From Holophagales bacterium (GTDB lineage Bacteria > Acidobacteriota > Thermoanaerobaculia > Multivoradales > UBA5704): a DNA stretch of 64,000 nt. Below are positions 1 to 64,000 of the stretch, piece by piece. How positions within the stretch are numbered: position 1 is the first letter of the stretch; every line of letters begins with the position of its first letter. The stretch lies in contig JANMTS010000168.1 of assembly GCA_031390755.1 (NCBI GenBank), positions 18,253-82,252 on the forward strand. The letters run 5' to 3'. A program made the translations under genes and the position numbers. Below the pieces are notes generated by a model. That model searched no databases and had not been told where the DNA came from. It was given only the letters and a program-made list of their open reading frames with translations.

Positions 1-459
1 AAACATGGCGTAGGCTGCCCAGAAAGCCTTGCGCACGGCTCGCGTTGCCGCGTGGTATAGAGGCGCGGGCGACCTCTTGGACCGGCTTGGACGCGACTCC
101 GGGGCCTGACGCAGCACTCCGGCAACTCCAAGAGGCTGACGGCCGCTCCCGGCAAGATCGGCTGCCGCCTTGCCCTCGATCTCTTCCACCAGCGCGGCCA
201 CCCGCTGCCGGTAGACCTCGGGCGAGAGATGAGCCCAGCACGGCAGCGGCGAGAGCTCGAAGGTCTCCCCGGTGGCGTACTGCAGCCGGCCGAAGTCCTC
301 TCCTCGATTCCTGGCGGCATACTCCTGCGTCCGGTCGAACCAGAGCCCCCGGATCGGCTCGCCGGCAAGAATCTCCCGCACGCTGTGGACGCCCGGCCAG
401 TCCCGGGCATGGGCCACCAGGCCCAATCCCACCTCCGTGTACGTTGAAGCGCCCTTCCC
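1..459 (-). pseudogene. 5-prime-truncated IS200/Y1-transposase-like (RayT/COG1943-like) C-terminal fragment, runs off the left edge
   Basis: Own minus-strand translation (absent from the ORF track because no stop lies inside the window): GLGLVAHARDWPGVHSVREILAGEPIRGLWFDRTQEYAARNRGEDFGRLQYATGETFELSPLPCWAHLSPEVYRQRVAALVEEIEG...SKRSPAPLYHAATRAVRKAFWAAYAMF. From memory this resembles the segment that follows the Y1 catalytic domain in transposase-like proteins of GC-rich soil bacteria. There is an in-frame TAG at 460-462, no start codon and no Y1 N-domain upstream. Confidence 0.4.
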
Positions 460-703
460 CTACATTGAGCCCTCCACGCTGTACATTGAAGCGCTCTCTC
501 CATCCTCAATGTACAGCAACGTATCCTCAACCGCCGACAAGAGCGCTTCAATAGCGCCCAGGCACTGCGGAACCGCCACCTCGGTATCCTCAATCTACAG
601 AGAGCCGTACATTGAGGATACCGGACAGTCTTCAACAGCTGCGCCACTGTACATTGAAGATGGCTTGCTGTACATTGAGCCGTCCTTGGGCGCTTCAACG
701 TAG
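439..703. repeat. Iteron-like cluster of about ten (G/C)TAC(A/G)TTGA(A/G) boxes in both orientations
   Basis: Boxes read directly. Forward: 439-452 GTACGTTGAAGCGC, 460-470, 481-494 GTACATTGAAGCGC, 607-618, 649-660, 670-680. Inverted: 506-514 TCAATGTAC, 543-554, 588-598, 690-703 GCGCTTCAACGTAG. The first and last boxes form an inverted pair. The region is AT-richer than its flanks. Confidence 0.7.
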
Positions 704-736
704 AGATGGACGGCGGTGATCCAGGAGGTGAGGGGA

Positions 737-1318
737 ATGAGTCGGAACGTTTCGCTGGTCGATGCGCTGGCGCAGTTGGAGTGGAAGATCGCGCACCACA
801 AGGAGCAGCAGGAGCGCCACGCGGCCCAGGAGGTACACCATGCCACGCAGCAGGCGCACCATGCCGGGCAGAAGGAGGTCCACGCGGCCGAGCACCGGAA
901 GGCGGTCGAGTGCTACGAGGCCTTCAAGGCCGCCTCCGAGGCCATCGACGGCATGCTGATGGACGTCAAGGGCCGGGCTCCGGAGCCGGCACCGCTGGCC
1001 GAGGGCTACACCTTCAGCGGTTGGCGATGGCTGAGCCAGCTGATGAGCCGGTTGATCGAGACCAAGAGGCCGGACGAGGTCTTCGGCGCTTCGACGCTCA
1101 TCGCCGAGATCCAGAGGCGCTGGGGCTCGAAGCTGAGGCACGGCATCGATACCCGTACTGCCTCGGCCACCCTCCGCCGCTGGGCGGCCACGGGCCGGAT
1201 TCATCTGGTCCGGGACGGCCGCTCCTACAACGAGTCGCTGTATATGAGGCAGCCCCCCGCCGGGGCGGCTCAGGCGGCTCCTGCGCCCGGAACCTCGGCT
1301 ATAGTGAGCAAGCCCTGA
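737..1318 (+). CDS. Hypothetical protein (His/Gln/Glu-rich helical N-half, possible C-terminal winged-helix)
   Basis: ORF track 716..1318. AGGAGG lies 8 nt upstream of ATG 737. The C-terminal TASATLRRWAATGRIHLVRDGRSYNESLY looks wHTH-like (weak). No family recognised. Confidence 0.55.
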   Translation: MSRNVSLVDALAQLEWKIAHHKEQQERHAAQEVHHATQQAHHAGQKEVHAAEHRKAVECYEAFKAASEAIDGMLMDVKGRAPEPAPLAEGYTFSGWRWLSQLMSRLIETKRPDEVFGASTLIAEIQRRWGSKLRHGIDTRTASATLRRWAATGRIHLVRDGRSYNESLYMRQPPAGAAQAAPAPGTSAIVSKP

Positions 1319-1341
1319 GGGATTCCCTCCGAAGGAGATTT

Positions 1342-1878
1342 GTGAACCGAATCGCCTCCCTGAGTCTCGCCGCCACCGCCGCAGTCACCGCCGGCCTGAT
1401 CTGCACCGCCACCGCCTGGGCCGTGGAGCCCACGCCCCAGGCGCGCCTGACGGACGCCCTGCTCTGCAAGGGCGATCCGCTCGACATCGTCCGCAAGATG
1501 GCCGAGGGCGGATCGGCCCACTTCGACCAGGGATTCGCGGCGGCGACCTTCGGCGAGGAGATGGACGAGGTGAACGTGGTGATCCTGAAGACGCCGCTCG
1601 ACATCGCGGGCGCGAAGACCTCGTTCGTGCTGATGGGTCTGGATCAGGCCGAGGAGGATTTCGGGGGGCTGGTCTACGGCCGCTTCCAGGGCGACTACCG
1701 CAAGGTCGTCGCGGCCCTGAAGCTGGCCCCGACGCCGAAGCAGGATGATTTCCGGCTGGGACCGTTCACGAAGCCCGTCGTCAAGCCGACCCCGGACGAG
1801 CCCTGCCCGATGACGATCGCGCTCACGCCGCGGGAAGACGGCACGTTCCTGCTTGGATGCGGGTGGTGCAACGGTTGA
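1342..1878 (+). CDS. Hypothetical secreted protein
   Basis: C-terminal part of ORF 706..1878. GTG 1342 follows GAAGGAG. There is a signal-like N-terminus LSLAATAAVTAGLICTATAWA. No family recognised. Confidence 0.55.
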   Translation: MNRIASLSLAATAAVTAGLICTATAWAVEPTPQARLTDALLCKGDPLDIVRKMAEGGSAHFDQGFAAATFGEEMDEVNVVILKTPLDIAGAKTSFVLMGLDQAEEDFGGLVYGRFQGDYRKVVAALKLAPTPKQDDFRLGPFTKPVVKPTPDEPCPMTIALTPREDGTFLLGCGWCNG

Positions 1879-1986
1879 GGCGGGAGCCAAGCTCAGTAGC
1901 TCTCGCCCATCGTTGACCGCCCGCCTGCGAAGGGGCTACAGTCGCCTCCAATCTTGACTAAAAGACGATAGGGGAGATCACCCAGG

Positions 1987-3651
1987 ATGGGGCCCAAGAG
2001 CGTGAACCGGCCGGGGACACAGACCTGGTCAACCCCGGCGGGTGAGCCCCGGCCTGCGCTCACCGTTCCCGGCTTGACGATCCTCGGCCACCCTCAGATC
2101 CAGCGGGTCGGCGAGCGGGTGGCGTTGCTCGATCTCTCGTCGGGCCGGGAGACGCTCTTGTCGCGGGGGGAACCGGAGTTCTCCATGCCGGGCGAGTCGG
2201 TCTTCCGGCCGCTCGCCGCTCCCTATCTCAGCCGCCGTCCCTGGCTCCTCCAACCGGCGGCCGGCGGCGGCATCCGGATGCTCCGGGGCGACTCCCCCAT
2301 GTCTCTCGCCGCCGACGGCGAGCCGGTCGAGGGCGAAGCTTCGTTCTCGGCCGCCGAGGTGGATCGCGGCGTGGTGCTGCTTCTCGCCGGCCAGGTGGTC
2401 CTCCTGCTGCATCGCTTCCGCCCGGTCTTTCCCGGCAGCTTGCCACGCTACGGGCTGGTGGGCCTGAGCGATCCCCTTCTCGACCTCTGCCGCCAGATCG
2501 CCCGGGTCGCGGACCTCGACGTCCCGGTGCTGTTGCGCGGCTCCTCGGGCACCGGCAAGGAGCTGGTGGCGGCGGCTCTTCACCGCGCGAGCCGCCGGCA
2601 GGACCGGCCGTTCGTGGCGCTCAACATGGGCGCCCTGCCCGCCTCGCTCGCCGCCGCCGAGCTGTTCGGGGCGGCGCGGGGCGCCTACACCGGCGCCGAG
2701 CAGGCGCGGCGGGGCGCCTTCCGCCGCGCCCACGGCGGGACGCTCTTCCTCGACGAGATCGGCGAAACGCCCCAGGAGGTGCAGCCGCTGCTGCTGCGCG
2801 CCCTGGAGAGCGGCGAGCTCCAGCCGCTGGGGAGTGAAGAGACGGCGCGCGTCGACGTGCGCGTCCTCGCCGCCACCGACGCGGCTCTCGAGGAGGCGGT
2901 CGCCGCCGGGCGCTTCCGCGGCCCGCTCCTGCACCGCCTGGGCGGATACGCGATCCGCCTCCCCGCCCTGCGCGAGCGGCGTGACGACATCGGCCGGCTG
3001 TTCTTTCACTTCCTGCGCGAGGAGCTCGCCGCCGTGGGAGAGGAGCGCCGCCTGACCGATCCCGATCCGGAGGCGCAGCCCTGGCCTCCCGCGGCGTGGA
3101 TCGCCCGCCTCGCCGCCGCCCCCTGGCCCGGCAACGTCCGCCAGCTGCGCAACGTCGCCCGCTCTCTGGCCATCGACTGCCGCCGTTTCGGGGAGGACAC
3201 CTCGGAAAGCACTCCGGAAGACACCGACCGGCTTCCCGCGGCGATCGAGGATCTGCTGGGCGACGAGAGACCGGTCCCGGAAACGGGCTTGCCGCCGGCA
3301 GCACCACCCGCAGTACCGTCGGCAGTACTGGCTCCGGCACGCACAGCCTTCCGCAGCCCTCAGGACGTCTCGGAAGAGGAGCTGCTCGCGGCGCTCGCGG
3401 CCAACCGCTGGCAGCCCCGGGAGACCGCCCGCCAGCTCGGCATCTCGCGCCCTTCGCTCTATTTTCTTCTCGATACCTTTCCGAGCGTTCGCAAGGCGAT
3501 GGACCTGAGCCGTGAAGAGATCGTCGAAGCCGGGGAACGCTGCGGCGGCCGTCTGCGCGAGATGGCGGCGATCCTGCGCGTCTCGGAAGCAGGAATCCGG
3601 CGCCGGATGAAACAGCTCGGCCTGCTCCCGGTCTCCCCCAAACAGCCATGA
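1987..3651 (+). CDS. Sigma-54-dependent transcriptional activator (bEBP) with FHA-like N-terminal region
   Basis: AAA+ sigma-54 interaction module: Walker A GSSGTGKE, GAYTGA (a GAFTGA variant), Walker B GTLFLDEIGE, VDVRVLAAT. C-terminal Fis-type HTH ETARQLGISRPSLYFLL. The N-terminal ~150 aa are beta-rich and FHA-like (weak). Confidence 0.88.
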   Translation: MGPKSVNRPGTQTWSTPAGEPRPALTVPGLTILGHPQIQRVGERVALLDLSSGRETLLSRGEPEFSMPGESVFRPLAAPYLSRRPWLLQPAAGGGIRMLRGDSPMSLAADGEPVEGEASFSAAEVDRGVVLLLAGQVVLLLHRFRPVFPGSLPRYGLVGLSDPLLDLCRQIARVADLDVPVLLRGSSGTGKELVAAALHRASRRQDRPFVALNMGALPASLAAAELFGAARGAYTGAEQARRGAFRRAHGGTLFLDEIGETPQEVQPLLLRALESGELQPLGSEETARVDVRVLAATDAALEEAVAAGRFRGPLLHRLGGYAIRLPALRERRDDIGRLFFHFLREELAAVGEERRLTDPDPEAQPWPPAAWIARLAAAPWPGNVRQLRNVARSLAIDCRRFGEDTSESTPEDTDRLPAAIEDLLGDERPVPETGLPPAAPPAVPSAVLAPARTAFRSPQDVSEEELLAALAANRWQPRETARQLGISRPSLYFLLDTFPSVRKAMDLSREEIVEAGERCGGRLREMAAILRVSEAGIRRRMKQLGLLPVSPKQP

Positions 3652-3667
3652 GCCAGGAAGAACAGCC

Positions 3668-5980
3668 ATGAGCGGGGAAGAGCAGCCGCCCGCCCAAGCG
3701 CTGGGGCCTTACCGGCTCGTCGAGCGGCTCGCCGCCGGTGGCATGGGCGAGGTCTGGCGCGCCTGGGACGGCCGGCTGAAGCGGCCGGTGGCGGTCAAAC
3801 ATGTCCTGCCGGAGATCCTGGAACAGCCGGGCGCGCGCGAGCGCTTCCGCCGCGAGGCCGAGGCGGGGGCCCGGCTCACCCATCCTGCCGTGGTCCAGAT
3901 CTACGACCTGGTGGAATCGCCGGACGGCGACTGGCTCGTCATGGAGCTGGTGGTGGGTCAGACGCTGCGCGAGCTCCTCTCCGCCGGTCCACTCCCCGTC
4001 CGGAGCGCCTTGCTGTGGGGCCGCGAGATCGCCGGAGGGCTCGCCGCCGCCCATGCGCAGGGCATCCTGCATCGCGATCTCAAGGCGGGCAACGTGATGA
4101 TCGCGGCGGGCACGGCGGGCACCGCGGGGGGGCACGCCAAGATTCTCGACTTCGGCATCGCGCGGGCGCTGTCTCCCGAGGGGACGGGATCCGCGTCAGG
4201 GCAGGAGATGACGCTCACGGAGCCGGGAAGGGTGGCGGGCACGAGCTACGGCATGTCGCCCGAGCAGGCTCTGGGGCTGCCGCTCGATCCCCGCTCGGAC
4301 CTCTTCTCCCTGGGCTCGCTGCTCTACGAGATGCTCACCGGCGAGGCGCCGTTCCGCGCCTCCTCGGCCACGGCCTCTCTGACCCGCGTGTGCAGCTACC
4401 GCCCCTTGCCGGCACAGCGGCTGCGCGCGGAGATCCCCGCCGAGGTCTCCGTGCTGATCGAGCGGCTGCTCGAGAAGGAGCCGAACGCCCGCCCCCGGGA
4501 CGCCGAGGAGGTGGCCGCCCGCCTCGAAGAAGCCACGGCCAGACTGCCGGCACCGCGCCCGCCCGTCGAAACCGCGGCCCTGGCCGATAGCGCGGCCCCC
4601 GCACCCGGGTCGCCGTCGGACGAAGTCACGCGGGTCGAGGCCCTGCCGCGGTCCGCGGGTTTCGAATCGTCCAGCACCACCCTCCCGCGCATTCGCCGGA
4701 TGTTGCCGCGCTCTGCCGTCGTCCTCGCCGGCGGGCTCCTCCTCGCCCTGGCCCTCGGCTGGCAGGGCTGGCGCCTTGCCGCACCGCACCGCGCCGCCAG
4801 CACGTATGAGCTCTACGAGCAGGGCTCGGCGGCGCTCCGCCGCTACGACAAGCCGGGCAACCTCGACGAGGCGATCGCGGACTTCCGGCAGATCCTCGGC
4901 CGCGTCCCCGACCACGCGGCGGCCCACGCCGCCCTGGCGCGCGCCTGCCAGCTCAAGTTCATGAATCAGAGCAAGGACCGGATGTGGCTGGATCAGGCCC
5001 TGCCGCTGGCCGAGCGGGCCGTGGCGCTCGACGGCTATCTGGCGTCGGCCCGGGTGACTCTGGGTCTGGTCTACACCTCGCTCGGGCGTCTGGACGACGC
5101 CGCCCGGGAGATCGAAACGGCGATCCAGCTCGAACCGGGGAACGCGGACGCCCAGTACGCCCTCGGCACCCTGCACGAAGCCCGGACGGAGCTCGGCCTG
5201 GCGGAAGCCGCGTTTCAGCGTGCGGTCGCCCTGCGCCCCGACCGCCAGTTCTACGACGCGCTGGGCGCGCTCTACTTGCGCACCGGACGCCTCGCCCAGG
5301 CCATCGCGGCCTTCCAGAGCAGCATCCGCCTGGCCCCCGACGGCTTTGTCGGCTATCGCAACCTGGGAGGGGCCTACTATGCCCAGGGCGATCTGTCCCA
5401 GGCCGCCGCCCAGTTTCAGAAGGCGCTGGAGATCCAGCCCGAGCCGTCGCTCTACACCAACCTGGGAGTCCTCTACTTCGCCCAGGGGCTCTATCCGCAG
5501 GCGGCCCAGGCTTTCGAGCAGGCGCTCGAGTTGCAGGGAGGGGCCAACGACTATCGCGTCTGGGGCAATCTCGGGGACGCCTGCCGCTTCCTGCCCGAGG
5601 GCGGCGCCCGGGCTCGCGAGGCCTACTCGCGGGCCCTCCAGCTCCTGGCGGACCCGCTTCGCGCCGCACCGCGCGATGCCACTCTCCTGAGCCGGCGCGC
5701 GCTCTACCTGGCCAAGCGCGGGGACTGCGGACCCGCCCTCGCGGCGGTCAAGGAGATCGAACGGCTGGCGCAGAAGGACGCCGGCGCCCAGTTCCGGCTC
5801 GTGGTCGCCCACGAGGTCTGCGGCCGCCGCGTGGCCGCGCTCGCGGTGCTCGAAAAAGCGCTGCACAACGGCTACCCCCTGGCCGACGTGCAGCGCGATC
5901 CGGAGCTCCTCGCGCTACGCGCCGACGTGCGCTATCACAGACTCCTGATCCGCCTGGCTCCCGCCTCGAACGCTCCGTGA
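3668..5980 (+). CDS. Ser/Thr protein kinase with one TM segment and C-terminal TPR repeats
   Basis: Hanks motifs GGMGEV..VAVK, HRDLKAGNVM, DFGIA, SPEQ. TM segment AVVLAGGLLLALALGW. Multiple TPR-like repeats follow. The start is 17 nt after the bEBP stop. Confidence 0.9.
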   Translation: MSGEEQPPAQALGPYRLVERLAAGGMGEVWRAWDGRLKRPVAVKHVLPEILEQPGARERFRREAEAGARLTHPAVVQIYDLVESPDGDWLVMELVVGQTLRELLSAGPLPVRSALLWGREIAGGLAAAHAQGILHRDLKAGNVMIAAGTAGTAGGHAKILDFGIARALSPEGTGSASGQEMTLTEPGRVAGTSYGMSPEQALGLPLDPRSDLFSLGSLLYEMLTGEAPFRASSATASLTRVCSYRPLPAQRLRAEIPAEVSVLIERLLEKEPNARPRDAEEVAARLEEATARLPAPRPPVETAALADSAAPAPGSPSDEVTRVEALPRSAGFESSSTTLPRIRRMLPRSAVVLAGGLLLALALGWQGWRLAAPHRAASTYELYEQGSAALRRYDKPGNLDEAIADFRQILGRVPDHAAAHAALARACQLKFMNQSKDRMWLDQALPLAERAVALDGYLASARVTLGLVYTSLGRLDDAAREIETAIQLEPGNADAQYALGTLHEARTELGLAEAAFQRAVALRPDRQFYDALGALYLRTGRLAQAIAAFQSSIRLAPDGFVGYRNLGGAYYAQGDLSQAAAQFQKALEIQPEPSLYTNLGVLYFAQGLYPQAAQAFEQALELQGGANDYRVWGNLGDACRFLPEGGARAREAYSRALQLLADPLRAAPRDATLLSRRALYLAKRGDCGPALAAVKEIERLAQKDAGAQFRLVVAHEVCGRRVAALAVLEKALHNGYPLADVQRDPELLALRADVRYHRLLIRLAPASNAP

Positions 5981-6002
5981 AGAGGTTCCGAGGTCACCGA
6001 GG

Positions 6003-6503
6003 TCACGTGTTCGGCCCCACGATCATCTCGGGATCGTGGCTGAAAAGGCGTACGAATCCATCGAGCCCGATCGCCTGAATCTGGGTGGTCAGGAGAAATC
6101 GCAGAGCCGTAGCCGTTTGCGGCTCCACCTGATCCCCTACCTTCTTCATCGTCACCATCACCTCCTGCGAGGTCCAGGAGCGGTGAACGTTCTGGAAAAC
6201 CGCGCTTTGAGCCGTGGTCGAGTCCAATGTGATCGCAGGCTGGAGGGAGCTCAACCCTTTGCCCACCAGCTGCTCCTTGACGGCTGCCTGAGTCAGGATG
6301 ACGAAAGATCCGATCCCCGCCACCTGCGGCCCTTCCGATGAGGTCACATCGGAGATCCTGAAAACGATGGTCTCGCCGATTTGCACCGGCGCAGTGCCCG
6401 GCAAGGGCACGCCGTTTGCGACCAGGCCTCCGCGCAAGTAGCTCACGCCCGCGGTCTCCACCGCGTTCCAATCGATTCCCAGCTCCCAGACATAAGTGGC
6501 CAT
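6003..6503 (-). CDS. Hypothetical protein (166 aa), sigma-54-promoter-associated
   Basis: Clean ORF with SD AAAGGAGAAAG upstream of ATG 6503. A sigma-54-type promoter lies 58 nt upstream. No family recognised. Confidence 0.6.
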   Translation of the reverse strand: MATYVWELGIDWNAVETAGVSYLRGGLVANGVPLPGTAPVQIGETIVFRISDVTSSEGPQVAGIGSFVILTQAAVKEQLVGKGLSSLQPAITLDSTTAQSAVFQNVHRSWTSQEVMVTMKKVGDQVEPQTATALRFLLTTQIQAIGLDGFVRLFSHDPEMIVGPNT

Positions 6504-6560
6504 GTTCTTTCTCCTTTGGGTTGCGAACGTCTTTCTTCACAGACTTCCTCCAACGTCTTG

Positions 6561-6576
6561 AGCAAGGCGTGCGCCA
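6561..6576 (-). promoter_or_regulatory. Sigma-54 (-24/-12) promoter candidate for 6003..6503
   Basis: The minus strand reads TGGCGC-ACGCC-TTGCT, which fits TGGCAC-N5-TTGCW. Confidence 0.6.
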
Positions 6577-6605
6577 AGGTCAACACCCCTCGTCTCCCGT
6601 CGCCC

Positions 6606-6664
6606 GGAGGTTGTCGGAGGTTGTCGGAGAGCCCGGCCCGACAGTCGGAGCTGTCGCTGACAAC
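6606..6664. promoter_or_regulatory. Candidate enhancer (UAS), copy 1: tandem GGAGGTTGTCGG plus TGTCGG/CCGACA palindromes
   Basis: GGAGGTTGTCGGAGGTTGTCGGAGAGCCCGGCCCGACAGTCGGAGCTGTCGCTGACAAC. It lies between two divergent sigma-54 promoters. Confidence 0.5.
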
Positions 6665-6697
6665 TGCGTACAAGCTCTTTTCCCTCTGTGCTTTGCC

Positions 6698-6712
6698 TGG
6701 CATATCCCTTGC
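6698..6712 (+). promoter_or_regulatory. Sigma-54 (-24/-12) promoter candidate for 6807..7913
   Basis: TGGCAT-ATCCC-TTGC, about 95 nt upstream of ATG 6807. Confidence 0.7.
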
Positions 6713-6806
6713 CTTTGTCCAGTCGCAGACATTACGGCGAACACGACAGGTCATCGGCCATCGAGCCGGACGGTGCAAGCGCCGCTAAAAACGAAAGGGA
6801 GAATCC

Positions 6807-7913
6807 ATGAGTGAAAATATTCAGAGGATCGGCTCGATGAACAACGGCTCGGCCAAAGGCTCCGTCCGCCGGGCCGTGTGCGGCGCACTGGTTACCGTCA
6901 TCGCAGGGCTTCTCCCGTGGCAACCCGCTGCCGATGCCTGTACGCGCGTCCTGTGGAACAAGAATAATCTCCACCTCGTCGTTACCGGACGATCCATGGA
7001 CTGGCCGGAATCCACCGATCCGGTGCTCACCGTGCTGCCGCGGGGTATGAAGCGCGACGGCGGTCGTGCCGGCTCAGAGGTGGTCGTCGGCTCCAACCCA
7101 GCCCAGTGGACGTCCAAATATGGCAGCCTCGTGACGACGATCTACGGAATGGGCACCGCCGACGGGTTCAACGAGCGCGGCCTGGGCGCCCATATGCTCT
7201 ACCTCAAGGATGCCGACTTCGGTCCGCGAGTTGTAAGCAAGCCCGCCGTGCAGGCTGGATTGTGGGCGCAGTTCCTGCTCGACAACGCGGCGACCGTCGA
7301 TGAAGCCCTCGCGCTGCTCAACACTGTTCAGGTGGTGCCGGTGGAGTCGCACGGCCACAAGGCCAACGTACACCTGGCGATCGAGGATGCGAGCGGCGAC
7401 TCCGCGATCATCGAATACGCCAACGGCGGACAGATCGTGCACCACAGCCGCGAGTACCGGATCATGACCAACGAACCGCTCTACGCCGTGCAGCTCGCGC
7501 TGCTGAAGGAGCATGACTTCTCCAAGCCGAGCAGCGCTACCCCCCTGCCCGGCAACGTCAGGCCGGAGGACCGCTTCCAGCGCGCCGCCTACTTCGCCGC
7601 GTTGCTGCCTGAACCGAAGAGCGAGCGCGAAGCGGTGGCGGCTGTGATGGCCATCGTGCGCAACGCGTCGGTTCCGTTCGGCGCGCCCTACCAGGGCTTT
7701 GGTATCTACAACACCGAGTACCGCACCGTGACCAATCTCACCGACCAGCGCTACTTCTTCGAGCTGACGACAAGCCCCAACGTGTTTTGGGCGAACCTCT
7801 CGAAGTTCGACCTGGCCCCCGGCGCCTCGGTGATGATCCTCAATCCGTACGACATCGAGCTGGCGGGGGACGTGACCGGAAAGTTCCAGAAGGCACCGAC
7901 AGCGCCGTTCTGA
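6807..7913 (+). CDS. Choloylglycine hydrolase / linear amide C-N hydrolase family (Ntn hydrolase), secreted
   Basis: The signal peptide ends ...PAADA|CTRVLW, exposing the N-terminal nucleophile Cys typical of penicillin V acylase/bile-salt hydrolase-like enzymes. Length and the GRSMDW, NE(R/K)GL segments fit the family. Confidence 0.8.
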   Translation: MSENIQRIGSMNNGSAKGSVRRAVCGALVTVIAGLLPWQPAADACTRVLWNKNNLHLVVTGRSMDWPESTDPVLTVLPRGMKRDGGRAGSEVVVGSNPAQWTSKYGSLVTTIYGMGTADGFNERGLGAHMLYLKDADFGPRVVSKPAVQAGLWAQFLLDNAATVDEALALLNTVQVVPVESHGHKANVHLAIEDASGDSAIIEYANGGQIVHHSREYRIMTNEPLYAVQLALLKEHDFSKPSSATPLPGNVRPEDRFQRAAYFAALLPEPKSEREAVAAVMAIVRNASVPFGAPYQGFGIYNTEYRTVTNLTDQRYFFELTTSPNVFWANLSKFDLAPGASVMILNPYDIELAGDVTGKFQKAPTAPF

Positions 7914-7967
7914 GGAAATCCAAGTTCCTGGACCGGCTGCTTGGATGTTGGCTACGGAAATCGGGCA

Positions 7968-7990
7968 GGCGGGGGATTTTCTCCCCCGCC
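7968..7990. terminator. GC-rich hairpin between convergent genes
   Basis: GGCGGGGGA-TTTTC-TCCCCCGCC. No clear U-tract follows on the plus strand. Confidence 0.4.
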
Positions 7991-8072
7991 CCCCCCACAC
8001 CACCCAGCTTGCGTGTCCCCGGCCCCGAGCCTCGCCGGAGCAATACCGTAAAACAAACCGGCAAGGTCCCCG

Positions 8073-8324
8073 TCAGGCAAACTCACATCCCGGGCTTCTT
8101 CTCCTCTGTCTTGGGTTGAGAGCATCGCCAGCCTTCATCATCGGGCAGTCCATCCCGCCCTTGGTGTGCATGTCCATGTGACTCATCATGTGCTCCCTCA
8201 TCTCGCGCTGCCTCTCCATCATCATCGCGCGATAAACCTTGCGCTGGGCGACGAGCTCGTTGATGACCGCCGCCATGGGCTTCTCCATGGCGGCGGCCTC
8301 TTTGGCCCCTTGGGCGGCGTTCAT
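8073..8324 (-). CDS. Possible small Met/His-rich protein
   Basis: 83-aa ORF containing RAMMMERQREMREHMMSHMDMHTKGGMDCPMMK. No clear SD, no signal peptide, and an alternative overlapping frame (8083..8331) exists. Confidence 0.3.
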   Translation of the reverse strand: MNAAQGAKEAAAMEKPMAAVINELVAQRKVYRAMMMERQREMREHMMSHMDMHTKGGMDCPMMKAGDALNPRQRRRSPGCEFA

Positions 8325-8370
8325 CTTTCAAAAATCGGGTGATACCCCTTCTTCTCGTCTCCAGTCGCTC

Positions 8371-8433
8371 GGAGGTTGTCGGAGGTTGTCGGAGAACCCG
8401 GCCCGACAGTCGGAGCTGTCGCCGACAACCTCC
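8371..8433. promoter_or_regulatory. Candidate enhancer (UAS), copy 2
   Basis: GGAGGTTGTCGG (8371-8382) is the perfect reverse complement of CCGACAACCTCC (8422-8433). An inner TGTCGG...CCGACA palindrome is also present. The block is near-identical to 6606-6664. Confidence 0.5.
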
Positions 8434-8462
8434 CGTAAGCTCTTTTCCCTCTGTAGTTTACC

Positions 8463-8477
8463 TGGCACATCCCTTGC
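8463..8477 (+). promoter_or_regulatory. Sigma-54 (-24/-12) promoter candidate for 8574..8852
   Basis: TGGCAC-ATCCC-TTGC, a perfect consensus core, about 97 nt upstream of ATG 8574. Confidence 0.75.
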
Positions 8478-8573
8478 TTTTGTCCAGCCGTAGACATCAC
8501 GGCGACCACGACAGGTCAGCGGCGATCAGGCCGGCTGGCGCAAGCCGCGAAAAACCAGAGAAAAGGAGACTTC

Positions 8574-8852
8574 ATGTCACACACTCTTCTTGGCGCATGG
8601 GGCGGTCTCAGCTTCACCATCACCCCCGAAGCGAAAACCGTATTCGATCAGGCGTTGGAGGGTTTGGTGGGAGTCCAGTACACCCCGCTGGCCTTTGCCA
8701 TTCAGGTCGTCGCCGGGCTGAACTACTGCTTCCTCTGCGAAGGGAAGGTTGTTTATCCTGGGCAGCCTGCGTTCGCGGCACTGATCTACATCTATGCGCC
8801 GTTTGATGGCAGCAAGCCTCATATCACCGACATCACGCGGATCCACCCGTAG
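8574..8852 (+). CDS. Stefin/cystatin-like protein (putative cysteine-protease inhibitor, I25-like)
   Basis: 92 aa, no signal peptide, SD AAAGGAGA. It has an N-terminal GGLS, the central QVVAGLNY (the cystatin QxVxG loop; stefins A/B have QVVAGTNY) and a later PFDG hairpin-like segment. The spacing matches animal stefins A/B. Confidence 0.7.
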   Translation: MSHTLLGAWGGLSFTITPEAKTVFDQALEGLVGVQYTPLAFAIQVVAGLNYCFLCEGKVVYPGQPAFAALIYIYAPFDGSKPHITDITRIHP

Positions 8853-8913
8853 GTGTAGGGGCAAGGCTGGGGAAAGCTTTCAAGCTCCAGGGAAGTCTTG
8901 ACTGACAAGGACA

Positions 8914-8937
8914 GGGCCGCCCCGCATGGGGCGGCCC
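8914..8937 (+). terminator. Hairpin after the stefin-like gene
   Basis: GGGCCGCCCC-GCAT-GGGGCGGCCC, followed by CAGTTTG (weak U-tract). Confidence 0.45.
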
Positions 8938-9034
8938 CAGTTTGCGGCAATCCCCCTGGTTCCACTCCTCCTACACGCAGGCCATTGCCTTGGTCCAATC
9001 TCGGTCCGAGGTGAATAAAAAAGGACAAGCTGCC

Positions 9035-10387
9035 ATGTACAAACCAGTCAATGTCGTGCCCGTTATCGACACCTCCTCCAGCATGACGTATTATGGTTAT
9101 GTGGAAGTCACAAAGCGGGACAGCGAAGCGTTCGTCTCGTACTCCCTGCCCGGGGACGGGCTCGGCGTGGTGAACTTTGACAAGGATGCATACGTCACCT
9201 ATCCCTTCCACATCGTCGACAATGACCTCTCGCAGGTGGGCGAAGCGTCACGGGCGATCCAGGGGCTTTCGTTTGACGGCCGCCGCACTGCGATCGGGCT
9301 AGGGCTCCAGGCAGCGGAAAAGATGTTGAATGCAAAGGCCGACCCGCGCAGCGTCATGCTCCTTACGGACGGATATAATAATGAGGATCCTAAACCGCTC
9401 AGTGTCCTGCCGAAAGGTTATCCTGTCTACACCTGTGCCTTGGGAGCGGACGCAGATAGAAAACTGTTACGCGAGATGGCAACAAGCACGGGGGGCGAAT
9501 GGTATGAGGTGGACAGTCCCAACAGGATGATGGTCGCCTTCAACGATATCCGCGCCCGTGAAAACCAAGTCAAGTGTGTGGTGAATGAGTCCGCCCAAAT
9601 CCCGAAGCCGGGGGATACTCATCGCTACGCGGATATTAAAGCGAAGATCTCCGGTGGCTCCATGCTCCAGATCGGGGTGGTCTGGGACAAGAATTCGCTC
9701 AGCTACACAAACAGCCTTTCCCCGGCGGCTCAGGAAATCGGCATCGTGCTGGCGGATCCGATTAACAGGGACTCGCGCATTCAGCCGCGGATCAAGGGCG
9801 TGGGCTACGTTGTCTTCGATATTCCCTCCCCTGAGCGAGGGGAGTGGATTGTTCAAGTCGCCTCCGGCAGCCCTTTGCCCATCAATGTGACCTGCGGCGT
9901 GTTCGAGTTCCCGGCCAACCCGCAAGGAGCGGCGGACCTGATCGTCTCCGCCCCCACTTCGATTCGGGTCGGCGAATCTCTGGCGGTGCAAGCTCACGTT
10001 GTTGAGAACGGCGAGCGCGTCCAGAATCTGCAGGTACGCGCCGAGGTGGTCCAGCCCACCTTGAGCATTTCGAATGCCTTGACAACCTACAAGGACGAGA
10101 TCGAGAAGGTCGAGCTCACGGAGGAAGATTCCACGCCCGGCGTGCCGCAGGATCGCCGGCGCCTGGCGAAGCTGCGTGCGAAGCTCTTTCCCGAGCGCGA
10201 TATCCTCGCTCATCGCAGCTCTGGGCTGATTCTGAGGGAGGGCGTGGAAAGCAGGTACGGCGCGAGCCTCGAAGACACACACCAGGCGGGCGGCTACACC
10301 ATCCGGGTCGTGGCGAGTGGCGTCTCCCCGGAGACGGGCGCGGCATTCCAGAGAACACGCCTGGCCACTGTCATCGTGACCGATTGA
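9035..10387 (+). CDS. von Willebrand factor A (vWA) domain protein
   Basis: Internal ATG 9035 of ORF 8942..10387. MIDAS DTSSSM, then TAIGLGL and LLTDGYNN. The C-terminal half is beta-rich. Confidence 0.8.
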   Translation: MYKPVNVVPVIDTSSSMTYYGYVEVTKRDSEAFVSYSLPGDGLGVVNFDKDAYVTYPFHIVDNDLSQVGEASRAIQGLSFDGRRTAIGLGLQAAEKMLNAKADPRSVMLLTDGYNNEDPKPLSVLPKGYPVYTCALGADADRKLLREMATSTGGEWYEVDSPNRMMVAFNDIRARENQVKCVVNESAQIPKPGDTHRYADIKAKISGGSMLQIGVVWDKNSLSYTNSLSPAAQEIGIVLADPINRDSRIQPRIKGVGYVVFDIPSPERGEWIVQVASGSPLPINVTCGVFEFPANPQGAADLIVSAPTSIRVGESLAVQAHVVENGERVQNLQVRAEVVQPTLSISNALTTYKDEIEKVELTEEDSTPGVPQDRRRLAKLRAKLFPERDILAHRSSGLILREGVESRYGASLEDTHQAGGYTIRVVASGVSPETGAAFQRTRLATVIVTD

Positions 10388-10557
10388 GTGCATGGGTGTC
10401 ATCGAGCCCTCCCCGCGCCCCCGGGCGTGGGGAGCCTCGCACGGACCGGACTCTTGTACGTAATCCCCTCGGCAGAGCCTCGTCGGGTGTCAACCTCCGC
10501 CAACCATCCCCGAGTCTGCGAACGCCTGGGCGAGAAGATCCTCAATACCGGCTCCTG

Positions 10558-11769
10558 CTACACCCCGCCGATGCTCCGCGGCAGGAGCACCCACATCCGG
10601 CCGGAGTGCTTCATACGGCCCGCGATCTCGGCGGCGTCCTCGCCGTTCCCCCAGAAGACATCGCCCCGGACGACTCCGCGGATGGCGCCGCCGGTGTCCT
10701 GCGCCACGACGAGCCGGCGGAGGGGACGGTCCGGCTTGCCTGGATGGGGCGACGGTGCTTCGGCGTCCAGCCAGACAGGGACGCCCAGGGGCCAGTGTTT
10801 GAGGTCGACGGCGAGCGACCGGCCGGGGGTCAGGGCGACGCCTTCGGCTCCGAGCGGCCCCTCCCCTTCCAGCTCCTGGAAGAAGACGTAGGAGGCGTTG
10901 CGGGCCATCACGCCGGCCGCTTCGTCCGGATGCTCTTCGAGCCAGCGGCGGATCGACTGCATGGAGACCGTCGCCTTCGTCAGCTCTCCCCGGTCGATCA
11001 GCTCCCGGCCGATGGCGAAGTAGGGGTGGCCGTTCTGCGCGGCGTAGCCGACCCGAAGCTCGTCCCCGCCTTCCAGCCGGATGCGGCCCGAGCCCTGGAT
11101 CTGGAGGAAGAAGGCGTCGATCGGATCGTCCACCCAGACCAGCTCGAGATCCCGGCCGGCCAGGGCGCCCGAGTCGATCCCCTTGCGGTCGGGATAGGGG
11201 ACGAGCGTGCCCTCCTCCACCCGGCCGGCGATGCGCTGGCCCTTCAGCTCGTCGCGGAAGGCGCCCAGGTCCACCATCACCAGGTCCGGAGGGCGGAGGT
11301 AGAGCGGCGTTTGATACGCGCCGCCCCGCGTGCGGCTGCCGTCGAGCGACGGCTCGTAGTAGCCGGTGAAGAGGCCCTCGGAATTGGCCCCTGGATTGCC
11401 TGCCGAACGGGCGGCGAAGGGCTGAAAATGGGATTCGAAGAAAGCCCGCGCCGCGTCCGGCTTCGCGCCTTGCGCCGCCTCGCAGACCGGCTTCCAGTCA
11501 CCGGCCGTGCCCGCGATTCCGAGTGTCCTTTCCGGGGGCAGGCCGGTCAGCCGGCGGCACGACCGGAGCAGCGCGGGCAGGGCCTGGGAGAGATCATCCT
11601 CTTTCCAACCGGGGAGATCGTCGAAGGAGGCCGGCTCCAGGACGAGTCGCTCCTCTCCGCTGCCTCCTCCCGGAGGCCGCCAGCCGTCCAGCCGCAGGAG
11701 CTTCCAGAACGTGGCGGACGCGAGGGCGACGAGGACCAGGGCGAGGGCGAAGAGAGCGCGGCGCGACAT
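10558..11769 (-). CDS. mltA: Membrane-bound lytic murein transglycosylase A (MltA) family
   Basis: Signal/anchor MSRRALFALALVLVALA. MltA-like segments FTGYYEP and GSGRIRLEGG..VGYAAQNGHPY, and a 3D-domain-like C-terminus with DTGGAIRG. Confidence 0.8.
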   Translation of the reverse strand: MSRRALFALALVLVALASATFWKLLRLDGWRPPGGGSGEERLVLEPASFDDLPGWKEDDLSQALPALLRSCRRLTGLPPERTLGIAGTAGDWKPVCEAAQGAKPDAARAFFESHFQPFAARSAGNPGANSEGLFTGYYEPSLDGSRTRGGAYQTPLYLRPPDLVMVDLGAFRDELKGQRIAGRVEEGTLVPYPDRKGIDSGALAGRDLELVWVDDPIDAFFLQIQGSGRIRLEGGDELRVGYAAQNGHPYFAIGRELIDRGELTKATVSMQSIRRWLEEHPDEAAGVMARNASYVFFQELEGEGPLGAEGVALTPGRSLAVDLKHWPLGVPVWLDAEAPSPHPGKPDRPLRRLVVAQDTGGAIRGVVRGDVFWGNGEDAAEIAGRMKHSGRMWVLLPRSIGGV

Positions 11770-11841
11770 TCCTACATTCTCTCCCGCATTTCCTCCCTCC
11801 GGGCTACGAGCCGCCAAGCGCCGTCACGTCTGGAGACCCAG

Positions 11842-12405
11842 TCACCCGCCCTTCCCATCCTTCCAATGCGTCAGCCACAGCGCGGCGGCGACCAGCATCA
11901 CGCCCAGGGAGAGCCACAGGAGGTCGAGCGGGGTCCGGAACTGGAGCTGCAGCGCGTACTCGAAGAACTTCACGACCAGGATCAGGAGCACCACCTTGGC
12001 GAGGCGGTCCTTGAGATCGTCGAGGCTGCGGATCAGCAGCAGGCGCGAGGCGAGCTCGGAGCCTTCGGCGATCTCGATGCGGCTGATGAACAGCTCGTAC
12101 AGGCCGAGCGCGAAGATCAGCATGATCGTCGCCAGCAGGTAGCCGTCGACCACCTCCACCACGTGCGCCACGATCGCCGAACGGACTCCGGCCCGCGCGT
12201 CCACGGTGCTGTCGTGGTAGTGGAGGATGTGCCCCAGCAGGGTCCACACGTCGAGCGTCGACACGTAAAACATCGCGAACGCCACCACGAGGCTCGCGAC
12301 GACCGCGACGAGGACGACCAGGCGGCTCTGCCAGAGCAGCTTCTCGAACAAGGCTTCGAGCTTCCCGGTCACGGCGGGCCTCGGAGCTTCCACCCCACCG
12401 CTCAT
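11842..12405 (-). CDS. YqhA/UPF0114 family membrane protein
   Basis: These are the last 187 codons of the artefactual 1196-aa ORF. The LLWQSRLVVLVAVVASL and GLYELFIS segments fit UPF0114. Its ATG overlaps the upstream stop (ATGA at 12402-12405). Confidence 0.7.
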   Translation of the reverse strand: MSGGVEAPRPAVTGKLEALFEKLLWQSRLVVLVAVVASLVVAFAMFYVSTLDVWTLLGHILHYHDSTVDARAGVRSAIVAHVVEVVDGYLLATIMLIFALGLYELFISRIEIAEGSELASRLLLIRSLDDLKDRLAKVVLLILVVKFFEYALQLQFRTPLDLLWLSLGVMLVAAALWLTHWKDGKGG

Positions 12406-14516
12406 TTCAGATACCGGTCCATCCACCCGAAGACCTCCTTCCACCAGAGGAGCGCGGCCTGGGGCTTGAGGACCCAGTGGTTCTCCTCGGGGAAGATCAC
12501 GATGCGCGCGGGCACGCCCTTGCCCTGGAGGACTCCGTAGAGGTTGATGCCCTGGGTCACGGGCACCCGGAAGTCCTTCTCTCCGTGGAGGATCAGCGTC
12601 GGGGTCACGAAATTCTTCGCGGAGTGGCTCGGCGACTGGGCGGTGAGCTTCGCGGGATCGGTCCAGGGGGCTCCGCCGTAGTTGGCCGGCCGGCCGTAGG
12701 TTTCGTCCGAGGCGAACTGCCCCATCAGGTCGTAGACGCCGGCGTGACTGATCAGGGCGGCGAAACGGTCGGTGTGGCCAAGGATCCAGTTCACGAGATA
12801 GCCGCCGTAGGAGCCTCCCGCCGCCATCATCTTCGTCTCGTCGATGTAGCCCTGGGCGACCAGCCAGTCGGTGGCCTTCATCACGTCGTCGAAGGGCTTG
12901 CCGCCGTGATCGCCGAGGATCGACTCCGCGAACGCCTGGCCGTAGCCGGTGGAGCCGTGGAAGTTGACCATCGAGACCACCGCGCCGCGCGAGGCGAAGA
13001 GGACCGCGTTCCAGCGGTAGTGGAAATCGTCCTGCGACGCTCCGTAGGGACCGCCGTGGATGACCTGGACCAGCGGCCACTTCTTCTTGGGATCGAAGCC
13101 CGGAGGGTAGACGAGCAGGACGTGGACCGGGTCTCCGCCGGCCCCCTCGATGGTGGCCTCGCCGATCGTGCCGAGATCGATCCCGGCGAGCTTCGCCGCG
13201 TTGATCGAGGTCAGCTTCTTCGGTTCGGGGACGCTCCCCTCCGCACCCAGGGTGATGGCGTAGAGGTCGGCCGGCTCCAGGAGCGACTGGCGCAGGAAGG
13301 CGACGCGCGAGCCGCCCGCGGACATGCCGCCGATGGTGCCGCCGCGGGCCAGGAGCTTCGGCGTGCCGTCTCCCCCGTCGCTGGTGATGGGCAGCGAGTA
13401 GATGTGGACCCGGCCTTTCTCCTGGACCTGGAGGAGGAGGCTCTTGCTGTCCGGCGTGAAGATCCAGCCGTCCGCCTGCGCGTCCCAATTCGAGGCGAGC
13501 GTGCGGGTCTGGCGGGTCTGCCGGTCGTAGAGGGCAAGGCGGATCAGGTCTGGATCGATGTCGGGCCGCCGGTTGCGGCCGTAGACGATGAAACGGCCGT
13601 CCGGCGAGTAGCGCGGCGCGAGGTCCGCGGCCGGGTTCTCCCCGGTGAGGCTGCGCGCCTCGGCGGCCTGGCCCGCGGTCTGGACGAAGACGTCGAAGTT
13701 GACGGTCTTGTAGGGCGCCTCGGTCACGTTGACGCTGTAGGCGACCTCGGAGCCGTCCGGCGAGATGTCCCACGAGTCCTCGGGGGACTGGATGTCCATG
13801 CTGCGGCGCAGGCCGGGGGTCAGATCCTTGACCTCGCCGCTCGCCACGTCCACGACATAGATGTGGGTGACGCGGCCGTCGGTGCGGTACTCGTCCCAGA
13901 AGCGGAGCTGCCGGGTGTCGCTGATGCGCGCCTGGACCTTGTCGGCCTTCTGCTCGTCGAGCCGCTTCTGGACCGCAGCCCAGTCGCCGTTCAGGTCGGA
14001 CCACGTCGGCGCCAGGAAAGCGATGCGCTTGCCGTCGGCCAGCCAGCGGGGCTTGAGGACCGCGACCGGCAGCTTGGTGACCGGCTGCGCCTCGCCGCCG
14101 CCGCCCAGCGGCAGGACGAAGAGCTGCGGCGGAGCGTCGCCGCGCTTGGAGACGAAGGCGAGGCTCTTGCCGTCCGGGCTCCAGGCCGGCGAGCCGTCCG
14201 AGCCGGGGTTCCAGGTGAGCCGCCGGGGCGGCGCGCTGCCGTCCGTGGGCACCATCCAGAGGTCGCTGTCGCCCTTGTTGTCGGCGATCGAGAACTTCGT
14301 CACCGAGAAGACGACCTGCGAGCCGTCCGGAGAGACGGCGGGTCCGGCGGCGCGCTCCATCCCCCAGAGATCCTCCGGGGTCAGGGTCCGCGGACCCGTC
14401 GGCGGCTTCACCGGATCGGTGGGAGCGGCGGGCTTGGCGGAAGACGTAGCCGCGGCGAAGGCCGGAGCCGAGGCCATGGCGAAGACGACGAGAACGGCCA
14501 GCAACGAGTTGGACAT
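12402..14516 (-). CDS. S9 family serine peptidase (prolyl oligopeptidase/acylaminoacyl-peptidase-like)
   Basis: Signal peptide MSNSLLAVLVVFAMASAPAFA, beta-propeller repeats (SPDG..), and the nucleophile motif GGSYGGY in an alpha/beta-hydrolase C-domain. Confidence 0.9.
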   Translation of the reverse strand: MSNSLLAVLVVFAMASAPAFAAATSSAKPAAPTDPVKPPTGPRTLTPEDLWGMERAAGPAVSPDGSQVVFSVTKFSIADNKGDSDLWMVPTDGSAPPRRLTWNPGSDGSPAWSPDGKSLAFVSKRGDAPPQLFVLPLGGGGEAQPVTKLPVAVLKPRWLADGKRIAFLAPTWSDLNGDWAAVQKRLDEQKADKVQARISDTRQLRFWDEYRTDGRVTHIYVVDVASGEVKDLTPGLRRSMDIQSPEDSWDISPDGSEVAYSVNVTEAPYKTVNFDVFVQTAGQAAEARSLTGENPAADLAPRYSPDGRFIVYGRNRRPDIDPDLIRLALYDRQTRQTRTLASNWDAQADGWIFTPDSKSLLLQVQEKGRVHIYSLPITSDGGDGTPKLLARGGTIGGMSAGGSRVAFLRQSLLEPADLYAITLGAEGSVPEPKKLTSINAAKLAGIDLGTIGEATIEGAGGDPVHVLLVYPPGFDPKKKWPLVQVIHGGPYGASQDDFHYRWNAVLFASRGAVVSMVNFHGSTGYGQAFAESILGDHGGKPFDDVMKATDWLVAQGYIDETKMMAAGGSYGGYLVNWILGHTDRFAALISHAGVYDLMGQFASDETYGRPANYGGAPWTDPAKLTAQSPSHSAKNFVTPTLILHGEKDFRVPVTQGINLYGVLQGKGVPARIVIFPEENHWVLKPQAALLWWKEVFGWMDRYLK

Positions 14517-14556
14517 GGAACCTCCTGTTCGCGCGCGGATGGTAGCATCGGCGGCC

Positions 14557-15459
14557 ATGAAGATCGCGATTCTCGGAGCCGGCGGAGTCGGCGGCTACTA
14601 CGGCGGGCTTCTTGGGAGAGCCGGTCATGAAGTGACGCTGCTGGCCCGCGGCGCCCATCTGGACGCCCTGCGCGAGCGCGGCCTGGAGATCCGGACGCCC
14701 AAGGAGACCTTTGTCGTTCCCATCCGGGCCGTGGAAACTGCGGAGGAGATCGGGCCGGTCGACGTGGCCGTGATCTCGGTCAAGACCTATTCGCTCGACG
14801 AGATCGCACCGGCGGCCGATGTCCTCGCACGGCAGGGCGCCGACATCCTGCCCGTGCTCAACGGCGTGGACGCTCCGGACCGGCTGATCGCGAAGGGCCT
14901 GCCGCCCGAGCGCGTGCTCGCCGGCCTCGTGGAGATCAGCGCCGCCCGGGTGGCGCCGGGGGTGATCGAGCTGCGCAGCCCGTTCTACCGGATGGTCTGC
15001 GGCGAACGGGAAGGAGGGAGGGTCTCGGAGCGGACCGAGCGCATCGCCGCCGCCTTCCGCGAGGCCGGCATCGAAGCCCGCGCCTCGGCCGAGATCCAGG
15101 TCGACGTCTGGCGCAAGTTCGCCTTCATCGCCGCCATGGCCGCCGCCTGCGGCCTCGCGCGCTCCCCCATCGGAGCGATCCGGGACAAGCCGATGGGGCA
15201 CGTCCTGATCGAAAGGCTGATCCGAGAGGTGCTCGCCGTGGGCCGGGCCCTGGGGATCGCGCTCCCCGACGACACGGACGTCAAGATTTTGTCTTTCGTG
15301 GACGGCCTCGCCGCGCCGATGAAGCCCAGCCTTCTCCTCGATCTGGAGGCGGGAGGACGGACGGAGATCGACGACCTGAGCGGCGCGGTGTCGAGGCTCG
15401 GCCGGAAGGCCGGGGTGGAGACGCCGTCGCACGACGTGGCGACGGCGGTGTTGGGATAG
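14557..15459 (+). CDS. panE: 2-dehydropantoate 2-reductase (ApbA/PanE) family
   Basis: MKIAILGAGGVGGYYGG Rossmann N-terminus, with WRKF and DLEAGRRTEID-like C-domain signatures. Confidence 0.8.
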   Translation: MKIAILGAGGVGGYYGGLLGRAGHEVTLLARGAHLDALRERGLEIRTPKETFVVPIRAVETAEEIGPVDVAVISVKTYSLDEIAPAADVLARQGADILPVLNGVDAPDRLIAKGLPPERVLAGLVEISAARVAPGVIELRSPFYRMVCGEREGGRVSERTERIAAAFREAGIEARASAEIQVDVWRKFAFIAAMAAACGLARSPIGAIRDKPMGHVLIERLIREVLAVGRALGIALPDDTDVKILSFVDGLAAPMKPSLLLDLEAGGRTEIDDLSGAVSRLGRKAGVETPSHDVATAVLG

Positions 15460-15706
15460 CCCTCACCCCGTTTTTTCCCCACTGGGACCGCCGGCGTCCC
15501 GCCGGCCTTGGAGCGGAGATGGATGGCGTCAACGCCGGCCGTCACGTTCGGCGCTGACGCCATCCGGTGCCGCCTCTATGCCGGCGAGACGCCGGCGGTC
15601 CCAGTGAAAAGCGAAGCGGGAAGAGATGGGAATCCTGCTGATCGTCGGCTGCCCCCCTCTCCCGGGGGTCCGGGTGTGCGGCTGGGAGAGGGGACGGGGG
15701 TGAGGG
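15460..15706. repeat. Nested palindromic, MITE/REP-like intergenic element
   Basis: Terminal IR CCCTCACCCC (15460-69) / GGGGTGAGGG (15697-706). Perfect 19-nt IR CACTGGGACCGCCGGCGTC (15480-98) / GACGCCGGCGGTCCCAGTG (15588-606). Inner IR GGATGGCGTCA (15521-31) / TGACGCCATCC (15555-65). Separate hairpin CCCCTCTCCC (15654-63) / GGGAGAGGGG (15684-93). Confidence 0.6.
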
Positions 15707-15716
15707 CCGAACGCAG

Positions 15717-16391
15717 GTGGACATCCCGGCGTCCCTTCGGGACGTTCATTCAGCGCTGGACCGGAGACGGCTATCATCCCACCCCGTGCCCGATCCCTCC
15801 AAACAGACGCCGCCTCCGCTCCGCCGCCGGGTGGCGCGCTGGGTGTCCATCGTCGCCCATCCGTTCGTGCTGATCCCGGTCCTGGTCGCCGTCACGACCG
15901 CGCGCGCCCTGCCGCCGGCCCGGGCGGCGCTGGTGGTCGGGCTGGTGCTGGCCGTGGCAATCCTTCCCATGCAGTGGATCGTGACGCGCCGGGTGCGGCA
16001 GGGCTCGTGGTCGAACCACGACGTCTCCATCCGCGAGCAGCGGACCGGGTTCTACCCCTTCGCGGTCGGCCTGGCGGTGATGACCGTCCTCCTTCTCCTC
16101 CTTTTCAAGCCCCCTCCTTCGGTGATGCGGGGAACGCTGGCGGTGGTCTTCCTCGTCGCCGTGGCGTTTCCGATCAACCTGGTCCACAAGATCTCGCTTC
16201 ACACCGCCTTCGCGGTCTTCTTCGCGCTGGCCCTCTTCCCCCTGGGAACCGTGGCGGCTGGGATCGGCGGCCTCGTCGCCGTGGCCGTTCCGTGGTCCCG
16301 GCTGGAGCTCCGCCGGCACTCGGTGAGCGAGGTCATCACGGGGGCCGTGCTCGGCGCGGCCGTAGGCATGGCCCTGCTTCTCTGGCCTTGA
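15717..16391 (+). CDS. PAP2-superfamily phosphatase-like membrane protein
   Basis: Multi-TM protein with KISLHTAF and SRLELRRHSVSEV, resembling PAP2 motifs (SxH, SRxxxxxHxxxD-like). The start is uncertain. Confidence 0.6.
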   Translation: MDIPASLRDVHSALDRRRLSSHPVPDPSKQTPPPLRRRVARWVSIVAHPFVLIPVLVAVTTARALPPARAALVVGLVLAVAILPMQWIVTRRVRQGSWSNHDVSIREQRTGFYPFAVGLAVMTVLLLLLFKPPPSVMRGTLAVVFLVAVAFPINLVHKISLHTAFAVFFALALFPLGTVAAGIGGLVAVAVPWSRLELRRHSVSEVITGAVLGAAVGMALLLWP

Positions 16392-16394
16392 AAG

Positions 16395-16730
16395 GTTGCG
16401 GCAGACGCCCTAAAGCGCCTCCGCGGCCGCTCAACCTGCGGTGAACAAGCTTATGTTGCGGTGAATAACTTCACGTTGCGGTGAACAAGCTTATGTTGCA
16501 GCAATGTTGCGGTACGTTGCGGTGAACAAGCTTAGGTTGCGGTCGATAATCTTATGTTGCGGCGAATAACTTTATCCTGCGGTGAACAAGCTTACGTTGC
16601 GGCAATGTTGCGGTACGTTGCGGTGAACAAGATTACGTTGCGGTCGATAAACTTATGTTGCGGTGAATAAGGAGACTTTGCCGCAACCTAACCTTAAGTT
16701 GCGGTGAAGAAGCCGACGTTGCGGCATTTT
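16395..16730. repeat. Helically phased array of ~17 GTTGCGG boxes plus one inverted copy (iteron/centromere-like)
   Basis: GTTGCGG or 1-nt variants start at 16395, 16436, 16455, 16475, 16495, 16506, 16516, 16536, 16556, 16576, 16596, 16607, 16617, 16637, 16657, 16698 and 16718. One inverted CCGCAAC lies at 16681. Spacings are 10, 11, 19-20 or 41 bp. There is a 101-bp higher-order repeat (16495 vs 16596). The array is AT-richer than its flanks and lies between two convergent 3-prime ends. Confidence 0.85.
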
Positions 16731-16737
16731 TCCGGCC

Positions 16738-17544
16738 CTACAGGATGAAGCCGCCGTCGATCACCAGATCGTGGCCGGTCACGAAACGCGCGTCGTCGGA
16801 AACCAGATAGAGGATGGCGCGGGCGATCTCCTCGGGCTCGGCGAAGCGGGTGCCGGGATCCTGGGCCTCCAGGGCCTTGTAGGCGCCTTCATCCGAGCCG
16901 GTCTTCTTGACGAGATCCTGGAAGAAGGGCATCGAGCTCCAGAGCGGCGTCTTCACTCCCCCGGGACAGACGGTGTTGACGCGGATGGGGACGCCCCGGT
17001 CGCGGTACTCCTTGGCCACGGTGCGGGAGAACATGCAGACCGCCGCCTTGCTGGCCGAGTACGCGCACGCTCCGGCCGAGGCCTTGAAGCCCGCGGCCGA
17101 CGAGACGTTGACGATGGCGCCGCCCGTCTCGGGCATGGCGCGCAGGGCGTGGCGCGTTCCCAGGAAGACGCCGTCCAGGTTGACCGCCATCACCCGGCGC
17201 CACTCGGCGAACGGCGTGTTCACCGTCGCCGCCGCGAACGCGATGCCGGCCGCGTGGACGGCGATGTCGAGATGCCCGTGCGCCGAGATCAGGCGCTCGA
17301 AGACGGACTCCCAGTCCGCCTCGACCGTCACATCCAGACGGCAGGGCACCGCGGACTCTCCGATCTCCTCTGCGATTTTCTGGGTGCCCTCCTCGTCACG
17401 GTCGGCACACCAGACCACCGCGCCCTGCTCCGCCAGCAGCCGCGCGGCCGCGGCTCCGATCCCCGAGGCCGCCCCGGTGACCAGGGCGGAACGCCCTTCC
17501 AGAATACCGATCCGTCCTTCCAGTGAACGCGCGCTCGTGCTCAT
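16738..17544 (-). CDS. Short-chain dehydrogenase/reductase (SDR)
   Basis: TGAASGIGAA cofactor motif and YSASKAA catalytic motif. Confidence 0.9.
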   Translation of the reverse strand: MSTSARSLEGRIGILEGRSALVTGAASGIGAAAARLLAEQGAVVWCADRDEEGTQKIAEEIGESAVPCRLDVTVEADWESVFERLISAHGHLDIAVHAAGIAFAAATVNTPFAEWRRVMAVNLDGVFLGTRHALRAMPETGGAIVNVSSAAGFKASAGACAYSASKAAVCMFSRTVAKEYRDRGVPIRVNTVCPGGVKTPLWSSMPFFQDLVKKTGSDEGAYKALEAQDPGTRFAEPEEIARAILYLVSDDARFVTGHDLVIDGGFIL

Positions 17545-17591
17545 CCCGATTCCCCCTCTCTGATCCTCGGGATTGTAGATAGGATCGGGCC

Positions 17592-19418
17592 ATGCGCGGA
17601 CACCTCAAGCTCTCCCGCTACTCCCTCTTCGTCTTCCTCGCCCTGGCGGCACTCGTCGAACCCGAGGCCCGCGTCTCCCGCTTCGGCGAGTACCGCGGGT
17701 ATTCGAGGCCGATCTACGACGGCTGGAAGCGCAGCTCGTTCTACATCTCGGCGCGCGACGGCACGAAGCTGGCGGTCGATCTGTTCCTGCCCACACGGGG
17801 CGGCAAGATCGCCGCCGATCCCCTGCCGGTGCTCTGGACCGCGCACCGCTACCGCCGGGCGGCGGTTCTGGGCGAAGGGGACGAGGGCAAGCTCTACACG
17901 ATCCTGGACTCCTTCGAATGGCTCCCCGAGGTCGTGCGGCACGGCTACGTCGTGGCCGCGGTGGACGTGCGCGGCTCGGGCGCGTCGTTCGGCACCTTCG
18001 GCGGCATGTTCACGCGCCGCGAGGCCGAGGACTCCTACGATGTGACGGAATGGCTGGGCGTGCAGCCGTGGTCGAACGGCAAGGTGGGGATGTTCGGCCG
18101 GTCGTATCTGGCGATCACGCAGTACATGGCGGCGAGCCAGCTACCGCCGCACCTCGCGGCGATCTTTCCCGAGGTGGCGATGGCCGACATGTACGCCCTG
18201 CTCTGGAACGGCGGCATCTTCCGCGCCCACTTCATCGAGACCTGGACGGCGCTGGTCCGGACCATGGACCTCCAAGACCCCGGACCACCGGTGGACGGTC
18301 CGGAAGGCGAGGCTCTGCTGAAAGCGGCGGTCGCCGAGCATCGGGGCAACCGCGACATGAGCGAGATCGCGAGGGCGCTCCCCTATCGCGACGGTCTCGA
18401 CCCGAAGACGGACAAGAAGCCCGGCGTCCGGCCCTACCTGGACTGGAGCCCGATCACCTACCGCGAGGACATCGAGCAGTCGGGCGTGGCGATCTATCAC
18501 CTCGGCGGCTGGTTCGACCGCTACGTGCGCGACCAGCTCGTCTTCTACCGCAACCTGGACAACCCGCAGCGGATCACGATCGGCCCCTGGTCGCACGTCC
18601 AGAGCGACGGCCTCGACTTCGCGGCCGAGCACCTGCGCTTCTACGACCGCTGGCTCAAAGGCATCCGCAACGGCATCGAGGACGAGGAGCCCGTCCACTA
18701 CTACACGATGGGAGCGCCCTGGGGTCAGGCCTGGAGGGCGGCGCGCCAGTGGCCGCTGCCGGAGCAGAAGCCGACGCCCTACTACTTCGGCGCCGAAGGC
18801 CGGCTCGTCCTCGAGAAACCGGCGACAGGAAAAACGACCGGGGAGGCCCGCGACACTCTGATCGTGGACGAGACCGCCAGCGTCTGGCCGGCTCCCCGCT
18901 GGTCCATGGAAGAGATATGGCCCGACGATCTCGCCGCGAACGACGCCAAGGGGCTGACCTACACCACGCCGCCGCTCGAAGCCGCGGTCGAGGTGACCGG
19001 CCACCCGGTCGTCCGGATCTGGCTCTCGACCGACGCGCCGGACGCCGACCTCTTCGTCTATCTGGAGGAGGTGGAGGCGAACGGCGTCTCGCGCTACGTG
19101 ACGGAGGGAGCCCTGCGCGCCTCGAACCGGGCCACCCATGATCCTGGCTACGACTACCTGGGCATGCCCTGGCACCGGGGCTTCGCCGCGGACCGCAAGC
19201 CGCTCTCGAAAAACGAGCCGGTCGAGCTGGCCTTCGACCTCTTCCCGACCTCGAAGCTCTTCGCCAAGGGAAACCGCATCCGCGTCACCGTGACCGGAGC
19301 CGACAAGGCCAACGCCGTAACCCCGAGCCGGACCCCGCCGCCGCGACTGATTCTGCACCGCGAGGAGGACCGGGCGTCGCAGATCGTGCTGCCGGTGATT
19401 CCGCGGCGGGCAGGGTGA
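17592..19418 (+). CDS. CocE/NonD family hydrolase (S15 X-Pro dipeptidyl-peptidase-like)
   Basis: Signal peptide, DGTKLAVDLFLP, VDVRGSGASFG and GMFGRSYLA (nucleophile elbow), plus a C-terminal beta-sandwich. Confidence 0.8.
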   Translation: MRGHLKLSRYSLFVFLALAALVEPEARVSRFGEYRGYSRPIYDGWKRSSFYISARDGTKLAVDLFLPTRGGKIAADPLPVLWTAHRYRRAAVLGEGDEGKLYTILDSFEWLPEVVRHGYVVAAVDVRGSGASFGTFGGMFTRREAEDSYDVTEWLGVQPWSNGKVGMFGRSYLAITQYMAASQLPPHLAAIFPEVAMADMYALLWNGGIFRAHFIETWTALVRTMDLQDPGPPVDGPEGEALLKAAVAEHRGNRDMSEIARALPYRDGLDPKTDKKPGVRPYLDWSPITYREDIEQSGVAIYHLGGWFDRYVRDQLVFYRNLDNPQRITIGPWSHVQSDGLDFAAEHLRFYDRWLKGIRNGIEDEEPVHYYTMGAPWGQAWRAARQWPLPEQKPTPYYFGAEGRLVLEKPATGKTTGEARDTLIVDETASVWPAPRWSMEEIWPDDLAANDAKGLTYTTPPLEAAVEVTGHPVVRIWLSTDAPDADLFVYLEEVEANGVSRYVTEGALRASNRATHDPGYDYLGMPWHRGFAADRKPLSKNEPVELAFDLFPTSKLFAKGNRIRVTVTGADKANAVTPSRTPPPRLILHREEDRASQIVLPVIPRRAG

Positions 19419-21007
19419 GGGAGCGCGGGGCTTTGAGCCGCCCGGGGCGTCCGAGACGCGCGACGCGCACCGCCCGGAAGACCGCCGGCCTTTCCCTTCT
19501 CGCCCTGTGCCTCGGCGCGATCCTGCTCGGGCGATGCGGCACGCTGCCGCCGCTCGAGAACCGGACCGTGTCCCGGGCTCCTGCCGACACGGGCGGGACC
19601 CGCCTCGGGAGGGCGGCCTCGCCCTTGGCCGCGGCCCATCCGGGCGTCTCCGGAATCCATCCGCTCCGCGACGCGCGCAACGCGTTCGCGGCGCGGTTCC
19701 TGCTGGCTCAGGCCGCCGAGCGGACTCTCGACGTCCAGTACTACATCTGGCGCAACGACCTGTCCGGCACGCTGCTGCTCAAGGCCCTTCTCGACGCGGC
19801 CGGGCGCGGCGTCCGCGTGCGCTTCCTGATGGACGACAACAGCACCGCCGGCCTCGACGAGACCCTCGCCGCGTTCGATGCCCATCCGAACGTCGAGGTG
19901 CGGCTGTTCAATCCTCTGGGAATCCGGAGGCCGCGCGTGCTCGGCTATCTCGCCGATCCGTTTCGCGTGAACCGGCGCATGCACAACAAGTCGTTCACCG
20001 CCGACAACCAGGTCACCATCGTCGGCGGGCGCAACGTCGGGGACGAATACTTCGGCGCCACCGACGGCGTGCTGTTCGCGGACCTCGACGCCATCGGCAT
20101 CGGTCCGGTCGTCGGCGAGGTCTCGGCCCAGTTCGACCGCTATTGGGCGAGCGAATCGGCCTATCCCGCCGACCGGCTGCTGCCGCCCGCCGAGCAGCTC
20201 GCGGCGCCCGCCTCGACGATCGACGATCCCGCGGCCGTGGCCTACTTGAAAGCGATCCACGACTCGCCTTTCGTCCGCGAGCTGATCGACGGGACGTTGC
20301 CGCTCGAATGGGCCGCGACGCGCACGATCAGCGATGATCCGGCCAAGGCGCTGGGCAAGGCCGCGCGCGAGACGCTGCTGTTCCAGCAGATGGGAACGAT
20401 CTTCGGCACGCCAGCGGCGCAAGTCGACCTGGTGTCGCCCTATTTCGTGCCCGCCTCGGAAGGCACCCGCATGTTCGTGGACTGGGCGAAACAGGGAGTG
20501 AAGGTGAGGGTGCTCACCAATTCGCTGGAGGCCACGGACAGCGCCGCCGTCCACTCCAGCTATGCGAGGCGGCGCAAGCCTCTGCTCCTGGCCGGCGTCA
20601 CGCTTTTCGAGCTGCGCCGGTCGACCGGCGATCAACCCGGCGCTCCGTCCAAGGGCTCCAGCCTGCCGGGCAGCTCGGGTTCGAGCCTGCACGCCAAGAC
20701 GTTCGCGGTCGACCGGTCGCGGGTCTTCATCGGCTCGTTCAATTTCGACCCCCGCTCGGCGGAGCTCAACACCGAGATGGGTTTCGTGATCGAAAGCCCG
20801 GAGCTGGCCCGGCAGATGGCGGCCGTGTTCGACACCAGCGTCCCCGGGAATGCGTATGAGCTCCAGCTCTCGGATTCCGGGCAGCTGGCCTGGATCGAGC
20901 ACCGGGAGGGAGCCTCGATCCGTCACGACACCGAGCCCGGCACGAGCGTCCGGCGGCGCGCGTGGGTCTGGTTCCTCTCGAAGCTGCCGATCGAAGGGCT
21001 CCTGTGA
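19415..21007 (+). CDS. Phospholipase D family protein (two HKD motifs)
   Basis: HNKSFTADN and LHAKTFAVD HKD motifs. The GTG start overlaps the upstream stop; the true start may be downstream. Confidence 0.85.
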   Translation: MRERGALSRPGRPRRATRTARKTAGLSLLALCLGAILLGRCGTLPPLENRTVSRAPADTGGTRLGRAASPLAAAHPGVSGIHPLRDARNAFAARFLLAQAAERTLDVQYYIWRNDLSGTLLLKALLDAAGRGVRVRFLMDDNSTAGLDETLAAFDAHPNVEVRLFNPLGIRRPRVLGYLADPFRVNRRMHNKSFTADNQVTIVGGRNVGDEYFGATDGVLFADLDAIGIGPVVGEVSAQFDRYWASESAYPADRLLPPAEQLAAPASTIDDPAAVAYLKAIHDSPFVRELIDGTLPLEWAATRTISDDPAKALGKAARETLLFQQMGTIFGTPAAQVDLVSPYFVPASEGTRMFVDWAKQGVKVRVLTNSLEATDSAAVHSSYARRRKPLLLAGVTLFELRRSTGDQPGAPSKGSSLPGSSGSSLHAKTFAVDRSRVFIGSFNFDPRSAELNTEMGFVIESPELARQMAAVFDTSVPGNAYELQLSDSGQLAWIEHREGASIRHDTEPGTSVRRRAWVWFLSKLPIEGLL

Positions 21008-21047
21008 GGGCCGCGGCCCCGGAACGATTGATCCGGCAGCCTGCCGC

Positions 21048-21076
21048 TTGACTTACGCCTCCTCCGACTCTAGGCT
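21048..21076 (+). promoter_or_regulatory. Sigma-70-like promoter candidate
   Basis: TTGACT - 17 nt - TAGGCT, about 40 nt upstream of ATG 21115. Confidence 0.3.
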
Positions 21077-21114
21077 CGACATGACTACGAAGAAAGACTT
21101 CCTGGAGATATGAG

Positions 21115-21906
21115 ATGAGCGACCATTCGAGTATCGAGTGGACGGATGCAACATGGAATCCGGTCCGGGGATGCACCAAGATCAGCTCGGGCTGTGCGCA
21201 CTGCTATGCCGAGACGTTCGCTGAACGCTTCCGCGGCGTTCCCGGTCATCCTTATGAGCAAGGATTCGACCTCAGATTCGTCCCCGAGAAGCTGGCTCAG
21301 CCCTTGGAGTGGCGAAGCCCGCGGATGATCTTCGTGAATTCGATGAGCGACCTCTTCCATGAGGACGTCCCAGAGGATTACGTCGCGAAGGTGACGCGCG
21401 TGATGCAGTTGGCGAACTGGCACACCTATCAGGTGCTGACGAAGCGGTCGGAGCGCCTGAGGGACGTGCTGAGCACGACGCTCAAGTCCCTGGCCGGGGA
21501 GCCGCATATCTGGTGGGGGGTGAGTGTAGAGAACCGGAATCAGGGCCTGCCCAGAATCGAGCACCTCCGGGACTCTCCCGCTGCAGTCCGCTTTCTCTCC
21601 ATCGAGCCGTTGCTGGAATCCCTCGGGACCCTCGACCTGAGCGGGATCGACTGGGTGATCCTCGGCGGAGAAAGCGGTCCGGGGGCTCGTCCTCTCGAAG
21701 AGTCCTGGGTGTTGGAGATCCGGGAGCAGTGCCAAGCCGCGAAGGTGCCCTTCTTCTTCAAGCAGTGGGGAGGCAAGCGCAAGTCCCGGACTGGAAGAGA
21801 GCTCCAAGGGCGAACCTACGACGAGATTCCCCGCCGCGTAAACCGCAGTGTTATGGGGCCGGCCGCGATCCAGAAGGCCCTGGCGGAAGTGCAGGCCTTT
21901 TGCTGA
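21115..21906 (+). CDS. DUF5131 / phage Gp37-Gp68 family protein (three-Cys motif)
   Basis: The N-terminus SIEWTDATWNPVRGCTKISSGCAHCYAE is the family hallmark (C-x6-C-x2-C). Later segments are FVNSMSDLFH, SIEPLL and ILGGESG. Confidence 0.85.
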   Translation: MSDHSSIEWTDATWNPVRGCTKISSGCAHCYAETFAERFRGVPGHPYEQGFDLRFVPEKLAQPLEWRSPRMIFVNSMSDLFHEDVPEDYVAKVTRVMQLANWHTYQVLTKRSERLRDVLSTTLKSLAGEPHIWWGVSVENRNQGLPRIEHLRDSPAAVRFLSIEPLLESLGTLDLSGIDWVILGGESGPGARPLEESWVLEIREQCQAAKVPFFFKQWGGKRKSRTGRELQGRTYDEIPRRVNRSVMGPAAIQKALAEVQAFC

Positions 21907-21916
21907 GGAGACGCCA

Positions 21917-22807
21917 TTGGCACAAGCCCATCGATTCGGAGGAAATTGGACCAATGAGAAGCTAAAGCTGCTGGGTGAGTATCTCAAGGCCTACACTCAA
22001 ATCTTCACGGCCAATGAGAGGGCGTCCTTTTTCACCACGACCTATGTCGATGCCTTTGCCGGAACTGGATCCCGCTCCTCCTCCAGCGCTGGCCCGACGG
22101 AACCAAGCCTGTTCGATCATGACGCCGAAGGATTTCAGAAGGGGAGTGCTCGGATCGCCCTGGAGAACGAGCCTCCCTTCGACCGCTTCCTCTTCATCGA
22201 GAGGAAGGCCGACTTTGCCCGCCAGCTCCGCGAATTGAGAGAGCTATTCCCCGAGAAGGTGGACAGAATCCAAGTTCTCCATGGAGAGGCCAATCGATGC
22301 CTCTGCGATTGGGCTTCCAAGACCAACTGGCAACAGAATCGAGCGGTAGTCTTTCTCGATCCGTATGGGATGGAGGTCGAGTGGGCAACCATCGAGGCAT
22401 TGGCCAAGACTCGTGGAGTCGACCTCTGGATTCTCTTCCCACTGGGCCAGGCCGTGAATCGGCTACTGACTACTACGCCGCCCGAGGGGCCATGGGCCAC
22501 CAAGCTGACGCGCTTCTTCGGCACGGAGGAATGGCGACAGGCCTTCTACAAGACACCGGATCAATTAGGACTTTTCCCCACAGGCGACCAGCTGGAGCGA
22601 GATGCCGACTATGACGCCATTGGGGCCTTCTTTCTTGATCGGCTGCGCGGAATCTTTGCGGGCGTGAGCCCCTTCACTCGCCCGCTTCGCAACTCGCGAG
22701 GTATCCCCATCTACTTGCTTTGTTTCGCCGCAGCCAATGAGAAGGGAGCCCGCCCGGCCATCAACATCGCCAACTACCTGTTGAAGCCTCAGTCGCCCGC
22801 CGAATAG
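21917..22807 (+). CDS. Three-Cys-motif partner protein TcmP-like
   Basis: TTG 21917 lies 7 nt after GAGGAG (ORF track start 21848 overlaps the upstream gene). FGGNWTNEKLKLLGEYLKAYTQIF...YVDAFAGTG matches my recollection of TIGR04474, which accompanies DUF5131 genes. Confidence 0.65.
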   Translation: MAQAHRFGGNWTNEKLKLLGEYLKAYTQIFTANERASFFTTTYVDAFAGTGSRSSSSAGPTEPSLFDHDAEGFQKGSARIALENEPPFDRFLFIERKADFARQLRELRELFPEKVDRIQVLHGEANRCLCDWASKTNWQQNRAVVFLDPYGMEVEWATIEALAKTRGVDLWILFPLGQAVNRLLTTTPPEGPWATKLTRFFGTEEWRQAFYKTPDQLGLFPTGDQLERDADYDAIGAFFLDRLRGIFAGVSPFTRPLRNSRGIPIYLLCFAAANEKGARPAINIANYLLKPQSPAE

Positions 22808-23340
22808 AGGAAGCTCGCCGCCATCTCTCCAGCCGGCGATCCGTTCTCGATTCGGCGCAGCGTTCCCTGGAGCGCGATGCCCTGGGGGACGACGACCGGC
22901 ATCTCGCCGGGCTGCTGGAAGTCTCCCTCGAAGGCGTAGGAGACGCCCTTGATCGCCTCGGTCGTGAAGGTGAGATGGAGACCTTCGATGCGCGGTGAGA
23001 CGAGCTTGAAGTCCGTGCCTCCGGCGTCCGGCTTCATCCGGATGAAGCCGTAGAGGGGGACGGTGACCATCTCGTCTCCCTTCATGTCGAACGTGGACAG
23101 GTGGAGATGGTCGATCGGCTTCGCCCAGTCCGCCAGCGGCGTGGTGTCATCGAGAATGTAGTAGCCGAAGGGATCGGTGACGGCCGATACCGCCGGGGCA
23201 GGCGCGGCGGCCGGCGCGGGCTCCGGGGCGGTGGCCGGAGAAGCCTCTGCGGGCGCAGGGGCCTGGGCGTCCCCTCCGCAGCCGAGGACGGACAGCAGAA
23301 GGACGGCTACGGCGGGCCTAAGAATTCCCTGCATTCTCAT
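22789..23340 (-). CDS. Hypothetical lipoprotein
   Basis: Lipobox LLSVLGC, a Pro/Ala-rich linker, then a beta-rich domain. No family recognised. Confidence 0.6.
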   Translation of the reverse strand: MRMQGILRPAVAVLLLSVLGCGGDAQAPAPAEASPATAPEPAPAAAPAPAVSAVTDPFGYYILDDTTPLADWAKPIDHLHLSTFDMKGDEMVTVPLYGFIRMKPDAGGTDFKLVSPRIEGLHLTFTTEAIKGVSYAFEGDFQQPGEMPVVVPQGIALQGTLRRIENGSPAGEMAASFLYSAGD

Positions 23341-23439
23341 GGATTTCCTCTCTGATCAGTCGTGAGCCCTGCCACCGAACCTACGCGGTCCGATACGGGC
23401 GCATGTTACGCTTCAATCAACTCTATACGGAGGTGGAGC

Positions 23440-24681
23440 ATGCCGGAAACTTCGCCCTGGGGAATGGTCATCCATTGGCCGAACGAGCACCTGATCGACG
23501 TGCTGCACCGGGGAGGAGTCCAGTGGATCCGCGTCGGAACGGCCTGGAACCCTGACCTCAACCGTTACGAATGGGGCTCCGCCGACCTGCTGGTGAGCTA
23601 TGCCGTCCGCCGCGGCATGAGTGTCTACCTGGGCCTCGACCCGATGGCCCCCGCCGACCGGTGGAAAGGTTTCGTGACCGAGGCGATCAATCGCTACCAC
23701 CCCCGGGTCACGCATTTCCACATCGGCAACGAGCCGAACGACCTCAGGTTCTTCCCTCCCGGCAAGGAGGTGTACGTGCAGCGCCTCGAAGCGGCGGTGA
23801 AGGCCGTGAAGGAGCACCCCCGCGGCAACCAGGTCAAGGTCTGCGGTCCCGAGCTGGCCATCGGCGCGCCGGATCCCTTCCCGCACATCCACAACAGGGC
23901 GTTCTTCAAACGCTGCCTCGAAGCCGCGAGGAACGCCGGCCGGCCGCTGGACGTTGCCTCCCTTCATGGCTACACCGGAACCGGCAAGGAGCCGAGCACG
24001 CTTCTCAACGCCCTGCAGCCCTACCGCGACATCGCCCGCGCGTTCGATCCGAACCTCCCGCTCTGGCTGACGGAGACCGGCTTCACCTCGACGGGAACGA
24101 CGAGCGGCAACGGCGCTCATCTCAAGTGGCTGGCCGCCAGGATCGGCAACCAGCCGGATCAATGGCTGCGGAAGGTCTTCTTCTTCGTCTGGAGCGAGCA
24201 TGAGTCGCCGGACCCGGCCAGTCCGCAAGGCAAGTACAAGTGGCTCGACCGCGCCCTCAATCCGCTGCCGGGGTTGTGGCCGGCCTACCAGGAGGTCATT
24301 CCCGAAACCTTCCCCCCTGTCACCCCCGACTATGATGCCGAGCTCCAGGTCGTCAGCATGCCGGAGGCCGTGAAGCCCGGAGTCCAGCGCCGCGGGACGA
24401 TCACCGCGACCAACCGCGGCGGCAAGGATTGGGCCGCCGGCACGGTCGCCCTGGTCTTCCTCGATCCGGGCTCCTTGGAGACGGCAACGTCGCAACCCAT
24501 TCCGGGAGCCGTACCGCGCGGAGCGTCGTACACGTTTGCCTTCGACTTCGTGGCCCTGGGAGTCGCTCCGGAGGTTCTCGACTGCCGGTGGGAGTTGCGG
24601 AACCAGAACCTGCCGTTCGGTTTCGCCCGGCGGGCCCGGGTCTCCATCCGCCTCCAGGAACGCACTCCCCCCACCCCTTGA
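23440..24681 (+). CDS. Glycoside hydrolase-like TIM-barrel protein (clan GH-A signatures) with C-terminal Ig-like domain
   Basis: ATG 23440 follows GGAGGTGGAG. HIGNEPN (acid/base Glu) and LWLTETGF (nucleophile Glu) are spaced as in GH-A enzymes. Confidence 0.55.
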   Translation: MPETSPWGMVIHWPNEHLIDVLHRGGVQWIRVGTAWNPDLNRYEWGSADLLVSYAVRRGMSVYLGLDPMAPADRWKGFVTEAINRYHPRVTHFHIGNEPNDLRFFPPGKEVYVQRLEAAVKAVKEHPRGNQVKVCGPELAIGAPDPFPHIHNRAFFKRCLEAARNAGRPLDVASLHGYTGTGKEPSTLLNALQPYRDIARAFDPNLPLWLTETGFTSTGTTSGNGAHLKWLAARIGNQPDQWLRKVFFFVWSEHESPDPASPQGKYKWLDRALNPLPGLWPAYQEVIPETFPPVTPDYDAELQVVSMPEAVKPGVQRRGTITATNRGGKDWAAGTVALVFLDPGSLETATSQPIPGAVPRGASYTFAFDFVALGVAPEVLDCRWELRNQNLPFGFARRARVSIRLQERTPPTP

Positions 24682-24719
24682 GGGTGCGCGGCGCCGGTCA
24701 TCCGGGATAGTCTTTTCTC

Positions 24720-26042
24720 ATGACGAAGCACGCTCCCCTCGACCTTACCGGGCTGGCGAAGGATGCCGGCTCTGCCTCCTCCAACCGGGTGGGCACCATG
24801 GCGGGCGCCCTGATCGGCTCGGAGATCCTTCGCATCGCGGGGGAGATCCGGGCTCTCAAGGCCTCCGGGCGGCCCATCTGTGACCTGACGGTCGGCGACT
24901 TCGCTCCCGGCCAGTTCCCGATTCCGAAGAGGCTCGCGGCGGGCATCCATGAGGCCATCGACCACGGCGAGACCAACTATCCGCCGTCGAGCGGCATCGC
25001 GCCGCTTCGCGAGGCGGTGCTGCGGCTCTACGAGCGCGACCTGGGCCTCCGCTATCCCGTCGAGTCGGTGCTGATCGCGGGCGGCGCGCGGCCGGTCATC
25101 TATTGCATCTTCCGCACGGTCTGCGACCCGGGCGACCGGGTGGTCTACCCGGTGCCGAGCTGGAACAACAACCACTACATCCACATGGTCGGCGCGGTGG
25201 GCGTGCCCGTGGTGTGCCGGCCCGAGGATCGGTTCCTTCCCACCCGCGAGGGCCTGGCCGGCAAGCTGGCGGGCGCGCGGCTGCTCTGCCTCAACACGCC
25301 GCTCAACCCGACCGGAACGGCGATCGAGCGCGGCGCGCTGCTCGGGATCTGCGAGGCGGTGATGGAGGAGAACGCGGGCCGGCAGGCGCGCGGCGAGCGT
25401 CCTCTCTATCTGCTGTACGACCACATCTACTGGATGCTGCGCTTCGGAAACGTCGAGCACATCACGCCGCCGGAGCTGATCCCCGAGATCACGCCCTACA
25501 CGCTGTTCGTGGACGGCATCAGCAAGAGTTTCGCGGCGACCGGGCTGCGGGTCGGCTGGGGCGTCGGGCCGGTGGACGTGATCTCGCGGATGTCCGCGGT
25601 GCTGGGCCACGTGGGCGCCTGGGCGCCGCGGGCCGAGCAGGTGGCGACCGTGGAGCTGCTCGACGACCCGGCGGCGATCCGGGAGTACCACGTCGGGTTC
25701 CTCGGCGGTCTCCAGGAGCGCCTCGACAAGCTGCACGCGGGAATCCAGGTGATGAAGGGGAGCGGGCTGCCGGTGGAGAGCATCCCGCCGATGGGCGCGA
25801 TCTATCTCACGGCCCGGCTGCATCCGTTCGGCAAGACGACGCCGTCGGGCCAGACGCTGCGCACGAACGACGACGTGCGGCGCTACGTGCTGGACGCGGC
25901 GGGGATCGGCCTCGTGCCGTTCCAGGCGTTCGGGTCCACCGAGGACGAGGGCTGGTTCCGGCTGAGCGTGGGCGCGGCCTCCCTGGCCGAGATCGACGCG
26001 GCGCTGCCCCGGCTGGATCAGGCGTTCCGCCAGCTGACCTGA
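24720..26042 (+). CDS. Class I/II pyridoxal-phosphate aminotransferase
   Basis: PLP-lysine motif SKSFAATGLRVGW, with NPTG and YDHIY segments. Confidence 0.88.
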   Translation: MTKHAPLDLTGLAKDAGSASSNRVGTMAGALIGSEILRIAGEIRALKASGRPICDLTVGDFAPGQFPIPKRLAAGIHEAIDHGETNYPPSSGIAPLREAVLRLYERDLGLRYPVESVLIAGGARPVIYCIFRTVCDPGDRVVYPVPSWNNNHYIHMVGAVGVPVVCRPEDRFLPTREGLAGKLAGARLLCLNTPLNPTGTAIERGALLGICEAVMEENAGRQARGERPLYLLYDHIYWMLRFGNVEHITPPELIPEITPYTLFVDGISKSFAATGLRVGWGVGPVDVISRMSAVLGHVGAWAPRAEQVATVELLDDPAAIREYHVGFLGGLQERLDKLHAGIQVMKGSGLPVESIPPMGAIYLTARLHPFGKTTPSGQTLRTNDDVRRYVLDAAGIGLVPFQAFGSTEDEGWFRLSVGAASLAEIDAALPRLDQAFRQLT

Positions 26043-26067
26043 GCTCCTGAAAAAAACGGGGACTGCG

Positions 26068-27960
26068 ATGCCGGACTGGTTCTACAGGACTGTGACGCAG
26101 CCTCTGTTCTTCCGCCTGCCGGCGGAGACGGCTCGGGACTTCGCGCTCGGGTTCCTCGGCCGGCTGGCGCGGCTGCCGTTCGGTCCGGCCGCGATCGACT
26201 TCCTGGGCCACATGCGGGCGGACCCGCGGCTTCGGCACACCTTCCTGGGAATCGATTTTCCCACCGCGACCGGCCTCGGGCCGGGCCTCGACGGCGAAGC
26301 GCGGGCGCTGCCGGCGCTCGCCCGGTTCGGCTTCGGGTTCATCGAAGTGGGGCCGATCTCGCAGGCCGCCGTCAAGACGACTCCGATCCGGAGGGTTGAG
26401 GCAGAAGAGGCGATCTGGTCTCCGGACCCCGGGCCGGGTCTCCCGCTTGCCGCCGCGCTCCCCCGCCTCGAGGAGGCGTCGCGCCTGGGGTTGCCGGTGA
26501 TCGCCCGGATCTCGGCCGACGTGGATCTCGGGGTCGTCATCCGCGAGTTGGCTCCCTACGTTCAGCTCTTCGCCCTGGACTCGCTCGATCCAGCGCGTAT
26601 CAGGGAGGCCGTGGACATCGCTGAGGCGGTGTCCCGTCCTCTTCTCCTCTGTCTGCCAGCCGATTCCGATCCGTCCACTCTGCCTTCCTTAGATACAGGC
26701 GTAAAAGGCCTGCTCGTGGACGGCAGCGTGGCGGCTCCGGAGGGCGGCCGATGGACCGGGCTTCCCGCCCGTGGCCCGGCGCTCAGCCTCGTGCGCGCGC
26801 TGAGGGCGCGGTTCGGATCCGCTCTCCTGGTGATCGCTTCGGGCGGCATCCACGAGCCGGAGGATGCGCTCGCGATGCGGGCCGCCGGGGCCAACCTGGT
26901 GGAGGTGGACAGCGGACTGGTCTACTCCGGGCCGGGGCTGCCGAAGCGGATCAACGACGCGCTGCTCTTCGAGGCGACGCGGGCGCTGCCGGAGCCTCCC
27001 CCGGAGCGCGCGCCGGAGATGACCTGGTTCTGGACCGCGGCGCTCGGCGGCGGCATGCTGTTCGGCGCGCTGCTGGCCCTGGCGATTGCGCTGACCCGCG
27101 TGGTGCTGCCGTACGACGAGGCGTTCCTCGGGATGTTCGTCCACGAGCTTCACGCCATCAACCCGCGCCTGCTCGACTTCATGGCCCACGACCGGGTGAG
27201 CCTGGCCGGGACGATGGTGGCGATCGGGGCGATGTACCTGGGCCTGTCGCTCTACGGGGTCCGCCGCGGGCTGCACTGGGCGCAGAAGTCGATCTTCCTC
27301 TCCGCGTCCACCGGGTTCGCGAGCTTCTTCCTCTTCCTGGGGTTCGGGTATCTGGACGCCTTCCACGCGTTCGTGACTGCGGTTCTGTTGCAGCTCCTGC
27401 TGATGGGGGTCCACTCCCGGCTCGGCACCTACACGCCGGCCGTGGCGCCGCCGTTGCGCGGCGACCGGGCCTGGCGCCGGGCGCTCTGGGGGCAGCTGCT
27501 GCTGGTGATCCACGGCGCCGGCCTGCTCGGCGCGGGCCTCACGATCTCGACGGTCGGGGTGACGGACGTGTTCGTGACGCAGGATCTGGAGTTCATGCAG
27601 ACCACGGCGGAGGCCCTGACCTCGGCGCACGCGCGGCTGGTGCCGCTGGTGGCGCACGACCGGGCCACGCTCGGCGGCATGCTGCTGGCGAGCGGCTGGG
27701 TGTTCCTGGCGCCGGCGCTCTGGGGCTTCCGCAACGGCTCGCGGTGGCTCTGGTGGACGACGCTCCTCGCGGGCGGCTCGGCCTACGCCGCGGCGCTGGG
27801 CATCCACTTCTCGGTGGGCTACATGAGCCTCGTCCATCTGGCGCCGGTCTTCCTGGGGCTGGCCGCCCTGCTGCTCGGCCTGGCCCTGGCGCGCGAATTC
27901 CTTTGCGCTCCCGGAGCGTCCCGCGGCCGCGACCGGAAAGTCCTATCTAAACCGTTGTAA
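26068..27960 (+). CDS. Dihydroorotate dehydrogenase (class 2)-like domain fused to a ~300-aa polytopic membrane domain
   Basis: N-half: FPTATGLGPGLDGEA..FGFGFIEVGPIS and ASGGIHEPEDALAMRAAGANLVEVDSGLVYSGPGLPKRI, co-linear with PyrD. C-half: several long hydrophobic helices. Confidence 0.7.
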   Translation: MPDWFYRTVTQPLFFRLPAETARDFALGFLGRLARLPFGPAAIDFLGHMRADPRLRHTFLGIDFPTATGLGPGLDGEARALPALARFGFGFIEVGPISQAAVKTTPIRRVEAEEAIWSPDPGPGLPLAAALPRLEEASRLGLPVIARISADVDLGVVIRELAPYVQLFALDSLDPARIREAVDIAEAVSRPLLLCLPADSDPSTLPSLDTGVKGLLVDGSVAAPEGGRWTGLPARGPALSLVRALRARFGSALLVIASGGIHEPEDALAMRAAGANLVEVDSGLVYSGPGLPKRINDALLFEATRALPEPPPERAPEMTWFWTAALGGGMLFGALLALAIALTRVVLPYDEAFLGMFVHELHAINPRLLDFMAHDRVSLAGTMVAIGAMYLGLSLYGVRRGLHWAQKSIFLSASTGFASFFLFLGFGYLDAFHAFVTAVLLQLLLMGVHSRLGTYTPAVAPPLRGDRAWRRALWGQLLLVIHGAGLLGAGLTISTVGVTDVFVTQDLEFMQTTAEALTSAHARLVPLVAHDRATLGGMLLASGWVFLAPALWGFRNGSRWLWWTTLLAGGSAYAAALGIHFSVGYMSLVHLAPVFLGLAALLLGLALAREFLCAPGASRGRDRKVLSKPL

Positions 27961-28011
27961 AAGAGCATGTTGGCCGCGTGGGGTATCATTCCTCCCGTCA
28001 CGACCGCCAAC

Positions 28012-31000
28012 ATGCCGACACCTCCGCCGCCCTGCCGCCTGCTGCTCCTGGGGCTCCTGGCGGGAGCCCTGCTGGCCGCCGCGCCGGCGAGCCGGCCGCT
28101 GCTCCCAGGAATCCCCATCGAGGAAACCCTGGAATCCGGAGGGAGCCGCACGTTCGCGGCCGATCTCTCCGCCGGGACGACGTGGCTGGTCCGCGTTGAG
28201 CAGCGAGGGATCGACGTGACGGTGGAAACGGGTCACCTGTCCGTGGACTCCCCCTTCGACCGGCAGGGCGTCGAGACCCTGGTGGTGACTCCGACAGAAA
28301 CGGCAACGATCCTGGTCCGGGCGCGGGAGACGGGCGCTCCGGCCGGGAAATTCTCGATCCTCCTGGAGCGCTTGGACGACCCGCGCAGGGCCGCCGCCCT
28401 GGCCGCCATGAGCCGGGCGGGCTCGCTCTATCTGGCTGGGACGGCCGAAGCCCGCCGCGAGGCGCGGTCCGCCTATGCCGAGGCCGCCGGTCTCTGGAAG
28501 AGTCTCGGCGAACCGGGCGAACGGGAGGAGGAGGCGCGGGCGCTCTACGCCGAGGCGGTCGTGGCCCGGCTGAATGGCGACATCCCCGGCGCGCTCGACG
28601 CCGGGACGCGGGTGCTTCCGGTCTGGCAAGAGCTCGGAGACGCACTGTGGGAGGCGGCCACCCGCAACGAGATCGGCCTGGATCTCTGGCTGTCCGGCCG
28701 GATGGACGAGGCCCGGTCGTCCTTCGAAACCGCGCTCGTGATTCAGCGCCGGACCGGGGATCTCTACGGCGAGGCCGTGTCGCTGAGCAACCTCTGCGCG
28801 AACGATCTTCCGGGCGGACGCCTGCGCGAGGCCGTCGCCTGCTACGAGGACGCGCTGCCGCGGCTTCGCGCCGTCCAGGCTCCGGCCCTGGAAGGCGCGG
28901 CGCTGACCAGCTCGGGCCGGGCGCTGGACATCCTCGGCGAGCCCGAGCGCGCGCTCGATCGATACCGGGAGGCGCTCGCGCTCCTGCGCTCCGTGGGCGA
29001 CCGCACGGGCGAGGCGCGGGCGCTCAACAACGTGGCCGTCCTCTACCGGGAGATGGGCGAGCTTCAGAACGCCCTCGCGAGCTACGGCCAGGCTCTGGAG
29101 ATGGTTCGCGCTCTCCAGGATCGCCGCTGGCAGGCGCGCGTGCTGCACAACCTCGGCACCATCTATCAAGGGTTGGGCGAGCCGCGGCAGGCCCTCGCCC
29201 AGTACGAGCAGGCTCTGCCGCTCTGGCGCGAGGCCGGCGACCGCGAGGGCGAGGCAGCCACGCTGACCAACCTCGGCCGCGTCCAGGTCTCGCTCGGCGA
29301 TCCGAAAACCGCGCTGGCCGCGCTCGACCGGGCGCTCGCCCTGGCGCGCGCCGCGGGCGACCGGCGGGGCGAGGGGATCGCGCTCAGCCAGATCGGCCGG
29401 GGTCGCACCGGGCTGGGAGATCCCGCCGGCGCTCTCGTCTCCTTTGGCGCCGCGCTTGAGCGGTTGCGCCAGGTCGGCGATGTCCTCCAGGAGGCGGAAG
29501 CCGCGCTCGGCAAGGGCGAGGCCCAGGCCGGGCAGGGCGCGCTCGACGCGGCGGCCGGGACGCTCAAGCAGGCGCTCGCCATCACCCGCGACGCCCACAT
29601 CCCGGTGCGCGAGACCCAGGCGCTGATCGCTCTCGCCCGGGTGGAGCGCGCGCTCGGCCGGTCCGGGGACGCCCGCCTCCACGCCGCCGAGGCCGTGGCA
29701 GGGGTCGAGGCGCTGCGCACCCGGATCGGCAATCCGGACCTGCGCTCGTCGTTCGCCGCGACCCTGCATCAGGCCTATGAGCTTCAGATCGATCTCCTGC
29801 TCGCCGACGGCCAGGTCCGCGCCGCGCTGGAGACCGGCGAGCGCGCCCGCGCCCGCACGCTGCTGGAGCTGCTCGCGGAGGCCGGCGTCGATCCCCGCCA
29901 GGGCGCGGACCCGGCGCTGCTCGAACGGCTCGACTCGCTGGAGCGCCGGTTGAGCGCGCGCACGGAGAAGGCGATGCGAGTGAGAGACGTCGGAGCCCGC
30001 GCGGCGCTCCAGGCCGAGCAGGCGGCGCTGCTGCGCGAGCTGGACCTGGTGGACGCGGAGGTGCGCGAGCACAGCCCGGCCTACGCCGCGCTCACCCGCC
30101 CCGTGCCAGCCACCGCGTCCGAGATCCAGGGTCTGCTCGACGAGGGCACGCTGCTGCTGAGCTACTCGCTGGGCGAGACGCGGAGCCATCTCTTCGCGGT
30201 CGGCCCCGCCTCGCTGGAGGTCTTCGATCTGCCGCCGCGCACCCAGATCGAGGAGGCCGCCCGCCGCGTCCACGGCCGGCTGAGCGCCTTCGATCCCGCG
30301 GACCGGGCGGCCGAGACCCGCGAGGCCGAAGAGCTGGCGCGGACTCTCCTCGGCCCCATCGCCGGACGCCTGAGGACACCGGGGACGAAACGACTGGTCG
30401 TGGTGGCGGACGGCGCGCTCCACTACATCCCGTTCGGCGCTCTTCCCCTCCCCGCGCCGGGGGCGCCTCCGGACGCGCCGGCCGTTCCGCTGCTGGAGGG
30501 CTACGAGGTGGTCTCGCTGCCCTCGGCTTCGGCGCTGTCGTTCCAACGGTCCCGGCCGGCCCGATCGGCCCAGACCACTCCTCGAAAAATCGCGATCGTG
30601 GCCGATCCGCTCTTCGATCCCGCGGACTCGGCCTTCCCGCGGCTGCCGGCGTCGCGCCAGGAGGCCGAGGCGATCGCCGCCGCCGCGGCCTCCGCGGTTC
30701 CTCCCGACCCCTCTGATACTGCCTGGCTGGCGCTCGGCGACCGGGCCAGCCTGGACGAGGTGCGCGGCGACCGCCTGGCCGGTTTCGAGACGGTCCACTT
30801 CGCGACCCACGGGGTGATCGACGCCGAGCACCCGGCGCTCTCCGGCCTCGCGCTCTCCTCGATCGACGCCCAGGGTCGTCCCCGCGAGGGCTTCCTCGGC
30901 CTGCGCGAGGTGTATGGTCTGCGCCTGAACGCCGGGCTGGTGGTGCTGAGCGGCTGCCGCACGGCGCTCGGCCGCGAGATCCGGGGCGAGGGTCTGTCCG

Positions 31001-31239
31001 GGTTGACGCAGGGTTTCTTTCACGCCGGAGCGGCTCGCGTGGTGGCGAGCCTCTGGCCGGTCGAGGACCGGGCCACGGCGGAGCTGATGTCCCGCTTCTA
31101 CCGCGCGATGTGGACCGAGGGGCAGACGCCGGCCGCGGCGCTGCGCTCGGCCCAGCTCTCTCTCAAGGAGGAGCGGCGGTGGAGGGATCCGTATTTCTGG
31201 GCGGGCTTCAGTCTCCAGGGAGACTGGCAGGGCGACTGA
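28012..31239 (+). CDS. CHAT-domain (caspase-like) protein with TPR array, secreted or anchored
   Basis: Signal-like MPTPPPPCRLLLLGLLAGALLAAAPA (alternative ATG at 27967). Many TPR units follow (NLG..Y...G...A). The C-terminal CHAT dyad context is VHFATHGV ... VVLSGCRTALG. Confidence 0.85.
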   Translation: MPTPPPPCRLLLLGLLAGALLAAAPASRPLLPGIPIEETLESGGSRTFAADLSAGTTWLVRVEQRGIDVTVETGHLSVDSPFDRQGVETLVVTPTETATILVRARETGAPAGKFSILLERLDDPRRAAALAAMSRAGSLYLAGTAEARREARSAYAEAAGLWKSLGEPGEREEEARALYAEAVVARLNGDIPGALDAGTRVLPVWQELGDALWEAATRNEIGLDLWLSGRMDEARSSFETALVIQRRTGDLYGEAVSLSNLCANDLPGGRLREAVACYEDALPRLRAVQAPALEGAALTSSGRALDILGEPERALDRYREALALLRSVGDRTGEARALNNVAVLYREMGELQNALASYGQALEMVRALQDRRWQARVLHNLGTIYQGLGEPRQALAQYEQALPLWREAGDREGEAATLTNLGRVQVSLGDPKTALAALDRALALARAAGDRRGEGIALSQIGRGRTGLGDPAGALVSFGAALERLRQVGDVLQEAEAALGKGEAQAGQGALDAAAGTLKQALAITRDAHIPVRETQALIALARVERALGRSGDARLHAAEAVAGVEALRTRIGNPDLRSSFAATLHQAYELQIDLLLADGQVRAALETGERARARTLLELLAEAGVDPRQGADPALLERLDSLERRLSARTEKAMRVRDVGARAALQAEQAALLRELDLVDAEVREHSPAYAALTRPVPATASEIQGLLDEGTLLLSYSLGETRSHLFAVGPASLEVFDLPPRTQIEEAARRVHGRLSAFDPADRAAETREAEELARTLLGPIAGRLRTPGTKRLVVVADGALHYIPFGALPLPAPGAPPDAPAVPLLEGYEVVSLPSASALSFQRSRPARSAQTTPRKIAIVADPLFDPADSAFPRLPASRQEAEAIAAAAASAVPPDPSDTAWLALGDRASLDEVRGDRLAGFETVHFATHGVIDAEHPALSGLALSSIDAQGRPREGFLGLREVYGLRLNAGLVVLSGCRTALGREIRGEGLSGLTQGFFHAGAARVVASLWPVEDRATAELMSRFYRAMWTEGQTPAAALRSAQLSLKEERRWRDPYFWAGFSLQGDWQGD

Positions 31240-31265
31240 GGGACCTTTTTCAAGGAGGAACGACC

Positions 31266-31697
31266 ATGATCCGCAACATCAACGATTTCAAGGGTGAGTG
31301 GCACGTCTGGTGGGTGCAGGGATTCGATCCCATCCTCAAGAAGGCCTGGAAGATCAGCATCGGCACGGGCGCGGAAGGCACGCAGCCGCCCTACCTTTCC
31401 GAGCACGGCGAGGTCTGCACCGGCTTCGCGGTCTACGAGGTCGTCGGGGAGGGCGAGTGGCAGGTCTACACCACCTCGAACGAGGACGGCCCGCTGGTGC
31501 TGGCGGACGGCCAGCTCCGCTGGTTCGGCACGAACGCGGACGGCCAGCCGTTCCGGACCTACATGTCGCTCGCCGAAGGGATCAGCGACCAGGGGCCGTT
31601 CGTCTCCATGTACGGGTCGAGCCTGCTGGGCGATCCGGACCAGGTGGCGGTCTGGGGCGCCAACGACGGGCCGCCGCGGCCGGACCCGGTGGCCTGA
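31266..31697 (+). CDS. Hypothetical protein (143 aa)
   Basis: ATG 31266 follows CAAGGAGGAA and lies 26 nt after the CHAT stop. No family recognised. Confidence 0.6.
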   Translation: MIRNINDFKGEWHVWWVQGFDPILKKAWKISIGTGAEGTQPPYLSEHGEVCTGFAVYEVVGEGEWQVYTTSNEDGPLVLADGQLRWFGTNADGQPFRTYMSLAEGISDQGPFVSMYGSSLLGDPDQVAVWGANDGPPRPDPVA

Positions 31698-31742
31698 CGG
31701 CGGTCTGCTAGAATCCCGGTCTCCTGAAGGAAGGCCGGGGTC

Positions 31743-32429
31743 CTGGACACGCAACGCAACGCCGAATCGCCGGAAGAGCTGGTCGCCGCCATTCTGTCGG
31801 GAGACCGGGCGGCCGAGGCGCGGCTGATCGAGACCTATGGCCGCGGCATCGCGATCCTGCTCGACCGCCAGACCAACGGCCGGCCCGAGGCCGAGGATCT
31901 GTTCCAGGACACCTTCCGGCTCGTGCTGGAGAAGCTGCGCAACGGGGAGCTGCGGGACCCGTCCCGCCTCCCCGGCTTCGTCGCCCAGATCGCCCGCAGC
32001 CTCGCGGTCGAGCACTACCGCAAGACCTCCCGCCGCAAGACCGAGGCCGACAGCGACGCCGTGCAGGAGGCGGTGGCCGGCGGCTCCGGCTAGCTCGACC
32101 GCCTGCTGGTGCGCGAACGGGCCGATCTGGTCCGCCAGGTCATCCAGGAGCTGGGCACCCCGCGCGACCGCGACATCCTGCTGCGCTTCTATATCGCCGA
32201 GGAGGACAAGGAGCGCATCTCGGCCGATTTCGGGCTGACGAGCCTGCAGTTCAACCGCGTCCTCCACCGTGCCCGGGAGCGCTACCGGGAGATCTATCTG
32301 GAGCGCGCGGGCCTGGAGCGTTCGGGAGGAGTGCCCGGCGAGGGCGGCCGGGTTGTCGCTCTTCTCGCGATCGCTGCGATATTCGCCGCTCTGGTCCCAC
32401 TCTCCTGGGTAAGACGGATCGCCGAGTGA
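31743..32429 (+). pseudogene. ECF-type sigma-70 factor interrupted by an in-frame TAG (32091-32093), with no canonical start
   Basis: Own translation: LDTQRNAESPEELVAAILSGDRAAEARLIETYGRGIAILL..EDLFQDTFRLVLEKL..FVAQIARSLAVEHYRK...GSG*LDRLLVRERADLVRQVIQELGTPRDRDILLRFYIAEEDKERISADFGLTSLQFNRVLHRARERY. The sigma2 and sigma4 regions lie in one frame, split by TAG. The frame opens at 31728 and only a CTG (31743) follows SD GAAGGAAGG. TGCTAGAAT, an extended -10-like element, is at 31706-31714. Confidence 0.6.
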
Positions 32430-33286
32430 CCCCCATGGACCATACCCACATCGAAGAGCGCGGTCTGATCGACCTCTACCATCGGGGCCAGATCCCCCCT
32501 TCGGAGGAAGCCGAGTTCGAGGAGCACTTCGTGGGCTGCCGGCAATGCCAGGATCGTCTCGAAGCGGCGCGGGGCTTCCAGCGCGGGCTCAAGACCGTGG
32601 TGGCGGAGGACGCCGCCCGCACGGTCGTCCAGGCCGGGCTCCTCGCCTGGGCGCTGCGCCGCCGCGGGCTTGTCGTGGCGCTGCTCGCGCTGATCGCCGT
32701 TCTGCCGGCCGTGGGCTTCTTCGCCGGGGAGCGCGAGGCGCGCGAGGCATACGCCACCTGGAAGGATCTCTGGGAAGGCGAGCGCAAGACCGCCTCCGAG
32801 CTCGAACGCCGCCTGGCCGAGAGCGAGCGCCGGCACCAGGAGGAGCGCCGGAACCTCGAGCGGCAGATCGCCGAGGCGCGGCCCACGGACGCTCCCCCGA
32901 TCGTGCCGGCGCCGCCGTCCCCCCTGGTCAACACGCCGCTCCTGCTGCTCACCGCCGTGCGCGGCGAGGCCGACGTGCCGGTCCTGCGGGCCGGCGCGGA
33001 CGGCTACGTTTCGCTCGCCGTCGATGCGGGGAACGACTCGCGCTTCGACGGCTTCCGGGCCACGATCACGGACGCCGCCGGCCAGCGCGTCTTCCGGCGC
33101 GACGGGCTGAAGCCGAACGCGCTCGAAGCGATCCTCCTGACCTTCCCCGTCTCCTTCTTCCAGGCCGGCGAGCACACGCTGGTCCTGGAAGGCCTGCGCC
33201 CCGGCGGCTCCGGCGAGGCTGGCGATACCGGCGAGTTGGGCGCGTATCCGTTCCGCGTGGCCCGGAAGGCCTCCCCGACCCCTTAA
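32426..33286 (+). CDS. Anti-sigma factor (zf-HC2 type) with one TM segment
   Basis: HFVGCRQC zinc-finger motif near the N-terminus. TM GLVVALLALIAVLPAVGFFAG. GTG 32426 overlaps the sigma stop (GTGA); alternative ATG at 32435. Confidence 0.75.
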   Translation: MTPMDHTHIEERGLIDLYHRGQIPPSEEAEFEEHFVGCRQCQDRLEAARGFQRGLKTVVAEDAARTVVQAGLLAWALRRRGLVVALLALIAVLPAVGFFAGEREAREAYATWKDLWEGERKTASELERRLAESERRHQEERRNLERQIAEARPTDAPPIVPAPPSPLVNTPLLLLTAVRGEADVPVLRAGADGYVSLAVDAGNDSRFDGFRATITDAAGQRVFRRDGLKPNALEAILLTFPVSFFQAGEHTLVLEGLRPGGSGEAGDTGELGAYPFRVARKASPTP

Positions 33287-33308
33287 AGAGCCGAAGGGAT
33301 CGAAACGC

Positions 33309-34193
33309 TCAGTTCGGATCGTCGAGAACCGCGGCGACCGAAGACGCCACGGCTGCCTTCTCCAGCCAGCGCTCCAGCCGCTCCGGATCTTTCTGCGCCA
33401 GGATGCGCTCGCGGACAGCATCCGGAACCGCGATCCCGCGCACCCGAAGCACTGCCAGAAGATTGCGCGCCGCCTCTTCGGTGCGGCCCTCGGTGCGGCC
33501 CTCGGTGCGGCCCTGCGCGACGTACTTCTTTGCGAAATCGGTCTGGTATTCGTAACCCTTCATCTTCGCCTCCAACGCGCGGCGGGCCGCGTCGTTCATG
33601 GAATTGTATACGAGGTCGTAGTAGAACCTGGCCCGGTCCTCATCGAGATCCCGGATCGCGGGCAACACCGCTGCGGCGATCGTCGCTCCCTGCTCGGTGT
33701 CGCCGTGCGCCATCGCCGAGAGCACACCGAGCTCGGGCCGGCGGGACGCCTCCGCGAGGTCCGTAACGACCGGCACGGCGGTGCGGCGAAGCACGGGCGG
33801 ACGCAGCACGAAGCCGGGAGTGCCGGTCTCGATCGCTTCCGCGCACCATCCGGCGACGACCGGGTCCGGAGCCACGACGAGAAGGGTCGCCGGGCAGCCG
33901 TGAATGGCCCGAGAGACCGTCACATAGGCGGGCCAGCTCATCCGCTTTCGCGGATCTGGAGCCAGTTGGACCTCGACGATGATCACGCGGACGGAGGCCT
34001 CACCGTCCAGGAGCACCACGACGGCGTCCGCCCGGTACTCGGCCGGCTGGATCTCACTCAGGTCGGCCGAGACGACGCGGGCTTCTGTGTAGGCCGGAAG
34101 CGACACCCCGAGCACCTCGTCCAGAATCTCGGCGGCGAGGGAAGGGCGGTTCTTGAAGAGATCCAAGAGGATTTCGTGCGCCATGGAGGGCAT
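33309..34193 (-). CDS. Rpn/YhgA-like PD-(D/E)XK nuclease family protein with DUF4351-like C-terminus
   Basis: These are the last 295 codons of the artefactual 1088-aa ORF, starting MPSMAHEILLDLFKNRP. EYRADAVVVL ... VIIVEVQL forms the nuclease core pattern. C-terminal ARNLLAVLRVRGIAVPDAVRERILAQKDPERLERWLEKA. The 12-nt tandem repeat x3 (33478-33515) encodes GRTEGRTEGRTE. Confidence 0.6.
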   Translation of the reverse strand: MPSMAHEILLDLFKNRPSLAAEILDEVLGVSLPAYTEARVVSADLSEIQPAEYRADAVVVLLDGEASVRVIIVEVQLAPDPRKRMSWPAYVTVSRAIHGCPATLLVVAPDPVVAGWCAEAIETGTPGFVLRPPVLRRTAVPVVTDLAEASRRPELGVLSAMAHGDTEQGATIAAAVLPAIRDLDEDRARFYYDLVYNSMNDAARRALEAKMKGYEYQTDFAKKYVAQGRTEGRTEGRTEEAARNLLAVLRVRGIAVPDAVRERILAQKDPERLERWLEKAAVASSVAAVLDDPN

Positions 34194-34379
34194 GGCGGCG
34201 ATCTTGCCACACTTTCGGAAAACGAGTAAAGGTGCCCGATTCCAGCAAGACTCCGCGGAAAGATTCCCGGCGGGGAGACCCAACGGGGCCGAGAGAGCCT
34301 GCCTGACACGACGATGGTGCTCCCCGGGGCCGGGGGTGAGGGCCTGGGATAGCTTGCCCTCTCGTCCCACTTCCGGGAC

Positions 34380-36485
34380 ATGCGCCTCTTCTGGACTGCC
34401 TTCCTGGTCGTTCTCGCCGGCTGTGCTCGACAGCCGTCTGCCGACGCTCCCGCCGCCGATCCTTCTTCCGCCTCCTACGTGGGCCGCCAGACCTGCGCCG
34501 GCTGTCACGCCGACGAGGACCGGCTCTGGCAGGGCTCGCACCACGACCTCGCCATGCAGGAGGCGACCGAGGCCACGGTGCTTGGCGACTTCGGCGGCGC
34601 GACGCTGACCCACTTCGGCGTCACGTCCACCTTCCTCAGACAGAACGGCCGCTTCGTCGTCCGCACCGACGGCCCGGACGGAAAGCTCCACGACTTCCCG
34701 GTCGCCTACACGTTCGGCGTCTCGCCGCTCCAGCAGTACCTCGTGGCATTCCCTGGGGTTCCCGGGGCGCCCGGCGGCCGCCTCCAGGCGCTCCCCCTCT
34801 GCTGGGACTCGCGGCCGGCCGCGGAGGGTGGTCAGCGCTGGTTCCATCTCTATCCCGACGAGGCCGTGCCGGCCGGCGACACGCTGCACTGGACAGGTCC
34901 GAACCAGACCTGGAACTACATGTGCGCGGACTGCCACTCGACCGGGCTCAAGAAGGGCTACGACGCGAAGAAAAACGTTTATGAAACCTCGTGGTCCGAG
35001 ATGGACGTCTCCTGCGAGGCCTGCCACGGCGCGGGCTCGCGGCATGTGGGATGGGCGAAGGACACCCGGAAGGAGACTCGGAAGGACGCCGGCCCGGAGA
35101 CGGCCAAGGGTTTCGAGATCCGCCTCAAGGACTCCGGCCGCGGCACCTGGGTCGCGGACCTCCAGACCGGTTTCGGCAAGCGGCTCGCTCCGGCCGACCC
35201 GGCGATAGCCACGGATGAGATCGCCACCTGCGCCCGCTGCCACGCGCGCTCGGCCGTCAATTCGCCGGTCCGCCCGGCGCTGCTCGACGCGGGGCTCTAC
35301 CACGCCGACGGCCAGATCGACGGCGAGGTCTACGAGGTGGGCTCGTTCCTCCAGAGCCGCATGCATGCCAAGGGGGTCACGTGCAGCGACTGCCACGAAC
35401 CGCACGCGCTGACCCTGCGGCGCGCCGGCAACGCGCTCTGCACCCACTGCCACTCGGCCGCGAAGCTCGACACGCCCGCGCATCACCGTCACGCCGCGGG
35501 CGCGAGCTGCGTCGACTGCCACATGCCGGCGAAGACCTACATGGGGGTCGACTCCCGGCGCGATCACAGCCTGCGCGTTCCTCGCCCCGATCTCACCGTG
35601 ACGATCGGCACGCCGAACGCCTGCAACGGCTGCCACGCCGACCGCTCGCCGCGGTGGGCCGCCGACGCCGCGGAGCGCTGGTACGGGAAGCCCGCACCGC
35701 ACTGGGGCGAGGTGATCCAGGCCGGGCGCGAGGGGCTCCCCGCGCCGCTCGCCGCCCTTGCGGCCGATCCCGCCGTCCCCGCCATCGTCCGCGGCACCGC
35801 TCTGTCCTTGCTGCCGCGAAGCCGGGCCGGCCAGGTCGGGGAGACCGCGCCGGCGATCACCGCTGTAGAGACCGGCCTCCGCGATTCCGATCCGCTCGTC
35901 CGCCTCGGCGCCGTGCTCGCGGCCGAGGCGCTCGATCCCGAGACCCGCCAGAAGCTCGTCGCCCCGGTCCTCGCCGATCCCGAGCGCGGCGTGCGCATCG
36001 AAGCCGCGCGCATCCTGGCGGGGTCCCATCCGTCGGATACGCAGGGCCTGCAGGCCGCCCTGGCCGACTACCAGTCCTTCCAGGAAGAGAACGCCGACCG
36101 CCCCGAAGGCCGTCTCAACCTGGGCTGGCTGGCCGCGCTGCGCGGCGACCGGTCCGGAGCCGAGGCGTCCTACCGCGCGGCGCTCCGGCTCGATCCGGGC
36201 TATCTGCCGGCGGTCGTCAACCTCGCCGACCTCTTCCGCGAGCAGGGGCGCGAGGCGGACGGCGAAGCCCTGCTCCGGCAGGCGCTCCGCGCCGCTCCGG
36301 ACGACGCCAGCCTCCACCACGCGCTCGGTCTCCTCCTCGTTCGCACCCACCGCCTCGCCGAGGCGCTGCCGGAGCTGGCGCGCGCCGTCGAGCTGGCGCC
36401 CGGTGAGCGCCGCTATGCCTATGTTTTTGAAGCCGCCATCCAATCCGATCCCTTCCCAACCGGGCATTCTGAAAGGAGAGAGTGA
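34380..36485 (+). CDS. Multihaem c-type cytochrome lipoprotein with C-terminal TPR/HEAT-like repeats
   Basis: Lipobox VLAGC. Eight CxxCH motifs: CAGCH, CADCH, CEACH, CARCH, CSDCH, CTHCH, CVDCH, CNGCH. Confidence 0.85.
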   Translation: MRLFWTAFLVVLAGCARQPSADAPAADPSSASYVGRQTCAGCHADEDRLWQGSHHDLAMQEATEATVLGDFGGATLTHFGVTSTFLRQNGRFVVRTDGPDGKLHDFPVAYTFGVSPLQQYLVAFPGVPGAPGGRLQALPLCWDSRPAAEGGQRWFHLYPDEAVPAGDTLHWTGPNQTWNYMCADCHSTGLKKGYDAKKNVYETSWSEMDVSCEACHGAGSRHVGWAKDTRKETRKDAGPETAKGFEIRLKDSGRGTWVADLQTGFGKRLAPADPAIATDEIATCARCHARSAVNSPVRPALLDAGLYHADGQIDGEVYEVGSFLQSRMHAKGVTCSDCHEPHALTLRRAGNALCTHCHSAAKLDTPAHHRHAAGASCVDCHMPAKTYMGVDSRRDHSLRVPRPDLTVTIGTPNACNGCHADRSPRWAADAAERWYGKPAPHWGEVIQAGREGLPAPLAALAADPAVPAIVRGTALSLLPRSRAGQVGETAPAITAVETGLRDSDPLVRLGAVLAAEALDPETRQKLVAPVLADPERGVRIEAARILAGSHPSDTQGLQAALADYQSFQEENADRPEGRLNLGWLAALRGDRSGAEASYRAALRLDPGYLPAVVNLADLFREQGREADGEALLRQALRAAPDDASLHHALGLLLVRTHRLAEALPELARAVELAPGERRYAYVFEAAIQSDPFPTGHSERRE

Positions 36486-36486
36486 G

Positions 36487-38406
36487 ATGAGAGCCACGAT
36501 GCGAGGTTTCCTGCTGGTCCTGCTGCTGGGCATCCCAGCGACCACCGCGATCACCGCCGCGCACGCCCAAGGCACGGCCGCCGAGGGCTGGGGCCGGTTC
36601 GACTACCGCAAGGCCGCGGATCAGAACCGTTATCTCGTGCGCGGCGCCGACGCCGTGCGCCCGGCCCGCAACATGGAGCCGGTCATGCAGCATCCGGACG
36701 AGGCGCAGGACGCCATCGACCGGCTGCAATCGAAAGGTTTCTGTGCCGAGGGGCTGGCGAAGTCCTGCCCCACCTGCAAGGTCGACCCGGCCAAGGAGAA
36801 GGGCTGCCGCCGGCCGAACTTCCTCGTCTTCATCGTCGACGACATGGGTTGGGGCGACTTCGGCGCGTTCGGCGGCGGCGAGGCCGTGGGCTCCGCGACG
36901 CCCATGGTGGACCGGCTCGCCCGCGAGGGGCTGCGGCTCACCTCGACCTACGCCCAGCCCACCTGCTCGCCGACGCGCGCCACGGTCCACACCGGCCAGC
37001 TGCCGGTGCATCACGGCGTCCTCTATCCGCCCATGTACGGCGATCCGGGCGGCCTCACCGAGCAGTCCATCACCCTCCCCTGGCTGCTCAAGCGCCAGGG
37101 CTACCGCACCCAGGGCGTGGGCAAGTGGCACATGGGCGAGAACGTGCCCAACCTGCCGCAGAACGTGGGCTATGACGACTACTACGGCTTCCTGAGCGTC
37201 TCCGACATGTACACGGAGTGGCGCGATCAGTACTACAACCCCGAGGTGGTCCGCGACGAGGTCCGCACCACCTACATGGACAACAACAAGTTCAGCCACT
37301 ACCTGATCCATGCCACGCCCAAGGACGGCTGCCAGGCGCTCGGCGAGATCACCCTCCCCTGGGAGGCCGAGAAGCTCCAGGGCGTGACCAACCGCGGCAA
37401 CGCCAACAACTGCACGCCGCAGAGCCCGAACAATCAGAAGGTCAGCTCGGGCGATCTCGACCAGCTCTGGGCCGCGTACTCGGAGAAGTTCATCCGCGAC
37501 CAGGTCGGCGCGAAGCAGCCGTGGTTCCTCTACCACGCCACCCGCGGCTGCCACTTCGACAACTACAACAACCTCGGCGACCGCCGGCTCTCCTACGCCC
37601 GCACGCTCTACTCCGACTGCACGGTCGAGATGGACGAGATCCTCGGCCGCCTCGTGCGCACGCTCCAGGAGACCGGCCAGGCGGAGAGCACGTTCGTCTT
37701 CTTCACCTCGGACAACGGCCCCGAGGACGAGATCCCGCCGCACGGCCACACCCCGTTCCGCGGCGGCAAGGGCGACACCTGGGAGGGCGGCGTCCGCGTC
37801 CCCGGCATCGCCTGGTGGCCCGGCGTCGTGCAGCCCGCCCGCACCTCGGACGGTCTTTTCGACCTGGCCGACCTCTACCCCACCGCCCTGGCGCTCGCCG
37901 GCTTCGACTACGCCCACCCGGCCGACCCGAAGCTCGCCTCGACGCTCAAGGACCGCTACCTCTACGGCGTGGATCAAACCTCGTTCCTGCTCTCGAAGGA
38001 CGGCGCCTCGAACCGCCGCAGCGTCCTCAACTGGTACCTCACGAACTTCGGCGCCGTGCGCATGGATGAGATGAAGGCCCACCGCATGGTGACGCTGCCG
38101 GTCGGTCTGGAGCAGGGCTACTTCGGCGGCCTGGCCGGCGTGAACCTGCCGGTCTCCTACCTCTGGATGTTCAACGTGCAATCCGATCCGAAGGAGACGG
38201 AGAACATCAACATCCGCCACCTCTGGGCGCAGCACCTCTTCAGCGGCGAGTTCACGCGCTTCATGTGCGATCTCGTCGCCTACCCGCCGAACCTGCCGAC
38301 GTCGCCCATGGACCAGCTGAAGGCGCAGTCGGAGATCCACCTTCTCAAGGAGCACCCGGAGAAGTGGAAGCAGGCGTGCGGAGGGAATGTGCAGAAGACG
38401 CTTTGA
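36487..38406 (+). CDS. Arylsulfatase (Cys-type sulfatase family)
   Basis: Signal peptide, DDMGWGDFG, formylglycine motif CSPTRATVHTG, GKWHMG. ATG 36487 lies 1 nt after the upstream TGA. Confidence 0.9.
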   Translation: MRATMRGFLLVLLLGIPATTAITAAHAQGTAAEGWGRFDYRKAADQNRYLVRGADAVRPARNMEPVMQHPDEAQDAIDRLQSKGFCAEGLAKSCPTCKVDPAKEKGCRRPNFLVFIVDDMGWGDFGAFGGGEAVGSATPMVDRLAREGLRLTSTYAQPTCSPTRATVHTGQLPVHHGVLYPPMYGDPGGLTEQSITLPWLLKRQGYRTQGVGKWHMGENVPNLPQNVGYDDYYGFLSVSDMYTEWRDQYYNPEVVRDEVRTTYMDNNKFSHYLIHATPKDGCQALGEITLPWEAEKLQGVTNRGNANNCTPQSPNNQKVSSGDLDQLWAAYSEKFIRDQVGAKQPWFLYHATRGCHFDNYNNLGDRRLSYARTLYSDCTVEMDEILGRLVRTLQETGQAESTFVFFTSDNGPEDEIPPHGHTPFRGGKGDTWEGGVRVPGIAWWPGVVQPARTSDGLFDLADLYPTALALAGFDYAHPADPKLASTLKDRYLYGVDQTSFLLSKDGASNRRSVLNWYLTNFGAVRMDEMKAHRMVTLPVGLEQGYFGGLAGVNLPVSYLWMFNVQSDPKETENINIRHLWAQHLFSGEFTRFMCDLVAYPPNLPTSPMDQLKAQSEIHLLKEHPEKWKQACGGNVQKTL

Positions 38407-38532
38407 TGCGCCCTTGAAACAGCCTGCCTCTGCGTAGCGGCGCCGCGCAGGGGCAGGCCTTGCCGTTACGCCGCCGCCCTCGTGCGAAAGGTAAGACAGC
38501 CGCCCCCGGCGGTCCCAGGTAGAATCACGGCC

Positions 38533-39909
38533 ATGAGATCTACCCTTTTCCTGCTTGCCGCCCTGATGCTTTCCGGTGCCGCCTCCGCCCAGGATCTCCC
38601 GCGAGCGTCCGCCATCGATCGCGAGATGGCGCGCATCGCGGGCGAGCGGTCGCTCTGGCCGGGGTTCGAGCCGATGTCGATTCCCCTGGCTGTCTTCGCG
38701 GGACAGAACACGTACCTCTTCCGGCACCCCGCTCCACCTGAGGGCTTTGCGCCGGTCGCCACCGCTCAGGGCATCCAGGGAGTCCAGGCTTTCGCGGGAC
38801 GCCATCCCGCGATCGTGGCCAACACGAGCACGGAGATCGGCGGCACGCTCACCGCGACGCTGTTGCTGGAGGGGCCGAGCGCCGCAATGACTCCGGTCGA
38901 CCTCGCCGCGGTTGCTCTTCATGAGGCGTTTCACGTCTTCCAGCACGGCCGGCATCCGAAGTGGGCGGGCAACGAGGGGGACATGCTGCTCTACCCCGTC
39001 GACGATGCCCGCCTGCTCGGTCTGCGGCGGCGGGAGTCGGAGGAGATCCGACGGGCTTCTGGCGCTTCGGACACGAAGGACGCGGCTTGCTGGGCATTTC
39101 AGGCGATGGGCCACCGGCGCGAGCGGTTCGGCGCGATGGAGGCGAAGTTCTCCGCCTACGAACGGATGACGGAGCTGAACGAGGGGCTGGCCGCCTATGT
39201 GCAGCAGACCGCCAGCGGAAAGACCTCGATCGACTTCCCCGACGGCGAGTTTCCGGCGGCGCAGATCCGGCAACGGGCGTACGTCGTCGGCTCGGCGATG
39301 GCTCTCGTCCTGGACCGTTTGCAGCCCGGCTGGCAGGCGGCTTTGGAATCCGGCTCGGTGGCCTATCTCGACGAGGCGTTGGAGGCTGCGGCCAAGGGGT
39401 TGGGGCCGTCCGCCTCGTGCTCGTTGACTCCGGACGAGGTCGCCGCCCTGGACTCCACGGCTCGCCAGGATACCGCGGTCGTGGCCGCAGGGCGCACGGA
39501 GCGCCGGAAGGCGTTCGAGGACCGTTCCGGTTGGCGCGTGGTCATCGTTCCGGCCGAGGGCCGTCCTCTGATGTTGAAAGGGTTCGATCCGCTGAACGTC
39601 CTGCGCGTCGAGGGCGGCCTGGTCCACACCCGGATGCTCAAGCTGGGGAACGACGACGGCGAGCTCGAGGGGATCGACGGCGACGGCGCCGACATCGAAG
39701 CGTTCACGGAGGGTGTCGGCGCGCATCCCCTGTTCGAAGGGGTCAAGAGGGTGGTCTTCTCGGGGCTCCCGCGGCCGGATGTCCGCAAGGACGGCAGAGA
39801 GGTCACCTTCCGGGCGCCGGGCCTGGAAGGCCACTTCAAGGACGCCACCTATTCGGTCGAAGGGTTCGAGCTGATCGTGAAGGTGGCGGCGCCGACCACG
39901 AATCCCTGA
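38533..39909 (+). CDS. Secreted hypothetical protein with HExxH motif (putative metallopeptidase)
   Basis: Signal MRSTLFLLAALMLSGAASA and LHEAFHVFQHG. TAGAAT lies 7 nt upstream of the ATG and there is no SD (possibly leaderless). Confidence 0.55.
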   Translation: MRSTLFLLAALMLSGAASAQDLPRASAIDREMARIAGERSLWPGFEPMSIPLAVFAGQNTYLFRHPAPPEGFAPVATAQGIQGVQAFAGRHPAIVANTSTEIGGTLTATLLLEGPSAAMTPVDLAAVALHEAFHVFQHGRHPKWAGNEGDMLLYPVDDARLLGLRRRESEEIRRASGASDTKDAACWAFQAMGHRRERFGAMEAKFSAYERMTELNEGLAAYVQQTASGKTSIDFPDGEFPAAQIRQRAYVVGSAMALVLDRLQPGWQAALESGSVAYLDEALEAAAKGLGPSASCSLTPDEVAALDSTARQDTAVVAAGRTERRKAFEDRSGWRVVIVPAEGRPLMLKGFDPLNVLRVEGGLVHTRMLKLGNDDGELEGIDGDGADIEAFTEGVGAHPLFEGVKRVVFSGLPRPDVRKDGREVTFRAPGLEGHFKDATYSVEGFELIVKVAAPTTNP

Positions 39910-39938
39910 TAGGGCGGCCCTTGCCGCCCTGTCCCGCG

Positions 39939-42900
39939 TCAACCGCGCCAGGTTCCAGGCGGCGGGGGCAGCAGCTCCGCGTCGTCGGGCAGGCGCAGGG
40001 CGGCGAGGCCGTCCAGCTCTCCGGGATCGAAGCGGCAGAGCTGCACGGCGTGCCAGAAGCTGCCTCCTGCGAGACCTCCGAGCTTGTAGCGGCCCTCGGG
40101 CGTGAAGGCGGCCCAGCCGTCGGGCAGGAGTCCCAGCACCGCTACGCAGGAGCCGCGCTCCAGGTGCCAGAGGCGGACGGTGTTGTCGGCCGAGCCGCTG
40201 GCCAGCAGGGTGCCGTCCGGGCTGAAGGCCGCGCAGAGCACGGGGTGCGCGTGGCCGTCGAAACGCCGGGCCTCGACTCCCACGGTCAGATCCCAGAGAC
40301 GAACGGTGCCGTCCTGCGAGGCGCTCGCGATCCGGTTCCCGTCCGGATGGACGGCTACGCTCCAGACCTTGTCGCGGTGGCCCTCGAAGCGATGGCTGCG
40401 ATGGGCGCGCTGGCCTCCGTCCAGGTTCCAGACGAGGACGGTATGGTCCGCCGAGCCCGCGACGAGGCCGCGGCCGTCGGGCAGGAAGGCCAGGGAGAGC
40501 AGGTTGCTTTCGTGCCCCTGAAGCTTGCTCTTCTCCCGCCCGCTGCGGGGATCCCAGAGGCGCAGCACCGGGTCGGAGCTGGCGGCGGCGAGAAGGCGGC
40601 CGTCCGGGCTGAAGGCCACGGAGCGGACGCCGCTGCCGAAGCCGTCCAGGACCCGGAGGCGCCGGCCGCTCGCGGCGCTCCAGAGCTGGACGGTCCGGTC
40701 CCGGGAGCCCGAGGCCAGCGTCTCGCCGTTGGGATGGAACGCCACGGAGAGGACTTCGGCGCCGTGGCCTTCGAGACGATGGCGCAGCTTCGGCTCGGGC
40801 GTATCGAGCCCGGACCAGAGATGGACGGAGCCGTCGGCCGAGGCGGCGGCCAACGACTTGCCGTCGACGCTGACCGCGACGCTCCAGACCTTGTCCCTCG
40901 CCTCGTCCCTGGCCTCCTCCAGACGGAGGCTCTCCCGGCCGGTCCGCAGATCCCAAAGGCGGACGGTGCCGTCGTGGGCGCCGGTGGCGAGCAGGTTATC
41001 TCCGGAATACGCCAATCCAGACACCGCGTGCATCGGTTTCGGCGAGCGCCGCAGCTCCCGGCCCGTAGCCGCGTCCCAGATGCGCAGGGTCCGGTCCGTC
41101 GAGGCGCTCGCCAGCATCGACGAGCTGAACGCGACGCCGCGGACTCCAGCCGCGTGGCCGAGCAGCCGGTGGCGCACGCGGCCCGTGGCCACGTCCCACA
41201 GCCGGACCATGCGGTCCTCCGAAGCGCTCGCCAGGATCTCGCCGCCGGCTCCGAACGCCAGGCTGGTGACCACGTCGTCGTGCTCCAGCCGGTGCAGCTC
41301 GCGGCCGGTCTCCGAGTCCCAGATGCGCACGGTGCGGTCCTCGGAGCCGCTGGCGAGCAGGCTCCCCTCGCCGCCGAACGCGATCGTCCTCACCCAGTCC
41401 AGATGGCCGGTCAGATGGAGGATCTCGTCGCCTCGCGCAGTGTCCCCGACATTCCCGATATCCCACGCGCGCACGGCACGGTCCGAGGAGCCCGCGGCGA
41501 GGCGCCAGCCGTGCTCGTCGAAGGCCACGGTCAGGACCCAGCCGCCGGCCCGGAAGCGGTGCGTCTCCAGGCCGCTGTCCAGATCCCAGACGCGCGCGGT
41601 CTTGTCGTACGAGCCGCTCGCCAGGGTGCCGCCCTTGGGGTGGAACGCCAAACTCGACACCCAGCTCTGGTGGCCCCAGAGGCGCTTGGTCTCCCTCCCG
41701 GCGGCGGCGTCCCACAGGCGGACGGTGCGGTCCTCGGAGCCGCTGGCAAGCAGGCCGCCGGGACCGAACGCGAGGGCCAGCACCCGGCCGTCATGGCCGA
41801 GGAGCCGGCGAACTTCGAGAAGGGTGCCGGCGTCCCAGAGACGGATCATCGACCCTTCGGCGGTGGCGAGGAGCTGGCCGTCGAGGCTCCAGGCCACGGC
41901 GTTCTGCGGCTGGCAGGAGGCGACCCAGGCCTCGATCGTGTCCGGCAGGGTCAGGACGGCGCCTTCCAGGTCGCAGCCGGCCAGGCTTTCTTCGTCGAGA
42001 CGGGCGCCGGCCAGCTTGGCCCGCCGGAACCGCGCTCCGTCCAGCCGGGCGCCCCGGAGATCGGCGGCATGGAGCCGGGCGCCGGAGAGATCCGCGCCGC
42101 GCAGGTCGGCGCCGGTCAAGATTGCGCGGCTGAGATCGGCCCCCGCGAGCCGGGCCTTCTCCAGGCGGGCGCCGGTCAGCCGCGCGGAGGTCAACCGCAC
42201 GTCCCGCAGGTCGGCACCGGTGAGGTCGGCGCCGGTGAGATCCTGGCCGGCGAGATCCTGGCCGCGCAGATCCCGGCCCGCCAGGATCACCGGCTCGCGC
42301 ACCTCTTCTCCCAGGTGGCGCAGCAGCAAGAGGGCGTTGCCCTTGGCCGCGTCGCCGCCGGTGCCGAGCAGGGTGTCGCGCGCCCAGCCCGCCACGGCGT
42401 CGCGGCCGGCGAGGTCGACCAGGAAGCGCGCCATCAGCGGCGTGGCGAGGCGCACGGCCAGCACCTCGGGCGAGCTTTCGAAGGCGAGGTCGTCGGCCGC
42501 CCGCTTGGCGACCAGCCACTCGAGGATCGAGGGGTGGACGAAGGCGAAGGCGTCCTCGGCGTCGCGCACCAGCAGCGTGCCGGAGCCCACCTGGAAGGCC
42601 GCGGTCTCCGGGTCGACCGGCGTGCGGCGCATGCCGGCCACGGAGCGGGCGACCTCCTCGGTGAGGTCGGTCAGGTGGAGCGAGCTCTCGTCCGCCCGCC
42701 ACAGGCGCACCGCGATGCGGGTCGAGGCCTCCAGCCGCTCGCTGAACGAGAGGCTCGGCGCCTCGCCGTCGCCGCTCTCGGCGCGGGAGATCTCCTGGCC
42801 GAGCCAGCGGTTCAGCAGCAGGCGGTAGACCTCGGCCGCGGTGACGCCGCCGCCGGCCGCCTCGGCCTGGCGCAGGCGCTCTTCCGGGATGTCCGCGATG

Positions 42901-45113
42901 AAGCTCAGCATGCGCGGGTTGTGCGCCATGCCCAGCAGGTCGCCGACCTGCGACAGGAGATCGAAGCGCTCGCCGGCCAGCGCCTCGTCGCCCAGCCGGC
43001 GGACCAGGAAGGCGCGGATCTGCTCCTGCGTGAACGGCTGGAGGAGCGTCACCCGGCGGCTGGACAGGCGCTCGACCTGCTCGCCGAGCAGGGTGTGGAC
43101 GCGGGTCTCGGACTCGAAGTGCTCGCGGCGGCTGGAGACGACGACTTTCGCTTCTCCGGACGCGGCTTCGAGCAGCGCCGCGAAGTGCTCCAGGGCGCGG
43201 CCGTAGGTGACGCGCGTGGCGAGCTCGTCGAAGCCGTCGATGAGGAGCGCGATGCGGCCCTGCTCCAGCATGTAGCGGAAGCGGCCGGGCGAGAAGCCGT
43301 CCATGGACTCGCCGGTGAAGTGCTGGGAGAGGAGCTGATCGAGCGAGCGCCCCTTCTCCAGCTTGCGCATCTCGACGAGCACCGGCACGAGGCCGCCGCT
43401 CTCGCCCAGGCGCTGGGCCAGCTTGCGCAGCAGGAACGACTTGCCGGTGCCCGACTCGCCCAGCACGAGGACGAACCGGCCGCGCGGCGACGCCAGCCAG
43501 CCGAGGATGGTGTCGAGCGCGTCGGCGGTCAGCTCCTCGCGGCCTCCGGACCGGGACCGCATGCGCTGCGGCACGTAGAGGTCGGGCGGATAGACCGCAT
43601 CGTTCTGGATGCGCAGCGTCTGGCGGTCGACGTAGGAGCGGAAGTCGATGAGCCCCTGGAATTCGACAAAGCTCTGGAGATGGACGCGGCGCTCCGCGGC
43701 CTCGCGCACCAGATCCTCGGGCGCCGAGGCGCCGCCGTAGACCAGCTTGGAGATCAGGCCGCTGTCCGCCGCGCGGTAGCGGGCGTCGATGCGCTGGAGG
43801 AACGTCTCCAGCCCCTCGCGGGTGACGCCGTGCTCCAGCGCGCCCACGGGATAGACCCGCACCAGCCCCTCGTGCTCGGGCACGGTGACCCGCAGGTACT
43901 CGACCGGCGGCCAGCCCTCGCGGATGCGGCGGATCTCGGTGCCGGGCCGCTCGCGCAGCCGGCAGGCGGTCTCCAGGCGGGCGAGAAGATCGTCGTCGCG
44001 ATCGTCCCGGTCATTGCGCTCGTCCCGGTCATTGCGCTCGTCCCGATCATTGCGGCCGTCGCCCGCCGCCTCTCCAGACTCGACGGGAGCGTCCATCGGC
44101 GCGAACGGCCCTGCGGGCTCCTCCGGCATGCCGGACAGGGTGATCTTCTCCACCAGCTCCGGAGAGCCGTCCGGCCCGACGCGCTCGGCGCCGGCCCCCG
44201 GATCCACTGCGTAGATACGCTGGCGCACCCGGATGCGGTGCCGCTCCACCTGGACGACCTGGTAGCGATGGCTCCCCTCGCCGGCGCCGTCCTCCCGCGC
44301 CGGGCTGCCCGTGGCGAGGACGACCGCGCCGCCGGGCGACAGCCACTGGAGGCCGGGGTCCTGGGCGTGGCCGTGCAGCACCAGGTGGACGCGGTCGCCG
44401 AGCCGCCGGCGGAAGTCCTCCGCGTCGCGCAGACGGTCGGTCTCCCGGGTCGCAGCTCCGCCCCCAAGACTGTGATGGACCGCGGCGAGCAGCAGCCAGC
44501 CCTCGCGCCGGAACGGCTCCAGGGCGTCGTGGAACCAGCGCAGCTGCTCGTCGCCCACCAGGCCGTAGTGGCTGTCCGGGCGGTGGCTCTCCGCCAGGGT
44601 CGAGTCGAGCGCCGCCACCACCACCCGCAGGCGCGGGAAGGGAAACAGCGACCACGGCAGCAGCTCGCTGAACACGGCCGGGGTCTCGCCGTAGAAGTCG
44701 CGCCAGGCCGAGGCGAACAGCCGCCACTTGGGCCGGAACGGCGGCTCGGGCTCGCGCTCCTCGGCCAGGCAGTCGCTGAAGTAGGCGAGGCAGGCTTCGC
44801 GGCTGATGTCCCGGTCGCCGGGCAGCAGGACGACCCGCTCCCGGGGGAGCCGCAGGCTCTCGGTGAGCAGGCCGAGGAAGCGCACGCCCTGGCGCAGCTC
44901 GGACGGCAGCCCCTCTTCCGCGAGATCGCCGGTGACCACGATCAGGTCCGGCGACTCGGCCCCCTGCCCCATCCGGACGAGATCGCCGACGATCAGCGCG
45001 GCCAGCTCCTTGGCCGGGTCGGCGGTCGAGAGCGGATCGGCGCCGGTCCGCCGGCCGAAGCGGAGGTCCGACAGATGCAGGACGGTGAGCAGGCGGTCGA
45101 CCGCCCCGGTCAT
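39939..45113 (-). CDS. Giant STAND protein A: divergent metallophosphoesterase, Mrr-like module, NACHT-type NTPase, pentapeptide repeats, 14 WD40 (1724 aa)
   Basis: C-terminal 1724 codons of ORF 39939..47918. Start is ATG 45113, or GTG 45122 overlapping the gene B stop as GTGA. MPE motifs HLSDLRFG, TGDLAEEG, LPGDRD, AAVHH, LHGHA. Walker A GESGTGKS (43437-43460). Walker B LLIDGFDEL (43221-43247). About 20 A(D/R)LxG pentapeptides (41964-42275). 14 xRxW(D/S/N/H) WD40 units. Tail GWAAFTPEGRY..FWHAVQLCRFDPGELD. Confidence 0.9.
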   Translation of the reverse strand: MTGAVDRLLTVLHLSDLRFGRRTGADPLSTADPAKELAALIVGDLVRMGQGAESPDLIVVTGDLAEEGLPSELRQGVRFLGLLTESLRLPRERVVLLPGDRDISREACLAYFSDCLAEEREPEPPFRPKWRLFASAWRDFYGETPAVFSELLPWSLFPFPRLRVVVAALDSTLAESHRPDSHYGLVGDEQLRWFHDALEPFRREGWLLLAAVHHSLGGGAATRETDRLRDAEDFRRRLGDRVHLVLHGHAQDPGLQWLSPGGAVVLATGSPAREDGAGEGSHRYQVVQVERHRIRVRQRIYAVDPGAGAERVGPDGSPELVEKITLSGMPEEPAGPFAPMDAPVESGEAAGDGRNDRDERNDRDERNDRDDRDDDLLARLETACRLRERPGTEIRRIREGWPPVEYLRVTVPEHEGLVRVYPVGALEHGVTREGLETFLQRIDARYRAADSGLISKLVYGGASAPEDLVREAAERRVHLQSFVEFQGLIDFRSYVDRQTLRIQNDAVYPPDLYVPQRMRSRSGGREELTADALDTILGWLASPRGRFVLVLGESGTGKSFLLRKLAQRLGESGGLVPVLVEMRKLEKGRSLDQLLSQHFTGESMDGFSPGRFRYMLEQGRIALLIDGFDELATRVTYGRALEHFAALLEAASGEAKVVVSSRREHFESETRVHTLLGEQVERLSSRRVTLLQPFTQEQIRAFLVRRLGDEALAGERFDLLSQVGDLLGMAHNPRMLSFIADIPEERLRQAEAAGGGVTAAEVYRLLLNRWLGQEISRAESGDGEAPSLSFSERLEASTRIAVRLWRADESSLHLTDLTEEVARSVAGMRRTPVDPETAAFQVGSGTLLVRDAEDAFAFVHPSILEWLVAKRAADDLAFESSPEVLAVRLATPLMARFLVDLAGRDAVAGWARDTLLGTGGDAAKGNALLLLRHLGEEVREPVILAGRDLRGQDLAGQDLTGADLTGADLRDVRLTSARLTGARLEKARLAGADLSRAILTGADLRGADLSGARLHAADLRGARLDGARFRRAKLAGARLDEESLAGCDLEGAVLTLPDTIEAWVASCQPQNAVAWSLDGQLLATAEGSMIRLWDAGTLLEVRRLLGHDGRVLALAFGPGGLLASGSEDRTVRLWDAAAGRETKRLWGHQSWVSSLAFHPKGGTLASGSYDKTARVWDLDSGLETHRFRAGGWVLTVAFDEHGWRLAAGSSDRAVRAWDIGNVGDTARGDEILHLTGHLDWVRTIAFGGEGSLLASGSEDRTVRIWDSETGRELHRLEHDDVVTSLAFGAGGEILASASEDRMVRLWDVATGRVRHRLLGHAAGVRGVAFSSSMLASASTDRTLRIWDAATGRELRRSPKPMHAVSGLAYSGDNLLATGAHDGTVRLWDLRTGRESLRLEEARDEARDKVWSVAVSVDGKSLAAASADGSVHLWSGLDTPEPKLRHRLEGHGAEVLSVAFHPNGETLASGSRDRTVQLWSAASGRRLRVLDGFGSGVRSVAFSPDGRLLAAASSDPVLRLWDPRSGREKSKLQGHESNLLSLAFLPDGRGLVAGSADHTVLVWNLDGGQRAHRSHRFEGHRDKVWSVAVHPDGNRIASASQDGTVRLWDLTVGVEARRFDGHAHPVLCAAFSPDGTLLASGSADNTVRLWHLERGSCVAVLGLLPDGWAAFTPEGRYKLGGLAGGSFWHAVQLCRFDPGELDGLAALRLPDDAELLPPPPGTWRG
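43995..44060 (-). repeat. 18-nt tandem repeat x3 in the gene A linker (encodes NDRDERNDRDERNDRD)
   Basis: GTCCCGGTCATTGCGCTC at 44004-44021 and 44022-44039, with a degenerate third unit at 44040-44057. Confidence 0.8.
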
Positions 45114-45118
45114 TCCGG

Positions 45119-48100
45119 TCACGAAGAGACTCCCGCCGCGGGCTCTCGCGGCTCTCTCGGCTCTCTCCTCGGGGGGGGGGCCTGCTCGAAGAGCGGCTCG
45201 GTGGTCAGGAGAAGCCGCGGCATGAAGGATTCGACGTCGTTCAGCTCGAAGCGGCAGAGGCCGATCACGTGCCAGAAGCCGCTCAGCTTGACCCCGCGGA
45301 AGCGGCCGTCGGGCCGGTAGGCCACCCAGCCCTCGCGGAGAGGAGACAGGATGGCGAGGCACTCCCAGGTCTGGGTGTCCCAGAGGCGGATCGTGTTGTC
45401 GTCCGAGCCGCTGGCGAGCACGTTGCGGTCCGGGCTGAAGACCAGATCGCGCACGGCGGCGATGTGGCCGGCCAGGACGACGGTCCTCGGCGAGCCTTCC
45501 GACCTCCAGATGCGGATGCAGCCGTCCTCGCCGCCGACGAGCAGCTCCCGGCCGTCGGGACTGAAGGTCAGGGCCACCGGCCCGCGGGGGCCCGGGAGCC
45601 GGGCCAGCTCGCGGCCGGTCTCGAGGTTCCAGAGGCGGACCGAGCGGTCCAGGGAGGCGCTCGCCAGCCGCTTGCCGTCCGGCGAGAAGCCGACGACCAC
45701 GGCCGGCGCCTCCAGGGCCGGGAAGTTGCGCAGCTCGCGGCCGGTCTCGACGCTCCAGACGCGGACGGAGCGGTCGAACGACGCGCTCGCGAGGCGCTTG
45801 CCATCGGCCGAGAAAGCGACGTGCGCGACCGCGTCGCGATGACCCGGCATGGTGAGCGGCGGCGCGCCCGAGCGGACCTGCCAGAGCCGGACCAGGCGGT
45901 CCGACGAGCCGCTGGCGAGAAGCAGGCCGTCCGGGCTGAAGGCCACGCTGCGGATGTCTCCCCGCTGATCTTCCCAGGAGCGGATCTGGTTGCGGTTCTC
46001 CACGTCCCAGAGCCGGACGCTCCTGTCCTGGGCGCCGGTCGCGAGGCTCGCGCCGTCGGGCGAGAGGGCCACGGCCAGGCCGCGCCCCTGCCTCTGAAGA
46101 TAGGCGTCGAGCTCCGGCCGTGCCCTCGACGGGCGTTGCCACATGCTGTCCGCGCCCGGCCGCTGCAACACCGCGGTGCCGACGCCGAGATCCCAGACGC
46201 GCAGCGTGTCGTCCTCCAGAAGGCCTTGAAGCAGGCCGTCGCGCAGGAACGACAGCCGGCGGACGCCGCCGCGGAAGCCGGTGAGGCTGCGCTCCTGCTG
46301 GCCGCCGGACCAGATGCGCACGGTGCGGTCGTCCGAGCCGGAGACCAGGCCGCGGCCGTCCGGCCGGAAGGCGACCGCGCGCACGGCCAGCTCGTGGCCG
46401 GCCAGGCGGAACACCTCGCGCCGGGACGCCAGATCCCAGATGAGGATGGTGCCGTCGTCGACGGCGAGCGCAATCTGGCGCTCCTCCGGGCCGAAGGCCA
46501 GGGCCAGGGCGGCGCCTTCGAGCTGGATCAGGCACCACTCGGTCTTCTCGCCGCGGCGCCAGATCCGCACCAGGCGCTCCTCGCCGCCCGCGGCGAAGTA
46601 CCCGCCCTCCGGGCTGAACCCGAGACACCAGGGGGTGCCGACGTTGCGCAGGGCCTGCATCTCGTTGCCGTTCGAGGGGTTCCAGAAGCGGATCGTCCGG
46701 TCTTCGGAGGCGGTGACGAGGACGCCGTCCGGGCTGAAGGTGACGCCGCGGACCGCGCCTTCGTGGCCGGCGAGCCGGGCGATCTCGTGGCCGCTGCGCG
46801 CATCCCAGACCGCGGCCGAGCCGTCCGCCGCGCCGCTGGCCAGGAGCTTGCCGTCGCGGCTGAGGGCGATCCCGAAGACCGCGCCGTTGTGGGGGCCGGC
46901 GCGGAAGATCTCCTCCCCGGTGGCCAGGTCCCAGGCGAGCGCGAAGCCGTCCTCGGACCCGGCGAAGAGCGCGGTGCCGTTGGCGTTGAAGGCGAGGCAC
47001 CGCACGCGGTCGCGGGGGCCGAGCAGGCGCCGGATCGGCCGCCACGTCTGAGTGTCCCAGAGATCGACTGCGTTGCCCGCCGCCGCCGCGATGAGCTCGC
47101 CCGACGGAGGGCTCCAGGCCACGGCCAGGGCGGGCAGGGACGTCCCGGCCGCGGCCGCGACGACCGGCGGCAGGGCGAGCGCCGCGCCGTAGGTCTCGCA
47201 GTCCTGGAGGGCGGTGGCCTCCCAGGTGGCGCCGATCAGGCTGGCGCGGCGCAGCACCGCGCCGGTGAGCTTCGCGCCGCGCAGGTCCGCGTTGAACAGG
47301 CGGGCGCCGGTCAAGTCGGCGCGGCTCAGGTCGGCGCCGTCCAGGCGGGCGCGGCTCAGGTTGGCGCGCACCAGCCGGGCGCCGCTCATCTGCGCGCGGG
47401 TGAGGATGGTGCCGGTCAGGCGGGCCGTGGAGAGGTCGGACTCGGTGAAGTCGGCCCGCGTCAGATCCTGCTCGGAGAAGTCGCGGCCCTGGAGATCCTG
47501 GCCGGCCATGCGGCGCTGGCGCCCGGCCTCCTCGGGGAAGAGGTCGAGCAGGCGCTGGGCCTTCTCGCTGATCGCGGGCCGCGGATCGTTGAGCGCCTGG
47601 TGCGCCCAGCGCACCGCTTCTTTCTTGCCGGCGAGCGCGGCGAAGAAGCCGAGCATGACGTCCGACGCCGCGCCGCGCGCCAGCACCTCGGGAGCCTTCC
47701 CCTCCCTCAGCTCCTCGGCGGCGCGGCGGGCCACGAGCCAGTCGAGGATGGAGGGGTGGATGAACGAGAAGTTGCCGTCCTCGTCGCGCACCAGGAGCGT
47801 GCCGGAGCCGACCTGGAAGGCGGCGGTGTCGCGGTCGCGGTCGGTGAGCGTGCGCAGGATCTGCGCGACCTCCTCGGTCAGCTCCTTGAGGTTGATCGCC
47901 TGGTCGGGCTCGCGCCACATGCGGATGGCGACGTCCTCGACCGCCTGCCAGCGCTGGTCGATCGACAGGCCCGGCCGCGCGCCCTTGGGGTTGGCGCGCT
48001 CGGTTTCGAGCCCGAGCCAGCGCTGCACGAGCATCTGGTAGACGGCGGGGACGGAGATCTCGCGGTTGCCCTCGCCCGCGGCGTCGCGTAGTTGCTCCTC

Positions 48101-50311
48101 GCGCAGGTCGGCGATGAAGCTCAGCAGGCGCGGGTTGACGGCGAGGCCGGTGACGCGCACCTCCTCGAGCAGCTTCAGGCGGCGCTCGGCCTCTTCTTTA
48201 CTGCCGAGCCGGCGCTCCAGGAACGCGGAGATCTGGCCGGTGTCGAAGAGCTGGAGCATGGCCACGCGCCGGCCCGAGACGTTCTCCACCTGCTCGCCCA
48301 TGTCGGTGAGCAGGTCGCGGTCGGTGATGAAGTGCTGGCGCCGGCTGGTGACCACGACCTTCGCCGAGCCGACCGCGGCCTGCAGCAAGGTCGAGAGGTG
48401 ATCGGCCGCGCGCTCGTAGGTGACGAGCGTGGCGAGCTCGTCGAAGCCGTCGAAGAGCAGCGCCACCCGGCCGCGCTCCAGGAGATAGCGGAAGCGGAGA
48501 GGCGAGAAGTCGGCGCCCTCCTGGCCGAAGTGCTGGCCGAGCAGCTCTTCGAGCGAGCGGCTCTTGTTGAGCGTGCGCATCTCGATGAGCAGCGGCGTGA
48601 CGTCGCTCTCCGCGCCGATCCGCCGGGCCAGCTCGCGCAGCAGGAAGCTCTTGCCCGTGCCCGAGTCGCCGAGCACGAGGATGAAGCGCCCCTGCTCGGA
48701 CTGGGTGAGCCAGCTCTGGATGAGGGTGAGCGCGTTGGGCGTCTCCCGGTTGTCCCCGCCTTCGAGCAGCATCATGCGCTGCGGCACGTACATCTGCGAG
48801 GGATAGAGCGCATCGTCGGCCAGGCGCTGGGCCTGCCGGTCGAGCAGCGGCCGGAAGTCGATGAGCTGCTCCAGCTCGGCCAGCCGCACCAGGCGGACGC
48901 GCTGCGCCCGGGCGTCCCGCAGCACCCGCGCAGGCACCGGGCCGTTGCCGGTGTAGACGAGCCTGGAGATGACGCCGCTGTCTTCGTCCTGATAGCGGGA
49001 GTGAACCCCTTCGACGAAAGCCGCCAGGTCTTCCTGGGTCACGGTCCGATCGACCGCGCCGACCGGCGACGAGCGCGGGATGCCGCCCTCGCGGACGGTG
49101 ATCTGCAGATACTCCAGGGCCGGGCGCGGTATCCGCTTGCGCTCGATCTCGGCCTGCGGCTCGCGCAGCCGCCAGATGCGGGCCACGCGCGCCAGCAGGT
49201 CGTCCCGCTCGGCGAGAGCCTTGTCTTCGGCGCGTCCGGCCTCCGCCGCGGATACCACGGATCCAGCCACGGCCTCGGCCGTCCGCCGGAACGTCGCCTC
49301 CGCCTGGCGCATGCGGACGGCGATCTCGCCGGTGCCGCGGGCGTCCTCGTGCCACAGCGCGCGCTTCGGCTCGTACACCCGGGTCCAGCGCCGGATGCGG
49401 TCCTCGAAGATCTGCAGCACCTGGCAGCGGTTGACCGTCTCGCCGGACGCCCCGGACGCCCCGGACGCCCCGGTCACGCCGGTCTCCGGCGTGCCCGCGG
49501 CGAAGCACGGCAGCTCCGGGGTCAGCCAGATGTCGCCGCTGCCGTGCGAGTGTCCATGCAGCACGAGGCTGGTCTGCGGCGCCAGGTTGACGAGCAGGCC
49601 GGCGGTGTCGTCGAGGCGCTCTTCGGGCCGGGTGGGGACGCCGCGCGGGTCGTGGTGGAGGGCGGCGATGCGCAGCCATTCGCCATGGCGGGCCAGCTCC
49701 AGCTCGCCCGTGAACCAGCGGATCTGCTCCGCTCCCAGCGAGCCGCGGTGGATCTCATGGCTCTCGGCCTGGGTCGAGTTCAGGCCGGCGACCGTGACCC
49801 GCAGGTCCGGGATCTCGAAGAGGGTCCAGGGATGGTGCTCGTTGAACACCGCGCCGGGATGGTCCTTGTAGAGATCGCGGAAGAAGGCGGAGAAGAAACG
49901 CCACTTCGGCCAGTAGGGGGCGACGGGCTCGCGCTCCTCGGCGCGGCAGGTGCTGAAGTAGGCCGCGCAGGCGTCGCGGCTCACGTCCCGGTTGCCCGGC
50001 ACCACGACGACGCGGTGGCGGCCGATCCCCAGCCCCTGGGCCAGGCTCTCCACGAACCGGAGCACGTCGCGGAACTCGGACGGCCGCGCGCCCTCGGTGA
50101 GGTCGCCGGTGAGCAGCAGGATGTCGGGAGAGACGAGGGCGCCGTTCTCGTCGCGCAGACGGCCGAGGTCGGCGAGCACGACCGCGGTCAGCGTCTCGAA
50201 GGTGTCGTCGACCTGGGGCGGCGCAAGGCTGCCAAAGCGATGCTCCCAGCCGAAACGAAGATCCGAAAGGTGGACGATCGTGACCGCCCGCCCAGTCTCG
50301 CGCGCGCCCAA
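45119..50311 (-). CDS. Giant STAND protein B: paralogue of A with the same five-module order (1730 aa)
   Basis: From ORF 45119..50467. Likely TTG start at 50311, 8 nt after GAGGAGGAG. MPE motifs HLSDLRFG (50252-50272), TGDLTEG, PGNRD (GNRD 49985-49996), ALHHD, LHGHSHG. Walker A GDSGTGKS (48647-48670). Walker B LLFDGFDEL. Pentapeptide run 47200-47509. 14 WD40 units. Tail GWVAYRPDGRF..FWHVIGLCRFE. Confidence 0.9.
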   Translation of the reverse strand: MGARETGRAVTIVHLSDLRFGWEHRFGSLAPPQVDDTFETLTAVVLADLGRLRDENGALVSPDILLLTGDLTEGARPSEFRDVLRFVESLAQGLGIGRHRVVVVPGNRDVSRDACAAYFSTCRAEEREPVAPYWPKWRFFSAFFRDLYKDHPGAVFNEHHPWTLFEIPDLRVTVAGLNSTQAESHEIHRGSLGAEQIRWFTGELELARHGEWLRIAALHHDPRGVPTRPEERLDDTAGLLVNLAPQTSLVLHGHSHGSGDIWLTPELPCFAAGTPETGVTGASGASGASGETVNRCQVLQIFEDRIRRWTRVYEPKRALWHEDARGTGEIAVRMRQAEATFRRTAEAVAGSVVSAAEAGRAEDKALAERDDLLARVARIWRLREPQAEIERKRIPRPALEYLQITVREGGIPRSSPVGAVDRTVTQEDLAAFVEGVHSRYQDEDSGVISRLVYTGNGPVPARVLRDARAQRVRLVRLAELEQLIDFRPLLDRQAQRLADDALYPSQMYVPQRMMLLEGGDNRETPNALTLIQSWLTQSEQGRFILVLGDSGTGKSFLLRELARRIGAESDVTPLLIEMRTLNKSRSLEELLGQHFGQEGADFSPLRFRYLLERGRVALLFDGFDELATLVTYERAADHLSTLLQAAVGSAKVVVTSRRQHFITDRDLLTDMGEQVENVSGRRVAMLQLFDTGQISAFLERRLGSKEEAERRLKLLEEVRVTGLAVNPRLLSFIADLREEQLRDAAGEGNREISVPAVYQMLVQRWLGLETERANPKGARPGLSIDQRWQAVEDVAIRMWREPDQAINLKELTEEVAQILRTLTDRDRDTAAFQVGSGTLLVRDEDGNFSFIHPSILDWLVARRAAEELREGKAPEVLARGAASDVMLGFFAALAGKKEAVRWAHQALNDPRPAISEKAQRLLDLFPEEAGRQRRMAGQDLQGRDFSEQDLTRADFTESDLSTARLTGTILTRAQMSGARLVRANLSRARLDGADLSRADLTGARLFNADLRGAKLTGAVLRRASLIGATWEATALQDCETYGAALALPPVVAAAAGTSLPALAVAWSPPSGELIAAAAGNAVDLWDTQTWRPIRRLLGPRDRVRCLAFNANGTALFAGSEDGFALAWDLATGEEIFRAGPHNGAVFGIALSRDGKLLASGAADGSAAVWDARSGHEIARLAGHEGAVRGVTFSPDGVLVTASEDRTIRFWNPSNGNEMQALRNVGTPWCLGFSPEGGYFAAGGEERLVRIWRRGEKTEWCLIQLEGAALALAFGPEERQIALAVDDGTILIWDLASRREVFRLAGHELAVRAVAFRPDGRGLVSGSDDRTVRIWSGGQQERSLTGFRGGVRRLSFLRDGLLQGLLEDDTLRVWDLGVGTAVLQRPGADSMWQRPSRARPELDAYLQRQGRGLAVALSPDGASLATGAQDRSVRLWDVENRNQIRSWEDQRGDIRSVAFSPDGLLLASGSSDRLVRLWQVRSGAPPLTMPGHRDAVAHVAFSADGKRLASASFDRSVRVWSVETGRELRNFPALEAPAVVVGFSPDGKRLASASLDRSVRLWNLETGRELARLPGPRGPVALTFSPDGRELLVGGEDGCIRIWRSEGSPRTVVLAGHIAAVRDLVFSPDRNVLASGSDDNTIRLWDTQTWECLAILSPLREGWVAYRPDGRFRGVKLSGFWHVIGLCRFELNDVESFMPRLLLTTEPLFEQAPPPRREPREPREPAAGVSS
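45171..45180 (-). repeat. G10/C10 homopolymer in the last 20 codons of gene B
   Basis: Plus strand ctcctc-GGGGGGGGGG-cctgctc. On the coding strand it reads GCC CCC CCC CCG (APPP). Confidence 0.95.
49445..49471 (-). repeat. 9-nt tandem repeat x3 in the gene B linker (encodes GASGASGAS)
   Basis: GGACGCCCC x3 read directly. It occupies the same linker position as the repeat in gene A. Confidence 0.8.
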
Positions 50312-50472
50312 AGCCTTGGCTCCTCCTCGTTCAGTTGCGCGGAACCTTAGCAGACGCGCCGGAGGAACGAAAGCCGGTGCCTGCGCGGTGGATGGGCAGC
50401 TGCGCACGCAGGGAGCAGCTGTGTTGCAGCGGCCCTCACCCCCGCCCCCCGGTAATGGACGATCCAACCCGC

Positions 50473-50523
50473 GGGACGAGCCGTCCGTCCCATGGGACGA
50501 GCGATAGCGGCACTGGGACGAGC
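50473..50523. promoter_or_regulatory. Three GGGACGAGC direct repeats at exact 21-bp spacing upstream of gene B
   Basis: Copies start at 50473, 50494 and 50515, about 160-210 nt upstream of the gene B start in a 330-bp non-coding gap. Confidence 0.5.
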
Positions 50524-50638
50524 CGTTTCCTGGATCTCACAAGGGTGATATCCAGCGCCAAGGTGATTTCAGAGAGCGAGCCCTTGTGGCTCTAGGCTTG
50601 GCAGGCGGTTCACGCAGATTTTCTTTGCAACTGGCAGG

Positions 50639-51139
50639 TTGACTCAGGTGGCCAGCGTGGAAGTGCTGCTTGACGGCGGCACTCAGATGTCCGGACCGCT
50701 CAACACCTTGAAACAATTGCTGGCGGCGGTGCTGACGGGAGACCTTTCCCCCGGCTCCCACGCGGAGCGCTTGACGTTTGACCAGGACGGCACCGAGGTG
50801 GAGGCTCTGGAGCTCCCCGACGGCTTCAGATCTACGGTTGCCTGGCTCGCGGACCTGTGTGCCGCCTGGCACGAGACCTCCGAGGAGGTCGGCGATGGAG
50901 ATCCGGCTCGAATCCGCGGAATCGTCCTCCTGGACGAGATCGACCTCCACCTGCACCCCAGTCTGCAACGCTCTCTGGTGCCGCGGCTCCGCGCGGCTCT
51001 TCCCCAGGTGCAGTTCTTCGTCACGACCTTCCCTCTCACTGGAAGAACCCTGATGTCCGCGGCGCGCACTATTCCTTTCACGGCAGGGTCTGTGCCTACT
51101 GTCAATGTGCATTGCCGGCCAACGACCCCGGCGACGTAG
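50639..51139 (+). pseudogene. C-terminal fragment of an AAA_21/ABC-type ATPase (PtuA-like); the N-terminal P-loop half is missing
   Basis: GIVLLDEIDLHLHPSLQRSLVPRLRAALPQVQFFVTT is the Walker B/D-loop...TTHSP region of PtuA/GajA-type ATPases. No Walker A lies upstream: the frame is closed by TGA at 50564-50566. The expected HSP after VTT is absent and the tail looks non-native. Confidence 0.6.
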
Positions 51140-51882
51140 AGCACTTTCGCCCGAAAGCCATCTGCTGGTGGATGGCCTATGAGCTCGAGAACTACCTCCT
51201 GAGCTGTAGTCTCTGCAACAGGGTCTACAAGAAGGAGCTCTTTCCACTGCCGGACGGCGCGGCCCACTGCACGTACGAGAACCGGCAGGATCTCGACCGG
51301 CAGACGTTCCTGCTGCTCGATCCCGTCGGCGACCCGGTCGAGGACTGGTTGTTCTTCGATTTCGAGGATCCGATCTGCCCGGTCGTCGCGGCGGCCGGAG
51401 TGCCTGACGATCACCGGCTCCGTGTCGACACGACCATCTCGTTCTTCGGCCTCAACAAGCATGTCCGCCGTCAGCGGAGCCGGTACGAGACCGTAACCAA
51501 GGCGATGGAGCTGCTGAAGGCGGTTAAGACCGGGAGCGAGGACAAGAAAGCCGACCTGCAGAGGATGGCCAGCCGCTTCGAGCCTTTTGGTATTGCGGTT
51601 CGCCAGATGCTCTCCAGGCGCGCTCCTGATCTTCTCCCCGGACCCGAAGAGGAGGTTCTTGGGCTGCTGGCGGACATCTTCCTCGACCTGCGGGAGGCGA
51701 ACACGAAGCTCCAGGAAGATCCGAATAATCGGGAAAACCGACGGCTCCGTGACGAGAGCTATTGGGCCTTGGCGGTCCTATGGCGACACCCTCCGCCGCC
51801 GGTCTCCCCTGATCTCATTGAAGCTTGCCTTGACACCGAAGGAACGAAAGACGCTGTAAGCCGGTATTACGCTCAACTCTGA
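51025..51882 (+). pseudogene. HNH-nuclease-like protein (PtuB / TIGR02646-like) lacking its own start codon
   Basis: In the frame of ORF 50857..51882: CAYCQ..(13)..EHFRPK..(20)..CSLCNRVYK is the HNH pattern of the ATPase-associated TIGR02646 family. The only in-frame start (50857) lies deep inside the ATPase fragment. Confidence 0.55.
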
Positions 51883-52334
51883 TCTGTATTGCCCCCTGGT
51901 ATCGCTCCAAGACCGGGCGCGGGCTCGGCGGCCTGCACGGCCGGAGCCGCCAAGAGCAACGCGAGCAACATCGCGGATGCCGCAGTCGTCTTGCCCCGTC
52001 CCGCATAGCGCTGGGTGGCGTAGCCGACCACGATGCCCAGAAGGGCCCCGGGAAGAATGATCTCCAGGTAGTACTTGCCCTGCATATGGGCGACCCAGAA
52101 GGCGAGCGTCGCGCTGACTCCCAGACCGAAGGCGACCGTGAGAGGGATCGACTTCACCGACCGGGCGAAGATGCCGATGGCGAGTCCCGCCAGCAGCCCC
52201 TTGAAGGTGGAGCCGATGACGATGCCGACGATGTCGGGAGCCGTCTCGGGCGCCGAGACGAGCGCGGACAGGCCGTCGAAGATCCCGAGAAAGCCTCCCA
52301 GAAGCAGGCCGAAAAGCGGTTTGTTCACGTTCAT
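51873..52334 (-). CDS. Hypothetical small membrane protein (about 4 TM)
   Basis: Gly-rich hydrophobic helices. It is the last gene of the 54568-to-51873 minus-strand cluster. Confidence 0.55.
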   Translation of the reverse strand: MNVNKPLFGLLLGGFLGIFDGLSALVSAPETAPDIVGIVIGSTFKGLLAGLAIGIFARSVKSIPLTVAFGLGVSATLAFWVAHMQGKYYLEIILPGALLGIVVGYATQRYAGRGKTTAASAMLLALLLAAPAVQAAEPAPGLGAIPGGNTDQS

Positions 52335-52415
52335 CCTCCCTGGAGCAGGTTGGCGCCGGTTTCTTCCGGCACTTCCCTATCCAACGGCACGGCGGGTTTC
52401 TTTGAGCCTATCAGC

Positions 52416-53390
52416 TCACCTCCCGAGGACCAGGATCAACAACGCCCGCATGACCAGATAGGTCAGGACGATCAGGATCGGCGTGCGGTACCGGTGGATG
52501 AGACGGCCCGCCCGCTCCAGGAGGCTTTCCCGGTAGGCGGAGATTGGCAGGCCGTCGAGGTAACGCCCGAGATCCGCGGTCAACTCCCCGGCTCCGGAGT
52601 ATCGGTCTGCGGGCTCGGCGGCCGTGGCTTTCCGGTGGATCGCCGCCAGGCGCCGCGGGATCTCGTCTTCCCCGAGCAGGAAGCCGAGGACTCTGCCCAG
52701 TCCGTAGACGTCCGAGCGCTCGTCCACGCGGTCGATCTCTCCCCTTTCCTGCTCGGGCGCCATGTAACCGGGGGTTCCGACGACCGTGCCGGAAGCGGTC
52801 CCGGGGGTCTCCCCCTCCAGGGACGGAGGCGGGGAGGCGGAAGGGGCCGGGGCGTGAGGCCCGGCCTTCGCAACTCCCCAGTCCATCACCAGCACCTCGC
52901 CGAAGGGGCCGACCATGACGTTCGCCGGCTTGAGATCGCGATGGATGACGCCGTTCGCGTGGGCGAAGGTCACGGCCTCGCCGAGGCGCTGCACGATGCG
53001 GAGACGGTCGGGCAGGGAGAGACCGGCGGCGTGCTCGTCCAGGCGGCGCCCCTGGACCCGCTTCATCACGTACCAGGTGCGGCCGTCCGGCAGGGTACCG
53101 GCGTCGTGGACCGGCACGATGCCCGGATGCTCCAGCCGCGCCAGGATGCGGGCCTCCCGCAGCGTGCGCTCAGCAGCCCCGGCCTCCGCCTGGGAGGCCT
53201 GAACGACTTTCAGCGCCACCTCGCGGCCGAGGTTGCGGTCCCGGGCAAGGTAGACCGTCCCCATGCCGCCGCTGCCGAGGACGCCGAGGATCTCGTACGA
53301 GGTGCCGGCGAGATCCGGCTCCAAGGGGTCGGCCACACCTGCGGCCATCTCGCGGAGGTGATCCAGCGTGGCGTCCGAGAGGATTTTCAT
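52416..53390 (-). CDS. Ser/Thr protein kinase with C-terminal TM anchor
   Basis: Start MKILSD (53390). GSGGMGTVY..VALKV, HRDLKPANVM, DWGVA, APEQ. C-terminal TPILIVLTYLVMRALLILVL. Confidence 0.85.
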   Translation of the reverse strand: MKILSDATLDHLREMAAGVADPLEPDLAGTSYEILGVLGSGGMGTVYLARDRNLGREVALKVVQASQAEAGAAERTLREARILARLEHPGIVPVHDAGTLPDGRTWYVMKRVQGRRLDEHAAGLSLPDRLRIVQRLGEAVTFAHANGVIHRDLKPANVMVGPFGEVLVMDWGVAKAGPHAPAPSASPPPSLEGETPGTASGTVVGTPGYMAPEQERGEIDRVDERSDVYGLGRVLGFLLGEDEIPRRLAAIHRKATAAEPADRYSGAGELTADLGRYLDGLPISAYRESLLERAGRLIHRYRTPILIVLTYLVMRALLILVLGR

Positions 53391-53400
53391 GGCAAAGCGT

Positions 53401-54138
53401 TCATGGCAGATCGATCCCCAGAACGTCGCGCGCTTCGGCTCGCCACTCGGCGTCGCTGGCGGTGGCCTCGCGCAGCTCGTCCAGCACGAGCCGGCGGAAG
53501 TCGCGGCGGACCGCGAACAGGTCGTTCGTAATCTGCACGGCGGAGACGCCCAGCTCCTCCGCCATCCGGGCGTAGGTGGGACGCTCGGCCTCGGGGTCCA
53601 GATCGTAGCGCTCGAACAGCGTGAAGCGCACGGATCGGCCCGCCGCCTCGCAATGGAGCCGCAGACTCTCCACGGCGCGGGCAAACAGGGAGCGGATCCA
53701 CTCGCGGCGGAAATACTCCTCCGGGTTCAGCTCGGAGGTGGAAGCGAGCGCCACCTCGGACTCCGCCTCATCGAAATCGAGCCCGAAGGAGGGAACGCCG
53801 CCGCCGCGCTTGAGCCGCCGGGCGGCTTTGCGTTCGTTGGCCACGAAGCTGTCGAGGGTGAGGCGGAGGAACGTGCGGAAGCGAGCCCGGGCCGGCTCGT
53901 AACGGTCGAAGGTCCCCTTCTCCAGAGCGCGAGCGAAGAAGCCCTGCGTGAGATCCCGGGCCTCGTCTCCATCCGCCCGATGGTGGACCCGGAGATATTT
54001 GTAGGCCGGCTTCCAATACCCTTCGGCAAGCGCATCGAGCCCGCGGCGCCGGACCTCGGGGTCGGCGTCGCGGGCCGCCAGCAGCACGGACAGTCGGGTG
54101 CCGGGAAACCTGCCGGTCTTCGGGTCCATGGCCTCCAT
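53401..54138 (-). CDS. ECF-like sigma-70 family factor (kinase-associated type)
   Basis: Start MEAMDPK (54138). Sigma2-like YWKPAYKYLRV..EARDLTQGFFA..FRTFL and sigma4-like PTYARMAEELGVSAVQITNDLFAVRRDFR. The stop is 10 nt before the kinase start. Confidence 0.75.
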   Translation of the reverse strand: MEAMDPKTGRFPGTRLSVLLAARDADPEVRRRGLDALAEGYWKPAYKYLRVHHRADGDEARDLTQGFFARALEKGTFDRYEPARARFRTFLRLTLDSFVANERKAARRLKRGGGVPSFGLDFDEAESEVALASTSELNPEEYFRREWIRSLFARAVESLRLHCEAAGRSVRFTLFERYDLDPEAERPTYARMAEELGVSAVQITNDLFAVRRDFRRLVLDELREATASDAEWRAEARDVLGIDLP

Positions 54139-54175
54139 TCTACGAGGCCGGGAGAACCCAGGGGGCGCAAGAATG

Positions 54176-54568
54176 TCAGCCGAGAACGTAGGGGATCTGC
54201 TGAGACGCAACCGGCGTGAATCGCAGGAGCGTTCGAAAAGCCGCCCTATGCTCGGCTGGATCGGCCTCCGGGTTGATGTAGAGCTGAGCAATGAGATCCC
54301 GCCAGCGAAGCAGCTCCCGCCGGAGGGTTGGCCGACTTTGAACCTCGACGGTGAGATCGACGAGACGCAAGACACGCTCGTACGCCAGGTTTAGGTTCGA
54401 CCGGTTCTCCGGCTCCATCCATCGCGCAGCCCGATTCATTTCATTGCCGATCATCAAGATCTGCTGATCGAGACCGAAGGTGGCCCATCGCTCCGGCGAC
54501 AGTGATGCGTGCTGGCTCCTGCGTTGATCGACAACGACGATGTCAGGTGCGTTCTCATCCATAGGCAT
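54176..54568 (-). CDS. Hypothetical protein (130 aa)
   Basis: Start MPMDEN (54568), chosen so that it does not overlap the divergent gene. Visibly lower GC. No family recognised. Confidence 0.45.
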   Translation of the reverse strand: MPMDENAPDIVVVDQRRSQHASLSPERWATFGLDQQILMIGNEMNRAARWMEPENRSNLNLAYERVLRLVDLTVEVQSRPTLRRELLRWRDLIAQLYINPEADPAEHRAAFRTLLRFTPVASQQIPYVLG

Positions 54569-54638
54569 CCAGAGCCTAACAGGTTCACCAAGGCCCCAGA
54601 CCGGACCGAAATCAACCGAGGCGATAGAATCTCTGTCA

Positions 54639-57053
54639 ATGCGCCTGCCACGGATCACGACGCTCAGAACCTTCCTCTCCCTCCTTCTCCTCACCTGCGC
54701 TTCCGCCGGGGCGGCCATCTCCGTGGAGGGGACCGTGCTGGGGCCGGACGGTCAGGGTCTCGCCGGCGCAACGGTGGAGATCCGGCCGGTGCTCCGCGTT
54801 TACGACCAGAGCGTGCGGGAGATCGAAGGACGCGGCGCGCCCGAGCCGGCGTCTTTGACGGTCACGAGCCTGGGCGGCTGGTATGAGCTTCGGGTTCCCG
54901 GCCCGGGCGCCTGGGAGATTTCGGTGTCCGCGGAAGGGCTCGTCCCGATGAGCCTGCGCCCAACGGTTCTGATCGGCGGAGAGGTCGTGCGGCCTGCCCG
55001 GATGGAGAGAGGCTCCTGGATCTCGGTCCGGGTGGAGGACGCGGACGGAAAGCCGCTGAGCGGGGCGCGGGTGGCGGCGGCCCGGCCGGCCCGGCCGGCC
55101 CGGCCGGACATCGCGTGGGCTCCGACACGGCGGGCGGGCGTCACGGGGGCCGGAGGCACGCTCCGGCTCCTGCGGATGGACGGCGAGACGCTCCGGCTGA
55201 GCGCCATCGCTCCCGGCCATGCGATCGGCAGGGCGGACGGTACCGGCGACCAGCCTGTCGTCCTCCGCCTGGAGCGGGGCCGGGCCTCGCACTTCGAGCC
55301 CGTCGCCGGAGGCAAGCGCGTGCCGGGTGCCGTATTCCGCGACCGCGAGAGCGCTCTGCTGATCGGCCGGGCCGGCGCCGACGGAACGCTCGTCGCGGAC
55401 GCGCCGCTCCGGGCCTCCTGGGACATCCAGGTCGAAACCCCCGACGGCCGTCTCGCCGGCTTTCCGATTCCGCCGGTGCCCGAGACCGTGCGGGCGGGGA
55501 TGAAGATCCGGCGGCGGTTTCAGATCCCTCCCATCGCCGCGCTCACGGGCCGCGTGATCGATCTGGACACCGGCCGGCCGATCGCGGGCGCGGTGGTCTG
55601 GGCCGCGGCCGATCCCGCCGCGTTTCAGAAGACCGACGCCAGCGGCGTCTATCCCCTCTCCGCCTGGGCGGAGGACGTCCCGGGGCGCCTGACGGCCGCC
55701 GCCGTGAATCATGCCCATTCGGCGGTCGACTTCGTTCCCGGACCGAGCCGGAACCTTGCGGATTTTGCGCTGCGGCAGGCCGTGCCCCTGGTGGGAACCG
55801 TGGTCGGTTTGGATGGGCTGCCCATCGAGCAGGCCGAGGTCGAAGTCCGGCTGGTCCCATCCTCCGTGGACCGGAACCTGCTGAAATATCCGGACTATCT
55901 CGAGATGCTGTCGGCTGAACAGCTCATGACGGTGGATCTCGCCGAGGCGGCGGCGGGCCGCACCCGCACCTCCCCTGCAGGACGCTTCCGCTTCCCCCAG
56001 CTTCCTCCGCGATACACCTACGAGGTGATGGCCCGCCGTGCGGGACTGGCTCCCGCGCTGGCGAGAGTCGCGCCCGCCTTGGATGTCCTGAACGAGGGGG
56101 CCGAGGGAAGACCCGAGTTGCGCCTGCTGCTCGGCCCAGGCCGCGCCGCGCGGGGCCGGATCGTGGACGAGGCGGGCGAGCCCGTCGGCGGTGCCCAGGT
56201 GGAGCTGCTCCGCAACGGAGCTTCGATGCTGGCTTCGGACAACTCTCCCGACGACGGGCTCTATCTGGCGACCGCCGACGAAGAGGGCCACTTCGAGATC
56301 CGGGGGCTTCCGGAGGGGTGGTTCGATCTGCGGGCTCTCCGCCAGGGCTTCTATCCCCACGAGTTGAAGGCCGTGGAAGTGGCAGGAGACGTGGACTTCG
56401 GCGCGCTCGTCCTGAGCCGCGGAGAGCCCTTGAAGGGAAGAGTGACGGGACCGGACGGCCTGCCGGCCGAGGGCATCTCGGTCCGGGTGGCGGAGTTGCC
56501 GTTCAACCTGCGAAGCCGGGTCCTGGCCCCTCCCATCGGCACCACCGACGCGGAGGGCCGTTTCGAGCTCACGGGCGTCCGGGGCCTCGCGAATCTCGGA
56601 GTGTCCCTGGACATCTGCCGGCCCGGTTTCTCTCCCCTGCGGGTCGAGGTCGCTCCCGACTCTCCCCTACCCTTCGAGATCCAGCTATCGCCTCCGAGCC
56701 GGATCTTCGGTCGTGTCGTCGGGACGGATGGAAAGCCGGTACAGGGTGCGGTCGTGTCGGTCAGCCCCAACCCGCTTCCCTTCCCGGATTCCGTCTGCCC
56801 GGAGGGCGATGGCAGGACGGTCCTGACGGACGCCACAGGGCAATTCACTCTGGAGGGGCTTGAAGCCGGGCGCCATACCCTTCGTGTAGAGGCGCCCGGC
56901 TACCCACCGTCCGATCCATGGATCTGGCAGGTCGAAGCGGGATCGAGCGAGGTCATCCCCACCATCCATCTGAAGAGCAGGGTGATAGCCTCCTCGCGAA
57001 GGAGAGACGACCCATGCCAAAGCTTCCCAGCCTTGTTGTCCTCAGCGCCCTGA
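54639..57053 (+). CDS. Secreted protein made of multiple carboxypeptidase-regulatory-like (CarboxypepD_reg) domains
   Basis: Signal MRLPRITTLRTFLSLLLLTCASAGA. Repeated G(T/R)V.(G/D).DG.P..GA.V units occur. TAGAAT lies 8 nt upstream of the ATG and there is no SD. Confidence 0.75.
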   Translation: MRLPRITTLRTFLSLLLLTCASAGAAISVEGTVLGPDGQGLAGATVEIRPVLRVYDQSVREIEGRGAPEPASLTVTSLGGWYELRVPGPGAWEISVSAEGLVPMSLRPTVLIGGEVVRPARMERGSWISVRVEDADGKPLSGARVAAARPARPARPDIAWAPTRRAGVTGAGGTLRLLRMDGETLRLSAIAPGHAIGRADGTGDQPVVLRLERGRASHFEPVAGGKRVPGAVFRDRESALLIGRAGADGTLVADAPLRASWDIQVETPDGRLAGFPIPPVPETVRAGMKIRRRFQIPPIAALTGRVIDLDTGRPIAGAVVWAAADPAAFQKTDASGVYPLSAWAEDVPGRLTAAAVNHAHSAVDFVPGPSRNLADFALRQAVPLVGTVVGLDGLPIEQAEVEVRLVPSSVDRNLLKYPDYLEMLSAEQLMTVDLAEAAAGRTRTSPAGRFRFPQLPPRYTYEVMARRAGLAPALARVAPALDVLNEGAEGRPELRLLLGPGRAARGRIVDEAGEPVGGAQVELLRNGASMLASDNSPDDGLYLATADEEGHFEIRGLPEGWFDLRALRQGFYPHELKAVEVAGDVDFGALVLSRGEPLKGRVTGPDGLPAEGISVRVAELPFNLRSRVLAPPIGTTDAEGRFELTGVRGLANLGVSLDICRPGFSPLRVEVAPDSPLPFEIQLSPPSRIFGRVVGTDGKPVQGAVVSVSPNPLPFPDSVCPEGDGRTVLTDATGQFTLEGLEAGRHTLRVEAPGYPPSDPWIWQVEAGSSEVIPTIHLKSRVIASSRRRDDPCQSFPALLSSAP

Positions 57054-57787
57054 CCGCCCTTGCAGCGCTCCCTGCCGCAGCGCAGCCTCCGAGCGGCGGC
57101 CCGGCCGGCGGTCCGCCCAACGGCTGGTCGCTCGGCGTGGCCGTGATCAGCTCGCCCGAGCCCTATGTGGATGCGGACAACGACGTGCTCGTGGTGCCGG
57201 CGCTGTCGATCACCGCGGGGCGGTTCTCGTTCCGGGGGATCGGAGCGGCGTGGCGGCTCGGCGAGTGGGGGGACGTCAAGGCCGAGGCTCTGGTCCGCGC
57301 TCGACTCTCGGGCTTCGACGCGGACGACAGTCCGTTCCTGGAGGGGATGGAGGACCGCCGCAAGAGCGCGGATCTGGGAGTGGAGCTGACCTGGGAGCGG
57401 GAGCGCTTCGGGCTGCGGCTGACTCCGACCGTGGATGTGCTTGGACGCAGCGACGGCGCGGAGATGGCGCTCGAAGCGTTCGCGCCGCTGCGCTTCGGTC
57501 CGGTGCGCGTGGAGCCGCGCGTGGGCGTAACCTGGGCCAGCTCCGGCCTCACCGATTATTACTATGGGGTCCGGTCCGACGAAGCCCGGCCCGGCCGGCC
57601 CGAGTACCGTCCCGGGTCGACCCTGAACGGTACGGTCGGGGTCTTCGTCTTCAGCCCGATCCGCGGGCGCGTCCTCTTCCAGGGGTTTCTCCAGCTCGAA
57701 CGCCTCGGCCCGGAGATCGAGGACAGCCCGATCGTGAGCGACGCGACCGCGCTCACCGCGTTCGGTGCCGTCTCCTACCGGTTCTAG
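57014..57787 (+). CDS. MipA/OmpV family outer-membrane protein
   Basis: Signal MPKLPSLVVLSALTALAALPAAA. WSLGVAVISSPEPY, YYYGV and the terminal ..AVSYRF are typical of MipA beta-barrels. Confidence 0.8.
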   Translation: MPKLPSLVVLSALTALAALPAAAQPPSGGPAGGPPNGWSLGVAVISSPEPYVDADNDVLVVPALSITAGRFSFRGIGAAWRLGEWGDVKAEALVRARLSGFDADDSPFLEGMEDRRKSADLGVELTWERERFGLRLTPTVDVLGRSDGAEMALEAFAPLRFGPVRVEPRVGVTWASSGLTDYYYGVRSDEARPGRPEYRPGSTLNGTVGVFVFSPIRGRVLFQGFLQLERLGPEIEDSPIVSDATALTAFGAVSYRF

Positions 57788-57792
57788 CGGTT

Positions 57793-58824
57793 TTAGAGAC
57801 CTTGCGGCCGCTTGTAGACGGGCGCCAGGAAGATCGTCTCGATGTCCGGCCCGAGGACGGGGACGATGACCTCGATCTGCCAGTAGGTGGCTTCGTCCTC
57901 GGTCAGCTCCGTGCCCGGCTGGCCTGGAGGAATCTGAAACTCGAAGTCCAGGAGGTCCGAGGCGCCGCCGAGCGGAAACTCGCGGGTCTCCTTCCAGACC
58001 ACGAACGGCGCGAGCTGCCGTTGTGTGCTGGTGGAGCTGCCCTTTCCCGAGCTGATGAGCTCCCAGGTCTCCTGCACCCGGCGCAGGGTCACCTTGGCCG
58101 GCCCCTGCGCGGAGACGCTGCGGGAAAAGGCGACCCGCCCCTCCAGGGTGCCGCCGCAGAAGAACGGGATCTTCGGCCAGATCACCACGGGGTGGCGGAT
58201 GCGCAGCCACTGCAGAACCTTCTGGACCGAGTCGTAGAGGATCAGCAGGCCGAACAGATCGAGGACGCCGATGACGATCTTCGCGATCGGACCGGCTGCC
58301 CACGCCACGTTCATCATCGCGAGCAGCCCCAGGAACGCGAACCGTCCCAGGAGCATGCCGGCACCGCCGCCGGCATAGTCCGGCTTCATCCACTCCGTGC
58401 TCCAGGGGAAGTCCCAGGTCCACGGAGCCTTCGGATCTCCCTTGGGCCGCGCGGCGTTGCGGGCCGCGGCGAGGTTGATCCCGAAGAGGCGCAGGAAGAT
58501 CAGGAAGAAGACCGTGCCGAACGCCGTCATGGCGATGAAGAACGCCGGGTCTCCTTTGGCCTGCAACCCCTCCTTGTAGGGACCGACCATCCCCGCCACT
58601 CCGAAGAGGACCATCCCCAGTCCCATCAACAGAGGCACGACCAGGAAGCAGCCGCCGGCTCCGGCGGCCCGCAGGTTCGAAGTGAAACCGCGGCCGAAGA
58701 CCGAGCCCTCGCCGGGCAGGGGCACCGAGGCGCGGGTCGGCACGTGGAGCCGCTCCCTCACGGGACCGGACGGGGGTTCGACGGGCGGGTTGGAGGACGT
58801 GCCGGTGGACGAAGGGAGGGGCAT
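57793..58824 (-). CDS. Hypothetical polytopic membrane protein
   Basis: Full-length ORF with 4-5 hydrophobic helices. No family recognised. Confidence 0.55.
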   Translation of the reverse strand: MPLPSSTGTSSNPPVEPPSGPVRERLHVPTRASVPLPGEGSVFGRGFTSNLRAAGAGGCFLVVPLLMGLGMVLFGVAGMVGPYKEGLQAKGDPAFFIAMTAFGTVFFLIFLRLFGINLAAARNAARPKGDPKAPWTWDFPWSTEWMKPDYAGGGAGMLLGRFAFLGLLAMMNVAWAAGPIAKIVIGVLDLFGLLILYDSVQKVLQWLRIRHPVVIWPKIPFFCGGTLEGRVAFSRSVSAQGPAKVTLRRVQETWELISSGKGSSTSTQRQLAPFVVWKETREFPLGGASDLLDFEFQIPPGQPGTELTEDEATYWQIEVIVPVLGPDIETIFLAPVYKRPQGL

Positions 58825-58996
58825 GGCAGCCCGGATTCTATCCGCTCAAAAGACTTTGTCACGCCTGGCGGGGGTCGCGCACCCAGAGAAGTAGAGCAGT
58901 CCTGAAGTCCCTGATTTGATCCGGTCCTTCATCCAGCGGGTTCTTCCGACCCCTGGGTTCCGTCAGGGAAGGAGTGTCCTTCCCAGGAGGTTTTTC

Positions 58997-59593
58997 ATGA
59001 ATGTAGCGAAGGGTTTGCTGCGCGGCGCCATGGCTCTGGCCATTGCCGCGAGCGTCGTGGCGCCGCTCGGCGCGACGACGCTGGTCCGCGAGAGCCTTGA
59101 TGGGCTCGTGGCGGGAAACAGGGCGATCGTCGTCGGCGAGGTTCTGGAGGCCAACTCGTACTGGAATGAGGAGCATACGTTCATCCTCACCGATGTCCGA
59201 GTGGCGACCCGCGAAATTCTCAAGGGTGAAGTGAACCAGAGCGAGCTTACGGTCACGCTCATGGGCGGCCGTGTCGGCGACATCACCACGCTGATCGTCG
59301 GTGGTGCCGAGCTGATTCCGGGCAATTCGTACGTGCTGTTCCTCAATGAAGAGAACCTGCCGGGTGTCGAGCGGGCACTGACCGTCCGCGACCTGTGCCA
59401 GGGCGCTTTCGATGTGCGGATCGGCCGCGACGGCCTGCGCGCCGTCAGCCAGGCCAACCGTCACCCGCTGCTCCCCGACGCCCGCGGCTCGTTTGAGGCC
59501 GAGGGCGGAGTCGAGGGCTTCCCGATGACTTCGATGCTCCAGTCGATCCGCAACATGGCCGGCCGCGACGCCGCCCGCCGGGAGGTGAAGTAA
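58997..59593 (+). CDS. Hypothetical secreted protein
   Basis: ATG 58997 follows AGGAGG. Signal MNVAKGLLRGAMALAIAASVVAPLGA. The stop overlaps the next start (TAATG). Confidence 0.6.
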   Translation: MNVAKGLLRGAMALAIAASVVAPLGATTLVRESLDGLVAGNRAIVVGEVLEANSYWNEEHTFILTDVRVATREILKGEVNQSELTVTLMGGRVGDITTLIVGGAELIPGNSYVLFLNEENLPGVERALTVRDLCQGAFDVRIGRDGLRAVSQANRHPLLPDARGSFEAEGGVEGFPMTSMLQSIRNMAGRDAARREVK

Positions 59594-60228
59594 TGAACCG
59601 CAAGGCCCTTGCTCTCGCTCTCGTCGCCGCGGGGATGATCGCCTCGGCTCCGTCCCACGCCTACCGCATGATCCAGAACACCACGGTCGGCCGCGTCAGC
59701 GCGGGCGGCGCGGTGACGTGCAGCGCCTCCGGCGGGTTCGCCCACTGGAACAGCAAGAACATCTCCTGGCGCCTCAACACCGCCAACCAGGGCTCGGGCA
59801 AGACCACGGCCGTGACGAACGCCATGAACTCCTGGACGAACGTGACCAGCGCCGACCACGTGCTCACCTACGCCGGCACCACCAGCGCCGGCTGGTCCAC
59901 CGACGGCACCAACACGCTGCTCTGGGCCTCGGGCAACGGCTGCACCGGCAGCTGCCTCGCCCTCACCGCCCTGGTCCTCCAGTCCGGCCAGGTGATCGTC
60001 GAGACCGACGTCACCTTCAACAACACCGTCACCTGGACGACCAACGGCAACAACTACGACACCGAGGCCGTCACCGCGCATGAGCTCGGCCACGCCCTCG
60101 GCATCCACCACACCGAGCTGACCTCGACCCCACGGCCGACCATGTACGCCTCGTACTTCGGCTCGACGGGTCGCACGCTGGAGACGGACGACCGTTCCGC
60201 CCTTCAGTGCGCGGAGAGCCGTTACTAA
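59593..60228 (+). CDS. Matrixin (M10)-like zinc metalloprotease
   Basis: Signal peptide, zinc motif HELGHALGIHH, and a downstream Met-turn-like PTMY. Confidence 0.85.
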   Translation: MNRKALALALVAAGMIASAPSHAYRMIQNTTVGRVSAGGAVTCSASGGFAHWNSKNISWRLNTANQGSGKTTAVTNAMNSWTNVTSADHVLTYAGTTSAGWSTDGTNTLLWASGNGCTGSCLALTALVLQSGQVIVETDVTFNNTVTWTTNGNNYDTEAVTAHELGHALGIHHTELTSTPRPTMYASYFGSTGRTLETDDRSALQCAESRY

Positions 60229-60252
60229 AACGACTCTCTGTGCGTAGCACCT

Positions 60253-60295
60253 GGCGCGGGCAGTCCGATTGTGGGCTCCCGCGCCATTTCTTTTT
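60253..60295 (+). terminator. Rho-independent terminator
   Basis: GGCGCGGG (60253-60) ... CCCGCGCC (60278-85), followed by ATTTCTTTTT. Confidence 0.7.
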
Positions 60296-60454
60296 CAGCC
60301 CGAAACAGGGTGAGGACGCCCGCGTCCTGACTCGTGGACGTTTCGATCCCGAGCCCGAAAATGTGATCAATCGAATGGATCGGACGATCCGGCGAATTGA
60401 ACCGCGTTTCGCCTTCCGCTTCGCAAAGCCCCGTCCCGGCTGCGTTTCCCCGCC

Positions 60455-60469
60455 TGGCACCGGCGTTGC
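60455..60469 (+). promoter_or_regulatory. Sigma-54 (-24/-12) promoter candidate for 60549..
   Basis: TGGCAC-CGGCG-TTGC, 80 nt upstream of ATG 60549. Confidence 0.65.
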
Positions 60470-60548
60470 TCCTTCTTCCTGACAAACGACAAGGGAGCGG
60501 CTTCCCGGTGTCTTGCCGGGAGGACGCGTCCGATCAGGAGACAGAGTC

Positions 60549-63500
60549 ATGCGATGGAACCGCTTTTCGACGGTCAGGCTCCTGCTGTGTCTGATGATGC
60601 TCTCCGCCGGCTCCGCGTGGGGTCGGGAAGAACGCGGTTTCCTGCTGGAAACGCAGGACGGCTCCCTCATCGAAGCGCCCGTGCTCGGCGCCACGGTGGA
60701 GGTGCGGGTCACCGGCATCGTGGCGCGCGCCCGGGTGACCCAGATCTTCAGGAATCCCGGCAAGGAATGGCTGAACGGCGTCTATCTCTTCCCGCTGCCG
60801 GAAGGCGCGGCCGTGGACACGCTGCATCTCACGGTCGGCGGCCGGCGGATGGTGGGAATCGTCCAGACGAAGGAAGAGGCCCGGGAGACCGTGAAGGCCG
60901 CCGAGCAGGAAGGGCGGAAGGCCTCGCTGCTGGAGCAGGTCCGGCCGGGCCTCTACACCACCACGGTGGCGAACGTCGGCCCGGGTGAGACGGTCGAGGT
61001 CGAGATCGAGCTGCAACAGGCCGTGCAGTGGGAGCAGGGACGGTTCGTGCTCCGCTTCCCCATGCTGGCGCAGCCGCGATCCGCGGTACAGACAGGGACG
61101 GACGAAGAGAAGATCCCTCGGCCTCCGGTGGTTTCCCGTGGACGGCCGATCAACCCGTTCGCGTTCCATGTCGACCTGGCTCCCGGCTTTCCGCTCCGGC
61201 AGGTGGCGAGCACGACCCACAAGGTGACCGTGGTGCAGGACCGGGCGCAGGACCAAGCGCGGGAACGCTGGGCCGTGGACCTCGCCGACGGCGTGGCGCC
61301 GGCCGACGGCGACTTCGTCCTCGAATGGACGCCCGCCGTGGGCCGCGAGCCGCGCGCCGTCTACTTCGCCGAGGAGGTGGACGGCGAGCGCTACTCCCTT
61401 CTCCTGATGATGCCTCCCGACGACGGCTCGGCCGTGGCGGACCGGCTGCCGCGCGAGACCGTGTTCGTGATCGACACCTCGGGCTCGATGGAAGGGCAGG
61501 CGCTCGAGCAGGCGAAGGCGGCGCTCCAGCAGGGGGTCGCCCGGCTTCAGCCTGGCGACTGGTTCAACGTGATGCGGTTCAGCACCACGGCCTCGGCGCT
61601 GTTCCCAGAGAGCGTTCCGGTCGGCCCGGAGACGCTGGCCGCAGCGCGGACGTACATCGCGTCGCTCAAGGTGGACGGCGGCACGAACATGCTCGACGGT
61701 CTGAAGCTGGCCCTGAAGGGCGGCCGGCCCGAGCTCGTGCAGCAGGTGGTCTTCGCGACCGACGGCGAGGTGTCGAACGAGGCGGAGATCCTGGGCAGCC
61801 TCAGGCGCCTCCTCGGCAGCCACCGACTGTTCACCGTGGCGATCGGCTCGGCGCCCCACATCGATTTCCTGCGGCGCGCCGCAGAGACGGGACGCGGCTC
61901 GCTCACCCGGATCGCCAGCCTCGACCAGGTCGCGGCGGGCATGGCCGAGCTGTTCTCGCGGCTCGAATCGCCGATGCTCCGGGATCTCGACGTCCGGTGG
62001 TCCGATCCGGCGGCCGAGGCGTTCCCCGCGCGAGCTCCGGACCTCTACCTCGGCGAGCCGGTGCAGGTCTCCGCCCGTTCGAGCTCCCGTTCGGGCGAGC
62101 CCGGGGCCGTCGAGGTCTCCGGTCTGCGCAACGGCGCCTCCTGGCAGGACGAGCTACCCGCTCCCGCGATGGTGAAGGGTGCCGGGCTCGACAAGCTCTG
62201 GGCTGCCAGGAAGATTCAAGCCCTGACGGACTCCCTCGACGACCCGGAAGCCCCCGCCGATCCCGACGAAGTGAGGCGCGAGGTGATCGAGCTGGGCCTG
62301 CGCCATCACCTCGTCACCGAATGGACCAGCCTGGTGGCCGTGGATGTGGAGGTGACGGTTCCGGCCGGCATCGATCCGAAGCGCGTCCTTCTGCCCCTCA
62401 ACTCGCCGCAGGACTTCGACTCCGGCATCAAACAATGGATCACGGTGACGGCGGAGAACCCGATCCTCGACAGCCGCCGGATCTCTACCGGCTCAACCGT
62501 GTCGCAGACCGAGCTTCAGAAGATCCCCTCGGCGCGCGATCCGTGGGCCATCCTCCGCTCCACGCCCGGCGTCCTGACGGACCGCGTGAACGTGGGCGGT
62601 AACGAGAGCGGCCAGCGGTCGGCCTTCGTCTCGTGTGGAGCCTCACCGAACCAGAGCTCCTTCGTGGTCGACGGCGTGATCCTCACCGAGGCCGCGCTGG
62701 GCGGCGCCCCGAGCTACTTCGACTTCGACGCCTTCGAAGAGATGCAGGTGGATACCGGCGGGGCCGACGTGACGCTGGAGACCGCGGGGGCACGGCTGAC
62801 GATGCTGAGGCCGCGGGGCAACAACCAGTGGCGGGGCTCGGCGAGCAGCGAATTCGCGGACGGAGGCGGGACGGGTGACGGCGGTGACGGCGGCGGTGCC
62901 CGCGATGGCCGCCTCGACAGCCTCCTCACCGTCGACGCCGAGGCGGGCGGCCCGGTCGTCCTCGATCGCATCTGGGTCTGGGGGGAGGCCGGGAACGACG
63001 AGATCGACCGCATCGCGCTCGGCGGCCAGCTCGAAGAGCGCCAGCGGACGAGCGGCAGCCTGCGCATCGACGCCCAGCTCCTGCCGACGATCTCGGCCAG
63101 CCTGACCGCGAGCGGCGGCGACGCCGACGGGTCGGGGATCGGGGCCGGTCCCGGCCGCTCCGCCAGCACGACCTGGGACGAGACCGGCCGCGAACGCCTC
63201 GGCTCGATCGACGTCACCGGCATCCTCACCCCGGGCTTCTACGTCACTCTCGCCGCAGGCGGGAGCGAGCGGGAGCTTCGGGATGTCCCCTACGGGGTCG
63301 GCGACGCGGTTCTCGGAACCGACGGCGTCGCCCGCGGCGGCTGGTTCGGCTTCGGCGAGGAGGAGCGGACCCGGGAAGCCCGGCTCGCGTCCTCCCTCTT
63401 CTTCAACTCGGGCCGTGTCTCGCACGAGCTGGTGCTCGGCTCGGGCTGGCGGGAGCAGGCCGAGGTCCGCACGCTCGACGCGCCGGACCGGGTGCGGATC

Positions 63501-64000
63501 GCCGCGGGGAACCTGGGGCTGAACGGCGCGGAGCCCCAGGAGAGGCCAACAATCACCGAGGTCTGGCTCGGAAGCCGGTCCGACGTCCGGACCGCCACCT
63601 CCAGCGCCTGGGCCCAGGACACCTTCACGCTCGGCGACGTCACGGCGGTGGTGGGAGCACGCCTGGACCGGCAGGATCTGGGAATCGCCACGGACGGAGC
63701 CCCTTCGAAGCCCTGGACGCTCGTGCCCCGCTTCGGGCTCAACTGGTCTCCCGGCGGCAGCGGAGAGAGCGCCGTCAAAGCCTCGCTCGGCCGTTTCGCC
63801 TCCCGCCTCGGCTCCCGGGCCGCCCTGCACGCGGACCCGGCCTCCCCTACCCTGATCCGCTTCCTCGACGAGGGGGATCTGCCCTGGACGTGGGAAGGGA
63901 TCGACCCGTTCCGTCCGGGCGACCCGGACAGGGTGGATCCGCGGCTGCGGCCGGAGATCACGGACGAGGCCGTGCTCGGCGGCGAGCGCGCATTCCGTCC
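60549..64000 (+). CDS. VIT - vWA - TonB-dependent-receptor-like outer-membrane fusion protein (3-prime partial)
   Basis: Own translation; the frame is absent from the ORF track because no stop occurs before the window end. Signal MRWNRFSTVRLLLCLMMLSAGSAWG. VIT-like LGATVEVRVTGIVARARVTQIFRNP..LNGVYLFPLPEGAAV. vWA MIDAS VFVIDTSGSM. From 62439, ITVTAENPILDSRRISTGSTVSQTELQKIPSARDPWAILRSTPGV..NVGGNESGQ..FVVDGV..YFDFDAFEEMQVDTGG, typical of acidobacterial-type TonB-dependent receptor plug/barrel starts. Confidence 0.75.
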   Translation, partial: MRWNRFSTVRLLLCLMMLSAGSAWGREERGFLLETQDGSLIEAPVLGATVEVRVTGIVARARVTQIFRNPGKEWLNGVYLFPLPEGAAVDTLHLTVGGRRMVGIVQTKEEARETVKAAEQEGRKASLLEQVRPGLYTTTVANVGPGETVEVEIELQQAVQWEQGRFVLRFPMLAQPRSAVQTGTDEEKIPRPPVVSRGRPINPFAFHVDLAPGFPLRQVASTTHKVTVVQDRAQDQARERWAVDLADGVAPADGDFVLEWTPAVGREPRAVYFAEEVDGERYSLLLMMPPDDGSAVADRLPRETVFVIDTSGSMEGQALEQAKAALQQGVARLQPGDWFNVMRFSTTASALFPESVPVGPETLAAARTYIASLKVDGGTNMLDGLKLALKGGRPELVQQVVFATDGEVSNEAEILGSLRRLLGSHRLFTVAIGSAPHIDFLRRAAETGRGSLTRIASLDQVAAGMAELFSRLESPMLRDLDVRWSDPAAEAFPARAPDLYLGEPVQVSARSSSRSGEPGAVEVSGLRNGASWQDELPAPAMVKGAGLDKLWAARKIQALTDSLDDPEAPADPDEVRREVIELGLRHHLVTEWTSLVAVDVEVTVPAGIDPKRVLLPLNSPQDFDSGIKQWITVTAENPILDSRRISTGSTVSQTELQKIPSARDPWAILRSTPGVLTDRVNVGGNESGQRSAFVSCGASPNQSSFVVDGVILTEAALGGAPSYFDFDAFEEMQVDTGGADVTLETAGARLTMLRPRGNNQWRGSASSEFADGGGTGDGGDGGGARDGRLDSLLTVDAEAGGPVVLDRIWVWGEAGNDEIDRIALGGQLEERQRTSGSLRIDAQLLPTISASLTASGGDADGSGIGAGPGRSASTTWDETGRERLGSIDVTGILTPGFYVTLAAGGSERELRDVPYGVGDAVLGTDGVARGGWFGFGEEERTREARLASSLFFNSGRVSHELVLGSGWREQAEVRTLDAPDRVRIAAGNLGLNGAEPQERPTITEVWLGSRSDVRTATSSAWAQDTFTLGDVTAVVGARLDRQDLGIATDGAPSKPWTLVPRFGLNWSPGGSGESAVKASLGRFASRLGSRAALHADPASPTLIRFLDEGDLPWTWEGIDPFRPGDPDRVDPRLRPEITDEAVLGGERAFR

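Follow-up and report, generated by a model that had tools for sequence, protein, structure and literature searches.

Two blocks of the window, the 64-kb stretch of DNA analysed here, each join an enhancer, a sigma-54 promoter and an untranslated leader, and are best read as two copies of a cis-regulatory cassette serving a local sigma-54 regulon, which would be switched by the sigma-54 enhancer-binding protein (bEBP) encoded next to them. We give this reading, which was built from sequence, a probability of about 0.72. The sequence-only reading had proposed that such a combination of promoter, palindromic enhancer and leader is reused before different genes; this is now strongly backed by 47 cassettes and by the presence of the same cassette in at least 40 loci, in Thermoanaerobaculia (Acidobacteriota) MAGs and metagenomes. 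The module is of a known type, that of sigma-54 regulons, and was previously undescribed: we found no paper on it in the literature, and nothing relevant on FHA/kinase bEBPs or on Thermoanaerobaculia with sigma-54. The genes concerned are the following.

1987-3651, plus strand: bEBP, 554 aa (Pfam Sigma54_activat 1.7e-56, AAA_lid_14, HTH_8)
3668-5980, plus strand: 770-aa Ser/Thr protein kinase whose C-terminal part is a TPR array (Pfam Pkinase 1e-38, many TPR families)
6003-6503, minus strand: p166, 166 aa, always divergent from the first cassette
6807-7913, plus strand: cargo 1, Ntn hydrolase (choloylglycine hydrolase / penicillin V acylase family; exported; Pfam CBAH 5.7e-58)
8574-8852, plus strand: cargo 2a, p92, 92 aa, cystatin/stefin-like with a QVVAG motif, without signal peptide
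9035-10387, plus strand: cargo 2b, vWA-domain protein, 450 aa (Pfam VWA 1e-14)

Extent and anatomy of the cassette

A repeat search of the window returned 6589-6789 and 8354-8554 as a direct, ungapped repeat of 201 nt with 85% identity, in line with the initial description of two co-linear and mostly identical blocks. In a MAFFT alignment of the two blocks, similarity set in at CTCGTCTCC (~6590 and ~8355) and ran as far as the ATG of either gene (6807 and 8574); none was seen further upstream, and none in coding sequence, where the sequence-only reading had named it as evidence against its own proposal. As the similarity of copy 2 begins only at ~8355, this copy has no divergent promoter. A profile HMM of the cassette detected no third copy in the 64-kb window. 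The lower GC content noticed by eye in this region was also found by calculation (0.58-0.65 over 6001-10000, against 0.68-0.75 in the flanks).

6562-6577, minus strand: divergent sigma-54 promoter for p166 (reverse complement TTGGCGCACGCCTTGC; GG 6575-6574, GC 6563-6562)
6606-6664, unstranded: predicted enhancer (UAS) of copy 1, with five TGTC/GACA cores in the motif map
6665-6696, unstranded: T-rich spacer (AAGCTCTTTTCCCTCTGTGCTTTGCC) of fixed length between enhancer and promoter
6697-6712, plus strand: forward sigma-54 promoter of copy 1 (CTGGCATATCCCTTGC; GG 6699-6700, GC 6711-6712; predicted start near 6724)
8371-8433, unstranded: predicted enhancer (UAS) of copy 2, its outer arms GGAGGTTGTCGG and CCGACAACCTCC being perfectly complementary
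8462-8477, plus strand: forward sigma-54 promoter of copy 2 (CTGGCACATCCCTTGC; GG 8464-8465, GC 8476-8477; predicted start near 8489)

The motif TGGCAY-N5-TTGC was found exactly where the promoters had been placed, at 6698-6712 and 8463-8477, with 3 matches in the 64 kb against 0.13 expected. The divergent promoter reads TGGCGCACGCCTTGC on the minus strand (6576-6562). All three promoters display GG and GC doublets one helical turn apart (TGGCAC-N5-TTGCW), as sigma-54 promoters should. Forward promoters were picked by match to TGG-N9-TGC, and all 47 share TGGCA-N6-TTGC, with variable spacer positions; because the search pattern forced TGG and TGC, independent evidence comes only from the other conserved positions, CA and T, which were invariant in 47/47. 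The divergent promoter proposed to face copy 1 and to serve the 166-aa gene is indeed kept as TTGGCGCACGCGTTGCA in 35 cassettes, where its distance to the enhancer core is mostly 65 bp. No RpoN box was found in the 64-kb window, and scans for intrinsic terminators and sigma-70 promoters gave no more matches than in shuffled sequences.

The predicted enhancer was equally well defined. The tandem motif initially reported in each block corresponds to GGAGGTTGTCGG at 6606 and 6616 and at 8371 and 8381, and its minus-strand occurrence at 8422-8433 provides the perfect palindromic pair described for copy 2, with 12-nt inverted arms (8371-8382 and 8422-8433). At one mismatch or fewer, this motif matched six times, against 0.55 expected, and 0/100 shuffles reached six. 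In copy 1, two direct repeats GGAGGTTGTC with 10-bp spacing are followed by TGTCGG/CCGACA/GACAG...CTGTC inverted sites. The resulting TGTCGG/CCGACA array of ~60 bp is almost invariant and is centred ~85-90 bp from both predicted starts; in 47/47 cassettes, 59+/-1 bp separate its core from the GG of the forward promoter, in line with the fixed distance of ~70-150 bp upstream expected of conserved activator sites at sigma-54 promoters. In an alignment of 26 cassettes, the enhancer reached a mean pairwise identity of 0.92, compared with 0.4-0.6 for columns free of constraint, part of this invariance being due to ascertainment since two scans were baited with enhancer sub-sequences; the enhancer was equally conserved in loci retrieved via the other UAS half or via the p166 protein. 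The T-rich spacer may serve to bend the DNA.

The conserved leader

Three leaders are predicted in the window, as follows.

6504-6550, minus strand: p166 leader, 47 nt, conserved in an alignment of 17 loci (reverse complement ...GGAGAAAGACGTTCGCAACCCAAAGGAGAACGATCATG), its start being deduced from the position of the -12 element
6724-6806, plus strand: leader 1, ~83 nt, with proximal module AGACATYACGGCGA and distal module ATCGGCCATCGAGCCGGACGGTGCAAGCGCCGC
8489-8573, plus strand: leader 2, ~85 nt, the variant also present in cassettes placed before the p92 orthologs of other genomes

In leader 1, the two modules are followed by an A-rich linker and by the SD GGGAG (6797-6801). As seen in the alignments, the cassette leader (~85 nt) is under constraint, its conserved part being the first 65-70 nt; identity in leader columns is 0.83-0.9, compared with 0.4-0.6 where there is no constraint. 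In the sense of a structured RNA, the initial suggestion of an additional RNA-level element is not supported. A structured RNA acting in cis (riboswitch, thermometer or protein-binding fold) and gating cargo translation or termination would account for this constraint, for a three-helix fold that is 96% base-paired across 29 leaders, and for leader pieces found without a promoter upstream of ORFs (L011, 3538-3571, between two cargo genes; L037, 1763-1780), the mini-leader of L037 retaining only the outer CGGCG/CGCC helix. We nevertheless consider it unlikely. In the proposed search for covariation and structure, compensatory pairs numbered 0 among 24 leaders (RNAalifold) and 0 among 29 (pair counting), the leaders being 91% identical per column, which leaves such counts with low power. 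Compensatory change affected 0 of the 13-15 pairs, with a covariation term of +0.24, and covariation values equalled those of shuffles. Single-sequence folding was no better than in shuffles either (z = +0.18 for leader 1, -1.21 for leader 2), and a cmscan of 5500-11000 against Rfam 15, even at E<=1, yielded only two chance-level matches, both outside the leaders. Moreover, the predicted pairs are broken in copy 2 of the window and in several relatives, the SD, as read from the sequence, has no conserved complement sequestering it, and about one third of the cassettes carry unrelated leaders. Leader-only HMMs gave no match outside the islands that harbour the cassettes.

Spread and conservation

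Further copies were searched for, as had been suggested, by a 20-mer scan of 185,579 species genomes, which revealed a single locus per genome, including in a 5.9-Mb contig. In loci with enough flank, the order is bEBP, TPR Ser/Thr kinase, p166 (opposite strand), cassette and variable cargo. The islands contain up to 4 cassette copies, plus truncated or hybrid ones. Purifying selection is indicated by the fact that the cassette is conserved despite a dS of 0.70 in p166 and non-homologous cargo. We abandoned the general statement that conservation of the noncoding cassette exceeds that of coding sequence, identity being 0.84 at four-fold sites of the kinase gene and 0.81 over the whole cassette; in these alignments, conservation of the cassette is position-specific.

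Such conservation could also arise if the cassette were kept alike mainly as a homology arm for recombinational cargo exchange, by concerted evolution, in which case some conserved parts, the leader above all, might have no regulatory role. Several observations favour this: breakpoints fall within cassettes, in the enhancer (L060_9961), past it (L061_9955) or in the leader (L058_9955), an island edge (L014) carries a CBAH 3' remnant together with a leader remnant, leader variants accompany their cargo from genome to genome, and the cargo is hypervariable, as is p166 on the flank. A need for homology, however, leaves the choice of these 60 bp of TGTCGG sites unexplained, promoter doublets are invariant beside variable spacers at fixed spacing, and the conservation extends between species, which conversion within a genome could not maintain. 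As a main explanation, we consider it unlikely, slightly more so than a structured leader.

The activator and the adjacent kinase

Under the preferred reading, the cassette would be switched by the adjacent bEBP. This protein comprises an N-terminal domain of ~155 aa, followed by an AAA+ domain for interaction with sigma-54, whose loop reads GAYTGA, and by two Fis-type HTHs in tandem; it thus has the GAFTGA-type loop and DNA-binding domain of a cognate activator. GAFTGA itself was absent from the window, and it was a relaxed six-frame scan (G[AS][FY][TS]GA) that led to GAYTGA in the bEBP, a natural and functional variant in HrpS (PMC3105312). The two HTH_8 stretches fit the 10-bp direct repeats of the enhancer. 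The bEBP gene lies ~3 kb from the cassette in the window, and in all related loci with sufficient flank its orthologs (75-91% identical) are found at the equivalent place.

The kinase gene starts 17 nt past the bEBP stop codon and is probably co-transcribed with it; this gene order is kept in all loci with enough flank. For the N-terminal domain of the bEBP, we obtained no Pfam match at E<=10, one chance match in a PDB profile search, only 15 fragmentary homologs, and an AlphaFold2 model that is unusable given its pLDDT of 47; the proposed link from kinase to activator is accordingly drawn from gene adjacency. A Myxococcus-type bEBP with an FHA domain had been considered and was dropped, no N-terminal FHA being detected by Pfam (E<=10) or PDB profile.

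The TGTCGG array might instead be bound by another regulator, or also by a repressor, with the adjacent bEBP controlling other targets. A TGT-N10-ACA dyad overlapping the predicted start (TGTC-N8-GACA; consensus TTGTCCAACCGTAGACA) is a candidate repressor site, and paralogous pairs of GAF-bEBP and kinase occur nearby in two loci (L052, L060). Yet wherever flank is available, the cassette and this group of bEBP orthologs occur strictly together, and no further DNA-binding protein is conserved in the module. We consider this alternative unlikely, a little more so than cargo exchange by recombination.

p166 and the cargo genes

The homologs of p166 fall into 89 clusters, 0 of them with a Pfam domain, and all taxonomically labelled ones belong to Thermoanaerobaculia/Acidobacteriota, the lineage to which p166 is thus restricted as far as labelled clusters indicate. 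Its AlphaFold2 model (pLDDT 91) is a beta-sandwich that weakly resembles PixA/AidA, with Foldseek matches to SO1698, PixA (4lzk) and MakC/D at TM 0.4-0.46. PADLOC returned only generic AAA+ and kinase matches, and none for p166, p92, vWA or CBAH.

Two hairpins were found among the cargo genes of the window.

7963-7995, plus strand: GC-rich hairpin (inverted repeat) past the CBAH gene
8914-8937, plus strand: GC-rich hairpin with a poor T-tract between p92 and the vWA gene, read from the sequence

In the CBAH hydrolase, a signal peptide precedes the nucleophile Cys45, and residue 45 is aligned with residue 1 of the mature enzyme in PDB 5j9r (E=1.5e-65). The hairpin that follows the gene, also present behind the CBAH 3' remnant of L014, is the probable end of transcription unit 1. 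The stefin-like label given to p92 is plausible: in addition to QVVAG, its sole PDB sequence match is a cystatin (6i1m), weak (E=0.16) and aligned over this motif, and it has no Pfam match. Orthologs of p92 stand behind cassettes in six other loci (L005, L011, L012, L023, L028, L033). The cassettes driving them resemble copy 2 (0.82-0.88) more than copy 1 does (0.79), which, together with identity ending exactly at both ATGs and a motif limited to one locus per genome, refutes the view of the two blocks, 1.77 kb apart in a region of lower GC, as a recent local segmental duplication (which the sequence-only reading had already doubted) or as a small mobile repeat of MITE, REP or attC type, devoid of a regulatory meaning of its own, a view to which we leave almost no weight, as no terminal inverted repeats or target duplications were seen, nor any integrase or transposase in the neighbourhoods examined.

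The second hairpin may act as a partial terminator ahead of the vWA gene. This gene had only been suggested to belong to the regulon; L058 places it there, since the ortholog in that locus shares the proximal 5' region (8985-9034 in the window) and has it fused directly to a cassette leader. Behind full, truncated or hybrid copies, the cargo includes CBAH hydrolase, QVVAG cystatin-like protein, vWA, PixA, Vps62 and sphingomyelinase-D-like genes. Low-depth contigs of p92 and CBAH relatives, without 5' ends, were present in one metatranscriptome; rhizosphere and sediment runs labelled 'RNA?' are not distinguishable from DNA, since they also cover the non-transcribed enhancer.

Proposed mechanism and significance

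From a mechanistic point of view, a cassette of the sigma-54 regulon would operate as follows. The co-transcribed kinase probably gives the activator its input signal. The bEBP would bind the 60-bp array of TGTCGG-type sites, form an ATPase ring, loop over the T-rich spacer of fixed length and remodel sigma-54 RNA polymerase at CTGGCAC-N5-TTGC. In the first cassette, a single enhancer situated ~85-90 bp from two opposed sigma-54 promoters would co-activate p166 and the first cargo operon, and extra copies of enhancer, promoter and leader would subject further cargo to this switch. Copy 1 of the window would thus drive the CBAH hydrolase, and copy 2 would drive p92, probably with read-through to the vWA gene. 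The conserved leader would act after initiation, most likely as a 5'-proximal sequence stabilising the mRNA or standardising translation, or as a site for a trans-acting factor, and not as a riboswitch. Cassette and cargo would move jointly by recombination within a hypervariable island. Of all this, the anatomy, the pattern of conservation, the fixed spacing, the co-location with the activator and the portability are shown by the sequences, whereas binding of the enhancer by the activator, control by the kinase, the transcription starts and the role of the leader are proposed.

A more ambitious reading can be entertained, which we hold to be rather doubtful, while granting it more credit than any of the alternatives above. 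The cassette would be a self-contained 'expression adaptor', made of a kinase-gated sigma-54 enhancer/promoter and of a new promoter-independent 5'-UTR element, also located between operon genes and read by a dedicated factor (stabilisation, processing, translation), and through it Thermoanaerobaculia would bring horizontally acquired anti-eukaryote effectors (PixA/AidA-like, sphingomyelinase-D-like, Vps62, cystatin-like, CBAH) under a single inducible programme by homologous recombination. If true, it would be a recombinase-free counterpart of the integron.

The sigma-54 regulon reading itself offers a complete candidate circuit for a class of Acidobacteriota living in soil and sediment, running from the TPR Ser/Thr kinase to the sigma-54 activator, the enhancer and promoters, and variable secreted or toxin-like genes. 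It would provide a natural example of a regulatory module copied to bring newly acquired genes into a regulon, and the cassette defines exactly which DNA to examine by footprinting and in reporter assays. The analysis also draws attention to a conserved 5' leader of ~70 nt and to a fast-evolving family of 166-aa proteins.

Comparison with known systems

A close parallel is the zraP-zraSR intergenic region of E. coli, in which divergent sigma-54 promoters share ZraR binding sites. Both systems have two opposed sigma-54 promoters around shared activator sites, within a short intergenic region, and one activator working both ways. Here, however, the activator gene is not among the two divergent units and is paired with a eukaryote-type Ser/Thr kinase instead of a histidine kinase, the enhancer is built from both 10-bp direct repeats and inverted sites, and the enhancer-promoter unit is copied before further, variable genes.

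Reuse of such a unit is known from NifA-dependent nif/fix promoters, where a UAS (TGT-N10-ACA) and a -24/-12 promoter precede many operons. The likeness lies in a stereotyped enhancer and sigma-54 promoter repeated before several operons of a regulon, with the enhancer ~80-150 bp upstream. Site sequence and layout differ, with five TGTCGG-type cores within 60 bp here; the present module also includes ~70 nt of conserved 5' leader, and its cargo varies by genome, whereas nif genes form a fixed pathway. Portable upstream expression regions are also represented by the 'upstream homology box' of Borrelia and by integron Pc/attC. By analogy, in these too, diverse and exchangeable genes are preceded by a conserved sequence for their expression, which is spread by recombination, but here there is no integrase and no attC, regulation is by sigma-54, and each cargo unit has its own enhancer and promoter.

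Among individual activators, the bEBP PexR of Myxococcus xanthus has three UASs, located between the divergent genes pexR and ahpC in an intergenic region that, at less than 300 bp, is conserved in the lineage and likewise places several UASs and a sigma-54 promoter beside the activator gene (PMC12754779). PexR differs in sensing H2O2 via a GAF domain and in controlling a fixed set of peroxide-defence genes (PMC12754779), whereas the present system has a TPR kinase attached, two divergent promoters that are both of sigma-54 type, and variable targets. Finally, HrpR/HrpS, which activate hrpL in Pseudomonas syringae (PMC3105312), share with the present bEBP the GAYTGA variant of the sigma-54 contact loop and the control of genes for interaction with other organisms; they differ in forming a hetero-hexamer without sensory domain that serves a single promoter, that of an ECF sigma factor, with no reuse of a cassette.

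Two copies of the cassette in the window

A repeat search of the window found one long direct repeat only, 6589-6789 against 8354-8554, gapless and 85% identical over 201 nt. Pairwise alignment placed the similarity between CTCGTCTCC (~6590 and ~8355) and the start codons at 6807 and 8574, with no similarity between the copies inside the coding sequences or further upstream; they are thus not a segmental duplication including coding sequence. The motif GGAGGTTGTCGG forms a tandem pair with a 10-bp period in both copies and occurs once inverted in copy 2, and its matches at up to one mismatch (6 observed, 0.55 expected) were equalled in none of 100 shuffles. Positions 6698-6712 and 8463-8477 carry the promoter motif TGGCAY-N5-TTGC, which matches three times across the 64 kb against 0.13 expected; the minus strand adds a third element of sigma-54 type, TGGCGCACGCCTTGC (6576-6562). 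GC content was 0.58-0.65 across 6-10 kb and 0.68-0.75 on either side. The repeat, tandem motif, promoters, divergent promoter and lower GC described in the sequence-only reading were therefore all present, far above chance.

Features of the cassette and its genes (anatomy from the cassette consensus, in window coordinates)
6003-6503, minus strand: p166, a 166-aa protein with no Pfam or NCBIfam family
6503, minus strand: p166 start codon, with a predicted, conserved 47-nt leader
6577-6562, minus strand: predicted divergent sigma-54 promoter, reverse complement TTGGCGCACGCCTTGC (consensus)
28 bp: spacer from divergent promoter to enhancer
6606-6664: enhancer, two direct repeats GGAGGTTGTC, then GGAGAGCCCGGCCCGACAGTCGGAGCTGTCGCTGACAAC
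Between enhancer and forward promoter: T-rich spacer of fixed length
6697-6712, plus strand: predicted forward sigma-54 promoter, CTGGCAY-N5-TTGC
About 83 nt: leader, with the SD at its end
6807-7913, plus strand: choloylglycine-hydrolase-family (CBAH) Ntn hydrolase (Pfam CBAH 5.7e-58; PDB 5j9r 1.5e-65)
8073-8324, minus strand: putative gene, Met/His-rich 83-aa ORF (MMMERQREMREHMMSHMDMH...), divergent from copy 2
8574-8852, plus strand: p92, a 92-aa protein with the cystatin motif QVVAG
9035-10387, plus strand: vWA protein (Pfam VWA 1e-14)

The enhancer comprises five TGTC/GACA cores, of which three share an orientation, at steps of 10 and 30 bp, and the other two are inverted. From its centre (~6635) it is ~89 bp to the forward start predicted at ~6724 and ~85 bp to the divergent start predicted at ~6550. 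Copy 2 begins just downstream of the place expected for the divergent promoter and would thus be one-directional. Two further sites were noted in the window. CAACCTCCGCCAACC (10491-10505), where the low-GC island ends on the right and between the stop codons of the vWA and MltA genes, is complementary to the tandem enhancer repeat at 14 of 15 positions; it may be what is left of an inverted cassette, or may match by chance. A good sigma-54-type element unrelated to the cassette, CTGGCACCGGCGTTGCT (60455-60469, plus strand), lies ~80 nt upstream of the ATG at 60550, which opens a signal-peptide-like ORF.

Distribution and gene order

Further copies were searched for with the tandem 20-mer over one genome per species, and with the other enhancer half, CGACAGTCGGAGCTGTCGC, over metagenome contigs. 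The first scan returned at least 17 loci; among those listed, 13 were genuine cassettes, from MAGs of Thermoanaerobaculia, Holophagales or Acidobacteriota, at a single locus per genome and in one case on a 5.9-Mb contig. The second added at least 32 loci. A profile search gave 51 cassette matches within the loci from both scans, and the two known copies only in the 64-kb window. Wherever enough flank was available, the order was always the predicted sigma-54 activator gene, a Ser/Thr kinase gene, p166 on the opposite strand, the cassette and variable "cargo" genes. Loci fetched independently via p166 homologs had the identical order, with one to four full or partial cassettes each; these homologs form 89 clusters, the taxonomically labelled ones belonging to Thermoanaerobaculia/Acidobacteriota. 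On this comparative evidence, we infer that the cassette has been conserved within a bacterial class.

In 20-kb neighbourhoods (L050, L052, L054, L055, L057, L058-L061), the genes outside this module differed in every genome, despite a synonymous divergence of only ~0.25 within it, and no integrase was seen there. The module as a whole may be subject to horizontal transfer.

The distance from enhancer core to GG was 59±1 bp in 47 of 47 cassettes. Their forward promoters, 47 matches to TGG-N9-TGC, also had an unchanging CA and T next to the doublets, while spacer positions 7-10 varied. Since TGG and TGC were imposed by the search pattern itself, what counts as independent evidence is the CA and the T, together with the variability of the spacer and the constancy of the distance. 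Comparative evidence thus backs the reused sigma-54 promoter, enhancer and leader proposed initially, and we put the probability of the sigma-54 enhancer reading at roughly 70%.

Conservation and selection

Divergence and identity of the module
Activator (eight genomes): dN 0.08, dS 0.26
Kinase (eight genomes): dN 0.09, dS 0.25
p166 (eight genomes): dN 0.47, dS 0.70
Kinase four-fold sites: identity 0.84
Cassette, first 172 nt: mean identity 0.81
Cassette, unconstrained columns: 0.4-0.6
Enhancer: 0.92
Distal leader: 0.83-0.9

The blanket claim that noncoding sequence is more conserved than coding sequence was rejected, kinase four-fold sites being at 0.84 and the cassette at 0.81. The functional parts of the cassette are nevertheless retained although both neighbours are hypervariable, cargo genes being mostly non-homologous from genome to genome. 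This pattern points to purifying selection acting on the enhancer and promoters and on a large part of the leader. p166 itself (6003-6503, minus strand, with orthologs in L002, L004, L009, L013, L014, L015 and L024) evolves much faster than the adjacent activator and kinase genes, which suggests old allelic lineages swapped by recombination, or diversifying selection.

Portability and cargo

A recent duplication of the two window copies was rejected: the promoter-leader of copy 2 is 0.82-0.88 identical to the p92-driving cassettes of L005, L028, L033 and L012 and only 0.79 to copy 1, so that the two are old paralogs travelling with their cargo. Islands hold up to four cassettes (L060), and broken copies occur: interrupted inside the enhancer (L060_9961), just past it (L061_9955), reduced to the enhancer (L059_8850), or interrupted inside the leader, joined there to the vWA 5' region (L058_9955). 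In L014, the 3' end of a CBAH gene and its terminator hairpin are retained behind an unrelated 120-aa cargo gene (2400-2575, minus strand), and a complete leader without promoter lies at the distal island edge (324-392, minus strand); both look like scars of cargo replacement.

Cargo across genomes includes CBAH hydrolases, p92 and vWA proteins, PixA inclusion-body proteins (8.7e-38), Vps62-domain proteins, PI-PLC, Exo_endo_phos, an M36 peptidase, an F5/8 type C protein and several secreted proteins without known family. In the window CBAH protein, a signal peptide precedes Cys45, which lines up with residue 1 of the mature enzymes. The only PDB sequence match of p92 is a cystatin (E=0.16). 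The 83-aa ORF had no Pfam, NCBIfam or PADLOC match and no relative in any fetched locus. In L011, a cargo gene behind a cassette (2281-3453, plus strand) encodes a secreted homolog of the sphingomyelinase D/phospholipase D toxins of spiders and Corynebacterium, among them the dermonecrotic toxins of Loxosceles (PDB 3rlh, E=1.3e-13); its C-terminus is extended by a Cys-rich stretch. A TIR-TonB_C protein recurs (L016 552-5832; L036; L020; L038) behind a cassette with a short, different leader. The p166 model is a confident beta-sandwich (pLDDT 91) whose fold weakly resembles those of PixA and its relatives (TM 0.4-0.46). One may reasonably guess at an anti-eukaryote (anti-grazer) programme. In a freshwater metatranscriptome (run X33), low-depth contigs were 80-93% like the CBAH and p92 genes (7267-7501 and 8625-8843), which hints that relatives express them but may also reflect DNA carry-over.

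Activator and kinase

A scan of the window for GAFTGA gave no match. With Y allowed, GAYTGA, a natural and functional form in HrpS (PMC3105312), was found in the 554-aa ORF at 1987-3651, and ten related loci carry it at the same relative position. The product has a Sigma54_activat domain (Pfam 1.7e-56), an AAA lid and two HTH_8 stretches; two HTHs in tandem would suit an enhancer whose direct repeats are 10 bp apart. The next gene (3668-5980) encodes a Ser/Thr kinase that carries a long array of TPRs. Fold assignment of activator residues 1-155 matched no fold, leaving conserved adjacency as the evidence on which control by this kinase is tentatively proposed. A paralogous pair, a GAF-domain activator followed by a TPR Ser/Thr kinase, lies <10 kb from the module in L052 (13511-17494) and L060 (1-3183), and the pairing seems a recurring design in these genomes. 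In L016, the TIR-TonB_C cassette sits between two paralogous activator copies, both with a (GNVS/GNVA)n insertion within the N-terminal domain.

The leader

The RNA-level element suspected in the leader found no positive support as a structured RNA. No Rfam family matched; RNAalifold gave three short helices with compensatory change in 0 of 15 pairs (covariation term +0.24); the 13 named pairs over 29 leaders were 96% paired with no double changes, values equal to those of shuffles; and single-sequence folds were shuffle-like (z = +0.18 and -1.21). At 91% column identity, such a covariation test has little power. The leader is modular, the proximal AGACATCACGGCGA being nearly universal and the distal ATCGGCCATCGAGCCGGACGGTGCAAGCGCCGCG present in about two-thirds of cassettes, with unrelated sequence in its place elsewhere. 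Promoter-less pieces also occur: the distal module between two cargo genes, 62 nt ahead of the next ATG (L011 3538-3571); a shortened leader after a stop codon, with the outer CGGCG/CGCC complement only (L037 1763-1780); and the whole leader of L014. Both an mRNA-level function and recombination scars fit these pieces. With low confidence, the leader might have a 5'-proximal stabilising or standardising role, or be a site for a trans-factor. A second conserved hairpin element, GAGGRCC-N6/7-GGYCCCTCGCGCA (L027 ~1730-1800, L041 ~4900-5000, L059 ~8760-8800), lies in some leaders, or just past an enhancer-only partial cassette, upstream of cargo genes.

Comparison with known systems

We found no paper on this module in the literature, and it appears to be a lineage-wide, previously undescribed sigma-54 regulon module of unusual portable design. 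In mechanism, the cassette is, as predicted from its sequence, an ordinary sigma-54 enhancer-promoter region. Its nearest known parallels include the divergent promoters of zraP-zraSR in E. coli and the UAS-promoter modules reused under NifA. The myxobacterial PexR region is another (PMC12754779). The cassette differs from all three in its own enhancer layout, in an activator paired with a TPR Ser/Thr kinase, in a conserved 5' leader, and in the copying of the whole unit ahead of exchangeable cargo.

Follow-up and report, generated by a model that had tools for sequence, protein, structure and literature searches.

Two adjacent genes, B and A, in a 64,000-nucleotide stretch of Holophagales bacterium DNA (the whole of which is referred to here as the window) encode giant paralogous NACHT proteins that have been inherited together, in the same order, at nine independent loci. 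The protein family is already catalogued as clade 11 of the bNACHT proteins; the new finding is the co-inherited pair itself. The pair appears to be a two-gene operon of clade 11 proteins in an Acidobacteriota (Thermoanaerobaculia-like) chromosome. We lean towards reading it as a co-operating bacterial NLR pair that probably serves in defence.

Architecture of the gene pair

Gene B, the upstream or B-type member, lies at 45119..50311 on the minus strand and encodes 1730 aa. Gene A, the downstream or A-type member, lies at 39939..45113 on the same strand and encodes 1724 aa. Both open reading frames are intact, at the coordinates given in the earlier sequence-only reading. B starts with a TTG at 50311, with the Shine-Dalgarno sequence GAGGAGGA located 9 nt ahead of it. 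At the B/A junction (45111..45122, minus strand), the B stop codon TGA (45121-45119) is followed after 5 nt by the ATG start codon of A at 45113; an alternative in-frame start, the GTG at 45122, shares nucleotides with the stop codon (GTGA). Both forms of the junction had been foreseen. The two proteins can be aligned from end to end with 43% identity (1069 bits), which bears out their description as co-linear paralogues. Scans for promoters and terminators at both ends of the operon, in GC-rich DNA, found none, and a tRNA gene as a sign of integration was likewise not found. The genome has a GC content of 72%, and synonymous sites are saturated at approximately 70% amino acid identity.

Pfam searches and direct reading give B the module order metallophosphoesterase (MPE) fold, NA-iREase3, NACHT, pentapeptide repeats, 14 WD40 blades and tail. 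The order in A is the same, with a more decayed phosphoesterase site. The bNACHT-like layout proposed earlier, with N-terminal modules, a NACHT switch and a repeat sensor, is therefore present in both. A tandem-repeat linker had also been proposed for both proteins. It is found in A, where an 18-nt unit in 3.2 copies (43998-44054) encodes NDRDER in the linker between the MPE and iREase modules, but not in B, where the 9-nt GAS repeat (3.4 copies, 49443-49473) corresponds to residues 276-289, a loop modelled with low confidence within the phosphoesterase fold.

The NACHT domain with its helical and winged-helix segments occupies 47516..48688 in B (aa 542-932; GDSGTGKS, LLFDGFDEL and the winged-helix His in FSFIHPS) and 42294..43478 in A (aa 546-940; GESGTGKS, LLIDGFDEL, FAFVHPS), both on the minus strand. 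The Pfam NACHT profile (PF05729) scores 48.9 bits in B and 46.1 bits in A, above the gathering threshold (GA) of 26.7; A also matches nSTAND1 with 41.9 bits. Walker A (GxxxxGK[ST]) is present, and the Walker B signature of NACHT proteins, D[GAS]hDE, reads DGFDE in both. The invariant positions of alignment A1 are G191/G193/K194, D261-E265 and H492, the last being the ADP-contacting winged-helix His of F(V/I)HPS. The closest solved structure in a PDB profile search is 5IRL (E=8.7e-8), which we take to be rabbit NOD2; the match covers A1 profile positions 169-414, taking in the NTPase core and the beginning of the helical extension, and ends before H492. On sequence grounds, the P-loop NTPase of A and B is a genuine NACHT/STAND domain, as had been supposed, and the motifs quoted in support of this, NPR(M/L)LSFIAD and F(V/I)HPSIL(E/D)WLVA, were both found.

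The sensor region follows at 45377..47515 in B (minus strand; pentapeptide repeats aa 933-1050, 14 WD40 blades aa 1055-1645) and at 40164..42293 in A (minus strand; pentapeptide repeats aa 941-1060, 14 WD40 blades aa 1061-1650). The pentapeptide stretch scores 77 bits in B and 91 bits in A with the Pfam profile and comprises about 21 repeats over 105-110 aa per protein; a tandem-repeat signal is also seen in the B pentapeptide DNA. The Pfam WD40 profile scores 10 stretches in B and 12 in A. A blade-by-blade reading finds 14 in each protein, together with an incomplete closing segment. These counts agree with the earlier estimate of about 20 pentapeptide repeats and 14 blades. The C-terminal tail of A (39942..40163, minus strand) reads GWAAFTPEGRYKLGG...FWHAVQLCRFDPGEL, and the equivalent tail of B (45122-45376, minus strand) is conserved. 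The predicted tail pattern GW.A(F/Y).P(E/D)GR...FWH...LCRF is common to all 12 paired proteins and occurs in other family members; in its strict form it is found in 26 of 125 long family proteins.

State of the N-terminal modules

The module directly preceding NACHT was previously called Mrr-like. It does have a REase fold, but it is of the inactive NA-iREase3 type and lacks PD-(D/E)xK. In B it is located at 48854..49207 (aa 369-486) and in A at 43641..43994 (aa 374-491), both on the minus strand, with PF22739 scores of 95.7 and 116.8 bits, respectively (GA = 27). The name of this Pfam family refers to the inactive REase associated with NACHT proteins. The predicted secondary structure of the B module, alpha-beta-beta-beta-alpha-beta, is that of a REase fold, and its Foldseek matches to MspJI, AspBHI and EndoMS are weak (E 0.009-0.12). 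Read by eye, the sequence alignment shows no catalytic D ... (D/E)xK; its conserved strands are EYLRV, YPVGA and ISxLVY. Together with NACHT, the iREase is among the best-conserved domains of the A-type proteins.

The phosphoesterase-fold domain is located at 49307..50290 in B (minus strand, approximately aa 8-335) and at 44214..45092 in A (minus strand, approximately aa 8-300). Both exceed the GA of the Pfam Metallophos profile (33.4 bits for B and 25.7 bits for A; GA 21.5). The closest match to the B domain by sequence is Rv0805 (E=4e-5). Its AlphaFold2 model, with a mean pLDDT of 81.9, matches Rv0805 (TM 0.77, E ~1e-12), GpdQ, YydB, PAP and Vps29 in Foldseek. The predicted model and Foldseek confirm the MPE and REase folds.

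The fold is present; the site is altered. In a motif alignment, the site D-Q / GD / GNHD / HH / GH-H is invariant in 59 single-gene relatives. The corresponding motifs are SDLRFG / GD / GNRD / HH / GHSH in B and SDLRFG / GD / GDRD / HH / GHAQ in A, so that D-Q has become D-R in both, and A is without the metal-ligand Asn and two His residues. The eight B-type proteins all have D-R, followed by GN(R/Q/H)D, and the second His of motif V is absent in six of them; positions fixed in the 59 relatives are variable among these orthologues (R/Q/H; H/W/P). The A-types have G(D/S/L)RD and a decayed or deleted motif V, their phosphoesterase site is truncated in some orthologues, and the MPE is their least conserved globular domain. 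As invariant site residues are lost in both copies, the module is probably no longer a canonical two-metal hydrolase in either, with A more decayed than B, a motif argument made on a sequence alignment rather than on a metal-bound structure. LpxH, an active pyrophosphatase, carries the GNRD motif. Since B in the window retains six of the seven canonical metal ligands (D, GD, N, HH, GH-H) and this motif, its phosphoesterase may still be catalytic. Of the N-terminal enzymatic effector proposed earlier, the MPE fold thus stands, whereas the residues invariant in the single-gene relatives are missing from both proteins.

Co-inheritance of the pair

A B-type gene followed on the same strand by an A-type gene was found in the window and in loci L001, L003, L005, L007, L008, L087, L089 and L090, nine independent loci, all from Acidobacteriota in the sample; in L090 the upstream gene ends at the contig edge and was counted as a family paralogue, not typed as B. 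No A-type gene without a family paralogue directly upstream was found in the sample. The junctions of the six loci read directly (the window, L001, L003, L005, L007 and L008) range from -4 to +14 nt, and one of the six is overlapping. The pair in L001 has the B orthologue at 1768-6867 (71% identical to B) and the A orthologue at 6864-11873 (69% identical to A); a housekeeping gene of the same two genomes is 86% identical, showing that the pair evolves faster.

A neighbour-joining tree of the iREase-NACHT region from the same six pairs recovered B as monophyletic in 200 of 200 replicates, A in 200 of 200 and A+B in 187 of 200, with mirrored branching in the two clades. This topology points to a single old duplication that was passed on as a unit. 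The linkage and co-evolution to be looked for in paired NLRs are both found, the former at nine loci and the latter in the mirrored trees of six pairs. Tandem copies elsewhere in the family (L033, L063, L073, L077) are independent and occasional.

The two members have diverged asymmetrically. The MPE is 64% identical among B orthologues and 51% among A orthologues (A higher in 0/15 comparisons). The reverse is seen for the iREase (A 70%, B 58%; A higher in 13/15) and for the first propeller (A 59%, B 52%; A higher in 14/15). The overall conservation of the B-type MPE at 64%, the same as that of other domains, indicates that it is under selection for something. A conserved third gene that might encode a missing effector was also considered and rejected: an all-against-all BLASTP comparison of immediate neighbours at seven of the pair loci, a set that leaves out L007 for want of a neighbour entry, gave no matches.

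Genomic neighbourhood

The pair is adjoined on the B side by a Septu remnant (50639..51882, plus strand). It consists of a PtuA fragment at 50639-51139 (9e-24), which covers approximately positions 236-329 of the 451 in the profile and lacks Walker A, and a PtuB-like HNH ORF that overlaps it at 50857-51882 (1.5e-27), both on the plus strand. Septu is therefore incomplete here, its PtuA being partial, and the decayed ATPase and HNH neighbour noted earlier is real. The GC content drops to 0.60-0.64 at the remnant. Insertion of the pair into ptuA was considered and discarded, as the ORF at 38482-39909 has no PtuA, PADLOC or Pfam match; it resembles a secreted HExxH protein.

Defence or toxin-antitoxin genes lie beside four of the nine pairs; the neighbours include a pAgo-associated-like gene in L089, HicA in L087 and, in L003, a FitA-like antitoxin. 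Ordinary metabolic or regulatory genes surround several pair loci as well as the single-copy locus P0010. The window neighbours encode a sigma-54 activator, kinases, peptidases, cytochromes and a sulfatase, those in L005 two-component systems and those in L001 glycosyltransferases. Sulfatase genes are found near the pair in three loci. Comparison of the flanks between pair loci by tblastx gave only noise-level matches. For the proposal of a defence system, the Septu remnant next door speaks in favour, but the association with defence genes is modest and the PADLOC matches are sub-threshold.

The wider family and known systems

The five-module order, which the sequence-only reading did not recognise as a characterised system, is not new. 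The same architecture strings are listed under clade 11 in Table S1 of Kibby et al., and a comparison of Pfam coordinates with that table shows that A and B have its order of calcineurin-like, iREase, NACHT, pentapeptide and beta-propeller modules; the placement in clade 11 is made by architecture. Pfam holds the NA-iREase family, and an exhaustive HMMER search returned 668 cluster representatives (E<=1e-30) from Myxococcota, Actinomycetota, Acidobacteriota, Planctomycetota and others. It overturned the impression of a rare family given by the 32 matches of a word-indexed protein search. Additional N-terminal TIR, trypsin or VWA domains are found in family relatives, and FGE-sulfatase-type sensors in close members; TIR and trypsin additions are typical of the way conflict systems shuffle their effectors. 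The 27 bNACHTs tested by Kibby et al. have only LRR, HEAT, REase, TIR, TM, NNH1 and NCH1 in the Fig. S3 domain list, from which the clade-11-type architecture is judged to be absent among them.

PADLOC returned only sub-threshold matches for the pair, among them the DS-9 phosphoesterase model, and none to A or B with its Avs models. The NCBIfam NACHT antiphage models score far below their cut-offs (EruA 42 bits vs 1000; HyoA 22 vs 1200), and a search of the accessible literature for EruA/HyoA and for paired or tandem bacterial STANDs gave nothing relevant. Carriage of the pair on plasmids or phages was rejected: the sole family-level match in the plasmid collection is an 11.85-Mb Nonomuraea record, five cyanobacterial plasmid records match the NACHT region only (about 25% identity), and one phage record matches the phosphoesterase region only (25.5% identity).

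Similar to the catalogued clade 11 proteins, the pair has DGFDE, an inactive REase directly before NACHT and a pentapeptide and beta-propeller sensor in the same module order, and comes from bacteria with complex lifestyles. The catalogued examples, however, are single proteins, mainly from Actinobacteria, whereas a fixed B-A operon is found here, in Acidobacteriota in the sample, and both its members have lost phosphoesterase residues invariant in the single-gene relatives. Avs/AVAST proteins are likewise built from an effector, a STAND switch and a repeat sensor, and are presumed to be activated when an invader protein binds to them directly; they belong to another STAND clade, are single-gene, and have TPR-like sensors for terminase or portal and active nuclease or other effectors in place of the pentapeptide and WD40 sensor of the pair. 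In Apaf-1, too, two WD40 propellers come after a STAND NTPase and presumably clamp the ligand and relieve autoinhibition. Apaf-1 differs in its AP-ATPase (NB-ARC), 7+8 blades and CARD adaptor from the NACHT, 7+7 blades, pentapeptide beta-helix and MPE/iREase modules found here. Apaf-1-like WD40 STANDs have been noted among prokaryotic defence STANDs (PMC13581612).

Among the class III cyclic-nucleotide phosphodiesterases (Rv0805/Icc/CpdA), Rv0805 matches the N-terminal domain best in both sequence and fold, and the GNRD of B resembles the motif of LpxH, a calcineurin-like enzyme. These enzymes have D-x-H at the position where the pair has D-x-R and the active-looking relatives have D-x-Q; A is, in addition, without the Asn and the final His, and the sites vary among orthologues. 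NAIP/NLRC4, RRS1/RPS4 and RGA5/RGA4 are sensor/partner NLR pairs. These too consist of two linked, asymmetrically diverged NLR-type STAND paralogues, one with a more degenerate signalling N-terminus; the plant pairs are head-to-head, unlike the co-directional operon described here, which has no evident integrated decoy and two intact P-loops. The resemblance is a functional analogy only and not membership.

Proposed function of the pair

We propose that each protein is a full STAND switch, with Walker A, a Walker B of the form DGFDE and a winged-helix His that would hold ADP, and that the pentapeptide beta-helix and two 7-bladed propellers form an Apaf-1-like sensor. The repeat region would bind a ligand, most likely a protein of a phage or another invader. 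Binding would release the ADP-locked autoinhibition, and the NACHT modules would oligomerise, bringing together the N-terminal modules with the MPE fold and the inactive REase fold. In the single-gene relatives, the Rv0805-like phosphoesterase site is presumably the effector. In the pair, the distance of at most 14 nt between the genes is compatible with translational coupling, and the asymmetric divergence has left B with the better-kept MPE and A with the better-kept iREase and first propeller. The pair would most likely be a hetero-oligomeric sensor and partner, like NAIP/NLRC4 or the plant paired NLRs, with its N-terminal pseudo-enzyme modules serving as binding or assembly surfaces. Joint working is most likely in view of the co-inheritance since a single duplication, the tight junction and the asymmetric divergence, although neither shared inheritance nor operon structure is proof that the two proteins physically interact. 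A bolder form of the proposal, which we put forward only tentatively, is that this is the first recognisable bacterial equivalent of a paired NLR, an obligate, co-evolving NACHT hetero-oligomer in both members of which the ancestral phosphoesterase effector has turned into a pseudo-enzyme, with labour divided between the MPE surface of B and the iREase and first propeller of A, and with signalling by assembly or binding in place of the catalysis observed, or presumed, in the single-gene relatives.

Each protein could also work alone, since the NTPase motifs are intact and the sensors full in both. It is conceivable, if rather doubtful, that B and A are two independent receptors, tandem bNACHTs for different ligands, with a non-canonical active phosphoesterase in B, and perhaps in A, that degrades a nucleotide or nucleotide signal, for example through the LpxH-like GNRD. 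Walker A and B, the winged-helix His and the 14-blade sensor are complete in both; the WD40 regions of A and B are only 38-43% identical, so that the specificities probably differ; and the B ligands listed above are intact. Separate tandem copies do arise in the family, and bNACHTs are almost always single-gene systems (Kibby et al.). Independent receptors should nevertheless be subject to loss and shuffling, whereas a fixed order, strict co-inheritance at nine loci, a mirrored phylogeny of six pairs and junctions of at most 14 nt, one of them overlapping, were found. The free variation of the invariant positions among B orthologues argues against conserved catalysis, and the clearly broken A-type site against an active phosphoesterase in A.

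A role in signalling or regulation, as an AfsR-type STAND switch for stress, development, cell-envelope or nutrient sensing whose WD40 and pentapeptide repeats bind a host partner, seems distinctly unlikely. It would suit the mostly ordinary chromosomal neighbourhoods (the window, L005, L001), the sulfatase genes at three loci, the absence of PADLOC matches above threshold and the catalytic-site decay, which takes away an obvious killing effector, and non-immune bacterial NLR-like regulators are documented. Yet no DNA-binding or other regulator-type output domain was found in A or B, and the TIR and trypsin-like N-termini and FGE-sulfatase-type sensors of close relatives are typical of conflict systems. 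The neighbourhoods are not conserved, as accessory genes would show, four of nine pairs lie beside defence or toxin-antitoxin genes, and the pair, besides its patchy distribution among genomes, is less conserved than the housekeeping gene. That the genes are decaying, non-functional duplicates of a once-active single gene is highly improbable. The absence of invariant phosphoesterase residues from both copies, the low-complexity repeat insertions and the decayed state of the adjoining Septu locus would fit such decay, but the two ORFs of approximately 1725 codons are unbroken in the window and have equivalents at eight other loci, the NTPase motifs and 14 blades are all kept, and orthologue identities of 50-73% in every globular domain are consistent with purifying selection.

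The usual view is that bacterial NLR-like proteins are sensors encoded by one gene, with an enzymatic effector attached, and to our knowledge NLR pairing, as in NAIP/NLRC4 or the plant sensor/helper NLRs, is known from eukaryotes only. If B and A are two independent receptors, they simply add two proteins to a large bNACHT clade that is already catalogued. If the paired-NLR reading is true, the pairing of an NLR sensor with a partner arose independently in bacteria. A strictly co-inherited NACHT pair with decayed effector sites would be a tractable prokaryotic model for the division of NLR sensing and signalling, and would pose a concrete question: with pseudo-enzymes in place of both N-terminal "enzymes", what would the output be?

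Organization of the gene pair

Both genes are uninterrupted and lie on the minus strand. The upstream gene B (50311 to 45119, −) begins with a TTG codon 9 nt after GAGGAGGA and encodes 1730 aa. The downstream gene A (45113 to 39939, −) encodes 1724 aa and begins with an ATG codon 5 nt past the TGA of B; an in-frame GTG at 45122, overlapping the B stop codon as GTGA, is an alternative start position. The two products align end to end with 43% identity. The sequence-only reading, which had described two adjacent, co-linear paralogues with a 5-nt gap or a GTGA overlap, is thus borne out. When the repeats are read singly, each protein is seen to contain about 21 pentapeptide units and 14 WD40 blades, together with a partial closing segment; these numbers agree with the roughly 20 units and 14 blades counted before. 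Pfam also reports pentapeptide repeats and many WD40 matches in both. The conserved C-terminal tail noted earlier, GW.AF.PDGRYK.GG...FWH..GLCRFEPGEL, is kept in 12 of 12 aligned paired proteins and in other family members. The claim of a low-complexity, tandem-repeat linker holds for A, where three in-frame NDRDER units (43998–44054) lie between the phosphoesterase and the following module. It does not hold for B, in which the GAS repeat falls within the phosphoesterase fold, in a disordered loop (residues 276–289, pLDDT <50). Another in-frame repeat, REP x3 (45141–45167), is found at the C-terminus of B. The REP and NDRDER repeats are missing from the orthologues and appear to be recent low-complexity expansions.

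Domain identities and family membership

The first module is recognized by Pfam as Metallophos (33.4 bits in B and 25.7 in A; cut-off 21.5). The AlphaFold2 model of the N-terminal 500 residues of B has a mean pLDDT of 81.9, and its first domain matches Rv0805 (TM 0.77), GpdQ, YydB, purple acid phosphatases, Mre11 and Vps29 in Foldseek. Rv0805, a class III cyclic-nucleotide phosphodiesterase, is also the nearest solved structure by sequence, which confirms the calcineurin-like assignment. The second domain gives weak Foldseek matches to MspJI, AspBHI and EndoMS, so the module previously called Mrr-like does have a restriction-endonuclease fold. Its Pfam type is nevertheless the NACHT-associated, inactive one (NA-iREase3; 95.7 bits in B, 116.8 in A, cut-off 27), and no D...(D/E)xK residues were found in the conserved strands EYLRV / YPVGA / ISxLVY when the alignment was read by eye.

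The NTPase of A and B is a true NACHT (48.9 bits in B and 46.1 in A; cut-off 26.7). The clade-defining signature D[GAS]hDE, as defined by Kibby et al., is present as DGFDE. A 10-sequence family alignment shows no variation in the Walker A motif or in the winged-helix His. With a profile of the iREase–NACHT–winged-helix region, the best solved relative is PDB 5IRL/5IRM (rabbit NOD2; E=8.7e-8). The proposed NACHT-like STAND NTPase is well founded on these matches.

The five-module order had been regarded as unrecognized. It is in fact listed in Table S1 of Kibby et al. as NACHT clade 11, where entries with an additional TIR_2, Trypsin or VWA domain at the N-terminus also occur. The text of that study names calcineurin-like phosphoesterases as bNACHT effectors and pentapeptide and beta-propeller repeats as sensors. 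According to its Fig. S3 domain list, none of the 27 bNACHTs tested carries a calcineurin-like, pentapeptide or propeller domain. A and B are new members of a catalogued, experimentally untested kind, and their membership in the bNACHT family is highly probable. PADLOC gave no real match to either protein, and the NCBIfam matches (DS-9 antiphage phosphoesterase; NACHT antiphage EruA and HyoA) lay far below threshold.

Exhaustive HMMER searches with residues 1–940 of B retrieved 4864 cluster representatives at E<=1e-3, of which 668 pass the stricter E<=1e-30, and most of the top 150 matches span phosphoesterase, iREase and NACHT. This overturned the rarity of the family suggested by a word-indexed search (32 matches). 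Among species-representative genomes, the family is present in Sorangium, Polyangium, Archangium, Cystobacter, many Actinomycetota, Acidobacteriota, Planctomycetota and others. Where relatives have N-terminal extensions, these are trypsin-like peptidase or TIR domains. The single-gene relatives P0029 and P0030 carry an FGE-sulfatase-type domain. The gene of another, P0010 (locus L002, 10001–15045, single-copy on a 5.66-Mb contig), ends 24 nt before a separate WD40 ORF of 199 aa, and a frameshift or stop codon may have split the P0010 propeller region.

Inheritance of the pair

The same two genes occur in the same order in L001, an Acidobacteriota MAG contig (JBEQUE010000118). Its first gene shares 71% identity with B and 43% with A, its second 69% with A and 41% with B. 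A B-type gene directly followed by an A-type gene on the same strand is also found in the metagenome contigs L003 and L005, the Thermoanaerobaculia MAG L007, the Holophagales MAG L008 and the contigs L087, L089 and L090. The pair is thereby present in nine independent loci, window included, counting L090, where the contig ends within the upstream gene and leaves its type unassignable. Each examinable A-type gene has a family paralogue directly upstream, at an intergenic distance of −4 to +14 nt in the six loci read directly. The 75 other family loci are single-gene, except for four unrelated local duplications.

A neighbour-joining tree of the iREase–NACHT–winged-helix region from six pairs (window, L001, L003, L005, L007, L008) recovered the B-types as monophyletic in 200 of 200 bootstraps, the A-types in 200 of 200, and A and B together in 187. 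The branching is mirrored in both halves: (window, L001), (L003, L008) and (L005, L007). The monophyly and the mirrored branching indicate a single duplication with subsequent vertical co-inheritance of the pair. Across 15 orthologue comparisons the partners have diverged asymmetrically. Identity in the phosphoesterase is 64% among B-types and 51% among A-types (A higher in 0/15), in the iREase 58% and 70% (13/15), and in the first propeller 52% and 59% (14/15). In the NACHT cores the partners do not differ (72–73%), and neither has lost Walker A or Walker B in any locus.

The phosphoesterase site

Alignment of the N-terminal phosphoesterase across the family gave an invariant D-x-Q / GD / GNHD / HH / GH-x-H in 59 of 59 cluster representatives, with Gln where calcineurin-like enzymes normally carry the His of motif I. 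In these active-looking relatives (P0010, P0012, P0013 and others), the invariant D-x-Q in place of D-x-H suggests a distinct, uncharacterized subfamily of calcineurin-like enzymes linked to NACHT proteins. In the window, B reads D-x-R / GD / GNRD / HH / GHSH and A reads D-x-R / GD / GDRD / HH / GHAQ. Motif I carries Arg in each of the eight B-type orthologues. Five of them have GNRD as motif III, two GNHD and one GNQD; at the position of the second His of motif V, two retain H, five have W and one has P. A-types have GDRD, GSRD or GLRD as motif III and a motif V that has decayed or been deleted; some have no motif I at all. Both pair members thus show free drift at positions that are fixed in the single-gene relatives.

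Judged by these residues, the A-type domain cannot be a canonical two-metal enzyme, and the B-type domain probably is not one either. Catalytic death of the A domain is very likely. For B it is the likelier outcome, with the caveat that six of the seven usual ligands survive in the window's B and that GNRD is also found in LpxH, which is active. Of the N-terminal enzymatic effector originally proposed, the fold stands, but the family-invariant site residues are changed in both proteins.

Genomic context

The window belongs to an Acidobacteriota (Thermoanaerobaculia-like) chromosome: its housekeeping aminotransferase shares 86% identity with that of the MAG holding the best orthologue of the pair, and 85% with that of a Thermoanaerobaculia MAG. 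Its content is mostly ordinary (sigma-54 activator, Ser/Thr kinases, peptidases, MltA, PLD, multihaem cytochrome, sulfatase). Directly upstream of the B start region, where GC falls to 0.60–0.64, lies a Septu remnant (50639–51882, +). It comprises a 166-aa PtuA fragment (profile positions ~236–329 of 451, 9e-24) without Walker A and an overlapping PtuB-like HNH ORF (1.5e-27). The decayed ATPase+HNH locus seen beside the pair was therefore correctly read and can be named.

Conflict-related neighbours of other pairs include a gene matching pAgo-associated SIR2-PNTD models (L089, 645–2021, −; 5.6e-15), a HicA toxin (L087, 1929–2150, +), a FitA-like RHH antitoxin (L003, 16559–16789, −) and a weak MADS mad1-like HTH (L005). 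The L001, L005 and L007 pairs and the single-copy P0010 locus lie amid metabolic or regulatory genes. The flanks show no synteny among pair loci, and no third gene is conserved beside the pair when the immediate neighbours at seven of the loci are compared. The behaviour of the pair is that of an accessory module, apparently with a modest link to defence and mobile-element genes.

Sulfatase genes occur within a few kb of the pair in three of nine loci, in varied positions and orientations (window 36403–38406, +; L003 18937–20316; L007 907–3102 and 3350–5584); this may be chance if the host genomes are sulfatase-rich. The window sulfatase ORF start is overlapped by a 701-aa ORF (34380–36485, +) with multihaem cytochrome c motifs and C-terminal TPR repeats. 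A 475-aa ORF convergent with A (38482–39909, +) has an N-terminal signal-like hydrophobic segment and HEAFH (HExxH); it has no Pfam, NCBIfam or PADLOC match and no homologue beside other pairs. Further away, a 1090-aa TPR-CHAT (caspase-like) protein is encoded at 27967–31239 (+); CHAT-TPR proteins are also counted as conflict-system components. Two short ORFs follow it (31728–32429, +), the first matching Sigma70_r2 and the second (32094–32429) without a Pfam match; they could be a split ECF-type sigma factor.

Proposed mode of action

Each protein combines a complete NACHT switch with a double-propeller sensor resembling that of Apaf-1, and the two genes form an operon. By analogy with characterized STAND and NLR proteins, we propose that the repeat region would bind an invader-derived or invader-altered protein, that the conserved winged-helix His would offer a route of release from ADP-locked autoinhibition, and that the NACHT modules would oligomerize, gathering the N-terminal modules. 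An active phosphodiesterase is presumably what becomes clustered in the single-gene relatives. For the paired clade, our preferred reading is that A and B co-assemble, the phosphoesterase and iREase modules providing surfaces for binding or assembly.

The two proteins are given slightly less than an even chance of depending on each other functionally. A rival reading takes them as two independent receptors, with B carrying a non-canonical but active enzyme; the ligands kept by B speak for it, the fixed gene order and mirrored branching against it. A conflict or defence role of the pair is somewhat favoured. The alternative is a non-defence signalling role, for which the metabolic or regulatory surroundings of some loci speak and against which stand the Septu, toxin and antitoxin neighbours of others. 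Decay without function is very unlikely because intact 1725-codon ORFs are found in nine loci. The original observation is thus confirmed and its interpretation partly supported. What is new is a fixed, co-diverging pair with putative pseudo-enzyme N-termini, and it merits testing as a possible paired NLR of bacteria.
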